Source of the DNA: Amphiscolops sp. MND2022
Taxonomy: Eukaryota
Assembly (NCBI GenBank): GCA_964187785.1
Contig: OZ076411.1
Location: 22,258,001-22,322,000, forward strand
DNA length: 64,000 nt
Direction of reading: 5' to 3'
Every line of letters starts with the position of its first letter. The stretch's first letter is position 1. This document shows, piece after piece, positions 1 through 64,000 of the stretch. A model generated the notes under the pieces. It saw nothing but the letters and a program-made list of their open reading frames with translations, ran no database searches and was not told the origin of the DNA. A program made the translations under genes and the position numbers.

Positions 1-884
1 TGTTTCAAGAGAATATCGCCGGTTGTATGGTATCATGCGTCTTCTGTTCAACAATAGTATCAACAGAATCGAATTTCGGCAAGCTGCATCTCAAATTCTT
101 TGCCAACGACTCAACATCACGAAAGATATGACACCTCGCATTTACTCACTGCTAATAGTCTAACGGACCTCCAGTGCCTATGTTTTAGTGAGAAAAACAA
201 AAAGCGATTAGTATTAACCTTCCGTGAGTTTCCAATAAACCCTTCTTTACTTTTTCCCAGAAGCTCCAGTAGCACCAATTACAACATCCGCATCATTTAT
301 CGCTTCAGGGGTGGGTTCAACAGTGCTACTACTAACTTCTAGCAACGGGTTCGCAGTAACAGGAATTGGTCGGCGACGTCTTAAAACGGGGAAAGAATGG
401 TGCTTGCCGTTTTCCACAGAAGTTCGGTTGGGAGAACGAGTGGACCAGGATTTACTTCGAAAAACAAGCTCTGCGGCTGTAGCGGAGGATTTGAACGACG
501 GTGAATGAAAGCGGGACCATCTTTAATACCATCAATTTTGGCTCGAAAAAAAACACTTCATGTTGAAAAAAAACGATAAATACTTCGCCCATTGTCAGCA
601 GTGCTGTTTTCTGACAATCAGAAGTTGAGCGATGATCACTCAGAATTGCCAAATTATCGACTCTGAAAAAAATTGAAATAAACGTTCGATAGTTTTGTGT
701 CCGGAAAAACTTCGTACCCAATTTCCTTCGTCTGCTGAACATTTCATGAGAATGAAACGCGAATAAAATAAGTAAATGAATCCGACATATCTCGTAAATA
801 TTGTAAAATCTGTGAAAATGCTTAACGAGATCATCAATCACCACGCCTCAAAAATTACCATAAAAATTCAAATTCGGTCGATTC

Positions 885-2064
885 TCACTTAGTTTTATAC
901 CAATTTGAGTGTGACCAAATTTGACGGTGACCAAATTTGACTGTGACCAACATGCTGAAAATTGAGCCAAAAATAGCAATCCTATTGGAGGCGACAGAAT
1001 TTGGTCGGTTGATTCGACGGTCCGTTTGACGTGAACAAATTTGGGCGGATATGAACACCCGCTGCTTCTGAATGTACTCTTTTTGGCGCAGTCGGGCAGA
1101 GAAGCCGGCGAGCAAGAGAGACGCCACCCAGCACACAAAGAGACAGGCAGTTGCAACCAACGCCATGTAAAAGGGGGTCAAGGCTGATTTGCACTGATGG
1201 TCCTGAGGCTTGCCCGTGTAGAAAATTCGCAAGGCAGCAAAAATACATGTAAGTGCCAGAACTAGATCGAGCAGGGCAACAATGTTGTTTGTCAAGTGAA
1301 ACACAGCGCTCATTCTCAGCTCCGGCTTGATTTTCACAGCAACCATGGCTGAAATCAATGAAACTACGCTTCCGATCGCAGCTATGGTCAGTCCACAAGC
1401 GGAAGCTAAAGGGATGTTTACCTTTCGAATATGGTATTTTCGAATGGGTGTGAAATCAAAATGATCCAAATCAACATGGTATTGTCGCAAATCGAGATCA
1501 TTGAAGCCGCTGTCCCACAACGTTGCACTCTTTATAACGGGACAGAAGCAATAGAGAAAGTATCGAATACTTCTGTCGTAGGTCTTTTCCGTTTGGTTGA
1601 CAACTTTGCAAAACAAATCGGATCTTTGGTCACATTCCGCAAGAGAAGGCCGGTAAATTTTCTTCATCACATTGTGTGGAATCTCGTGACGATACGATGA
1701 AATTTCGTTAGGGGGCGAACTTGTGGTGAAGTTGACAGCAATGGGCTCACCAATCGGGAAAATGCAGTCGTCGAACCACTCGTTTGGAAGGGCAGTAAGA
1801 ATGAAAATGATACTAAAAAGGAGCATGAGCACGTAAAAAATGAAGTAACTTTTCAACTGATAGTCTATGGGAGTACTGCCTGCAGAAATGCCGGGTATCA
1901 AACCTTGAATAACTTCTTCCGTAATCAATTCCTTGCGCCATTTCGAAGTAGCGAAGTTGTTTTCCCTTTGCTTGCGTATCGCTTCGCGAGCTCGATGCTT
2001 CGCGGCAATGTCCTTGTCACCGGGTCTTTTGGATAGAAACGCTTCTATTGCTTCCTTTTTGAAT
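885..2064 (-). CDS. Four-transmembrane claudin/PMP22/EMP-like membrane protein (main exon; 5' end not identified)
   Basis: The frame of the 347-aa ORF stays open upstream to a stop at 2082-2084. A good acceptor (tttccctggattacag|ATTC) puts the exon start at 2064. Four hydrophobic segments: YFIFYVLMLLFSIIFILTAL; ACGLTIAAIGSVVSLISAMVAV; IVALLDLVLALTCIFAALRIF; FYMALVATACLFVCWVASLLLAGF. A long Cys/Trp-containing loop follows TM1 and a basic cytoplasmic tail follows TM4. Family assignment is by topology only. Confidence 0.6.
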
Positions 2065-4981
2065 CTGTAATCCAGGGAAATTTAGTCGAAAGCGCGAAAA
2101 ATAAATCCTAGGAAACATTTTTTTTTCAAAAAATACGAAAAAAAAAACGATCGAGCACTTTCTAGTTAGAAAACTAAAACTTTGCAAGAAAAAGAGCGAA
2201 AATTAGGAGGAAATCATTCGAATTTCTTCAAGGCTGTAGGAATTTCACGGAATCGTTTACCAATCAAATCTTTGAAAGGTCAGTGTTAGAACAGTATTTC
2301 TAGATACAAACCCAATTGTAGGCGCAGAGCTGGCAAGTTCGCTGACGGCCAACATTCTAATACAGTCCACTTTTGAAAACTACTGACGAGGAACTGCTAT
2401 GAATGAATTCGCTTTTGAACAACGGAGTTCGGTTAGATGTTCTTCTTTTTAGAAGCAGTTGAATGTTAACAGATGAGTCACTGATGAGTGAAGCTCAATG
2501 AACTGCCGTGAACTACGGATTCGAATAGTCAGAAGTTGCTCAGTGCGCCATCTATAATGGTTTAGATATAGGACACTTCAATTCCAGATGGCGTTTGTCA
2601 GTCGCTATTGTTCTGTGGATTCAACGGTCGCTTCCTATGTCTGCATCCCATTTTGAGACATACCAAGAAACCAGAAAATGAAAAGTAGACACCATGGAAA
2701 CGTAAAATATTTGAAATCGATTTGCAAAATTAATCAAAATAAATTAGGCTTTTTCGTTAGCACTAAAAAACGGAAAGTTTCGCGGTAGCTACCGTATTTA
2801 TTCGACCAATAGCCACACTCTCAGAACGAGGTCTTTATTCAGTCATCATTTCGGGCGCAATTGTCTGGTGAAATGTGAGTCGCGGCTATTCTTAGAATAA
2901 ATAGGGTATGTTGTGGCCGGTCATGCGATGCCAACGCGGAAATGTGTTGAAACTGGAAAACTTTGAGTTGCGATTTTCGTTAGTTGAGCAACGAGCTTAT
3001 TTGAAAAATTTTCATTTTTAGCCATTGGGAAATTTTTGTTCTCAAGTCCGGACGGACAATAGCAATTTTAATAAAATGGATGTACGAGAACGAGCAAAAA
3101 GAGACATCTTCAGAAGGCAAAGACAGTGAGAAAACATTGGGCCGAAGACAGATCTGTTAGACAAGACAAGAAATCAGTTGAAGACTGACTCAACAGCTAG
3201 AGGCACCACAGAAATTCATACTGAGGGATGAAACGATTACGCGTTAGAAGAGTTTTGTTTCGCATTTCGTTTTCAGACAGCTTTCAATGAAACAAAAGTG
3301 ACGTTAGAGTCATGTAGTGACTTGACTCAAAAGGGAACGTTTATTTAGGCCCAAAAAACAGGCCCGATAACGAAATGTCATGAGGCCCGAAAATTTGTTC
3401 ATCGAAATTATTATAACGTAGTCAGCTTTCACATACCCCTAGTGCGCTAAATGCAGGAGCGAAGCGACGTGCCATATGGCCATGCCTCGATGTTGCTACT
3501 TGACGAAGGAAGCGAAGCCCATACAACAAATATGCTAACCTCTTCAAATAAATCAAGTTAAATACATATTGGCTGATATCATTATCTAACGCTAATAGTC
3601 ACCGAATTGATCGGGCCTCAAATTACACTAGCTTCGGGCCCCAATTTTTTGGCCTCAAATATGCCACCCATTTAAAATGAAGGGATATACATCGTTCATT
3701 TGGTGGATTCTACAAAAATTAGAAGTTCAACTTCATGGCAAGAGTGTTTTATTTCTACAAACTATTAACGGTAACTAGGGCATAGCAACAACCACGCAAT
3801 TTAAACAATATGAATTTCTGTCGCCCCGTAGAAGACAGCGCTGAATTAGCGACTATTCGGTGAGGTGAACAACATTTGTAACCGACTGGACATAGTGTTA
3901 GTGTTACTGATTACAGGAAAAGCATTTTTAAATAACTAAAGGGCGCGAATTAACGTTCTAAAAGTATTTCGGAAATAAGGTCTAAAAATAACGTTTAAAA
4001 AACTTATGTCTTAAGATAGGGAATCAGCATGATGTTATTCCCGTTTTACATTTAGACGTTATACTTTCGGCGTTATGCCTGTTCGCTGAAATTCCATTGC
4101 TTCGTTTATTTCAATCGTTTTTATTGGGTATAAATTTTCAATTATGGCAAAATTTATCCCTCCAACGTTTAACAAAAAGCGGGCAAAAAGCAAAAACATA
4201 GGGCGTTTTAAAATTGTTAGTTCACACATCGAACTCCAAAATTTTTCCAATCATAACAACCTGAAATCATGAAAAACTGCTTTTCATTTGTTATCCATCC
4301 ATATCAGTGCTTAAACGGAGTTCGAACAAAGATGAAATGATTACGCACACCCACGGTACAAGAGCGCATATGGAGAAACGCAGCGGAAGTATTTTAGAAA
4401 CGATAAACTCCGGAAAACAGCGCTAACTGTGGATTCGAATTCAAAGCTCCGAAAATGATTGTTAGTCCGGAAAACTAAAAATAACCAAGCTAATCGGGAT
4501 TAGAACCGTCGTCTGCCAATGGTAAGCGTGCACTCGCTGATACTACAAAACAACGTCATCAGTTTGTTGGCACAAATTGAAATTTTCTGGAGCTTTTGAA
4601 CAGAAATTTCATTTTCGGAGCTATGAATTCATCTAAAGATGACTATAGTGCATTAGTGCATAATTAAACGCTAGAGTGAATGTTTACGCGAATAAACACT
4701 CGAAAAAAACAAGCGCTGAGTTTCATGAAGAGAATCGGAAATACATAAAATGAAAGAAATTTCGTGCCAATTTTTCACAGATTGGATCAAGATTGTGGAT
4801 GAGCATTTTTGTCAAAACAACAAAGTGAAACTGGCCAAAAGAGACCTTGAGTAAAAATAAAATTGAACTAACGATTATTTCAACTAATATGTGATCTGTA
4901 CGGAGCGAAGTAAAAGCGGAGATAGCATGAAAGAAGATTGAAACACTGCAGCTGATGTCGCTCGAAGAATCTGAGATATGC

Positions 4982-6273
4982 TTACATTGGAGCCCCAGAA
5001 CCAGCTGGAGCGGCCATTGGGTTTATCATGCCAAGAGGATTGGCACTTGCTGCCGCTGCGACTCCAGTGGTTCCAGAAGCGGGATAAAAGGACGGTATCT
5101 GGGCTGCGGTCGCGAAATTGACGGCTCCGGGGTATGTTGGGTTGGTCATTGACATTAGCCCAGCGGCTTGTTGAAGAGTTGCAGCAGTCTGGTTGGCAGC
5201 AGCATTGGGATAGAACTGTGCGTAGTTGAATGCCGCAGTAGGCTGTTGGATGGTGTTCATCATAACTTGAGCAGCTGCCGCCTGTTGATACGGGTTGGCG
5301 GTAGCTGTGCTTGCTTGACCAGGTTGGTTCAGAAGAAGACTGTTTCCAAGATTGGGCGCCATGTTGGGCTGCAAAACAGTAGCTGCAGTCGCAGCTTGTA
5401 AATTCAACTGGCCAGTTGTGCCAAGAGGAGGAACCCCGCCCAAGGCTGACGTCATTTGTTGCAAAGCTGCAGCTGGTTGTTGAACAATGGGCGATCGTGG
5501 AACAGAAGCAACCATAGGCATGGAAGAGGGAGCCGCAGCTAGAGCTTGCTGTTGAGGGTTCTGGACACTTGGAGCGGGGGCAGTTCCGTTCACTTCTTGC
5601 ATTTTCTTGTTGTATTCTGCCAACTCTTGCTGATACTTCTCCCATTTGACCTTGTAGTCGTCCCATTGCTTCTGATAATCTTGCAACTGCTCACTTGTAT
5701 AGTTTGATGCCTGGGACACGGGTACTTGGCCAGCCATTGGAGCTGGTACTTGTCCAGTTACACTAGGAGTGGCTATTGTTGATGTCATTGAAACATTGCT
5801 GCTCTGATAGCCAGAGTAGAAACTTGACACTGGAGCGGCGACATTCAATGGATTCGAATTCAATGCTCCACTGTTGCCATTGTTGTAAACTGCACTTGAC
5901 TCTTTGAAAGAAGTTGGCACATCTCCACCAAAATTTGATGTAGGGGTGTTGGAAGGCCAGTTGTAAGCTGGTGCCGCAGATACAGGTACACCTGGAATAG
6001 ACATCTGAGAATTGTAATTTGCGCCAGCATTTGGAAAGATCTGACCAACAGAAGCATTCGTTGTACCAGAAACTGGAGGGTTGAGTGGAACTTGGGGGTT
6101 GAAGTTGCTAATACCTGGGCCAACGTTACCTGCCAAAAAGTTGGGTCCTGAACTTGAGAAATTTGGTGGCAGCATTTGCTGCGGCGCAAAAGCGTTGAAG
6201 GGAGGGTTTCCGAGAGGTAGTGGGTTGTTGAATGGTGGGATGACTTGTTGGTTCAACTGAGAGGTTGGAATAT
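4982..6273 (-). CDS. Exon 3 of the low-complexity protein: P/Q/A/N-rich, with a short predicted coiled coil (EQLQDYQKQWDDYKVKWEKYQQELAEY)
   Basis: 437-aa ORF. Acceptor tattgtttttcag|AT at 6274-6275 is phase 1, matching the exon-2 donor. Ends ATG TAA at 4982; the same bases also form a GTAAGC donor, so a further exon is possible. Confidence 0.75.
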
Positions 6274-6371
6274 CTGAAAAACAATAATAGTACAAAAATG
6301 AATATATTCAAAGTAACTATTAGATGTTTTAGCAACTGAAACTTAGCTCGGAAGACTCAACTGTTTAATTG

Positions 6372-6769
6372 TACCAAGACGGGAACGTCTAAAGTCGGCG
6401 CTATATCTAAGGCTCAAAGAGCGCAGTTTTTAAAATTGTAAAAGGGGGACGGACCTTTTGGGCTCTTTGAAAATCCAGTTTGTTGCAAAATATCAAAATA
6501 ATTGAAGGGGGACTCTTTGGAGAAATTTCGAGAAAGTCTAACAGCCAAAAAAAGGGCTGGAAAGTCTCATAGTGCCGAAAAAAATTGGAAAAGGAGGGCC
6601 CTTCTGCTTTGCAACGGTTTTGTATTTCATGTTTGGGGCTTTTGGATACGTTCAAAATCAAGTACTAAGTACTTTTGGTAAAAGTGCATAATGCACAGTG
6701 AGCTATTAGTCTGACAAAAAATAGTCACTGTAGCCGGGCACTTTTCACTAGAAAAGCACCGACTAAAAA
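6372..6769 (-). mobile_element. Helentron/DINE-1-like non-autonomous element (copy in intron)
   Basis: Reverse complement of the 32118-32604 copy at both ends: ccaagacgggaacgtctaaagtcggcgctatatctaaggctcaa at the left and cttttcactagaaaagcaccgactaaaaa at the right. Confidence 0.6.
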
Positions 6770-6909
6770 TAGCTACATTGAAAAAATAGCAACTTTTTCA
6801 CAAATATAGAGAATCAATTGAGACTACAGAGCTGCGGTATAAATTTGATAATAGCAAATTGTAGACTTTCTGTTGGGATAAAAAAACTTATTAAAAATGA
6901 AAATATTAC

Positions 6910-8193
6910 CATTCTTTTGGAAAGAATCTCTTTCTTTCAAAGACGACATGTGCTGACCAATTATGATATCTTTCCCATCGTCCGAATCCGCGTGACTTGC
7001 ATTGAAATTGTGTCTAAAAGTCTGATCCTGTGAACTTTGGCTCGGAGTTGAAAAATCGTTATTGTTGGATCGTTGGTTTCTTCCAGTGTTCCAATTCTGT
7101 TCAAACTGGGCAAACCGTTCGTTCTGATGCCTATTTGAGCGTTCACTATTTTCAGATGCGCGTCTATCACCGGACGCAGTCCATGCTGATTGGTTTCTGC
7201 TGGAATTACGCCACTGAGGGCTATTTCCTTGAGGTCCCCTGTCTCTGTCATTATTCCACTTGTCTGCATTGGGCCTCCAATTTCGGTTGTTGCTGTCCCC
7301 ATGATAATCTCTCTGTCTCCAACCTTGATTACGATGATTGTAGTCATTATTGAATGAGCCAGATCCACCACTTTCGTTTCTTTGATAGCTGCCTTGGCGA
7401 TTGTAATCTTGTCGGGGATTACTTCTTGAATCTTGTGAATCTTGATCACGGCCACTATTTCCACGTCCTCTGCTGGGTGCAAAGCCAGGCTTGCCTTCAA
7501 ATTGTCGAGCGTAAGCAGCACCCCCTCCGTCCAGCCAACCTTGTGATGGTTGTCTTCTGTCTTCATTCCTATTCGAATTATCATCATTGTTACCCCACCG
7601 AGTTCCACGAACTGGGTCACGACCTTTAAAATCCCCACTGCGACTGTCATGAGCAAATGGCCTTGGCTCATTAGGGCCGCGGCTCGATTGCATGTCTGCG
7701 TTCTTCCGAGATTCCCGAGAATGGTCCCTCATTGCACTATTACCACCAGACAGCCCAGGAATCGCGGAAGGTTCGCTATTATTGACTAAGTCCCCGCCCG
7801 GTCGAAAATCATTTGGTGGTCCATCTGAGGGTCTATCTATCATGTCATTTTTGGAAGGTCTTGGATTTAACCAATCACTCAAACTTTCTTCTTTATTTTG
7901 CCCTTTTCGATCAGAATAATTATCCCGAGGTTTGTTCAACGTGTCCACGATCACTGGTGGAGGTGGGTTAGGCAGGATTTTGGAAGGTGAGCGAGTTTTG
8001 AGCACCATTTTACAGTCAAAAGGCTTTTTGAACACGCCTCGTCCCAGTCCAGATGGTACTCTCGTCTTGTCTCTCTCATAAATGCTTACACAACCAGAAG
8101 TAACAGCACTTGGGACCGGAGTTTCTTCACGTTGACTCTCAGCATCTTCTTTTGACTTCTTATTCATAGGCGCCCCAGAAGTCGAAGATGAAT
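6910..8193 (-). CDS. Exon 2 of the low-complexity protein: R/G/D/N/S-rich, RGG-like
   Basis: 462-aa ORF. Acceptor tgcatttag|AT (8194-8195) and donor G|gtaata (6908-6909) give a 1284-nt exon, phase 1 at both ends. Confidence 0.78.
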
Positions 8194-8399
8194 CTAAATG
8201 CAATTTGACCATTAGACAACCTTTTACCTTACTGATGGATATGAGACATTAATGGCATCAATTTTGTCGGCACATTTCGTGTGAACATAAATGCCCGACT
8301 TTGTGACTTTTCTCCAAACCACAGAACTAACACTGAAAGGTCCATTGTTCACTGAATTTCTCTAGGCCTTCCTACCTTACCAACAAGCAATCTCCGGTG

Positions 8400-9060
8400 C
8401 TTCCAAAGGTTACGACATTTGGTTAAAAGAGTTTTTAAAGCTTTTGACATTAATGGTTTATACTTGCAAAGGTACAGGAAAAACCGAAGGAAGTTTTTCG
8501 GTACTGTGCGACTTTTTAAACTGTTTTCTTTAAAACATTCGCATTTCTCCCTTAGATTTTCAGCAGAAACAAAGCGTTTTGCGAGCAAAGAGGGCCGCTT
8601 AGAGTTTTTCGGCACTAAGCGACATACCGAAGACTTTATTTATGAAAAGAATTGAAAACAAACATTTGAAAAACTTTTTAAACTCAAAAAATTTAGAGGT
8701 TTTATGTTGGGGAAATCGTTTTTTAAGCCTCAAAGGTGACATCCTCGATTATTATTTTCTTGGTCCTGTAGTTTTCCCATATGTGAAAAGGAACTATGGT
8801 TTTTTGGCACTGTGCGACTTTTTTCGAAAAAAAAGATTTGATCAAAGGATATCCCATTTATTTTTGAGGGTCGTATAAGTTTTTCGGCACTATGAGACTT
8901 TGCTTGAGAGAACAGTTTTCAACATATGTGTTTTTCTGATGTTTCCATTTCAAAAAAAAACTATTTTCGAGTCGCAAGGGTACCCCTTCTGGTATCTTTT
9001 TCGCGTTGTGTGATAATCGAAAAGTTTCACAATAGTTGACCCCTAAATATTTCAAACACT
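8400..9060. repeat. Degenerate A/T-tract repeat related to the internal part of the Helentron-like family
   Basis: Recurrent ttttcggcact(g/a)tg(c/a)gact motifs shared with 9150-9330, 32340-32500 and 60520-60840. Confidence 0.45.
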
Positions 9061-9066
9061 TTGCTC

Positions 9067-9535
9067 TTTTTAGTTGGCGCTTTTAAAAAAAAAGAACCCA
9101 ACTATTACAGTCACTCGTTTCTTTTGTTTGTAAAACGTAACATACAAAACCGGACGAGACTAAAGGGTCCTCCTTTCAATTTTTTTCCAGCATTATGGGA
9201 TTTTTTCAAAAAAAATTAGGGCCTCCTCCAAATGGGTCCCCTTCAATTTTTTGACATTTTGCAACAGAATGGATGTTAAAAAATCCCAAAGAGCCCCCTT
9301 TTAAAATTTTCGACACTGAGACTGCTCAAAATTCTCTTTTGACGTTATATCCGAACTACATTGCGTTTACCATTCGTTCCAGCATGCTATATAAACTTCT
9401 GAAGCGTTTTCCGAGCACGAAAGGCACCTTTTCAGTGTTTTGGAATTTTTTCGTGAGTTTTTCATATCGTCCTGAGCCTATTTCAAAAGTTTGAGCCTTA
9501 CGTATATCGCCGACTAGGGACGTTCCCGTCTTGTT
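9067..9535 (+). mobile_element. Helentron/DINE-1-like non-autonomous element (copy in intron)
   Basis: 5' hairpin tttttagttggcgctttt...cccaacta, internal tacaaaaccggacgagactaaagggtcc, and 3' end cgccgactagggacgttcccgtcttgtt. Confidence 0.6.
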
Positions 9536-9923
9536 GAACTTTCGACGGGGTTCCGACTTAGGCCGTTTCTGGCTTGTTATTTGAAGAGTTTCATTCAATA
9601 ATAATGTAATAGAAAATAAACGCACGAAAAAACACGCTCTAAAAGATCCCATTCTCACTGAACAAGCTCATCACTTGTCAGATTCGTATTACAGCCAGGG
9701 CAGCCTATAGTGAACCTTGTTATTGTAGTCATCGGTATTCGAATATGACTAAGAACCATCCAGCATAATAATAATTCAGTCGATCGGTTTTCACATTTTT
9801 CCACCTTCCTTCTTCAGAAAATAGCAAATTTACTGCCAAATTCTCTACTACTTTCAACCATATTTTTATTCCTAAAGGTTTAAAAACTCCCAAAATTTAA
9901 AAACCATCAAAGTATGAACTAAC

Positions 9924-10215
9924 TAAAGCTTGATGCTATATTTGATCCATCTGAAGTTCCACTCGGGCGATTAGTAGCAGCAAACGGCGGAATTTTGGGG
10001 AAGGGGGCTGAGCCGCCTACAGGATTATTCCTCTTAAGTGGTTTTCTGTACGACTGGTAAGTGTTAGGGTTATTGTTGTTGATGTTCGGAGACGAGTCCA
10101 TATTGGGTTGTGAGGGCGTAAATGGGGGAGGTTTATTGATGACCGCCAAGTCGGCTAACTTTACTTCCTCCCGTACCGCTTGAACTGCTATCTCATCTCG
10201 AACTATATTCATGCT
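9924..10215 (-). CDS. First identifiable exon of the low-complexity protein (MNIVRDEIAVQAVREEVKLADL...)
   Basis: Acceptor gtattttcag|AGC ATG and donor TTT A|gttagt give a 292-nt exon ending in phase 1, which joins exon 2 in frame. Upstream exons may exist. Confidence 0.65.
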
Positions 10216-11066
10216 CTGAAAATACACCATAAGTTTAGAATAGTAATTCAAGTTTCACATTTTGACCCAGAAAGATGTTGGTCAGTTCGGATCCGAAATG
10301 TCAATTCTCAACGGAAGAGCCAATAACTTGGCCTGTGGTTTCATTTGCGAAACAGAGTGTTTTGTATTGAATTACAATTGCATGAAAAGTCAAATTCTGG
10401 GTGTGAAACTTGTACGCTCTGTGGAAATCGACTGCTGGCTTGATACTTATTCATGGAAACCAAAAGCGCAGTAATTCTGCGATATGACATCAGAGAGAGA
10501 TGGGATTTTTTGCCCTTAGTACACGGAGGGCGTGTCAGGCAGACAGACTTGAATTATGTTCGTCATAACATGACTAGGATAAGATGCACCAAATATCACA
10601 TTTAACAATAGCATTTCAGGAAACGAGCACAAATGTTTCTATCATAAAAATTCAAATAGCTCCAAAAATATTTCTTTAGCTCCTTTTTGAGTTCATATTT
10701 GCTCAGCTCGAAGTTTAAAGCATAATTTGCAAAAAGGAAATTCGCTAATTTCGTGGCTCTCGTGAAGAAAATTGTTGCGGTAGTTGTTGTTGGCAATCGG
10801 TTTAGCTTTTGTTGTATGAAGTGTGTTGTGGGACAAAGTTGGTAGTTGAACCTGTCTTTTCTCACATCGAACAGGTCGTCAATGTTCAGGCTGGAATTCG
10901 AAATCGATGGTGGGCGTTTGGATCGAATCAATTTGCGCGAATATGCAATCTGCACCTGAGATCGAAGTAAAATGGTCAAAGAAAACGAGATCGAATCAAG
11001 GTTTTCAAACACTTAGCGTTTTCATGTTTTTGGCCGTCGGATTCCCCCCCCCCACATTTCCTCTAG

Positions 11067-11150
11067 GGATTCTGGACGTTTCGGTGACAAACGTTTCGGC
11101 GACAATATGGCGGCGGACGTTTCGGCGACAAAAGTGTCGCCGAAACGTCC
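11067..11150. repeat. Short foldback/MITE relic with a perfect 16-bp hairpin
   Basis: ggacgtttcggcgaca-aaag-tgtcgccgaaacgtcc (11115-11150), preceded by two more acgtttcgg(t/c)gaca units. Confidence 0.6.
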
Positions 11151-11699
11151 TCTAAAAAGCTAAAAACGTTCGTTCTGGAAGCGAAAATTTTATTATGTCT
11201 GCATATGCTGTGTAGCATATGCATTTCCTCTAGTGCCCCGCGGCACCTTGGGGCTGCTTATGTTCCCATCTTGTTAAGCGAGGACGAACAGGAGCGAAGA
11301 CCTAGCGGGAACGGAGATCGCGAAGCGATCGTAGTGGGAGCTGATCTTTGCGACGGCGAGGGCGAGCGTGCCTACATCGTATATGATCCCATATTAGGTG
11401 GGGAAAAGTACCTAAAATATTTCAAACGCTTTACAGGAGCAGAAAACCTAGCAAAAGCCGATCGAATCGATCTCAAAACTTTCGACCCACTTTCGATCTC
11501 GCTTTCCGCTCACACAACAATTCGTTCCAAAAATACCCCACCTTTGAACTCATCATATAGTGCAAGAAGATGATGTCAGCGCTGGAACAAAAGCGAAATC
11601 GGCAGAAGATTTAAATGAATCAAACCGCTTCTATAAGATGTCTCACAAGATATCCACCTGGTAACAGAGATTTGAATTTTTTCGAGCTGTTCAATATTT

Positions 11700-13640
11700 G
11701 TCTTATTTGGGAACCAGATTTGAGAGCCTTACATTAGGAATTGTTGAATGTAGGTTTTGTAGGCAAGAGCTTTTTGTTGACTTGAGATAAGCTTTGGGAA
11801 ACTTCTTTTGAGATTGATAAAACGGCCGTAGGCATCATGTAATATTTTTACAATGTGGGGGGTCCAGGAGAGGGTTGAAACAAAAAGGATACCAAGATCT
11901 TTGACCGGTTCGAAGGTGAATGAAACGTCCTCATCCTCGAAGACTAATATTGATTGTTCCTTTACATTTGACGTTTCCAAAGAACCATATGAGATTGGTT
12001 TTATCAGCACTAAAAACCATTTTAATTTCGAATGTCCAATCATGTAGTTGAAGAAGATCATTTTGAAGTTCATAAGGGCATTTCGTTGTTATTTTTGTAT
12101 CATCAGCAAACATGAGAACGTGAGACTTTGTGCAGCATTCTGGTGGATAATTTATGAAAACAATGAAAAATAGAGGCAACAAATTTGAGCCTTGCGGAAA
12201 TTCACTTGTAAAATTTTCAAATTTTGAGGCATAATCATCAACGATTACCCTCTGTTGTCGATTTTAGAGGTAAGAGCTCAGCAATTTCAACAAGTTACCA
12301 CCAATGCCGAAAGTTCGTAGTATTTGATGACTTACTTTGTAGAATGCTTTTGAAAAGTCCAGATACAAGGTATAAATATCTTCTCTATTTTCAAAAGCGT
12401 CCTGAAGAAGTTTTAACTGGACGAGAAGTTGAGTTGATGTAGACTTCCGTTTCAAAAAACCATGTTGGTTATTGACAATTTGAGACTCCACACTTGGATA
12501 CAGCTTTGAGAACAAAAATCTCTCAAACCAAAGGGACAGTTTTGATAGACTGCCAACGGGACGATAGCTTTCAATATTCTTTGCACTGCCTTTTTTATGT
12601 ATGGGTTTGATATCGATCAGCTTCCAGCACTCCGGGTATTCGCAGGTTGAAGTTAGATACTGAACTAACTTCAAAAAGTGAACACTCAGGTTGTTAGAAA
12701 CTGCACGAATAACATTACCAGGAACTTGATCGAGGCCAGTTCCTAGACTACAATTTGACAACCTTTCTGACACTTCATTTATATTGATTTCCAAGGAGTT
12801 GTACGTTGCCTCCGAGAAATCACATACTTCTTGAGTTCCGTCATTCACAAACTGTGCACAAAAAATCATTGAAGGAGGAAGCTATTTTCTTACTGCCTTT
12901 GAATTATTTGTCTTCTCCCTCCATTTCATCAGGAAGTGACGTATAACTTGTTTTCAACAACCGTATAAGTTTGTAGATCTCATTAACCCTGTCTTGATAA
13001 ACAGGTCTTGACAACCTGTAGGGTTGTCTTGATAAAATTTGTTGAGAAACCAATTTGTATCAAGTTCAATTGATTGTAACAGTTCGGACTTCGCAGTGAT
13101 GAAGCCAGTGTTCGAACCCAATGATAATTTAGATTCCGTTCTCAGTTTGTTTAATTGATGTATCGTGTGTGAACTATAATATGCTGGCAGGGCACTACGC
13201 GACAATCTTTTAAAAGGTATTGAAGAATACAAAAGGGAATAAAAACTTTGCATCCAGTTACTAGGGTAGTTGTAACCGTCAGAAAAAATTGAATAGAGAA
13301 AAATGGCCAATTTTTCATTGAGAAGTGATACCATGGAAGAATTCACAGAAAGATTTCTTCTGATTTCTTCCATTTGTCAGTCAAAATAGTTTGGGTACCA
13401 GTACGCTGCAAGCTGCAGAGCCTCCTTACAGTGTCCTTACATAAAATAAATTTTTCTATCACTTTTACGGAACCCAGATGATGATTCTTCAAAAGCGCTA
13501 TCATCTTGAATAGTGTGAACCCCTCTAGACATGCTAGGACCAGAGGTAGGCACTTAAAAATTGATAAAATAATTTCTGAAAAAAGTCCAATCAATAATTG
13601 TTTGGAACTCTGGCAATGAATAGTTGACAATTTTTGCAAA
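11700..13640 (-). mobile_element. Degraded non-LTR retrotransposon (CR1/L2-like reverse transcriptase)
   Basis: Frameshifted RT motifs: WKLIDIKPIHKKG..YRPVGSLS, QHGFLKRKST, YLDFSKAFYKVSH, PQGS (12190-12205), LMFADDTKI, DLGILFVSTLSWTPHI. Confidence 0.85.
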
Positions 13641-13918
13641 AAAATGTAACAAAAAATCCAAACAAAAACTAGTAAACAAAGTTCAGTCAGAGTTCAAAAC
13701 CATTCAAAAACCTACATTGAGAATATCATCAATGGTTTTCACACTCCGGAACATCTAATTCACTTTCAGGGAAAATGGTTGTACGAGGTTTTCCGAAATC
13801 AAATTCGGCCGCAAGTCACTGAAGGCTTAAACGGCAGAGCTGAAAAACTACTCTATCATGTTCGGTGGAAAACAAGCAGATCCTGCAATATTGGGGTTTG
13901 ATATGAAAAAGACCTGAC

Positions 13919-14097
13919 TGTCAGAACGCATTGAAGTCCCAAAGTTGCGGACGTTTTGGTCGTTCTCTTCCCTACTGTTCGTCACCTTCTCAGTAAGGGC
14001 TCTAACCATTCTCGTTAATTCGCAAATCTGCTTGTTCATTTAAAGAACCTTGGTTCTATCTTTAGTTTTTCATTATATCTCTCTCTCCCTCTCTCTC

Positions 14098-14128
<31 letters not shown>

Positions 14129-14183
14129 CTCTCTCTCTCGCTCTCGAGATCTCATTATCTTTTCATCATTCTCATTGAAAAAG
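13919..14183 (-). mobile_element. 3' part of a Gypsy-family LTR (same family as 31242-31560), split by the Copia insertion
   Basis: About 85-90% identical by eye to 31242-31450. Encodes MNKQICELTRMVRALTEKVTNSREENDQNVRNFGTSMRSD and ends ...TTCTGACA. No PBS follows. Confidence 0.8.
14078..14146. repeat. (CT)n/(AG)n microsatellite inside the LTR
   Basis: ctctctctccctctctctctctttctctttctc... tract that is absent from the homologous LTR near 31405. Confidence 0.9.
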
Positions 14184-17100
14184 TTTTTGGGCCTGAGCTC
14201 CTTCTGATCGAGGCTGAATGACAAAGAGTTGCAATGAGAGCTCATTGAATGCAGGCTTGGGTATGTTCTTGGTGAAGATATCAGCCAAGTTGTTTTGTGG
14301 AGACATAAGACAGTTGAATGCGTTTGTCCTCAACCAGTTGACGGATGAAGTGGTGTCGGGTTTCTATGTGTTTAGCACGTTTGTGAGCGACAGGGTTGGT
14401 GGCCAGTGCGAGTGCCCCTTGATTGTCACCACACAACAGAACAGGCGTGTCCACCGTCATCAGGCAGAAGATTGTGAGCAAGCCTTGCAAATAGACTGCT
14501 TCCTGTGCAGCCAAACCCAACGAAACATACTCTGCTTCACATGAGCTAAGTGCCACACACCCTTGCTTTTTGGACGCCCAAGAGACAACATTACCAAAAC
14601 GACTTCGTTTGAAGCAAAAACACGAAGTTGACTTGCGATCATCCTTGTCGGTGGCCCAATCGCAATTCGAAAAACCAAAACGTTCGAGATTTTCAGAGCG
14701 TTTATACACAAGAGACAGAGACTCGGTGCCCCTGAGAAAACGGAGAATGTGTTTCAATGCACATCAAAGGGCTTTACCGGGCTTTGACACAAATTACGCT
14801 AAAGTATAGACAGCAAAGCAAATATCGGGGCGGCTAACAACGGACAAATACATTAGGTTTCCAACTAAGCTACGATATTGTTTCTGTTCGCAAAACTCAA
14901 GTTAGTTTTCACTGCTTTCGATGGGGAAGTCCGATTTAGACTGTTTTGTAAGGGCTAAAGCTGGCGTACTGACTGGTTTACAAACAGACATATGGCTTTT
15001 GCGCAAAATGTCCTTTATATATGACCGCTGACTACGCGAAATGCGGCCGCGTGACTGTTCAACATTTCATCCCAAGACCCGAGTCATTTTCCCACGATCA
15101 TCCATTCTGAATGCATCGCTGAGTTTCGCCTTGAAATCATGCAGCTTTTTGTCGATGTCTGTAAAGTACAAATTGTCGTCGACTCAGACTAGTGCAAAAA
15201 ATTGGGAACCATTGGTCCCATCGCAACGAAAAAGACAATGATCCTCGGCAGACTGTATAAATTCGTTTTTCAAAAACCACAGGGTTAAGGAATTTTTCCT
15301 TTCCCTCCCTGCTTGTTTTAAACCATAAAGGCATTTTTAAAGCTTGCAATAAAGTGTTTCATCCTTAGCTCCCGCTTGTGCAAAGCTTTGTGGTTGTTCT
15401 ATGTAAATTTCATCACCTATCTAAGTTCGCATTGAGGAAAGCTGAACGGACGTTCAACTGAAAAACCAAAGTCAACCAAGACGCAGTGAGCGCAAACCAA
15501 ATCCTCATTGTACAAAGTTTGGCAGTAGGCGCAAAGGTTTCATCGTAATCGCTTCCAAAAACTTGCGAAAACCCTTGGGCTACGAAACGAGCCTTGAATT
15601 TCTCATTAGTTCCGTCGTCGTGTCGCTTACTTTTGAAAACCCACCGGCTTCCAATTGCTTTTCGGCCAAGGGCAAGCGGAGGAAGCACCCAGGTCTTGTT
15701 CTCGAATGAGCGCAATATATTTCTCTCGAGTAGCTTCGATCCATTCGCTTTTAAGCGATGACTTCATTGCTTAACGATAAGCTAGATTCTCATTGCTGTC
15801 ATCCGTTAAAAGAACGTAGTCGTCGAGATCCGCAGGAGGTTTGATAACTCTCCCACTTCGAGACCGCAAAAAAACACTACTTTCAATGGCATCAATGTTT
15901 TCAGATGAAACAACAGCACCGGGGGAAGGAGTTGTTTCAGTTTCGAAATCATTCAATGTTTCAGTCGGTAAAATAGAAACTGAAGACTTTTCGCAAAAAT
16001 ATTTCTGTGTTTCAGGCACAACTTGTTTCGGTGCCGACTTTTCGGTTACAAGTGCTCGGATGTTTTGACTTGGGTGCGCAGCGAAAGAGTCGAAAGAAGT
16101 CTCATCAAAGGACACGTTGCGAGAAAACGAAGTCTTTTCATCGTAAGGATTGTACAAAATGTATGCTTCGGAATCCTCAGAATAACCAACAAAAGCTTCT
16201 TTGGTGGCTTCATCGGAAAGTATGTCTTGATGCGTTTCATTGTGTTTGAAAGCAGTACATCCGAAAACTTTCAAATTGCAAAGGTCTGGTTTTTCACCAA
16301 AAAACATTTCGAAGGGCGTTTTACCTTTTGGTAAACTAACTGCGAGGCAACGGTTTGAAATGTAAAAAGCATTGTGTAAGGTCCAAACCCAAAATTCAAT
16401 GCCGAGTTTGGCTATTTTTAGCATGTAGCGAGCCATTTCGACTGTTGTTTGCCAGCGACGTTCACACACCATTTTGATGAGGCGAATAAGGGGCTGTTTG
16501 CTAACGTTTGTTTCGGTTTGATATACAAAAACTTCGGAGAGGCTTGGAATTGTACTCTCTTCCATTATTAGAACGGATTGCTCTGGGCGTTCCCACTGCG
16601 CACAAAAAACATTGAATTTATCCAGGCACTCCTTCGATTTGAGGAAACATACCGCTGAGTACCTACTGTAGCTATCCGTAAAAAAAATAGCGTGTCGGTT
16701 GTCACTAAGCGAATTAGTTGGCATTGGTTCCAAAAGGTCAGTGAAAACGAGATCAAACTTCGAAGATTTTCTTTTCTCCATTTTTCGCGATACTGGTTGC
16801 CGTCGTGACTTAGGAATATTGCATACTTCGCAACAACAAAGTTTATTCAAGCTCATTCCCGAATTATGCTGAGCCAAACGTTTCAGATTTTGAAATTGTT
16901 GTGACCAAGGCGATGATGCCATAGCACCGCTTCTTCGTTCTCGCCGGAAAAGGAACAAAGATCAAATGTCTTTCCTTTCGAAACGTAAATATTAGCGTGC
17001 TCTTCAACAGGAATGGTTGCTCTTCCATTGACAAAAATGCTCAGAGATTGTCCGAAGCTCACTTGAGTTTTGTCTCAACTTGGTAACGCTGATCAAGTTA

Positions 17101-18525
17101 ATGAGAATGATCAGGAAGAAAAAGACAGTCGGAAAATGTCAGGCAACGTTCGATCCCATCTTTGTCAAAAAGTAAAAGAGAAACTTTCCAACACCCTCAA
17201 CTTGCTAAAAAGACCCAATCGCTTTTTTACTTTGCGTCGTGTTTCTTCGCTAAAGTCGAAGAACAGAGTACGGTGAAAAAACATATGCGAGGAAGCACCA
17301 GAGTCGATGACCAAAGTGTGCTCCTTCACCTCGCATTTTTGTCTAGTGAATGCAGTCTCACTACCATCACGAAAAAAACTAAGTCCTCAGCTAGGGTTGA
17401 CGCTCCTGTCTCAGCACTTGACCTAGGGTTCAAAAGAGTCTTTTTCTCGAAACATTTATTCTCTTCATGGCCAAAACGCCTGCAAAAGTTGCTCTGAGAA
17501 ACACTACAAGTGGCTTGTATATGTCCACTTTTACCGCAACGCGTACACTTCCCAGTGAATTTTTCAGGTTTACGTGCGGAACTTTTCGCAACAGTTCCTT
17601 TGGATAACAAAGCAACATTGTCTTCGCTAGCTGTCGCAAATTGTAGGTTACGAGAACTTTCGAAATTTTTTAATGCCTCCTTCCTTTCCGCAAAAGACGC
17701 CTTATCTTTGGAAAATTCGTGCACAGTTTGAAGTAGTCGTATTCGGAAGGCAAACCCTTGAGAACTATTGAAGGTAACATGTTTTCAGAAACATTCTCAC
17801 CAGCGAGCTCCAATTGCTTACTCACATACTCCGCTCGAGTCAGGTAGTCAACCGTGCTTTCCGTGGGCTCCAATCGCAGGGTTGTAAACTTCTCCAATAG
17901 GTTCAGCAACCTCGGTGTTTCGGTGCTGTTGAAGTGGTTTCGCAGTAGTTACCGTGTCTTCGGACCATCACCCATGCAGCTGTTCGTCAGCATCAGGATA
18001 CTGCGGCTGTCGATACACTGTACCAAGTACGCTCCTTTTCGTACTTCTTGTCATTCGAACCAGCATCTGTTCCACTCAGCACATTCAGCAGCTTTTTCGT
18101 GAAACATACCCCCTCGAATCGCTCCTGCCACACAGCGAAGTCTTCTTCCTTGCCAGAGAACTGGAGATACTGCAAATGTCGATCCATCCCCCACAAAGTC
18201 CAAGCAGAAGCCCGAAACTGGCAGAAGGTAGTAACTGAAACAAACGTGTCAAACAGGAATTCCCACGAAGATAAGCTACACAGTTAACGGAAGCAAAACG
18301 GCGGTAACGGACGGCATAAAAAAGCAAAAATTGAGGATATCCGAGACGCAAAAAGCAAAAAATGAGAACGAGAATAAAGATCAGACGAGCATAGTTAGCG
18401 TAAGCAGAAAAATGTTGAAAAAAAACAAACTCACCAAAACGCTGGGCTCATAACCTGTTAGGGCCTGAATTCCTTCTGATCGTGGCTGGGTTGGCGGATT
18501 ATTGAAGATCGAATTTTGTCAAAAC
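14184..18525 (-). mobile_element. Ty1/Copia LTR retrotransposon, degraded (gag-PR-IN-RT-RNase H order)
   Basis: gag LQFSGKEEDFAVWQERF; UBN2-like LLEKFTTLRL..VLKGLPSEY; knuckle CTRCGKSGHIQATC; protease VIDSGASSHM (~17290-17320); integrase FTDSYSRYSAV..ERRWQT; RT WVFKSK..KARFVAQGFSQ..ETFAP; RNase H DWATDKDDRKSTS..SSCEAEY..HKRAKHIETRHHFIR. Integrase precedes RT. Confidence 0.93.
18441..18455 (-). promoter_or_regulatory. Copia primer-binding site of the half-tRNA-iMet type
   Basis: GGTTATGAGCCCAGC lies directly after the LTR end ...GGCCCTAACA. It closely matches the Drosophila copia PBS (GGTTATGGGCCCAG), which pairs with an internal part of tRNA-iMet. Confidence 0.75.
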
Positions 18526-18539
18526 TATACTTTGACAAT

Positions 18540-19212
18540 TTTGAAGAGGACAAACGCATTCAACTGTTTTATGTCTCCACAAAGAACAGTTTGGCTGATA
18601 TCTTCACCAAGAACTTACCCAAGCCTGCCTTTAATGAACTCTCATTGCTAGTCTTTGTCATTCAGCAACCTCAGTCATCAACTTAACCCTTGCCTCCCTC
18701 ACAACTCAATTTTTTTGCTTTATCCATTATTATTTTCCGCCCACATAAGTGAGGGAGGAAAATCATGATCTGTGACGCGTTTTTTTACTAATTGTGCCAA
18801 AACTTTTTTTACTCCATTTAGTAACACGCATTTACTCCATTTAGTGACACACATTTAGTTACTCCATCCAGTCACCATGGAGCAGTTGGCAGACACGAGG
18901 TCATGGATTCAAACCCGGGCTGGTGTTTGTTTTTTCATTCCCAGCCACCAACAAACCTCGGAAACTCTAATCGATCGGGGGTGTTAGAGACCGATGAAGG
19001 TCAAAAGACCATTGAAGGTCAAATATCTCAGACTATACCAGACTGAACTAATTTAGTTTATTATTATTGTTTGGAAACATGTACCTGTTATTTTTATCTT
19101 CAATTGACTGAATCACTTTCACAACACACATCTCAAAATAAAGTTTTGACAAAAATTTGTCATCAAAATTCCGACAACCCAGCCACGAGCAGAAGGAGTT
19201 CAGGCCCTAACA
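18540..19212 (+). mobile_element. Plus-strand 3' fragment of the same Copia family: RNase H tail, purine tract and 231-bp LTR (18982-19212)
   Basis: 18540-18665 is an inverted, roughly 88% identical copy of 14215-14330. ggggg precedes TGTTAGAGACC. The LTR ends ...AGGAGTTCAGGCCCTAACA, and its last ~70 bp match 18456-18525 in inverted orientation. Confidence 0.75.
18870..18930 (+). repeat. Possible tRNA-derived SINE head relic
   Basis: ttggcagacacgaggtcatggattcaaacccgggc has a B-box-like motif. A similar ttggcagac...ggttctaatccc occurs on the minus strand at ~4495-4545. No full cloverleaf. Confidence 0.3.
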
Positions 19213-19345
19213 AAAAACTCCCTGCGTAATGATCAGCATCAGTATTATCGTCTTCATCATCAACAAATCCATCTACTACTGGTTGTTCGTTTTGAATCTC
19301 CCTATTATTCTGGGATCTAGTATTAACCATGTTGATTGGTGGCAA
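19213..19345 (-). mobile_element. 5' part of the split Gypsy LTR ORF (MVNTRSQNNREIQNEQPVVDGFVDDEDD...DHYAG); the LTR probably extends further right
   Basis: Homologous to 31450-31560. It continues exactly where 14183 resumes, with a 5-bp TSD-like pair aaaag (14179-14183) / aaaaa (19213-19217). Confidence 0.8.
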
Positions 19346-22300
19346 TTGTTTGTTTGCTTTGCGTAGGCGGAGAGCAGGGACTTGTGCGTGCTGAAGAAAC
19401 AGTTACAGATTTAACGTCAACATTATTCGGAAGTAGGTATTAGCGGTAAAGTTGGTTTGTTCGGTAAAGTTGGTTTGTTTAAGCCACGTCAACCAATCGT
19501 GCGCTGATTTGAATGAAATTGTTTGTCAAGTTGTTGGATATTCGAGCGTAATACATCGGCAGTTGAAACGTGAAATTGCAGTAGGACTTAGTGTGTTATT
19601 TGACGAACTTGTTTGCTAATGGCAGACCATTCCCTTCATCGTTGTAACTACGTTACTTGTTATCCATACTTTCCTGAAATTGATCCTCGCGTTGATTTGT
19701 AAGGACATTTAGTTGGTCGTGTGGAGGACGTTGTAGGCTTTGGTATTTTGGATGGCTTGGAGAAAAAAGGAAATTGTTGTTGTTGTTCCTTTGGGATTTT
19801 GACTCTCGGTAACGACTATGAACTTCAGATGTGATTAGTTGCATCTGTTGAAAGAGTGTATAATAGTAGTTTTCAGAAAACCCAGTTGAGTTTTCTTTTG
19901 AATATTGTGTTGTGTTTCAATTTTTTGAGTGAGTAGTTGATCAGTCCACACATTCAAAACTGAAACTATAATCTTTTCTAGTCGTTGTTGGAAATACTTT
20001 GTTTAGCTTTGGTTAACGTCAGCGGATTGTCAATTTATTCCTCTGGGAGACGGCTCATGCTTAATCCAGACCACCATCCCCTTGATCCGGAGTTGATTTT
20101 TATAGTAACTCAAGCTGAGCATTGTCTTGTGGAAGTGGAAGAAATGTCGTCTGGTTCATATACCTCTGAGTTGGATCAGTTAGGCGACGATGTCGTTCCC
20201 GTCTCCAGTTGTTGCGTCTTAGCTGCTACCATTCCATCCCCTGTACGTTCCGGTTTGGGGAGCTTGTTGAAGGAATTCAGTAAGTACTCGTCTTTTAATC
20301 TCTGGGGTATGTCAGAGTAATCCGCTATGGAACTACCGTTGTGAGGCTTGGTATTTGATCAAGTTTTTAGGTCGTGAACTGAACGCTCTGTTCGGGATCA
20401 GTAGACTGTACTACTCATTTTTGCTGCCTCCTGTATCATTACCCGGGTATTGTGTTTGTCGTTGGTTAAGGGGTGGTCCTTCCAACTCTCAGTGTGTTTC
20501 TTATGTGTGTGTTCTGCTGTAGGAGAAGTCGTTTTATCCTCAATTGCGGATTTCCTAAAGTTGTATCACCATCATCGCCGTGTCGCCACTACAGATGAAA
20601 CGACGCTACAGGTATTCAGTCGTCTCGGTGGAGTCTTGTCGCCTCGAGTGGGTTAGTCTCTCACAATAATGTCTTACCGGAGCATGTCCTCCCTCTTATT
20701 TCTCTTGGTAGGAGTTGGTCAGGGCATGCTTGGAGTGTTGTGTTGTTTTTGACACGGGGTTTCTGTGTCGTGTGTCGTAAGTAGCATCTGTGTGTGTTAT
20801 CGGTATGGGTTTTTCGAAGGTACTGCCTCTTGCACTGAAGGTCTGACGAGTTACTGTGTGTCCTTTGAGGCGCGTGTGGAACATGATATCAATGGCTGTG
20901 TGAAGGCAGCCATTGAGTCAAGTATGGATCAGTTGGGCACTGTCGGAGCTATGGCCATGGAAGATGTTCTTCAGAAGATGAAAGTTGTATTGAAGGAAAT
21001 TGTCAGCTAAATGTCACCGCATGGGGCTGTTACGAGTAGCCCTGAATTGTCTGTTCCTCTGATGCCTGAAGTGTTTCCCGTAGTTGGGAAAACCATTTCC
21101 GTGTGTTCTGGGTCGCGTCGGTGCTAGCTCTGTGGTGCCAACTGGGTTTGGAGACAGGGGGTCAGTTTCGTCAGCCGTAGACCCTGAGGTCGCTCCGTTG
21201 TCTGTCGTCAGACCTGGTAAGAATCTCATAAGATCATGTGGGGGTTTTAGTTATAGGGTAGAGAAACGAAAAAAGGAAAAACATGAAGCACGAAGGAAAA
21301 CGTAATAGTTTGAACCTTACATATACTTTCTTGTTTTTTGTCTTTTTTGTTTCTGAGTAGAAGTTTGTGTCTTGGCCGGTTAATTCGGACGTTTGTTCTG
21401 TTTTGTTTCAGGACGTAAGAGCAAGATCAATACTATGAAACCGCCCTTTTCTGTGTCAGGAGTTGTCGGGCTCTTCGTGGGTTTCGCGGTCACAAATGTA
21501 ATGCTGACAACTGTGCACGCTGATTTATGTGTAAGGTGGACATCAGACAGCTGGACGTGGGCTACAAAGCTTATGGGGGCATTGGAAGGGGCTCGAGCAT
21601 ACGCGTCTCCAGCAAAGGTATCGCATTATGACACAGAGTCCGCTTCCAGACATGTCCTACCGTCCTGTGACTGTGGGGGAGGACCGTCGAATCAGGTTGG
21701 AGCGGATGGTCGAACCTCCAGTGTACCTGGAATCCTCGTTAGGATTGTCCGTCGACGAACGTATCACCATCGAGGAAGCTAGTGCTCAGGCCGAAAGTTC
21801 GCCCAACCGTGACTGCGGAAAGCGGTCCATATTTGTGGCTTTGTTCATTGGTGATCAGTTTTACCACCGTGTCGACGTTCGAGGCTGTGATGGTGCAACT
21901 AGAACATTGGGCAATGTCTATGCAGACTGAATTGATTATTAGTCATCGATTGTCTAATTATGAACAGTGTCAGGTTTGTATGACTTTGCCCTTTCCGTCT
22001 GGACATTTTTTGCTTGTTTTGGCTGATCTAGTAACTAGTGTGCTTCAGTAGTGTTTTCGGCAGATTGTGTTTACCATGTGCTTTATATTGCTTGATCTTT
22101 GTGTTTAGAGTCTCGTTCTGAACGGATTGTACCGTTTTGTCATTGAGCAATTTGGAGAGATGACTTCGCCTGGTAGTCGTGTGGGTCTGCGCATCTACCG
22201 TGATGGTTCTCTGTGCGTCAGATTGTCACAACGTCGGTTGTTCCAATGTCAAGTCAGTTTGTCTCGGAGCGGTGTCTGCTGGCGAAAATTGGGAGAGTCA

Positions 22301-24779
22301 TCTAACCCACGTTGTGGCTACAATTCTGAATTGTCTGGATGTGGTCTTGGGTGTAAGCATGGTGTGTGTGGAGGGTTGCTTGAATGTGGGTCGCGCTATA
22401 GCTAGTGCAGTTACACCAACTGAACCAGTGTGCGTCCGAGTTTACGATCTACAGTGGTTATGTGATGTCATGAGGTGGAAGTTCGTTAGTCAGTTTGGCG
22501 ACTTGGACCCCTTTGGAGTTCCGGACTTCTTGAAGTTTCAACTAAGTGGTGTCATCGCTGATCATCGCTTCGATAAAATGCCGGAACTCCTCCGTCGTGT
22601 TGGTTTTAGTTTGTTTGTGTCGTTTGTTATTTTTGCTCTTGGACTTTTGTTTCGTGAAGTGACTTTTCGAAATTCGAGTTTTGAGTGTGCTCTCTCTTTT
22701 TTTGTATATTGAGTGTGAGGTTTTAGATTTTCTTGGTAGGTTTCTTTGTTTTTCCATTTTAGTTCGTTCAAATTAAAGCGTTGGCTGTACCTGACTTGGC
22801 TCGCGTTTGTGCTCAACTGGTAGAGATGTGGGAAGACGTGGGACTGTATTTTGGAACGCATCGTCCTACGACACCCACAGAGATTAGGACACAGCCTACT
22901 TTCGACGTTCATCTCTTCGAGGATAGAATGTCACGATCAAGCTTTGCAGTCTTACAATATCTCTTGTCATTTCGTTAGTATATTTTATTGATTTTGTCTT
23001 CTGTTTGTCTTTCTCTTTATCGTGTGTAAATATTGTAAAGAAGGAAAAAATGAGTGTGTATTACCACGGTGTGGTGATGGTGATTTTGTGGATATTAGAT
23101 TCTGGCATCGGGCTTAATGACTGTATGTTTTAGTCGTCGGCAGGTGTCAGAAGACGTGTTCCACTAGTCATGACCGCGACTTCTATTTTCGTCGAGGTTT
23201 GGCAGCAGTTATCTGCTTCCGTCTATCTACTATCAGTGTAGTCTGCTTCTAACATGCCTGCAGCGTACGCTGTCGAGCAGTGAATGCGATGGAGTTGAAG
23301 CATGTAGATGACGAACGTTATCACGTGTTGTTCGTGCAGTACTTCCTCTTTGTTGTAAGCGCTCAGCAGCCTATTTTCTGCCGTGAGGTACAGCAGTTTG
23401 TGCGTGATTCTAGTGGCAGAGGATCAATGTGGGCAAGCTGACGGGTTGTGACTTACCCCTTTTGCTCCCTTCCTGGTTTAATAAGGATCTAAGGATAGAC
23501 TTGTGGACTCGTTGCTGTTATCTTGCATCGTTTTGTCCCGTCACAAGTTATTTATTGCGGACGCCGGAGACATTGCGTTACACCAGTATCATAAATCAGT
23601 CGTTACTCTTCTGTCAGAAGTGGCTTAGTCAGTCAGGGCAGTTACCCGTTGTCGATGATGTTTTTAAACTGTGGCTCTTTTATCCTTACTGGCAGCGGTG
23701 TCTTGAGTTATTAGATCTCTTCAACCAAGTCATGTGGGGCTCGTCGCGGAGCCGATATGGTATCTATTTCTTGGACCTGGGACGTAGTGTGTTAAAAGAG
23801 CAAAAGATGCCTTTTAGCCTGAACTTTGTACGCAGTTGGATGAGTTCAGGGTTTGTTGGACGGCCTAGAGGCTTGATGACTGGGATCATCTGTCACTGTG
23901 ATTCTACCGACTTACAAGTTTCGCGGCTTAGCGATAATAACCGGTGTCGACCATGGGACCATCTTCTCAAACGGGGTTTGCTGAAATTTATCAAGAATGT
24001 GATTGTGTGCTTGTTCATGGTGTTGTGGCTACTGAAGAAGTTGCTGTGGATGCTTTTCGGTCCTCAGTCTGTGCTCGACTAGACAGTTGGGAAAAGCAAC
24101 TCAGCAGCCCTTGTAATTCGACCTCGAAAGGGAACGTTCAGAAAATAGAACTGTCGGTGTTTTGCGAGTGGATTGCCGATAATACTACTGCTTCAACGTC
24201 GGCTAGCCAACAAGTGCCCCGCTTGCAGTGTAAGGTGGGGATTGCTTCAACTTCATGTGACCAGTCAAAGTCGGAAGTCGTTGGTTCCCAGTTTTCCCCG
24301 GCTATCGGAAATCGTAGTAGCCGTTCGGGTGGAGTGCCCTCCTAGTAGAAGAAGAGAAGTCCAGCTCTAGAGGGATTCAGTCGGAAACATCGAAGAACAA
24401 AACTATGTCGAGTCCTGCAAAGCGTACTTAGAGTTCGGACGAACGAACGAAATTGCGGGTTTTGGTCATGACTTCATCAGACTGCAGTTCGTCGGGCAAC
24501 GCGTATTTTGGAACGATACAGTTTGACAATGTTAAACTTGACTGTTTTGCAAGACAATGCTTTGCTGGTGTTTGCCTCACTAAGTTTACTCTTCTTATTG
24601 TGTTAGAAGGGTTCGTCTTTTGGTGTACATTTTTTGTTGTATGTTACATGTTGTTCGGTCTTTTGTTTTATATAATTTGGTTCATGTACTTAGTGGCCTC
24701 AATTCAGAAGGAGAGTGGAAGGTGCGGGTAGTACTTTCTGTACAGAACACTGCGTTAGAGTGTTAGCGTAATTCAATTT

Positions 24780-25249
24780 TGTTAACCAAACTGTTTTTTT
24801 TGTCACTCTGTGGCCTTTAATCAGTTGGTTACAAAATAGGTTACGTTATAATAATGTTTTGCTACTTTTTGCATGCAATTTATTTAGCTGCATCCGAAAA
24901 GTTGGAATGTTCGGCGCGATTACCATTTAAACGATCTCACCCACCAAGTGCCATTCAGCGTTGTTCAGTTGAAGTACATATGACACTGATGGAACTTGGT
25001 GGGTGGGTGGAGCCGCTCCGCCCCTTCAGATGACCTAAACAGTTTCGGTTTCCGCTTTTATACTCAGTACACGTGTATTCGAACGGGTGCTTACTAACTG
25101 CGTGTCGTGTTAGACTTGTCCATCAGTTTTTTTGCATGTACTTTTTGCAAAGGACGCGTTACTTATGACGTCATCATCGCTGATGTGTATCCTGCGACGT
25201 CACCAGTCGTGATGTGTGTCATTGACGTCTTTGACGTTTAGTCGTTACA
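24780..25249 (-). mobile_element. Possible solo LTR of another family
   Basis: Minus strand starts TGTAACG and ends GGTTAACA, with a TATAAAA and an ATTAAA inside. No TSD and no second copy were found. Confidence 0.3.
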
Positions 25250-26165
25250 TAATCTTAGGAGTTTCTCTTGCTTGTATACTCGGCGTTTTCTGCAGTTAGT
25301 TCGCTTTTGTAGTTCATCTTTTTGTGTTGTGACGACTGTATTTTACCGTCCTAAGCTTCGAGTTTTTTTCGTTCCTAGGGAATTTTTTATTGTCAAAAAA
25401 CTCTACAAAACTTACTGAGACTACACTTACCGCTGCTTTACCCACGCAGCAAGCTCCGAAATGCACGACCAACCACACAGACACGCTTTTAACGACGCAC
25501 CCACATAGTTAACACTATGATATCTCTGGGTGGGGGAGGGGGTTTAGGTTTAACAGATGTAACCTTATCCAACCAGCTGAGGCGTGATGAAATTCAGTTG
25601 AGCGCCTTTTGAGGCTCAGTTTTGTGTTTTTTCCGTTCAATAAGTTGAAGTACCAGGAAATGTAGGACATTTCCTTCTGAGTGTTGTTGGTAGTTGACAT
25701 TACATGAATTGCATAAATTATCAGCGTGTTACCTTTCAATTACATGTGTTCAACTTTTACGGAAGTTCTTTGACGACTAGAGGTATGCGTCGTTGTGGTC
25801 AGCATTAGATTCAATCAGTGCGTTTGCATGAGTGCGGCGACTTGTAACTCTGCGCATTTCCGCACTATTGAACGAAGAACGACGCAGAGTAGCTGTCGTC
25901 ACCTAGCATGGCGGGTAACTTCGGTATCTGTTTATAAATCGAATTGTGTTGGTTAATATGTTACATGTACTTTTTTAGAAAAGTGTAGGACACTTTCATT
26001 TGCGTTTCATGTGGACGTTGACTTTTAACTGAAGGTTTTAGTTGCATGTAAGTTCATTTATGCAGGTTATTTGTAATTTGTATTCTGAAACGAGGAGAAA
26101 CCTACGCATTATCAGCCAAGGATGAAAGAAGTGATTAATCGATAAGGGTTGTGAATGTCAGACAT

Positions 26166-29100
26166 TTACCTGGTGGTGCCAGCTATAGGTTTCTGTTTTG
26201 CATTTAAAGTGTAGAACACCTGTGTAGGACTTTTACATGAACTATAGTTGGCTATTCGTCCTGCATGAGCTTTAGTAAAGCGAGTTTGACTTGGAGTTCG
26301 TGAACGAGAAATTCTCGGTAAAAATTCGGGGTCAAGTTCGGACCGGAGGTTGTATCGGGTACTGTTGTTGCGCGATGTGACTTGTGTTCTAATACTAGTG
26401 TTTGGCAGTTCAAAGTTGTCTCTTGCAGCTTCATCAGGTTCGACCTGGTATTTGTCATTTGTGTTCGTTCTGACGACTGGATCGTCAAGTGGTCGCTCGA
26501 AACTTTGATGAGCATTCTCGGGGATCGGTTGTAACTGTGTTCGGTCAGTTAACCTTTGTGCGTGTTCGTAATATACGATGCCGTGTTCAGTATCGATTTC
26601 GTCTTGTTCAACTGTTTCGGGCGTTGGTTCGAAATGAATTGTTTGAGGAAAGTGGTAATTGAAGAGATCTCGATCGTCGACTGCGTCAGGGTTTGCGAAA
26701 AAGAGATTTGAGTCTTTTTCAAGGTCCGGTATGGATGCGTTCAGAGTGAAAGGACGGAGTCTCAACCTGTGTTTGAAAAGTGCCGACTTTCCTGAATATG
26801 TAATTAAAATTGGTCAAGACTTAACTACTTTGAAAGGGCATTCCCAATTGAAGTTGGTAAACGCATTTTTGTCTGAATGAGTTTTGATTTTTGGGATTGA
26901 GAGAGAAAGTGAAGTCGTTAACATTTAAAGGTAACGCCTGGGCCTTACAGTCGTAGTACTTTTTGTACTTGTGGTAAGCTTGGAGTTTGTTGTCGTTGAC
27001 TTGCTTGTACTTCGTTCACTTGGTCAACTAGTTTCGCTGGGTCGGTTTCTGTGGACTCGCACTTCACAGGGTTGCTGAAGTTCAGGTCCAGCGCGTTAAA
27101 CGGAATCCTACCGTGAAACACTCCGCATGGTGTACACTTGGTAATTGGTGGTAGGTAGTGTTGTGTGCCATAACTGACAGGTTAACGTACTTATCCCATT
27201 GGGGAGAGTCGGCTGAAACGTTGATTTTCAGAATCTGCTTCAGTCTTTGATGGAAGCGTTCCACCATCCCTATGGTCTGAGCATGCTTTACAGTCTCGTT
27301 TTCGATATTGTTTCCGGATGTTCTCAAAAATTCGGTCATGATGTTGGCGGTGAAGGCTGTGCCTTTGTCAGTTCTGATCGTCTTCGAGATGTACGCAGTT
27401 TCATGAGAGTATTCACTACAGATGCCGGGTCTAGTTTCCGGATCGGAACAGCAAACAGGTAGCGCGAGAAGTATTCGCACGCCGTCAGGATGTGCGTATA
27501 CTCGTTTGAACTCTGTAGTTCGCCTACCAGATAGATTTCAAGTACATCTTCAGAACAGCTGTGCTGGTCATAGACTTTTTCCATAAGGGGGTTTGTCGTT
27601 TTGGGTTGACAGGTTTGGCTTTCATGCATTCGATGTAGTTTCTTACATATTTTGAAACGTGTTCACTAGGCCTCGGTATGTAATAACGCTTGCGGAGTTC
27701 TACTAACATTTTTGATGCACCAGGGTGTCCCTGCATGGGGTCGCCATGCATCGTCCTGATTATGGGCGTAGTAGTTTCTGGAGGTACTTGAATTGGTTTG
27801 AGTAGAACTCTACCAGTGCTATCAAACAAAAGTTCCTGTACAAAACTGTTAGCCACTTCAAGACGATTTTTGTTTTTCACAAGCTTTTGAAAAAAGGAAC
27901 TACCAAAGTTAGCGTGGTTTGGCAGTTGTTCGCTGTTTACCAAGACGCGAACCATTTTTTGAACGTCCTGGTTACTCAACTGATCCTGGATTATTTGTTA
28001 ATCCCCTTGCGGGCATACCTGGTTTACCGTGTAGGGGTCGTGGCGTATGGTAAACGTCGTCAGCATGATGGCAGGAGCTTCGCTTGCAAGGACCGGCTCG
28101 AGGTGAAAAATGATGATCTGGATCATTTCGACACAGTCGTCGTCATGCCGATGTTGGTTGTTCATGAGGGAATGCAGCAAAGATTGCATTTGGGTGAAGT
28201 CGTCAGCGGTTTGGATTGCACCGGGTTGTTGTTCTTCGGGGGATTCGCCGCTTCAGGTCCTTGTTGTTCAGGGCAGTAGGTTTATTCGTCATCATCATGT
28301 TCCGGGATTTTGCTGCTAAGCCGACCTCAATGTAGCGGACAGGAATCTGTTCGTTGAGTTTCAGGTGGATACTGTCTTCTGACCTCTTTGGTTGATATCA
28401 AGCCTGAACAAGTAGTCTGCAGCTGGGTTTTCGACACCTGGCACGTGGGCAAGCACGAAATCAAACTGAAGCGCTTGGTCGCAAGAGTTCCACAGTTTGG
28501 GTGGGATTCAAATTGAGTGGAAAAACGGGTTAGAACTTTTTTGTCGGTCATCACTTTCTTTACTCCCAACAATAGGTGAGCAATTTCGCCGAAAGTGAAA
28601 TGCATTGCGAGGAATTTTTTGCATACATCGTTAGTGACATCTGGCCTTCAGTCAATCTTTGCAAACCCAATGCTTTGGGTGCATACGTCTTCTTCTTGCC
28701 GTCGTTGGTTTCTGTGTAATCTGCAACGAGAAGCACGTACCCCGCTGCGGGTTCGCTTGCATCACACATGATGACGAGTTGTTAGCCGGGCAATGGTAAT
28801 CTGAGTGACAGTTTCGCAGCTCGTGCCAAATACTCATTGATGTCGAAAATCGCATCTTTGTGTACTTGCGTCAGTGCTTCAGTCTTGACATCATTGAGGG
28901 GTCACTCTGGGGACGCACTAGGGTCCTGTAACAACTGATTGATCACGTGCTCTGTCTGGAAATTTGGAGATCAGGGTCGTTTGTTCTTTCGTCATTGGTT
29001 GTAGGTTTTTGGCTTGTTTTGGAGTCAGTACTTTGAATACCGCAATTGTCGTGTTTCGAGGAATTGCAATCGTGTCCAGACGGTCCAGGTGTTGGTAATC

Positions 29101-31241
29101 TGGACATGGTTCTGTTGTTCTCGTATCTCGGACATCGATGGAGACACTAGTAACTCTGTCTTGCGTTCAAAGGGCGGGAATGCATCTACTGTGCCTGTCA
29201 CTGTGCCGATATCCTTTTCTGCCATCACGGAATCGAAGACTTGTTGTCTGGGTGAGATGGTTGTCTTCTGTGATGCCCTGAGCTCCGACATTTGAAATTG
29301 TATTTCCCGATTTGGCGGTTTCAGTAGGAGAGTAATCTCTGGGAAACTTACGATGTTGTTTGCGAGGTCCATGGTCACAGAGTGTTTTTTAAAGAAGGAC
29401 ATTCCGATCAGGATATTCCCCATTGTAGGTAGAATCATGAATCTCTTTTCGAGAATGCTTCCCCCAAAAAAAAGCGAAGAAGGACTTGTGTTTGGACAGG
29501 TACGATACTCCCATTGGTAATTTGGACTTTGAAGTCAGGGGCTGGATACGCATCGAGTCGATCGGCTGGGTGTGCTTGGAGTATCCGTCTTAGTTCGTCT
29601 TCAGACATTGCACTCTGGATTGCTCCTGTGTCGAGCAATAGTTTGAACCATAGTTCTCATACTCCCTGAATTGGAGAGGGACGCAGAGCATCATGTTTCT
29701 TCTATCGAGTTGTAGAGTGGCGCTCAATGTTCTGATGTTCACTGGTTTCTTCGCGTAATTTTTCTTGTGGTTGTCCGGCATTGCGTTAGTTGAATGATCG
29801 TCCTGGTCAACCTCTGTGTATGTCTTCGTCTCTTGTTTTGGTTTCGAATTAGTGTGGGTCTCGTTCCGGGTACAGTCATCAGTCGTACAGGTGGCGTCAT
29901 GGCCAATGAAAAGAAGGATGTGGTAGGTATTGTGAGAAACCTTTTGTACGTAGTAATTTGTAGAGGGTTTAGTCTGTTTGTCAGGATCCTGCCGACATCC
30001 TGACGTCTTGGTAGTGTGATTGTAGTGAGTTTTAGTCTATTGTTCGCACTTTCAGTCTGGTTTGGTGGCGGATGACGTGGCATTACAAGTTTTTTGAATT
30101 GGAGTCAAATTCGTCCTTGTTCTCCCCGTCGTAACAGTTGTTGTGGTCCTCAGTTTGTGTATGCTGTGTTGTTTCCTGGGTGACTTGAGACATTGTACGA
30201 CTGTCTGAAATGTTGTCGGAACTCTCGGTTTTCTGTTGTTGACATTTTTTTGTTTTGTACATTCCGGTAAGCGAAAGCACCTGGGACTCTATCTCTGCAG
30301 TCTTGGGCAGAATGTCCAACCTTCCCGCAGATCTGGCAAACACATTTCGAGTTGTATCGTAGTTTGTCGTTTTGTTGTTGTTGGGCATTGTTGTTGTCTG
30401 ATTGTGGAGGTTGATTTTCGCAGTGTTTCCCTTGGCCTTATCTCTGATGCGTTTTTGGCATTCGATCCATTTGTGACCATTATAGTTGCAATATCTACAA
30501 TTGCTCTCCAACTTTCGCTATACTTCTTTGCATGTGTTCGGCGTGCCGTGTTATTGCTAGCAGGGACTTGTTGGTTCCCTTGTTATCTTGCACGGTAGTT
30601 CTGGATCTGGTTTAAGGGTTGAATGCCAGATGTGCCGGGTAATAGCTGAGCGTATTGGCAATGTCGTTGCACAAACGTCTTGATTTCCTCTATGGTTGCG
30701 TCGTGTTTGCCTGCCATGACCAATTCATTTTGTATCCGGATTGGTAATTTGGCAAACAAAAATGTCTCGGCTAAGACCTTGGATTATCTCCGTACGTCTG
30801 TTTTGCAAGCTTCTTGTACTTTGTGAGAAAGTCGGCAAACAACTCCGTTGTGGGGTCATACCTCATTTGACCGAATTTGTACTTCGACACCTCTTTGAGG
30901 TATTCTTTTGCATACTCTTTGTTAAATGTTTGTAGGACGTCCCGGAGTGTTGTTTCGGTTGTGATTTTCAGTGTTTGCCAGAATTCTACAGCGTCATCCC
31001 TGAGCAGACTTTGAAAATAGTTGAGTTTCTGCTTTTATGTCAGCTTATGCATGTGTGGGCGAAGATGAATTTTGAGTATGTGTTCGAATTCATTGTATTT
31101 CTCTCTGTTTCCACGGAAGAGAGGGACTTGAGAGAGGACAATACGTCCCCTTGTCTGGTGTACTGCAGGGGCTGAGGGGAGTTCTGCGGGGTGGGTGTAA
31201 ATTTGGAGTCGGGATTGAGTTCGCCCAGACTCCAGTCACCA
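26166..31241 (-). mobile_element. Ty3/Gypsy internal region, degraded: gag (2 CCHC), protease, RNase H, integrase; RT core deleted
   Basis: Knuckles CRYCNYNGHKWIEC and (shifted frame) CQICGKVGHSAQDC; protease LLDTGAIQS; RNase H CDASEPAAGYVLL..YAK..VMTDKK; integrase HGDPMQGHPG..C, ILTACEYFSRY, IRTDKGTAF, GMVERFHQRLK; post-IN VHRMRLRPF region. Confidence 0.9.
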
Positions 31242-31875
31242 TGTCAGAACGCATTGACGTCCCGAAGTTGTGGACGTTTTGGTCGTTCTCTTCCCTACTG
31301 TTCGTCACTTTCTAAGTAAGGTTTCTAACCATGCTCGTTAATTCGCCAATCTGCTTGTTCATTTCAAAAAACCTTTGTTCTATTCTGAGTCTTTCATGAT
31401 CTATCTGTTGAGATCTCATGGTCTCTTCATTATTCTCAATGAAATATCTCCCTGAGTAATGATCAGCAACACTAATATCGTCTTCATCATCAACAAATCC
31501 ATCCACGATTAGTTGTTCGTTTGGAATTTTCCTATTAAACTGGGATCTAGTATTAACCATGTTGAAAAGGGGAATGGTTCGTTTTTTACGTTGGATTGAA
31601 TTTAGGTTTAATGGTAGGAATGTATGTTTTGCGAAGATGAAGGTAGAGAACGAATTTTTTAGTGAAGGTGAACAGCACGTTTGAATTTCGCGATAACAAT
31701 TGGTGAACTGGTTAATTTCTATTTTGCAATAGCAATTTCATAAACTTCAGTCACGCGTTAGCAACGCCTAATTGAGTGCGTCTATTTGTTCGGAATTACT
31801 TCATGGTTCGTTAGACGACTGGTTACTTCGGTCGTCGCTATTCCTCATCGCAGCACTTTTGCACATGTTATCACA
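31242..31875 (-). mobile_element. 5' LTR of the Gypsy element, carrying the MVNTRSQ ORF; PBS TGGTGAC at 31235-31241
   Basis: The 3' end is defined by homology with 13919 (..TTCTGACA) followed by TGGTGACTGG. The 5' end (TGTGATAAC at 31875) is tentative. Confidence 0.7.
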
Positions 31876-32117
31876 ATACTTTAAGTCACTAAATTTTCAC
31901 TTTTTAGCACCGACTAAATTACGACTAAAGGTTATGGTGGTGGTTACAGCTACAAAACATTTACATAATACAAATCGATGCACCAATTGTTGATGTTGAC
32001 TGAATCCTTTGGTCAATGACGTGGACTTCTCTAAACGTACTAATCGGCACACTAAATATCGATGGTTATTGCTAATAAACGGAAAAATGAATATCACAAG
32101 TACTAATCGATGTTCTG

Positions 32118-32604
32118 TTTTTGTCTGCGCTTTTCTAGTGAAAAGTGCCCGACACTTACAGTGGCCAGTTTTTTTTCGTCAGACTACAATCTCACTCTGA
32201 TTGGGCCACTTTTCTTACAATCGAAACTACTAAAACTACTAGCATAAGGCCAAGTCCGGTCAGCGGAAATTAGTGCAAAAGGCCCCCCTTCATATTTTAC
32301 TATTTTACCGTAGCCTACAAAACCGGACGAGACTAAAGGGTCCCTCTTTTCAATTTTTTTTCGGCATTGTGCGACTTTTTTTCAAAATTTTTTTTATGTA
32401 TCAAAAGAGTCCCCCTTTCGAGTTTTTTGATATTTTGCAACAGCATATATGTTGATGAAGCCCAAAGGGTCCCCCCTTTTACATTTTTCGGCACCATGCC
32501 ACTATTTCTGAAAGAAAAAATATTCAAAATATTTTTTGAAAAAAATTTTTTTGCGCTTCTTGAGCCTTAGATATAGCGCCGACTTTAGACGTTCCCGTCT
32601 TGTT
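32118..32604 (+). mobile_element. Helentron/DINE-1-like non-autonomous element
   Basis: 5' gcgcttttctagtgaaaagtgcccgac hairpin, tacaaaaccggacgagactaaaggg, internal aaagggtccccc repeats, and 3' agcgccgactttagacgttcccgtcttgtt. Confidence 0.62.
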
Positions 32605-33254
32605 CATGTATCATATATTGAACTGCATGCAAAGTGTTTGGTAAAGTGATGACTGTATAAGCCGGTCGTTCTTTTGATTAATCTAACTTATAAAATGTTA
32701 GTTCGTATTGAACTGAAATTAAATTCCTTGACGACCAGGAAGCGTCGTCGTTTAATTCTATCATGCTATCTGGCATGACACTGATTGACCAGCTTTTCGT
32801 AAATTTCGGATTACTCGTGTTTTTCAGAACGAGCAACGTTTCCAAATAAAGAAAATGGGAATGCATTGGCGCATAGAACGTTTTTGTAAATTGGGATTGT
32901 TGAAACCAAATTGAATTTTACTGAACGGTGCAGAACAGATAGCAGAGTATGTCCAAATGTCGGTCCTTGAATACTGATAATACTTGACATGTAGCAGGTA
33001 TACAATGCAGTGCTAAACGAAGCACCTGAGAATGCTGAAGTTTTTATAACACATTGGAGTTTAATATCACAGTAGAAAATGTTAGGACGACGGTCAAAAA
33101 TATCTCGCGATTTTTTAAAAAAAGCGAAGGAACACTGGAAAAGATCGAATCAAAGATAGAGACGCTTTTGTGAGTGTCAGGGTCAAAAAATTGATTGTTA
33201 CCTAGTTCAACAACTGATTCCGCAAAAAAACCCTATGAGGGATTTTTAGAAGAG

Positions 33255-36200
33255 TGTGATAATCCTCCTCCTCAGAATCCTCATTTGAAAGGATTGTTTC
33301 GTCTAAGTTTGGTATGTTATGGTAGACTGGTCCAGCAGGATTCTTATGTTCATGCATGTCTGAGACCCTTAGGGGATAATCATCTTGATCTTTTGAATCT
33401 GAGTTTTCGTTATTTGATGCAAGAACTAATATAGACCGTTCATTTTCGAATCCCGAAGCTCTTGCAAAATGCATTTCATCTGACTGCTATTTCTGCCATT
33501 TTCGAACTTTGCTTGAGAGGAAAATGTTTTTGTTGTGTCAGGAACGAATTTGAATTAGTTACCTGAGGTTGGGAAATCAATTTTGTTTTTGAAACAAATG
33601 AACAGAGAAAACTGCTTTCACATTGATTGGGTTGAAAAAATAGCTAACTCCTCTCGGTGAAAGTTATTTTTGTTGTGTCTTTAATTTCCAGCTTTTTTCC
33701 TAAAAACTTATCAAAGCATGGCACCCATAACTATACTTGTCATCATTAACAAAAGAATAAATAACCTGACATCAAGTGACTTAGTTCTATTGATGACCCA
33801 AATATGTATATTACATGACATCCAACTTTCAAATGATAGGAAAAGGCTTAAAACCCTGGAAAACAGCAACATGACGTGCATACGTCACTAAAAATCCGCA
33901 TAACAACGTATAAACACTACAAGAAATGGAGTATAGCGTTCGTTGTGTGATCAAAAAAGAATGTTTCCGCATGATGACGTATATACATATTGTATTTTCC
34001 GCATAGTACCGCATAATGAAGATTAGGAATATGTGTACTGCAGCTTATGCGACACTATGATTTCCGCATAGTGACTCATAATGAAAATACGAAGTCCGCA
34101 TATTGACGTATTTACGCCACTATGTATTCCGTCTACTGCCGCATGTGTGGTGGTGATAATGCGCATACTGTCGTATATGCAGGGATGAAGTTCCCCGTAC
34201 TACCGCATGTGTGGTGGTGATATTCAGCATACTGTTGTATTTGCAGTGATGATATTCTGCATGCTCCTGCATAATCAGTCATAGTTTTCCGAATTTTAGC
34301 ATAAATTGAGCTCTCAAAAACTACGTGAACACGTATTGTGAGTCATATTAGTAGAAAAGAATGAATGAAATTTACGCTTGTGATACTCCAAATGTATAAC
34401 ACTTTCAAACGGAACCCAAGTTACAAATCAAATTAGCAAATATGAAGTTACATGGTTAAAATAAAAAGCTGGGGATTACTTCATAGTCCTTTTTGACCTT
34501 CAGAAAAATCATAATTTTCTGAGAGTCGGATTTGGCAGTTCTAGCTTACTTCAGAATAGCCCAATGCACCAGTACAACAGTGGGGTTGTGACAGGCCCGC
34601 ACTTTTAAAGGAAAACAGAACTGCCTAGATTACGTCGCAAAATGTTCTGGACCTTACATTCTTGTCCCTGATTGTTTTCCCGTCGTAGGCAGTTCAGATG
34701 AGATATTTGCCCCGGTACTTCCATTCTAGTACAGGGGTCCAGCACTTGAAAGGTGCGTGATCAGTTCAGTTCCTTTTGATTCTGGATTGCATTATAGTAT
34801 TGAAGAAAATTAAAATTAGAATGAGGTTTCTTCAATCCTGAGGAAATCCGACAGCGCTTGCATGTCAAGGAGAAATTTATTTTCTTGTCTACCAATCATC
34901 GACAAGGAAGTAACCTGACTTCACTTGACTTTCGTTTAGGTCATTTCCAATTTTGACAAATTTCTGTCATAAATTTTTCAATCACCGGTTTTTTGAAGTG
35001 GTTCGTTTTATGACTAGTCATTGATTGTAATTCTAAGCTGGCCAGGCTAGCATTGGATATGTCCCATTTTAATTCAGACAACATCCGGTTTTCATTTAGA
35101 GTATTTCCATATTTCCGAATTTCGTTTGAAGCATTTTGCAACACTTCGGGGTTCTAGTGGGAGAACCTTCCAATACTTGCGGTATGAAGTAGGTTCATGC
35201 TTCCGGATTTCATTTGAAGCATTTCTCAATGCTTCAGGATTCTTGAGGAAGCACTTTCGATACTTGCGGTATGAAGTACGTTCATGCTTGTGACTTTCAT
35301 TCGTCATTTTTGTTTTTGCACAAGAAATGAACGAAATTTTGTTTAGGTTGAAATCGAGGTTGCTCAAAAAATCGCCGGGACTATCGCCCACTAGAAGATG
35401 TGTTCATTCTCTGACGTGCCAGCCACTACAGTTTTTTGCCAATATCCATAACTTATTGAGTCCCTCAGTACTGCTTAATTTATTGCATCAATACTCAACG
35501 AGAGAAGTCAGAGAAGTTCAATTTGTGTCAGTTGTTTTTCAAACTGTATACGTTTGCGTTGTATGGGTAAGGATTGGAGCAAAAGTTGTAATTTCTAGCA
35601 TTTATTCGATACCGTCTTGTTGCGTTCTTATTGTGATGAGGTATTTTAGAGCTTTCCGGGTCGTTTTTTGTTTTTGCGGTTTTCTCTTCTTGTCCTAATG
35701 AGTTTTTGGTATAACTAAGTCACCATCATCTGTTTGTTGGTTTTTTCATTAAAGTTTTTCCTTTTGGGTTCGGTGGGTTGTTCCACTGGGCTCCCCCGCT
35801 GTTTTTCGAACTGACGAAGGAGGGAGGGTTTCTGTTTTTGGATGAATATATAATGGTTGAGAGTTCTTGTTGTCCAGTTTCTTTATTACTATTGCGATTT
35901 GGTTATTTGAGTCAAGCTGTTTAGTTGATGAGTTTCGGCTTGCGCGGGATCCTGCCCTGTGGTCTAAATTTTGGGGATTTTGCGAAAGTCGTCTATGGAG
36001 TTGTCGGTTGGCTCCTGTCACCATGTGATAATCCTGAGTGATAAATCCTCCTCAGAGTCCTCAATTGAAACGATTGTTTCGTCTAAGTTTGGTATGTTAT
36101 GGTGAACTGGTCTAGCAGGATTCCTAAGTTCATGCATTTCTGAGGCCCATCTGCTGAATCTGAGTTTTCGTTATTTGATGCGTGAACTATAGACCGTTCA

Positions 36201-36955
36201 TTTTTGGATCCCGAAGCTCTTGCATTTTGCATTTCATCTGACTGCTGTTTCTGCCATTTTCGAACTTTGCTTGAGAGGAAAATGTTTTTGTTGTGTCAGG
36301 AAAGAATTTGAATTAGTTACCTGAAGTTGGGAAATCAATTTTGTTATTGAACAAATGAACAGAGAAAACTGCTTTCACAGTGATTGGGTTGAAAAGATAG
36401 CTAACTCCTCTCAGTGAAAGTTATTTTTGTTGTGTCTTCGATTTCCAGCTTTTTTCCTAAAAACCTATCAAAGCATGGCACCCATAACTCTACTTGTCAT
36501 CATTAACAAAAGAATAAATAACCTGACATCAAGTTACTTAGTTCTATTGATGACCCAAATATGTATATTACATCACATCCAACTTTCAAATGATAGGAAA
36601 AGGCTTAAAACCCTGGAAAACAGCAACATGACGTGCATACGTCACTAAAAATCCGCATAACAACGTATAAACACTACAAGAAATGGAGTATAGCGTTCGT
36701 TGTGTGATCAAAAAAGAATGTTTCCGCATGATGACGTATATACATATTGTATTTTCCGCATAGTACTGCATAATGAAGATTAGGAATATGTATACTGCAG
36801 CATATGCGACACTATGATTCCGCATAGTGACGCATAATGAAAATACAAATTCCGCATTTTGACGTATTTACGTCACTATGTGTATCGCCTACTGCCGCAT
36901 GTTTGGTGGTGAAATTCCGCATACTGACGTATATGCAGTGATGAATTTCCGCGTT
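33255..36955 (-). mobile_element. Internally deleted (non-autonomous) LTR retrotransposon: LTRs ~36024-36950 and ~33255-34200, PBS TGGTGAC at 36017-36023
   Basis: Two direct repeats of ~0.9 kb, roughly 90% identical, both ending ...GGATTATCACA. The PBS follows only the right-hand copy. The ~1.8-kb interior has a gag-like start (MVTGANRQL...) but no intact PR/RT/RH/IN motifs. The outer end of the right LTR is cut by the adjacent Gypsy pol fragment. Confidence 0.78.
35090..35300. repeat. Short tandem duplication inside the deleted LTR element
   Basis: atacttgcggtatgaagta(g/c)gttcatgctt occurs twice and atttc(g/a)tttgaagcatt twice, with a period of about 100 bp. Confidence 0.6.
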
Positions 36956-36959
36956 ATAA

Positions 36960-38072
36960 CCTTTCACCTTTCAAACAAATCACCCAATGAGAATTATATG
37001 TGATGCCAGTAGAGACGGACTTGGAGCAGTACTGCAGCACAAGACAGGAGAAGATTGGAGAGCGGTCTAATTTGCATCGAGATTTTCGACTACTTTTGAA
37101 CAAAAGTATTCAATAAATGAACTATAGCTTCTAGCAGTAGCCTGGGATGTAGAACACAAAGCCTTAGCAAAAAGGAAATAAAGCTAATGAAACAATTTTC
37201 GGCAGACTTACCAGGTGGGTAGTTAGGTTGTTGCTTTTCCAGTTCACTGTACAATACGAGACAGGAAGAACGCTGGGAGTGACTGATTATTTATCTGGAC
37301 ATCCTTCGCGGGGTAATAGAAACAAACCGCTAAAAGCGGAGGAACTTTGACATAACTGGTTCACAGTATATGAAATAAAACGTGAAAGCCTGTTTTAGAT
37401 GAAGCCGACAATCAGAGTGGTGCGGAGAGTTAGGTAATCAGAGGCAAAAAAAACAATTCCAAACAAACATAGGGACGAGAGTGGAGTGACAAGTGAAAAC
37501 GTAGAAAACAAACAAAGCGTGCAAACAATGAAGAGCCTGATTGCCTCAACTAATTCAAGCAAAAGCAACGTTTATTGTGAGAAAACTAGTTTTTCCCCTT
37601 CGGAACGTAACAACAGTGGTATTGAACTCGCAAATGAACCACCATTAAAGACTTCCGTTTGTTACTCAATCGACCAGAAAAGAGATCCTTCAGACATTGG
37701 GAAACTATATGTACTCTGAGGCCGATGAGTTTATCCAGAAGGTCATAAATCTCATGAAAAAGCCAAGTTCTGCAAAGTTCTACAAATCGACTTCCAGCAC
37801 TGTGGCGAGAAACATTGAGACATTTCAACCTGCATTGCAACAATTATTCATACATGGATGGAAGAACGATAAATAGCTCTAAAAGCATTATAGTATATTG
37901 GCCAATCATAATAAAAAGTCTCCCTTATGGAAACCCGGGTAGTGACAGCATGCTTGCATTAGTCTCAATTGTGTGGTGTTCGGGACTACATCGCGAAGTC
38001 GTGGGAATCGCTAAGAACTGCTCTTAATGCCCGTCAGCCGGTAAGAATGTAAAACCACTACTAAGAGAAAAT
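36960..38072 (+). mobile_element. Second Ty3/Gypsy pol fragment (RNase H and integrase zinc finger), interrupted by the BEL element
   Basis: RIICDASRDGLGAVLQH..FASR..EQKYSINEL.LLAVAW..RLTRW..DYLS, then YGNPGSDSML..W..L.REVV..AKNC..C..GKNVKPLL running up to the BEL TSD. Confidence 0.8.
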
Positions 38073-41000
38073 TGTTGAAAGTCGCTCTCAAAATTTCGCA
38101 TGAATGAAAACTCATGAATGAAAAATTAGTGACTTGAGACTTAAAACTGCTGAACAAATTTCTTGAAACTGTTGAAAACTTTGAGATAAATGTATTATTG
38201 AAGGAAATTCTGTCGCTACTCCAATCTTCCTCTCACAGCAAAGCGAACTGACCCAGATTTCTGAAATGGGTAAAAACGTTGTTTTTGTTTTTAATTCAGT
38301 TTCTCCGCTCAGAAATCTGGGCCAAATTGGTAACCGGCCGTCAACTGAAAAGAACGAAACAGCATTTTCTCCATGGTGCCGCGACCAATGTGAAGTTCCT
38401 TTTGGACCTTTTTAGCAGTTCGGAGCTGTCGTCCTCTGAAGTTTTCGTCATCTAAAAAACCCGGTGAGCTTGTTCCAAAGAAGCACGCTTCACGTGCGAA
38501 GGGATACTAGGAAATGTTTTGAGCCGGGAATGATTCTCTAATTGAGCAAAAGGAAAAGTTCTGCAATTCAAATAGCCATTGTTCAATTCGATTGAAAAAA
38601 GTCATTATGTCAAAAAAGCCACTTCGAAGCAGAAACTTACTGAAAGAAGAGCCCGAAGAGGCACAAGAAAAGCTCTTGTCTTTTGTCCGGAGGGTTGGAC
38701 GATATGTTCAAGTTGGAGAAAAATTGAAAACACGCGAAGAATCTCTTTCACGGGCTGTTGAGAAAAATATTCAACTAATTGAAAGCGTTGAGCAAGAATC
38801 TGAAAAGGAATTATATCGGCAATGGATTAGCAAAACTACAGAAAAGAATGTTGAATTCTGTACTCAAGCTAGAGAATACTTGAAGCAGTCAAAATCACGG
38901 AGTGATACGCTCAGCAGCATCGTCAAAAACTCAGCAAAGTCCACAGCATCGTCTGAAAAACTCCGACTTGAAGCTAGCTCACGTCTTCGAGAACTGGAAA
39001 TGCGAGCTGAAGAGAACATATTTCTTGCCAAAGCCTAGGCCGATTTAGAGTTGATTCAAATAAAAGAAGAAAACCGACTGCAAGTCGCTGATGCAAAGCC
39101 TCTTGAAGAACTACTGGAGTTTGACGAAACTGACTCTAAGAAGAAATCGAGTAGTACGTCCTACAAATCATCCACTCAACGAACTGAAAATTGGGTAACT
39201 GAAGTTGCAGAAGCATCTTCTCAACAACCGAGGGTTGAATCGAAATCAATGCAATCGTCACCGCAGCCGTTCACGTGAACACAAACTCAGTCGCTGAAGA
39301 CGTTCATTGAGTACGATCACTTCCGGATAGGAAACCAGTATCCGCTTCAACGCAGACTCCGCGTACTTTGCCAGATTTGGAACGGATCCAACTAGACGAA
39401 GATGCCCACTTCGACTCTCGAGAGAAGTCCTTTAACGTACAATAAAAACACATCTCACTCTGTGAAGAAGCCGTCTCCAACGTGTCTCTTACAAATAACA
39501 CTTTCAGAAAAAAAACCGAACGCCATGCTTCCGAAAACAACCAAGAGATAACTTCATCATGTCAGCGTACGCCAGTGCACGATGTCAATGGTGAAGAAAG
39601 TCTTCAAACAAATGTCAGTGTAATGCTGTCATCCACATCCACGAAAATCCTTGGCCGCAGACTAACATACCAGAAAAGGCGGAAATCTTCAATCAGCAAC
39701 CGACAAAAAGGCCGCCAACATCTCCTACAGAACCTCCCTCATCGCGTATTACAGTTGAAGACTTTGTAACAAGCAGTCAAATTCCGAAAGTTTTACTCTC
39801 AAAGGATCTACCGAACGTGTATACCTCTCCTTGATATAGCAATTTTCAGCCGGTCTATCAACACAACCTTGATCAACCGTCAAAAAGCACTTGTTATTCA
39901 AACCTGTCGTTGGCCAAACAGCCAATCCTATACAACACTTCTCAACACCAATCAGCCGCCTATCGTCCATCAGTTTCCTACCGACGAGAATCTGATCTGG
40001 AGATACCAACTACTTACCAACCGTTTGGTTCTCACCGACAAGCAGTTGACAAACCGACTTTCGTCTCCGAACATTCAGTTCCTCACCAACAAGAAACTTA
40101 TTATCTCTACAGAAACGCCCACCAGACACCAGTTTCAAATACTCACGCCACCGTCACAACTCTTGTGGCCACCCTACTACCATCTATCAACGTCCATCTG
40201 TTTCTTTCCAACAAGGAACAGACAATCCTCAAACGGTGCCGTCAACTTTCAACTTAGCCGAACTTCTCGCTTTTAACAAGCCGGTTCCAATGTCTGAGTG
40301 GAAATGGAGTTGCTTTGATGGAAACCCTTTGGATTGGTTCGAATGGTTCGGCCCATTCAAAAGTGCCATCGATTCTTCTCACCTCTCCAATGATGTCAAA
40401 TTAACTTTCCTGAAATTGTTAGTTTCGGGGAAAGCTAAAGACGCTTTTGAACAATTCGCCTACTGTGGATCAATGTACGAAGAAGCACTCCGAACCTTGC
40501 AACGGAAGTTTGGACAGCCACAGGCAGTTGTGTCAGTATACTTGGAGAAACTTTCAAAATACCCACCCGCGAAAAAACACATCTCAGAAAACATCATAGT
40601 CTTTGCAACAACGAGAGGAAGTCTTGTTGATGTTTCCAAATCACTTGGATACGAAGCCGATTTGTACAGCACCAGACTTTTAAATCAAGCTATAGCAAAA
40701 CTTCCGCCTAACCTCAAAGAAGACTGTTCGTTTTGCACTATCAAACCGTCTCTAGAGTGACCGTCACTTCAAGAATTCAAAACATGGCTCCAGCAAAAGG
40801 CCAAAGCGCACGATCGCATGCAGACTGTTCAATCTCAGACATCATCGTCGACAATCTACAGCAAGCACCGTTGCCATTTACCCCAGCAGCAGCAGCAGAG
40901 AATCACATTCACCAAGTCATTTTTATCATCGACAAAAGAAAGACAGGGAAAAAGCGACAACCAACAAAACCTCTGTCCTATGTGTTCAGGAGCTCATTTG

Positions 41001-44000
41001 CTGTACCGCTGCAGAAACTTTCGCAACCAAACACCAAACGAACGCATCAGGTTCGCAGTTGAGAAAAAACTGTGCTTTTCATGTCTACAAGTAACGCATT
41101 CATTCCGCCAATGTCCTACAAGATACTCGTGTCCAAAACAAGGATGCAAAAGCTCCCACAGTGTTTTGCTTCATGGTGCAGAACGCGTGTTCTTAAAGTC
41201 AAGATCATCTAAGCCGCAACTTCAGAACACAGCCGAATCTTCATCGAAGAATTCTACAATTGCAGCCGCAAAAACTTGAAAAGGACTTCTGCAGATAGCA
41301 GAGGTTAACATCGCGTATAAGGGTAGAACTCGAAGAGTGCTGGATTCTGGAAAAACCCACACTTGGATAATCGAAAACTTAGCCGAAGAACTTGGTCTTC
41401 CCGGAGAAGAGCAGAGCATTTGAATTTTTGGCATCAACAACGAAGAAGACTTACCAACAAGACGCGTAGCTTTCAGCGTCACCGCAGCACATTCCAGTGA
41501 AGTGCAACCTTCCTCACATGAAGTCTACGCCTACACAAAAGGAAATCTCAGCATTGGTAAGGATTCATACAATGTCACAGCCTTGAGGAAGACATATCAG
41601 CAGATGCAACCCTTGCCAAACGTCGTCATCAACTACCAAGACGATGTTCTACATCTTGGTCAAGATGTCTACGAATGCATCCAACTGCTGGCATACAGAG
41701 CCGGTCAACCCAACCAACCTGTCGCAGTTCGTACAGCCCTTGGCTGGGATCTGAGTGGTCCTGTATCCAGTCAAGCCTTGAAAGAATAATCCACCTTTAA
41801 AGCCGGAACCACTGAAGATCAGCACCTAGCCAACCAGGTTCAACATTGGCGGGAATTAGAGTCATATGGTTCCAACAGAACTGGTGACTCACATTCATTG
41901 GAAGACCAATATGCCTTGAAGATTCTAGAAGCTACAACATATCACGATGGAAGCCGTTCCGTCGTGGGAAAACTGTGGTCTTCTAAAGTGTCCTCTTTGC
42001 TGAACAACTATTACTACGCCTCAGCACAGCTTGGATTTTTGGAGAAACGCCTTGACCGAGGTCCAGCGCTGAAGGAAAGATATGCCAGAACAATCAAAGA
42101 AGTTATACAGAAAGAATCTGTGATAGAATTGCCTCTAAAGAAATCTTTGAAACAACATCTCCTCGTCAATGGTTTTTACCACATCATCCAGTACAACAAC
42201 CGCTCAAACCGGACAAAGTTCGTCGAGTACTAAATGGAGCCGCAAAGTTCCGCAATGTTTCGCTAAACTCAGCCCTTCTTCGTGGACCTATTCTTCTTCA
42301 AAATCTGCTACAAAGTTTCTTCAAGTTGGGGTACCAGAAAAGGACCAACCTTCTTTACAATTCCTCTCGGGGGAAAGTCCTCTAGAGGTCATCAAAGTCT
42401 ACCAGTACATTCGTCACATATTTGGTGCGAAAGACAAACCAACTTGCGCCAACTACGCCTTGAACAGAACAGGTTTAGACAACGCAGTCAAGTTTCCTGA
42501 AGCAGCACTCGCTGTCAGACTGAATTTCTACAAGGGCGACTACTTAGATTCCCGTCCAACTTTGGAAGGAATTGAGTCACTAGCGAATGATCTCATCAAA
42601 CTCCTTTCAATTGGGGGCTTTGGGCTACCTCAACAGACCACCTCAACATTTTCGCCAATTCACATCACACAAGACCAACAGAATTGTCTTCTGCCACCTC
42701 GATACTAGAAGATATAAACAAAACCCAAACATACATGATGTTATCCCCAAGACAGAGAACCAGTGAATCAACACAACTTGGATCACCCAAAGTGTCTCCT
42801 GCAAGTCCGAGAACTCCCACTTTTAGAATTAGTACGTTAACAGTTAACGAAAAGTAAATTCAACTAGCAGTAGAAAAGACGCCATGAGTAGACGCAGTCC
42901 ACATTTCACCGTCAGGAGCCGCAAATTCCATGTGGCCCGAGTCTTCAGAAATCAAGCAATTAGAGGATTCACCAAGTTCAGCCTCAATAGTATCACCTGC
43001 AACTCCAGCAAACACATGCGTGCTTGGTTTGCGTTGGAATACCGATCAAGACACCCTGATTGTTAGTCGTGGAACTAGCGCCGACCTGATTGGAAAGACA
43101 ATAACCCAGCGACTAGTACCTAATACTGTATCTTTAGTTTTTGATCCTATCGGACTAGTTGTTCCGTTCACGATACGAGCCTGTCTACTCTTGAAACAAC
43201 TCTGGAACTGCACAGGTCAACAATGGTACGAAGAAATACCTGAAGATTCACAATCAACGTTCCTGGAATGGCGTTCCGAACTTGAGAACATTTCAAAAAT
43301 TGCAGTACCTCGAGCCTTCTTCATGAAGCCGAAGACTATACGAGCTTCATGTCTTTGGCAGTGAGGGAGATAAAAGAAACCAAACAACTTTCATAATTGG
43401 AAAGAGTGGCGCCAATGAAAACTACTAAATATTCCCAAACTTGAACTTCAAGCAGCTTTGCTCGCATTGCGTTTGAAACGTTCCGTCGAAGATTCAGTAA
43501 GCATACCCATCAACAAAGTCCGTTTGAGGTCCGACAGCACCACTGTTTGCCAATGGATTTGAAGTTTTGCTTCAAAACACCCAGTTTTTGTCGCAAATCG
43601 CCTTTCAGAGATTCTAGAGCTTACAAGAGTGGATCAATGGAAGTTTGTTCCTGGTAGCCTCAACCCTGCCGACTGTTCTACCAGGGGTTTCCCTGCAAAC
43701 AGACTCAATAACTGTTCGTGGATTTATGGTCCATATTTTTGAAATAAGAGTTCATACCAAACTTTGAAGTTTCAACGACTTCCACAGCTGCAAATCACAA
43801 CTCTCAGTTCCAAGCAGAAGAAATTACGTCTTCAGAGAAAACATGTATTGAAGAATTGGATAAAAAAGAAGGAGAAAAGGAAAACCGACAGTCAGCACTT
43901 ACGATGTTCAAAGAAATGATTTCTGCCGCGCTTCAAGCTGACTATAAGCCACAAGTGATTCCTTGGAATCGTTTTAGCAACTACAATAAACTTTAACGAG

Positions 44001-45708
44001 TTTTCGCTGACATTTTTGCCTACTGCAAAGTCATTCAGTTTTCCGACAAACTGCTAAAGTTTCACACCCAGAAGAATACTTAGCTGCCGAGAAACGAATT
44101 TTCATCCTTTCCCAGAAGGAATCATTTGCTGGAGAACTTAAAGACCTACGAAGGAGTCAAAGTCTCACGAGAAGTGGTCGCATCATCAAGTTCAATCCTT
44201 TCATAGGATCCGACAACCTCCTGCGATCAAGTGGTCGCACATCACGAATAAAAAATGTACCTTTCGAAGTAAAACATCCAATCATTTTGGACAGCCGACA
44301 ACCTGCGGTATGCCTACTTGTGCAAAACACACATGAGATTCATCATCATCAAGTGGTGGAATACCTCCGCTCCGTAATGCAACGAGATTATGCAGTACTC
44401 CGTTTCATGTCAGCCCTTAGGAAACTGGAATCTGAGTGTTCGTTCTGCCGCCGAAGAAGAGCAAAATGTCTCCAACCCCTGATGGTCGATCTACCAACTG
44501 AACGCCTGACATACAAGAAGCCCGCATTTACCAACACAGATCTCGACTATTTGGGACCTCTACATGTGACCGTCCGACGAACAACTGAAAAAAGATGGAG
44601 ATTAATCTTTACATGCCTAACAACCAGAGCAATCCATCTAGAAGTTCTCCATAGTTTCAACACCAGCTCATGCATGATGGCAATTGACAGATTCGTGGCC
44701 CGTCGAAGTCGACCTGACACTTTCTGCTCGGATAATGGAACAAACTCCGTCAGTGCCAGCAAAGAAGTCAACACCATAGAAACACCAGCCCTTCAAGAAA
44801 AGTAAGCCCAGCGCCGTATAAAGTGGAAATTCAATATTCCATCAGCTCCCAATTAAGGAGGAGCGTGGGAAAGCCTGATCAAGTCATGTACAAGGATACT
44901 TTTCACTGTTCTTGGATGTAGCAAGGTCAAAGAAGAAGTTCTCAGCACCTCACTTTGCTTAGTAGAAGAAGCAAAGAATTCCAGAGGCCTCGTTCCTGCA
45001 AGCTCAGATCCAACAGATCTTAATGCCTTGTCTCCAAATAAATTCCTCAACTGTGGAGAAGTCCTTCAGCCCGCAGTTTTTGCCCGTGAACCACATCACG
45101 CGCACCACCGTCGATTTTACCAGCAAGCTCAACATTATGAAGACGCCATATGGACTCGTTGGCTTAAAGAATACGTGCCAACCCTGAACGTTCGTCACAT
45201 GGGGACAGAGACTACTGAGCCCTTAGCAAAGGGAGAGCTAGTGTGGCTTGTGGAGAGTCACTCACTGCGCGGAAATTACCCTTTGGCGCGAGTGTGCGAG
45301 CTGCACTATGACAGTAAGGGAGTTGAAAAGACTGCCAAAATTATGAACAAGGGGGCAGTTTAGATGCGCAATGTCAATAAATTGTGGGACGTCAACAACG
45401 CTACCCCCGAGAATGTTGAAAGTGACCTTCAAATTTCGCATGAATGAAAACTCGTGAAAGAAAAACTAGTGACTTGAGACTTGAAACTGCTGAACAAATT
45501 TCTTGAAAACTTTGAGATAACTGTCTTATTGAATGAATTTCTGTTGCTACTCCAATCTTCCTCTCACAGCAAAGCTAACTGACCCAGGTTTTTGAAACAG
45601 GTCAAAATGTTGTTTTTGTTTTTAATTTAATTTTGTCCCCTTCAGAAATCTGGGCCAAATCGATAACCGACCGTCAACTGAAAATTACGAAACAGCATTT
45701 TTTTTCCA
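38073..45708 (+). mobile_element. Full-length but degraded BEL/Pao LTR retrotransposon; LTRs 38073-38373 and 45414-45708; 5-bp TSD AAAAT
   Basis: Both LTRs run TGTTGAAAG...TCCA, with AAAAT at 38068-38072 and 45709-45713. DUF1759-type gag (FDGNPLDWFEW..LKLLVSGKA), three Cys/His knuckles, protease VLDSG, RT HIFGA..P.CANYAL..FY.GDYLDS, Pao RNase H VLGLRW..FDPIGL..IPKLELQAA..NPAD, integrase HPIIL..DYLGP..RAIHLE..SDNGTN, DUF5641-type WTRWLKEYVPTL. Confidence 0.93.
38374..38386 (+). promoter_or_regulatory. BEL primer-binding site, tRNA-His-like
   Basis: TGGTGCCGCGACC lies directly after the 5' LTR; the canonical His PBS begins TGGTGCCGTGA. Confidence 0.65.
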
Positions 45709-46836
45709 AAAATCAAATCGGATAATTGCCAGAATGCGTCAAAAAAAAACAAGAAGTGACCATCGAGAAAACGAACACTAAAGTGTAACTGAGTTTCTGA
45801 AAGAATAAATAGCATGACGTGATAACCTCAGAATCAAAAACACTGACCCAGCCACTACTTTTAGGTGCAAGGAAATCAAAGAAGTCTGTGAAAAAGGACT
45901 CATAAGACCTGAAGAATGTCCCACTAGGGATCCCTAAGAAAATGATAAAATCCGGACAAAGTTTAATCCGGACAATCAACGAAAGATTGAAAGCCAAAAA
46001 AATAATCCCAAGAGATAAATCACAACCGAATGAACCCGTCAGCCATAAAAACGCCACCAAACGAAAAAATACGGTATAAGAACCAAACAGAATGAAATGT
46101 TGTTCACTAATCAACTTCAGTTTTTTTTCAAAAACGCCGGAAATCAATCTAGCAGAAGACGATTTCGAATTTGGACAAAAGTCCACCATTCTTGTCATGA
46201 AACGAGGTAGAGGCTCAAAATTAGAAGGATCATACCAAAGGAAGGTGGGATTATTGCTGGAGCAGAGCAATCATACAATCACTTTCCTGCCAGCTGGGCG
46301 GTCACAAATTACAATAATCTCCAAGAGATAAGTGAGAAACCTGCCAATCCGCCACGTTGTTCAAAATGGCAAACGATTAAAGATGCCCAAAAGACAGCCA
46401 AAGTGGCAGAAACGAGCGAACCTACAGAATCAACGAGTCTGCTAACAGCAAACAAATTAACGAGGCCAATGAAATCACAAAAGACAATGAATCAATCGGA
46501 AAGAAGCAGCAACTAGCTTTAATCACTCTGAGGCAACAGTTGCTAAATCGCCAACGAACTACAGAAAGACGAAAAAGGAAGAAAGCTACAAGCTGCGAGA
46601 CATTTAAAGAAGGAGAAAATTCGTCTGGAAACAAGGACTCTGTCACAAAACATTGAACAACTGGAAAACGAACAATTAATAACCACGACAGGATGCCAAA
46701 AGGAACACGACGGGGACAACGCAGCCGAGCAGAGCCCAAAGTCTCAATGGGTACAACATAATGGTTACTTGAGTGTTACTATCCGAAAAACAAGCTGGAG
46801 TAAAAAAGGTTCACCAGAGTACTAAAGGAAAACATA
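45709..46836 (+). mobile_element. Continuation of the interrupted Gypsy integrase and its 3' tail
   Basis: IKNTDPATTFRCKEIKEVC..I..EECP (integrase core-like) resumes after the BEL TSD, followed by LVMKRGRGSKLEGSYQRKVG.... Confidence 0.65.
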
Positions 46837-49830
46837 AGAGAAAACATTTATTGAAGAATTGGACAAAAAAGAAGGAGAAAAGGAAAACCGACAGTCAGCA
46901 CTTACGATGTTCAAAGAAATGATTTCTGCCGCGCTTCAAGCTGACTATAAGCCACAAGTGATTCCTTGGAATCGTTTTAGCAACTACAATAAACTTTAAC
47001 GAGTTTTCGCTGACATGTTTGCCTACTGCAAAGTCATTCAGTTTTCCGACAAACTGCTAAAGTTTCACACCCAGAAGAATACTAAGCTGCCGAGAAACGA
47101 ATTTTCATCCTTTCCCAGAAGGAATCATTTGCTGGAGAAATTAAAGACCTACGAAGGAGTCAAAGTCTCACGAGAAGTGGCCGCATCATCAAGTTCAATC
47201 CTTTCCTAGGATCCGACAACCTCCTGCGATCAAGTGGTCGCACATCACGAATAAAAAATGTACCTTTCGAAGTAAAACATCCAATCATTTTGGACAGCCG
47301 ACAACCTGCGGTATGCCTACTTGTGCAAAACACACATGAGATTCATCATCATCAAGTGGTGGAATACCTCCGCTCCGTAATGCAACGAGATTATGCAGTA
47401 CTCCGTTTCATGTCAGCCCTTAGGAAACTGGAATCTGAGTGTTCGTTCTGCCGCCGAAGAAGAGCAAAATGTCTCCAACCCCTGATGGTCGATCTACCAA
47501 CTGAACGCCTGACATACAAGAAGCCCGCATTTACCAACACAAATCTCGACTATTTGGGACCTCTACATGTGACCGTCCGACGAACAACTGAAAAAAGATG
47601 GAGATTAATATTAACATGCCTAACAACTAGAGCAATCCATCTAGAAGTTCTCCATAGTTTCAACACCAGCTCATGCATGATGGCAATTGACAGATTCGTG
47701 GAACGTCGAAGTCGACCTGACACTTCCTGCTCGGATAATGGAACAAACTCCGTCAGTGCCAGCAAAGAAGTCAACACCATAGAAACACCAGCCCTTCAAG
47801 AAAAGTAAGCCCAGCGCCGTATAAAGTGGAAATTCAATATTCCATCAGCTCCCAATTAAGGAGGAGCGTGGGAAAGCCTGATCAAGTCATGTAAAAGGAT
47901 ACTTTTCACTGTTCTTGGATGTAGCAAGGTCAAAAAAGAAGTTCTCAGCACCTCACTTTGCTTAGTAGAAGAAGCAAAGAATTCCAGAGGCCTCGTTCCT
48001 GCAAGCTCAGATCCAACAGATTTTAATGCCTTGTCTCCAAATAAATTCCTCAACTGTGGAGAAGTCCTTCAGCCCGCAGTTTTTGCCCGTGAACCACATC
48101 ACGCGCACCACCGTCGATTTTACCAGCAAGCTCAACATTATGAAGACGCCATATGGACTCGTTGGCTTAAAGAATACGTGCCAACCCTGAACGTTCGTCA
48201 CATGGGGACAGAGACTACTGAGCCCTTAGCAAAGGGAGAGCTAGTGTGGCTTGTGGAGAGTCACTCACTGCGCGGAAATTACCCTTTGGCGCGAGTGTGC
48301 GAGCTGCACTATGACAGTAAGGGAGTTGAAAAGACTGCCAAAATTATGAACAAGGGGGCAGTTTAGATGCGCAATGTCAATAAATTGTGGGACGTCAACA
48401 ACGCTACCCCCGAGAATGTTGAAAGTGACCTTCAAATTTCGCATGAATGAAAACTCGTGAAAGAAAAACTAGGGACTTGAGACTTGAAACTGCTGAACAA
48501 ATTTCTTGAAAACTTTGAGATAATTGTCTTATTGAATGAAATTCTGTTGCTACTCCAATCTTCCTCTCACAGCAAAGCTAACTGACCCAGATTTTTGAAA
48601 CAGGTCAAAATGTTGTTTTTGTTTTTAATTTAATTTTGTCCCCTTCAGAAATCTGGGCCAAATCGATAACCGACCGTCAACTGAAAATTACGAAACAGCA
48701 TTTTTGTCAAAAATCAAATCGGATAATTGCCAGAATGCGTCAAAAAAAACAAGAAGTGACCATCGAGAAAACGAACACTAAAGTGTAACTGAGTTTCTGA
48801 AAGAATAAATAGCATGACATGATAACCTCAGAATCAAAAACACTGACCCAGCCACTACTTTTAGGTGCAAGGAATTCAAAGAAGTCTGTGAAAAAGGACT
48901 CATAAGACATGAAGAATGTCCCACTAGGGATCCCTAAGGAAATGATAAAATATAAAGTTTAATCCGGACAATCAACGAAAGATTGAAAGCCAAAAAAATA
49001 ATCCCAAGAGATAAATCACAACCGAATGAACCCGTCAGCCATAAATACGTCACCAAACGAAAAAATACGGGATAAGAACCAAACAGAATGAAATGTTGTT
49101 CAGTAATCAACTTCAGTTTTTTTCAAAAACGCCGGAAATCAATCTAGCAGAAGACGATTTCAAATTTGGACAAAAGTCCACCATTCTTGTCATGAAACGA
49201 GGTAGAGGCTCAAAATTAGAAGGATCATACCAAAGGAAGGTGGGATTATTGCTGGAGCAGAGCAATCATACAATCACTTTCCTGCCAGCTGGGCGGTCAC
49301 AAATTACAATAATCTCCAAGAGATAAGTGAGAAACCTGCCAATCCGCCACGTTGTTCAAAATGGCAAACGATTAAAGATGCCCAAAAGACAGCCAAAGTG
49401 GCAGAAACGAGCGAACTTACAGAATCAACGAGTCTGCTAACAGCAAACAAATTAACGAGGCCAATGAAATCACAAAAGACAATGAATCAATCGGAAAGAA
49501 GCAGCAACTAGCTTTAATCACTCTGAGGCAACAGTTGCTAAATCGCCAACGAACTACAGAAAGACGAAAAAGGAAGAAAGCTACAAGCTCCGAAACATTT
49601 AAAGAAGGAGAAAATTCGTCAGGAAACAAGGAATCTGTCACAAAACATTGAACAACTGGAAAACGAACAATTAATAACCACGACAGGATGCCAAAAGGAA
49701 CACGACGGGGACAACGCAGCCGAGCAGAGCCCAAAGTCTCAATGGGCACAACATAATGGTTACTTGAGTGTTACTATCCGAAAAACAAGCTGGAGTAAAA
49801 AAGGTTCACCAGAGTACTAAAGGAAACAAA
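46837..49830 (+). repeat. Tandem duplicate of 43834-46836 (BEL integrase, third LTR at 48417-48709, Gypsy tail)
   Basis: Near-identical ORFs 44287/47290, 45028/48031 and 46092/49093 at an offset of ~3003 bp, with scattered substitutions only. Confidence 0.95.
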
Positions 49831-50599
49831 ATAACTCGAAAACAACAAAATGCTCTATATCATTAGAAAAACAAACTGCCTTAATTGCGCTTCAAATCGC
49901 AAATAAGCTGCCTTTCTCAGAAAGTATAGTGCTTTGTTGCTTAATTGTTTGAAGTGTTTTCTCATTTTAGATCTAAAGATAGCTATTTTCGAATGTGTTT
50001 TTCATATGGAATAAGTTTATACCGTCGTAATTGAAACTTATTCGTGGAAATGTGTGAAATATTTTTACAAAGTGTCTGTTTCGGTATCTTGTTCATTTTT
50101 TAAGACTTCCTGAAGTTGGACTAGTCACAGCGTTTTTCTTGCTTTTATTTAGCCAAAAATTGTAGTTTAACATGTTTACTAGCGCACCCAAGTCCTCTGC
50201 CGTCTCTCCGACATCCGCAATCCAATCCGGGCGCAAACAGTGACAAAAAGTGTTTGTGAAAAAGTTGATCAGAAGAAAAATTAAAACTAGAAGTCGAAAG
50301 ACAGCTGCAATAAATAGCTTCGGATTTCCTGAACTTTTTCTGTAAGGTTAGATCTAAGAAAGAACTAAACGTTCCCCATAAAATGATAGGGATAAAAAAT
50401 CTAAAGAGCTTCCAACTCAACGAATTCATGACTTTAAAACGTGTTGCAACTTCCTAAAATGACACTACTAGAAAGCAATTTTTTTGTTTCGTAGCTTTTC
50501 ACTGTTTCCAATTTGCACGAATTATGACCGCTCCGTTGCTTCATCACAGATCGGTAGAGGAAATATTGTCGTCAATGATCCCATTCTCTGAGTGTATGA

Positions 50600-51150
50600 A
50601 CTTAGATTCTCAGTGTGCCTAAGATCAAAAGCAGATCTAGAGTCCTTCTTGTCAATTTCGGTTTTAACCCTATGGGCTGGTCATTATTCGTCTGACTATT
50701 ACAGGATTCAGTGTCTTTGTGACTTGAAGACAGTGAACCCATCGTGTTTTGTACTTCAGGTATGATTCTATCTTTAATCCCGGAACCTTTGGCCCTGTTG
50801 ATCTGAGAATGCATACTGACATCAGGGAGTTCATCTCCTGTGAGAGACCCACGTTGAATTTATTTGAAAAAAAATCCATCAATTCAAAAAGGCTTTCTTG
50901 ACTAGGGATGGTGTTTTCGCCGTTAAAGTCCCCAAGTTTATTCTCTTGTGATGAATTCTCTCTTTGCTGGGAAGGGCCTCAGCGTCGTTTTTACTGATTG
51001 AACCAATAATAGCATTTACTAATTCCTTTTCTATAGGGTTTACTTTTTCCCTGCCACGTAATAAATCCATATTTTCAAAATCGCGCATCATGTCCATCTC
51101 TCTAGACCTTCTTGCTTCCGTTTTTTGTCTCCTTGTAGATGGCATCAAAA
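50600..51150 (-). pseudogene. Frameshifted retroelement-type ORF relic (MPSTRRQKTEARRSREMDMMRDFENMDLL...MHSQINRA...IIPEVQNTMGSLSS)
   Basis: Three overlapping ORFs (50879-51148, 50670-50882, 50602-50814) read as one frameshifted protein. Its style resembles the LTR-borne ORFs elsewhere in the window. No catalytic domain. Confidence 0.45.
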
Positions 51151-51463
51151 TTATGCGAGTGAGTAGTTTTTCAATTATTCTCGAATTCGGTTAATGTAAA
51201 GTTTTAACTGTATTTCCAAGTTAACAGGTATGATCGTGTCAGAGCCTTCTGGGGTGGTCTAAATATTCCCCAGGAAGGATGACATCCCAAATTAAAGGCA
51301 TCATGTTGCTGTAAATAAAATCTGAATAACTAAAAATAGAGTCTAAGTATCGCCCCATGACGCAATTTAACTCCAAAAATAGCATCAATGCCTAGCGGCT
51401 ACAAATGTGTACAAGGCCTGTTAGGCTTTCTCAACATAACACTATTGATAAAAGTCAAATGCA

Positions 51464-52258
51464 CGTACTCACCTATTTACATGATCTTGTGCAAATATAT
51501 AAATAAAGCAGGTAGGACAAGTGCCCATCGGTCCAAATATCTCCTTACGGTTTCATAACAAAATGGGTGAAAAGGGGAGGACAATTTGGCTGATTTCATG
51601 GGTGACATGTGGCTTCCAATATAACCTTCGTGTATAAGCAAAATTGCGCACAAATATTATTTCAAATCACCCGTAGAGGGCCATATTCATTTGCTCGTCC
51701 CGGTTGTCTTGTTATCCCAGCTGGGATTATTGCTGAAGCAGAGCAATCATACAATCACTTTCCTGCCAGCTGGGCGGTCACAAATAACAAAAATCTCCAA
51801 GAGCGAAGTGGGACAACCTGCTAATCCGTCACGTTGTTCAAAATGGCAAACGAATAAAGATGCACAAAAGACAGCCAAAGCGGCAGAAACGATCGACCCT
51901 CCAGAATCAACAAGTCTACCCACAGCAAAAAAATTTAACGAGGCCAATGAAATCACAACATAACAATTTTGATAAAATTCATATACATGTATTCACCTAT
52001 TTACATGATCATGTGCATATATATAAATAAAGCAGGTAGGACAAGCGCCCATCGGTCCAAATTTGTCCTTACGGTTTCACAACAAAATGGGTGAAAACGG
52101 GGAGGACAATTTGGCTGATTTCATGTAGCTTTGAGGATTTCAGGTGACATGTGGCTTCCAACATAACTTTCATGTATAAGCAAAATTGCGCACAAATACT
52201 ATTCCAAATAACCCATAGAAGCCCATATTCAATTGCTCCTCCCGGTTGTCTTGTTATC
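51464..52258 (+). repeat. ~260-bp direct repeat (51464-51717, 51988-52258) flanking a ~250-bp copy of the Gypsy 3' tail
   Basis: Both arms share cacctatttacatgatc...cccggttgtcttgttatc. The filler encodes QSNHTITFLPAGRSQIT..RCSKWQT..DAQKTAK, as at 46250-46480. Confidence 0.85.
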
Positions 52259-54694
52259 TAAGCTGCAAAGGGCTCTAACTATCAAACTGTACTCTAGAAG
52301 GGTGCTGTTTCATAATTAAGTAGCATCGATTTGAACTTCAACGAATAAAGCTGCAACCGGCCAATTTCCACTATTAATCAAGACATTACAGCACTGAGCC
52401 GTACTCGGCCTTTGATTGATTAGCACAACCGCGTTTAAAAGTTCAATTCTAAAATTAAGCAGATTGATGTTTAATGTTGTTTTGGACTTCTTGTCTGCGG
52501 CGCCAAGCAAGAAAACATTCGAACTCGTTTCCTTTGCTTGTACGCCTTGGCGTGCAACTTCCCCAACGCTATGAGTTTTAAAGCAACAATTGATCAATTT
52601 ATTTAGCAACGTAACAATTACAATTTCAATAACAAATAAAATACCGGCATAGTTTAGGAATGGGGAATATCCCATTCAGTCCAAGGGGATTGTCCCTGGC
52701 AGGGCACGCCGGTATTTGTACGAAACGCTTTCACCAATTACCATCGCATGCGGCAGCCTGCGGCACTGAGAATTTCATTATTTGGATTTTTCAAATTGTG
52801 TTCAAAAGAAGCATGAAACTAGTCATATAGTAGATCCTAGTCATTCGATTTCAATCAGTTCAATTTTACTTTGTTGATATCGAAAGGAAGTACTCGTAAC
52901 TTTCTAAACTGACATTAGAGTGTGTGAACTAAATGCATTCTGGATTGCATTAGAAAATCAACGATACAGCTAACGTTGTGTGACTTAAATTTGTCGTAAC
53001 AGTTTTGAGGTCATTGGAAACCTTTGTCCATAGTAAGCTCGTATCAAGTATGCCTCATTGTATTCATGTAGCCGTTTCAGGTTTGTTCAAGAGAGCATTG
53101 CTCAAGGCGATAGACTACAGTATTTAATTGATCAATAGTTGACCTATTCAAGACCAGTAGGTTTGAGCAAATAACATTTAAAACTGCTCACTACTTGGGA
53201 AGTAAAGTCCCAGAAAGCGCTCCCAAAGAATCAATCTGAAAAGTGAAAACAATTGAATACATTGAAAAATTTGTATTAGTCTGCCTTCTTCATTCCGGGC
53301 CACTTCGCGTCCCTACAGGTCGGTCTTCGCCTTAACCAGTCGTTGGGCTGGTAGTGGCACGTCGCTTCGCTTCAGCGTTTAAGGTACTGGAAGGATGTGA
53401 TCGCGGCAGATCAGAATAACCTATTTGTACGCCATTCACTGTCAAACTTTCAAACGTTATTTCATTGGACGGTCACCAAACCTTTTTCGCTTGAACCAAA
53501 TTGATCATTTCCAGCAATTACAAACTGAACTAGTTAGAATGGTCAGTAGCAATTTCAGATTTCCAGTTACCTAAAAGAAAACTTCAGGATAGGCTTCGGA
53601 TATCCGAGAATGAAAAATCGAGGTTCACCAAAAATTCTTGAATGGCAAAACTTGCAAATTTCAAAAAGTTATCGCGCTAAATCAAAGCTGCTAGTTTAGT
53701 ATCTGCGACGGCATCTTCCCAGTCTTGAACTATAAGCTTTTACTTGAGTAAAAGGTAATACTGGTAAACAGTAAGTATCTTTTGCATTCTTTGAATTCAG
53801 GCGAAGGTCCCATCGAACTATTAATCAGAAAACACTCGTTCTCTTCATGTGTGTCTCCACTAGCTGTTTAGATAGACAACCTTAACCTCGACAGTACACC
53901 GAGAAGTTGAAAAAGTGACAAAAAATAGGAAAATTTTTCCAAAGCCTGATTTCTCCACGAATAATAGCGACAGCTCAAATCGGTTTTCTGCTCCTGAAAG
54001 CCCTTTACCTAAGCTTTCAAATGCACACTAGTTAGGCTGGGAGTTGGCGCCACTTTCGGGGTGAGAGCGCCACCCTGGTGGCGCGGGCCGGCTTCGCCGG
54101 GCCTTTCAAATGCCACTCGGACTTTTCGCTGAAGCTTCATTAAAAAAACTTCTATATGCGGTTTCAATGGTGGCAAACTGTGTTACTAGAGTGTGACAGT
54201 AACTTAGCAAACAGTTGCTGTGTTATTGAGAAAAAGTTAATTTTCCGAAAAGTATTTTTTTGCAAATTTTCACTTTTTTCCAGTTACCTTTTTGCCGGTG
54301 GTTCGGAAAACAAACTATATTGACACAAACAACAACTCGCCCCAGGTAGTCCAATAGATTGTTGATTAGAAAAACAAAATTTTGTTTTCCTATATGCTTT
54401 TTGCGTTTCGTATTATTTTATTGATTGTGAAAAAAAATCGCTGTCCTCATTTGGGGACAAAAGCACTGTCGAGGTTAAGGAGAAAAAGTTGTGAAAAATC
54501 GTCTGCTCCAAAAAAATACTATTAACTGCTCCACTACTCCAGCTAAAGTAGAAATATTTAAAAAGTGTCGAAGATCAAATCAGAAGCTGACAACTACATT
54601 TTCTAAGAAGGACTCAAACTACGTTTCTTCCATCGTGAGAACATTTTTGATTTTAGTACTCAGAACTTTGAACTTTTAGGGCCAGCAAGTTCAA

Positions 54695-55171
54695 TTTTTT
54701 AATCGGCGCTTTCGTTGAAAAAGCAAACTATGTAGTGACTAATTCTAGTTTTCAAGACCGACCAACTGACAAATTTTATGTTTTATAAGCTGTTGCTTAA
54801 TGACGTGCAACATCTGCCACTTTTTACCGAGGTTAATCCGGATTTTTCGTCTTAAAATTTGGTTCTTGGTTCTCTAAAATTCTCAAAGGCCCAGCACGTT
54901 ATATCCAACGACTTACAGGAGACCTTCATCAAAATTTTTTTTAAATCGAATTTTTCTTCTGAATTTTTTGTTTTTTGAGGTTTTCGGTGGATCAAAATGG
55001 GTTTTGTTGTCTCCAGTTGGAGAAAAAGTGGTTTTCGAGACCTATGCGTATCTTAGGGTATTTTTTTCACTGTAAATTTGATAAAATTTTCACAAAAGAG
55101 TCCCGTCGCATAGACAAAACAATTTTTTGAACCTTGAGCGGGGCGCCGACTTGGGCCGTTCCCGGCTTGTT
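54695..55171 (+). mobile_element. Helentron/DINE-1-like element, second subfamily
   Basis: 5' ttttttaatcggcgctttcgttgaaaagc and 3' ttgagcggggcgccgacttgggccgttcccggcttgtt; the 3' end recurs inverted at 63961-64000. Confidence 0.5.
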
Positions 55172-55689
55172 AAATCAAATAAGGGTTTTGTTAACCCAAT
55201 AATAACCAAAATGAATAGGTTCTTAGACGTTGCGTTTGATACCATGTAGTACAAATCAGCATACCTTTCACCCTAGAACTTCTTTGAAAACCAAAAAGGA
55301 AAATATGCAAACCGACACTCCGTTCAACGCCCGCTTAGGTATTGGGATTACCAAAAATGACCAAATTCAAAATTTTGCAGCCCGCCTCACAAAAGTTTAA
55401 ACTGACTTCTATTCCTTGCCAACCGAGGACATAATTGTTTTGCAGCCCTAGTAAATCTCACTTTATGCATTCAAACACTAACTTATAAATTTTGTCACCT
55501 GAATGCAAAGGAATATTTGGCAAGGACCTTTTTGACTCACTCTTCAAGCAAGAAATTAGCTACTGACAAACTACAAACTCATCATAGTGGTAAATACACA
55601 GAGGTATACTTTGTCAATAATGTTCATCTCTTCTAGCTACCAACCAGTTGTGTAATTCGCGGGTTTATATCACAAACTTTGCAGGTAAA

Positions 55690-55910
55690 AATACATCAAG
55701 AGTCATCAAAAACAACATTTCACGAGAGACAAGATCAATTTTGCATTGGTGTAAAATGCAACACAAATTGAAATACAAAAAAAGCAATTTTTGGTTTCTG
55801 GTGTCATTCGTATTTTGTTGTAACAACTAAAAAGCCTTTCCACTTCAGATGTGGATTCAATTGAGGAGTGCTTTAGTGCCACAGCCTGGATGAAATATCC
55901 CATGTTATCA
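55690..55910 (-). mobile_element. hAT transposase C-terminal dimerisation-domain relic
   Basis: STSEVERLFSCYNKIR..PET matches the hATC S..ER.FS motif. Confidence 0.55.
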
Positions 55911-55960
55911 TCGTTGGATTTCCAAAATTTTGTGATTGCAGTGATAATGTTTTCGGATGA

Positions 55961-56010
55961 TTCACCATGTGATAATCCTCTCCTGTGCGGTCCTCATTTA
56001 TGTCATTCTT
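55961..56010 (-). mobile_element. Small LTR-end/PBS remnant of the 33255/36024 family
   Basis: Minus strand GAGGAGAGGATTATCACA|TGGTGAA. Confidence 0.5.
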
Positions 56011-56721
56011 ATAAATCGATCCTTACATGACTAACTTTACTTCGCCTTTTGATTGGCTGTCAGAGGCAGCGTATCAACTGTACCCGCTTAATCAACATCT
56101 ACGAAGTTAATAGTACCTTGTGGTATGAGTCATTACTAATACAAATGATGATTTCAACATAGCACTGTACACTAAATGAGATCAATATGATGAGTCATAC
56201 TGCCAAATATCACGATCAAAAAATATATAAAGAGTAGAATTATACTGTGATATGCTGCAAGATTTGTACGGCTTCTGGTTCAAATGTTTAAGTCCGTATG
56301 CATTAGGAGTTATCAGGGTTCTTGCATAATTTATTCATTCCACCGAAAATCATGCAAACTGCTATTATATGTTAAATATGTTAACATCATGCAACACTTA
56401 GTGAATTAATTATGAATGAACATTATTTAGCAAGTGTGGTTAACAGTAGTAGCAAATAAATCCAAATATTGCTGGTATTCAAAAGTTATGCATAAGTTTA
56501 CAAAAAATGAGTTTTATGAAGCAGTGAGGTTTTGAACAGTTTCCCTGTAGATGGGTGAGACATTTGCCCTCAACGATGCACTGCGGATCCAACGCAAGCT
56601 CTAGGCTGCGACACACCAACTTTTTCAAGCCACACACTCAATTCCAGTATTGCAAAAAACTATACGAGGGAATACTCGGACATCTTTAAAAAATTGAAAT
56701 CCGGAATGAATCCCTTCTTCA

Positions 56722-58466
56722 CAGGGCTGTATTCAGCAAAACTGGATCCAACAAGCTGCTGGATTTCGTCCAGCAACCAACGTGCTGGATCCAGCATTTA
56801 TTTAATCTTTTTTCTTTTATATATGATTTCATTAAAGTTCTGTAAATGCATTATACATTGTTTTTCAGTTATCGTGCCAGCGGTGACACTCGGCACGTTG
56901 CAGATTAGATGAATTGCAAGTTGTGCAGTACTGAAATTGTGTTCAGAAGCCTTAACGAGCATTTACCATCCCTGAGGCGACATTCATCCGACAATCACCC
57001 TACCGTATTAACTGCAGATGGTCCGAGCAGTTCGAAAATTCCTTAAATCTGAGACCTCTGCTTGTCAAGGGCCTCCAATCCAAAGATTCCTACTTTACCG
57101 AAACTGGACCGAGTTACCATTGCCATCTGTGGCTCGAACCATGCCTGCCGTTCAGTAATGTGAAAGATGACGTCTTTAAGTGGGGATTTGAAGCAGGATG
57201 ATTCTCGCGCCAACAGATAACTGATAACGCAAGGAAGTTAGCGGCAAATTGGAGATCGCGAATTGTGGAGACAGGTTTTGCTCGATCATGTTAGACGGAT
57301 GGTCCAACAAAATAACTGGAGTTCATCAGGTTTGTTTTATGGCTCCGCGTGTCCCAGTAGATACTTTTGGTCCAGTGTGGATTGCAAAGACAAATCAGCG
57401 GACAATACAAATATTGATACTTTGCGAGATATGACCGACAAGGGGGCGATTATCATCAGTGCCCTGGCCGACAATGCCGCAAACATTCAAAAATCACTGC
57501 GGCTGTTGGATCGCGAATTCCCAATTATTGTAAATTGTGGATGTGTCGCGCATATGTTGAATCTTGCATGTCAGACGTTTTTCGTTGAATCGAAAATGTG
57601 ACCAAGGCAGGTGCGATGCTGGAGCGTGAGGGATCTGTTCCCAGTAACAGTAAAGTTATATGGAATTCTAAGTTCGAAGCATTGAAAAATGTCATGAGCT
57701 GGGATTGGGAACAACAGAGACTCATGCAATATTTTCACAGGCAATCCTAATTTTGGACGTTGTTGCCAAACTCATCATGATTATTCAATTTGATACATCT
57801 TCAGTGAAAGTTGTAATTCAAGCCTTATAGAATTTCGTCAGAATTGGCCATTGTCAACTCTTCCAAGTGAGACGCGAAGAGCGCTGGAGATAATTTTTAA
57901 AACAAAATATGGAAATAAATTTCGGAGGGAATAATGGGTATGCTGGCAGATTATTTCCAGGATTTCCTGGGCTTAACTCTGGAAGCAGAAGTTATTCCTA
58001 TATTTGTATATAAAAAGGGCCCTGAGGAGGTAACACAGTGGATTCGAGCGATTTTGCCGGGAGCGCGGTTTGCAGACTTTTTTTGACACTCAGGTCTTGG
58101 AAGCTCAAATTTACATCTCAAATTACCCTGTGCATAAAACTTCAGCGAATCTGTTACTGAAAATGCCAGTGAACGGAGGCGGCAGTCGAAAGAGCTTTTT
58201 CAAGGCACAAAACTGTTCATATCAGACTCGAGGTCAGTCTAAAAACTGACAACCTTGAGTCACAGCTCTTCATACGGTACAATTTCGAACGAATATTGAA
58301 AACAGCATCTATGGAAGGCAAGACAGAAGTACTCGAGTGTGAAATCTTAAATTTACTTTTCAATGTTGATATTAAAATCAAGTTTTGCCATCATACCGGT
58401 TTTTATGTATCTGCTGGATCCAATCTCCAGCTGAATGCACTGGATCCAGCAAAATCTACACCCCTG
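56722..58466 (+). mobile_element. hAT DNA transposon (1745 bp, degraded transposase) with 8-bp TSD CTTCTTCA
   Basis: TIRs CAGGGCTGTA / TACACCCCTG; TSD at 56714-56721 and 58467-58474; subterminal ctggatcc repeats at both ends; transposase motifs IMLDGWSN, ADNAANI, CVAHMLNL, WNSKF. Confidence 0.9.
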
Positions 58467-58959
58467 CTTCTTCATCATCTACGTATTTCAAACAGTTCGA
58501 TCCATTCATCGCCTTACTATGTTTTAGTGGTACTTTTATGGGGCAAACCAGTCAAGGAAGAAATTCAAAAGGCGAATTTTCTTGGTTCCAATTTTGAGAC
58601 TGAATATTTGGGCACCGGGAAAGACATTTAGGCACCACTAAATCCACTATATGTGCTAAACAGCATTGGCAGATGGCAGTTTGGATAAAGTGCGCTGAGT
58701 ACATTTGAGTAACATTTTCGCATATTCGAGACGTTATCGGAAGCAAAATTAAATATGTTGAAGGGAAGTAATTACGTATTTCTGCACTATCTTGAACGAG
58801 TTGAGCAACACGTATGTACTCAACAGCCTTTTTGAAAAGAATGCTACGTGGCTCACTAGGTGTCCTTTATCGGGGACCACAGAGGAAAAAATAACGCTTG
58901 AGAATACGGCCTTCATGGTCACTAGTTTCGTCAAACATAACTAGAGGATTGTCGTTATC

Positions 58960-59005
58960 TTTTTAGTCGGCGCTTTTCGTAGAAAACGCAGACTATAGCA
59001 GTGAC
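58960..59005 (+). repeat. Isolated 5' hairpin of the Helentron-like family
   Basis: ttttagtcggcgcttttcgtagaaaacgcagactatag. Confidence 0.55.
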
Positions 59006-59288
59006 TTATTCGTCGCAAGCGACGATTCGTCACAAGCACGGAGGCGTTTTTTTTTCAACGAAAAAGCGACCCAACTAAAATCATAGAAATTTACGGTTTT
59101 TTTACTTTGAAAAGTTATCTAACGTTTCTTCAAAAAACATGTTTTAGTAACGATAGGAACAAAATTTTGAACAGAATATCTGAGATTGGTATACACATAA
59201 GCTTTCAAACCTACTGCATAAAGAAAGAGTCAATGATATTTGCAGATGTGATGTTGCTGTGTCCAGTTTGTTCGTAAAAAAGCTTGGT

Positions 59289-59814
59289 CACAAGCGACAA
59301 TTCGTCTCAAATTCCAAAAAACGACAAGATGTTACAAACGGCAGTTCGTCCCATTTTGAAAAGGCGACAATACGTCCCAAATTGTTTAATTGATCAATTA
59401 ATTAACAACCTTTTGAAGAATGAAATCACAGAATTGAACAAATAGTTCCAAGAATCGACATGATTGAGTATTGCATTTTAATGTACAGTCCTGAAATACT
59501 GAAGATTGTGAAAGAAGGTTGTCCAATTTGCCACAAAGAGGTCCTATTATTCGGTGTTAATTTTTGGTACCTGCCTCTAAATCTAACATTTCCGGATTCA
59601 ATATTAGGCAAGGTAAAGGTAATAATTGGCAATTAAATTGGGGACGAATGGTAGCTTTTAATGATTGGGACCAATTGTCGCCTTTTCAAAATGGGACGAT
59701 TTGTCGCCTTTTGAAAATGGGACGAATTGACGCTTGGGACGAATTCACTTTTTGAAATTTGGGTGAATTGTCGCTTGAGACGAATCGCGGCTTGAGACGA
59801 ATTGTCGCTTTGTG
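59289..59814. mobile_element. Foldback-type MITE with repetitive inverted arms
   Basis: cacaagcgacaattcgtctcaa (59289) versus ttgagacgaattgtcgctttgtg (to 59814); the arms are built of gcgacaattcgtcc-like units. Confidence 0.7.
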
Positions 59815-60231
59815 TTCAGAGTCATTGTTATGGTTTGTTTTCGATCCCTTGACACTTGCTTTAGATTTTTATCAACAGTTTATCAATGTTTACGTGCTTC
59901 TTAAGGGAATCGACGCTGCGACTGAGATCAACACCGCTATTGCAAACCCATTTATTTCTTACATTCTTGATTATTTGGCTTTTTCAGGCCTTTGTTTGAC
60001 GGTAATTTTTGACGTAAGATTCTTTGTTGCTCTCTTCGCTATCTATTTCTGAACTCTTTTCACAGAATACGGACAATTTCCATTTAGATTTAAAAACACG
60101 ATACATATAACTGCTTACGGTGGATTCTGAAAAAGCAAAGTTACTTTCACTTAATATAAAGTTTCATTTAATCTCAACGGAAACAAATGAATGAAAACGA
60201 AAACAATTTCATTTTTATATTTGCTGTTCTG

Positions 60232-61000
60232 TTTTTAGTCGGCGCTTTTCTTGAAAAGAGCCGACTATAGTCATGGCTTTGTGTCAGTGTTTTTAGTCGG
60301 CGCATTTTATCAAAATGAGCCCGACTATTACAGTAGCAAGTTTTTTTTTCGTCAGACCACAGAATGTATGCGTAGTGGACACTTTTTACAGAACTACTAA
60401 AAGTACTGAACCGGCAAGCGGAATCACATCTGAGTTACTGCAAAGGGTCCCCCCTTTCGTGTACTCAATTTTTAACGTAAGATACAAAACCGGACGGGAC
60501 TACAGGCTCCCCCCTTTGAATTTTTTTCGGCACTGTGCTACTTTTTTTTCGAATTTTCTTTTGTCGCCAAACGGTCCCCCCTTCAAGTTTTTTGATATTT
60601 TGCAGCAAACTGAAGTTTCAAAAAGCCCAAAGGGTCCCCCCTTTCTAGTTTTTCGGCACTGTCAGACTTTCAAAATTCTCATTTTTCGTTTTTTTGAATT
60701 TTTTTCAAAAAAATTTCAAATTTTTCTTTTGTCGCCAAACGGTCCCCCCTTCAAGTTTTTTGATATTTTGCAGCAAACTGAAGTTTCAAAAAGCCCAAAG
60801 GGCCCCCCTCTCTAGTTTTCGGCACTGTGAGACTTTCAAAATTCTCATTTTTCGTATTTTCGAAAGTTTTTTCAAAAAAAATTCCGAATTTTTTTATTGT
60901 CTCCTTCAATTTTCTTGATATTTTGCAACAGACTGGATTTTCAAAAAGCTGAAAGGGTCCCCCCTTTTACAAGTTTAAAAACTTAGCGCTTTTTTAGATT
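60232..61000 (+). mobile_element. Helentron/DINE-1-like element with a doubled 5' hairpin and internal tandem repeats, 3' end missing
   Basis: Hairpins at 60232 and 60291; tacaaaaccggacgggac at 60483; a ~130-165-bp unit (ttttgtcgccaaacggtcccccttcaag...aagcccaaaggg) is repeated. Confidence 0.62.
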
Positions 61001-61287
61001 TAGAAAACATATTTCGCAGAATTTGCACCTGCAAATTTTTCTCGCCATTGCCGCCAACAGTAATGCTACATAACCGAATCAGCAACTGCTTGACGCAATA
61101 AAAAACGTTGCAACAATCCGGTATCAATATTATCATAGCTCCGGTGAACTTGAAAGTTGGTTGGGATCACACTTCTAGGGTTTCAGAAATCAATTACGTC
61201 TTTCGTAATCACTGTGTGCTCTTTGGGGCAGTAAAGTCGGGCATCAAGCGTGCGCAAGCAGTTGGATCTTAGGGGTATACAGTGGAC

Positions 61288-62133
61288 GGTGTGCGTTCAT
61301 TTCACCCCACTTTCATTTCACACCATATTGTAATTGGTTACATGACATTTCGTCCTATGCAATTTCAACCTATGCACTTTCAACCGTTGCCATTTCAACC
61401 GCTCACAATTTCAACCTATTGCATTTTCAACCGTTCGCAATTTCGACCTGAACTAATTTTGGCTATTTAGTCTTAATTCAGTTGAGCTATTCTTTCAGTG
61501 TAATAATTACTAATGAATCAAACAGCCTTAATTAATTGTAATTATTCATGAAGAAGCCAAAACGTATCGAAACTGGCGTAAAAATTAGCACATTTGAATT
61601 TAGAAATGTATCAAAGTAAAACCACCAAAATAATTATGTAACTAATTCGGATCCATTACCTAAAATTAGTTTAGGTCGAAATTGCGAACGGTTGAAAATG
61701 CAATAGGTTGAAATTGTGAGCGGTTGAAATGGCAACGGTTGAAAGTGCATAGGTTGAAATGTCCTGACACCATTGTAATTGTACAAAAGCGTCTCACCTT
61801 AATTAACAATTAAACTTTGATGTCTACTGTCTTTGAATCAGCTTTGATTTGATTGTCAGTTTCTGGCCTGTAGGATTTTTTTGCCGTAGGAAAACTGAAT
61901 AGGACATTTTTCGCTGATTTTTTTCAGCGCCTTGTTCAGAAGTATTACAGTTCCGATAAGTGAAACTTTTCGGTTCTGATTTTGTGGTTCACATAGCGAG
62001 CATCGTTTGCTTATCTAATGGTAATTTAGTCATTAATCTGAGACGCATTTTATAATTTAAATGTGGGATGAAATGAACGTGGGGTGAAATGAACCTGGGG
62101 TGAAATGAACGTGGGGTGAAATGATACTAAACC
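61288..62133. mobile_element. Outer Mutator-like MITE
   Basis: Arms of gttcatttcacccc / ggggtgaaatgaac units, GG...CC ends, and flanks acagtggac / tcagtggac (8 of 9 match). Confidence 0.65.
61336..61771. mobile_element. Inner Mutator-like MITE with ~110-bp TIRs and 9-bp TSD ATTGTAATT
   Basis: The arms are near-perfect inverted repeats made of tttcaacc units; TSD at 61327-61335 and 61772-61780. Confidence 0.88.
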
Positions 62134-63124
62134 TCAGTGGACACGAGTCCCATTTTATTCACCACTCATCGAGTTTGTTCTCCCATTTTCGTATCTCCCG
62201 TTCTTCGAGATTGCTTACGTGTTCTACTAACTCAGGAGAACCAAACGTTACATCACTCTAATCAACTGGACTCGTGTTCTTTTTTCTGCCGAAAATTCGC
62301 CATTTCAACACGTTGTATATTCAACACGAAGACAATCATTACTTGACGTTTATTTTTCTCTTCACCTATTCAAGTGTTTGCTCAAAACTAGCGACGTTGA
62401 TAGTAGACGGTGGTTGAGTTAACAGGAACAAAGGTCGTCTTTATGGATTCGGGCCCGTAGTTTTAAGGAATAGGCTGAGAGTTTTCTCCCGTGAGCTTAC
62501 TCTCAGGAAACAAGGACTAGGAAGTAAAATATTTTCAAACATTTCAAACACGACTCATGTTATATTTGTGTTTGTCGGCTTCCATAAGCGGACTTGTGCA
62601 TCTGGAAGTATTTTCTGTTGAATTTGTTTTGTTTTCCGTAAAAAGTTTTTCTTAACATTCAACAGCTAATTTTTTTCAACAAAGATTCGAGTCTCCAAAA
62701 ATTTCAACGAAAACGATCCTGGCAATCTTTCATTTGCCTATTCACATACAACAGCATGGTGTATAGAAAGAAGCCGTAATATTGAAAGATTAAGTAACTA
62801 ATACAAAACTATTGATTTGGCAATCTTATAATTGGCAAATAATTATTTCGAACATTTCACACATGGTCACTCAGACGACACAGATTATAAATGAATGAAT
62901 GAACAAATCATAACCAATATGCCGTCACAACCGCCGAAACCCTGTTACATGATAATGAATTATTAAACGGAAAAGCAATATGATACAATTATTAGTACAA
63001 TAACATGTGGTCATTTGAAAACTATGACATCTATTCAGAATGTCATTGTATCGACAATTGTTCATTAGTACCGACAATATGGTGTCTCCTTTCCTGCTTA
63101 CTGTAGGTGAGGCATCAAGGTGAA

Positions 63125-63256
63125 CTAGGAGCAATGGGATTGCACCAGAGCTCTCAGTTTCTCCTCATTGGCACCAACCACTTCTCCGACTTTCTTGCCA
63201 TCCACGAAGACCATGAAGGTCGGCATAGCCGAGATACCTTGTTCTTCCGAGATATC
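63125..63256 (-). CDS. TXN: Thioredoxin, last coding exon (upstream exons, including WCGPC, not seen in the window)
   Basis: Acceptor ttcattcatttcag|GAT, then DISEEQGISAMPTFMVFVDGKKVGEVVGANEEKLRALVQSHCS*, matching the thioredoxin C-terminal MPTF..G..V..V.GAN.EKL pattern. Too short for the ORF track. Confidence 0.88.
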   Translation of the reverse strand, partial: DISEEQGISAMPTFMVFVDGKKVGEVVGANEEKLRALVQSHCS

Positions 63257-63960
63257 CTGAAATGAATGAAATAAATTCAGTCAGATTAAATGTTACTTTT
63301 ATTTAATTACTACGTTCCCCATCGAAATTAAAACGCGTTGAGTCATAGCTTGCTAAGTCTTTAATTTATAATTTGTAATATCCACACTCGTTTGGGTTTG
63401 CTTAATTTAGTTTAAATTCTTTCAAGCTCTGCTTAAAATTCGCATTAGCATAGATGGCTACCAAAAATTGATTCCTTCGAGTCGCAAGCGAAAAATGTTT
63501 TTGGTAGTGAAACTGCAGTAAGATTCGTGCGGAAAAATGCATTCAGCGTTGAGAAGCATTTTTCCGCTGTGTATGAAAACCATGTACACTAACGTTCATT
63601 GAGAAAACATTCAAGTCGGTATTTCATAATAGTGTTTGAATAGTGTTTCTGTTTGGCGGTTACATTATCGGGTAAAAAATCGAGCAAAACAATTGAACTA
63701 AAAAGAGAACAATTTGGTCGGAATACATCACCCTAGTCCGAAGACGCTATCTTACTGTATGCATAGAAAAAAACAAGAGGTACAATGGCACTGCGGTAAC
63801 TTTCGTGTTCTCTGCTACAAGTCTCCAGAAAAAAAATCAGACAATTCCGACAACAATAGTTGTTTCACAAAAAAATTGCAGGAAATTTTATTCTAAAAAA
63901 GTCTTTACTGATCTGAAAATTAGATCATGCTCTTATCTATATCTAAAGTGAAAAACAAAT

Positions 63961-64000
63961 CAAATAAGCCGGGAACGGCCCAAGTCGGCGCCCCGCTCAA
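63961..64000 (-). mobile_element. 3' end of a Helentron-like element that continues beyond the window
   Basis: About 35 bp identical to the reverse complement of 55134-55168. Confidence 0.6.

Follow-up and report, generated by a model that had tools for sequence, protein, structure and literature searches.

A putatively spliced, hAT-like gene lies antisense behind pol in a Ty3/Gypsy retrotransposon family of Amphiscolops sp. MND2022

The window analysed here, a stretch of 64,000 nucleotides of contig OZ076411.1, carries a decayed, env-less Ty3/Gypsy LTR retrotransposon on its minus strand. The plus-strand blocks that separate pol from the 3' LTR of this element are, judged from their sequence, the remains of one antisense gene with seven exons and six GT-AG introns (Table 1). 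This cassette is almost certainly a real spliced gene, as deduced from DNA; it is widespread in the genome, and the window copy is a dead member of one of its old subfamilies. The account that we favour as a whole, and regard as reasonably probable, is that of a hAT-derived seven-exon gene that was inserted backwards, is held by purifying selection, and encodes a likely non-cutting, DNA-binding helper of element expression.

Table 1. Parts of the carrier element, the antisense cassette and the conserved islands in the window
Feature	Position	Strand	Remarks
5' LTR	31242..32780	-	TG..CA; repeat of ~0.5 kb inserted near 32116-32600; PBS-like TGGTGACTGGAG next to it
gag-pol, decayed	26166..31560	-	gag starts within the 5' LTR (ATG at 31560); end of pol at 26166
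3' LTR remnant, gag-start part	19212..19367	-	83% to 5' LTR
Last 3' LTR piece, beyond Copia-type fragments	13919..14082	-	88% to 5' LTR
Exon 1	20057..20279	+	ATG at 20057, phase-1 donor GTAAGT; open; 34% to L056 exon 1, E 6e-7
Exon 2	20523..20651	+	129 nt, AG/GT, open; assigned from position, length and phase
Exon 3	20820..21216	+	broken (premature stop, frameshift); ends at the donor at 21217
Intron 3	21217..21411	+	195 nt, GC 0.35; donor CTG/GTAAGA, acceptor ttttgtttcag/G
Exon 4	21412..21973	+	BED-like C-x2-C..H..H region; broken by frameshifts; 55-62% to L056 exon 4
Exon 5	22109..22598	+	predicted RNase H-like domain; frame broken by one frameshift
Exon 6	22763..22973	+	open; same length as in L056 (211 nt); W conserved
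Exon 7	23134..24536 (3' end approximate)	+	helical region, W-x2-YP motif, low-complexity basic tail; stops and frameshifts
Island A	25157..25223	.	direct repeat of a ~29-bp unit (two copies); GACGTC and ATCA-n-TGAT palindromes in each
Island B	25465..25524	.	weak G-U-rich hairpin on the gag-pol strand; match in 50/56 loci

An earlier note on this DNA had reported plus-strand coding-like blocks with A- or T-rich spacers between pol and an LTR, and these are present, as are the splice donor and acceptor that it pointed out, which form the borders of intron 3. Its blocks had been taken for separate ORFs and are actually exons of one gene. The stretch 19985-21010, described as a single block ending in KEIVS and a stop, comprises exons 1-3 plus two introns; the stop (21008-21010) falls within exon 3 at a point that relatives read through, and is therefore a product of decay. 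The block at 21560-22560 consists of exons 4 and 5 with an intron between them, and that at 22781-22978 corresponds to exon 6. The two long ORFs given as 217 and 133 aa do exist, measuring 222 aa (23414-24082) and 134 aa (23941-24345) from stop to stop.

All six introns of the window copy have GT..AG borders at the positions of the introns in relatives, with exons 1, 2 and 6 still open and exons 3, 4, 5 and 7 broken. The copy L056, from a younger subfamily, has an intact frame, in which 1,092 stop-free, phase-compatible codons run across all seven exons (241, 126, 390, 563, 489, 211 and 1,259 nt). Its six introns, all GT-AG, measure 150-227 nt and have a lower GC content than the exons. The window blocks match exons 1 and 3-7 of L056 at 34-62%; for exon 2, no significant protein match was obtained between the two copies. 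One sequencing run, of unrecorded kind, yielded low-depth contigs that cross intron borders and no joints on L056, and is uninformative for splicing.

When the region was used to search the 1.07-Gb genome, 40 of 694 candidates yielded a total of 67 matches. All seven neighbourhoods that were fetched hold part of the region, colinear and at 65-78% identity, with pol directly behind in four, an LTR in front in five, and neither within 30 kb in one. Younger subfamilies, such as the earlier note had proposed to look for, were reached via weaker matches to the donor and to the block that follows the acceptor; searches with two distant exon-7 relatives returned at least 100 and at least 135 matches, most of them without internal stops. 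Forty copies were sampled at even steps through the match lists, two rows being substituted. In these, exons 4, 5 and 7 occur in order in 40/40, exon 6 in 39, exon 3 in 38 and exon 1 in 36, exon 2 of L056 being too diverged to match; at least 16 of the 40 retain exons 4-7 stop-free in single frames. Among the alignments that reach an exon end, which alone were scored, the acceptor AG is present in 139/142 (background 6.5%) and the donor GT in 148/149 (background 9.6%), bearing out the earlier suggestion of a possibly spliced region as far as this can be read from DNA.

A Gypsy integrase lies downstream of the cassette, on the other strand, in 38/40 sampled copies, and the two exceptions match non-coding parts of other copies. 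The sample was obtained via the cassette, and this figure is not the share of Gypsy relatives that carry one. With this linkage to pol, the conserved splice sites and the coding constraint described below, the earlier note's reading holds, namely that a large Gypsy lineage carries an accessory cassette in antisense orientation, here in decay; neither an existence of the blocks independently of Gypsy nor a lack of coding constraint was found outright. The same can be said of a separately inserted known transposable element or host gene, yet the cassette is probably an old hAT insertion. Several loci hold double cassettes: two diverged ones in tandem in L065, a tandem duplication of exons 1-4 in L057, and inverted pairs in L054 and L103.

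The carrier itself is flanked by CTGAC (13914-13918) and CTGAT (32781-32785), compatible with a 5-bp target duplication with one mismatch (4/5), and its 3' region, from pol to the 3' LTR, measures 6.8 kb. What the earlier note gave as an LTR at 19213-19345 is LTR sequence, but only the gag-start part of a 3' LTR whose rest is lost or split: about 0.7 kb is missing and the remainder is interrupted by Copia-type fragments. As a consequence of this deletion, the window copy has no PPT. A young relative of 15.2 kb (L141) possesses identical 1,101-bp LTRs, a 5-bp target duplication, PBS and PPT, and a pol of the order PR-RT-RH-IN according to Pfam, with which the window pol is colinear. In both elements the gag start codon and about 105-107 codons lie within the LTR (window 31242-31560, minus strand), which implies that the gag frame crosses the LTR end and the primer-binding site, and that each 3' LTR has a gag start. 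As for env, the young copy has no sense ORF of at least 150 aa between pol and its 3' LTR, and the window has none of at least 170 aa. The segment 24915-26160, where many copies stop, was considered as an LTR; this was rejected, since the window copy merely has a small deletion at that edge, past which homology continues into pol.

Other repeats surround and interrupt the element. The Copia-type fragments in the 3' LTR (14100-19212) contain inverted segments (14213-14331 versus 18546-18666; 18456-18535 versus 19133-19212), showing that this insert is rearranged. The repeat inside the 5' LTR (32116-32600) belongs to a dispersed family also found at 60288-60982, 9134-9346 and 6375-6768. Just beyond the 5' LTR lies a 943-bp direct repeat of 92% identity (33256-34198 versus 36038-36954, 2.76 kb apart), followed by BEL/Pao-like remains on the plus strand (38000-52300) with a DUF1759 match at 40050-40757 and a tandem duplication of about 3 kb (43834-46421 versus 46837-49416; 97-100% identity), which is either recent or an assembly artefact. 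On the minus strand of 885-8248, three long ORFs (398, 441 and 474 aa), which match no Pfam family and of which one is rich in Q/A/P and one in R/G/D/N, are probably exons of host genes.

The cassette is under purifying selection. Between L056 and L063 (1,086 codons), pN is 0.106 and pS 0.735, with 171/87/575 substitutions by codon position, and eight pairs of younger copies give pN 0.075-0.155 and pS 0.66-0.83. In the three of these eight pairs that are unsaturated, dN/dS amounts to 0.03-0.06, as compared to 0.97-1.78 in control comparisons of a shifted frame or the other strand. The window copy shows dN/dS of 0.15 with L047, 0.29 with L038 and 0.61, near neutral, with its nearest copy L041, as expected for old constraint overlaid by decay after insertion; the pol rows of these window pairs rest on 14-17 codons and were disregarded. 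Selection between copies reflects the history of the element.

The cassette has moved between pol lineages, as the cassette and integrase trees of 52 loci with both parts conflict. For example, the cassettes of L121-123 are 75% identical to that of L126 and 43-44% to that of L056, whereas their integrases are 76% identical to that of L056 and 65-66% to that of L126; L106 and L111 have an identical integrase segment and cassettes that are 74% alike. In AU tests (16/52 rows), with groups named after the other tree was seen, forcing either gene into the grouping of the other was rejected (p 0.0003 and 2e-49). Synonymous divergence of the cassette is often far above that of pol in the same pair (e.g. 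pS 0.73 versus 0.06). This divergence and the movement between pol backbones, together with the abundance of hATs in the genome (150 scored matches of 2,215 candidates), would also suit a hitch-hiking parasite, i.e. an immobile transposase-derived gene kept for a trans-acting protein, or a restriction factor against hATs, with no role in Gypsy expression. We consider this improbable, as no mobility of its own is visible and the copies occupy one place in the element, so that constraint must depend on how well the carrier succeeds.

The cassette probably descends from a hAT transposase gene, judging from the arrangement of its encoded protein. As in hAT transposases such as Hermes (described in the available part of PMC10368747), a C2H2 BED-like motif, an RNase H-like domain, a helical region and W-x2-YP follow each other in the same order, the four landmarks agreeing with hAT in spacing as well. 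The C-x2-C..H..H pattern of exon 4 is nearly invariant, albeit with a best zf-BED match (E 0.047) below the cut-off, an hhalign P of 0.021 and a model pLDDT of about 40-57 there; exon 5 is predicted to fold as RNase H-like. Residues W605 (57/57 rows) and P609 (56/57 rows) are aligned on the WW..YP of hAT. Exons 4-7 align end to end with hAT transposases in hhalign at a non-significant P=0.074, and at E 0.54-0.92 with a shallow hAT alignment from the same genome. Thus the likeness lies below significance, and the cassette further differs from hAT in being carried by a retrotransposon, in lacking an invariant DDE triad and CxxH, and in that no terminal inverted repeats were noticed; no inverted repeat of at least 40 nt is present within 19640-26160.

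Pfam gave no family above the cut-off in scans of 19, 27, 63 and 66 sequences, PF04195 included, and the hAT C-terminal dimerisation module PF05699 had no match in 66 rows. Searches of PDB sequences and the ESM Atlas returned nothing significant for the cassette protein, and when cassette HMMs were run on 30 hAT loci (443 ORFs), the best E was 0.019, in the finger region. A DUF4371 search of the genome found no match, nor did its controls, and is hence uninformative, as is the Foldseek search with the unusable model of exon 7 (pLDDT 39). Foldseek otherwise returned nothing at E<=0.001, and by Z Hermes is level with actin-like ATPases, pelota and ribosomal proteins. The structural matches resolve only the RNase H-like superfamily, and six introns equally suit a host gene; capture from some source other than hAT directly, be it a host gene or a different RNase H-fold element (Mutator, P, Kolobok, or a domesticated ZBED-type gene), is nevertheless unlikely, given the hAT-like order and spacing of the landmarks and the 193 unnamed protein relatives among 1.84 billion representatives, of which all 14 inspected are cassette-like. 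Our searches turned up no close relative of the cassette among autonomous DNA transposons. More diverged exon-7 relatives (17-25% identity) occur in public assemblies (P0183, P0250, P0253, P0269 and P0275) and could form a bridge to the donor transposon.

hAT transposases are characterized by a DDE triad and a CxxH motif, and ZBED-type genes are domesticated, catalytically dead hAT derivatives. The alignment indicates that the cassette protein, too, is likely catalytically dead: the catalytic positions vary across rows and young subfamilies, none being invariant, and the columns equivalent to CxxH hold no conserved C or H. A nuclease still active with an altered triad would fit the fact that D/E are commonest at two or three candidate positions; the third adjoins a gap, its register is uncertain by one, and shifted by one it is D/E in 43/57 rows, while L056 has D at all three. 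Some residual activity may therefore persist, but in view of the variation among young subfamilies we rate a still active nuclease as highly improbable.

Between cassette and pol, the short non-coding islands A and B (Table 1) are kept even where the proteins of the subfamilies are no more than about 40% alike. Island A is matched in 50/56 loci at E<0.5 and in 41-42/56 at E<1e-3; L137 has a single unit of its doubled repeat. Its sequence makes it a candidate site for the cassette protein or a host bZIP factor. Its hairpin score (0/100 column shuffles) was discounted, the repeated palindrome itself producing it and the control being weak; for island B, 3/100 column shuffles were equally stable. 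The islands could be RNA elements, and exon 7 ends in a basic tail, as might suit a protein that acts after transcription or at integration (RNA or cDNA binding, nuclear transport, target choice), comparable to retroviral accessory proteins and CERV of Cer1; such a role has been proposed for plant antisense ORFs in the accessible text of PMC7264820. This seems a poor fit, however: island A, as a direct repeat of palindromes, is more like a DNA site, Rfam gave no match at E<=0.1, and BED fingers bind short, often palindromic DNA repeats (PMC10368747, available part). No tRNA was found either. That the cassette protein is instead a DNA-binding activator or anti-silencer is our prediction, held at slightly less than even confidence.

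We propose that a hAT transposase gene with introns would have been inserted backwards behind pol of a Gypsy ancestor, would have lost both its ends and the invariant active site, and would have been retained for DNA binding. The introns would persist because they are antisense to the packaged RNA, where the spliceosome would not read them as introns; they would stay in this RNA and hence survive reverse transcription. Transcription of the cassette would start from a promoter in or beside the 3' LTR, and cassettes may be exchanged if template switching occurs among RNAs that are packaged together. The BED-like finger would bind short repeats in the element, with island A as the first candidate, and the protein would be a DNA-binding regulator aiding the element's own expression. 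Transposase-derived factors that activate cognate elements are described for plant DNA transposons in the available text of 10.64898/2026.08.24.746577. In its fullest form, a whole, intron-containing cut-and-paste transposase gene domesticated by a retrotransposon as sequence-specific activator or anti-silencer, binding an internal repeat and circulating among pol lineages as old interchangeable alleles, the proposal is tentative and somewhat less probable than not.

The earlier note had considered this its best candidate for an undescribed system, which is only partly right: plant and fungal Gypsy elements with this layout are already in the literature (PMC7264820, in the part available). The cassette fits the definition of an aORF-3R, an antisense ORF between pol and the 3' LTR, known in plant Ty3/Gypsy elements from maize Grande gene23, rice RIRE2, and Retand with TRP28/Transposase_28 PF04195 (accessible portions of PMC7264820 and PMC11963269). 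According to these, it shares with plant aORF-3R the position and orientation, presence in most copies, gag-pol-like conservation, a pol-to-LTR distance of 2.9-6.6 kb and a proposed DNA-binding regulatory role. Unlike them, it lacks PF04195 and encodes about 1,090 aa in seven exons; the word 'intron' is absent from the available main text of PMC11963269. The plant ORFs show no likeness to other transposons in the accessible text of PMC7264820 and PMC11963269, where a nested-transposon origin is judged unsupported for want of such likeness, whereas the cassette resembles a whole hAT transposase. Origin and function of the antisense ORFs of Grande, RIRE2, Retand and Boty are stated to be unsettled (PMC7264820, PMC11963269 and PMC8365987, parts available). 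The brtn gene in Boty-like Gypsy elements of Botrytis and Sclerotinia (PMC7264820, PMC8365987, same parts) is likewise an antisense extra gene of a non-plant Gypsy, but fungal, and is likened here by description only.

VANC and TnpA are transposon-encoded regulators, of which TnpA is reportedly transposase-derived and able to activate cognate copies (bioRxiv 10.64898/2026.08.24.746577, available text). The cassette resembles them as an element-encoded accessory factor, and loss of catalytic residues is a route described there; they serve plant DNA transposons of their own superfamily, however, whereas here donor and carrier would differ in class, and 'retrotransposon' and 'LTR' do not occur in that available text. 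PMC6431247 and PMC13547354 deal, in their accessible parts, with other kinds of extra ORFs, none like the cassette. No paper on a multi-intron, transposase-like antisense Gypsy gene was found in a literature search with most subscription journals, Repbase and supplements outside its scope. Antisense extra ORFs in plant and fungal Gypsy elements are thus already known, and the six introns, the likely transposase origin and the swapping were not found in that literature.

The cassette family offers a testable case of a nested-transposon origin, in which one class of mobile element would have tamed the enzyme of another. With young identical copies, diverged alleles and a candidate binding site at hand, its expression, binding and effect on silencing are directly testable. 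It further suggests that a retroelement can be reverse-transcribed over a long history and still retain six spliceosomal introns.
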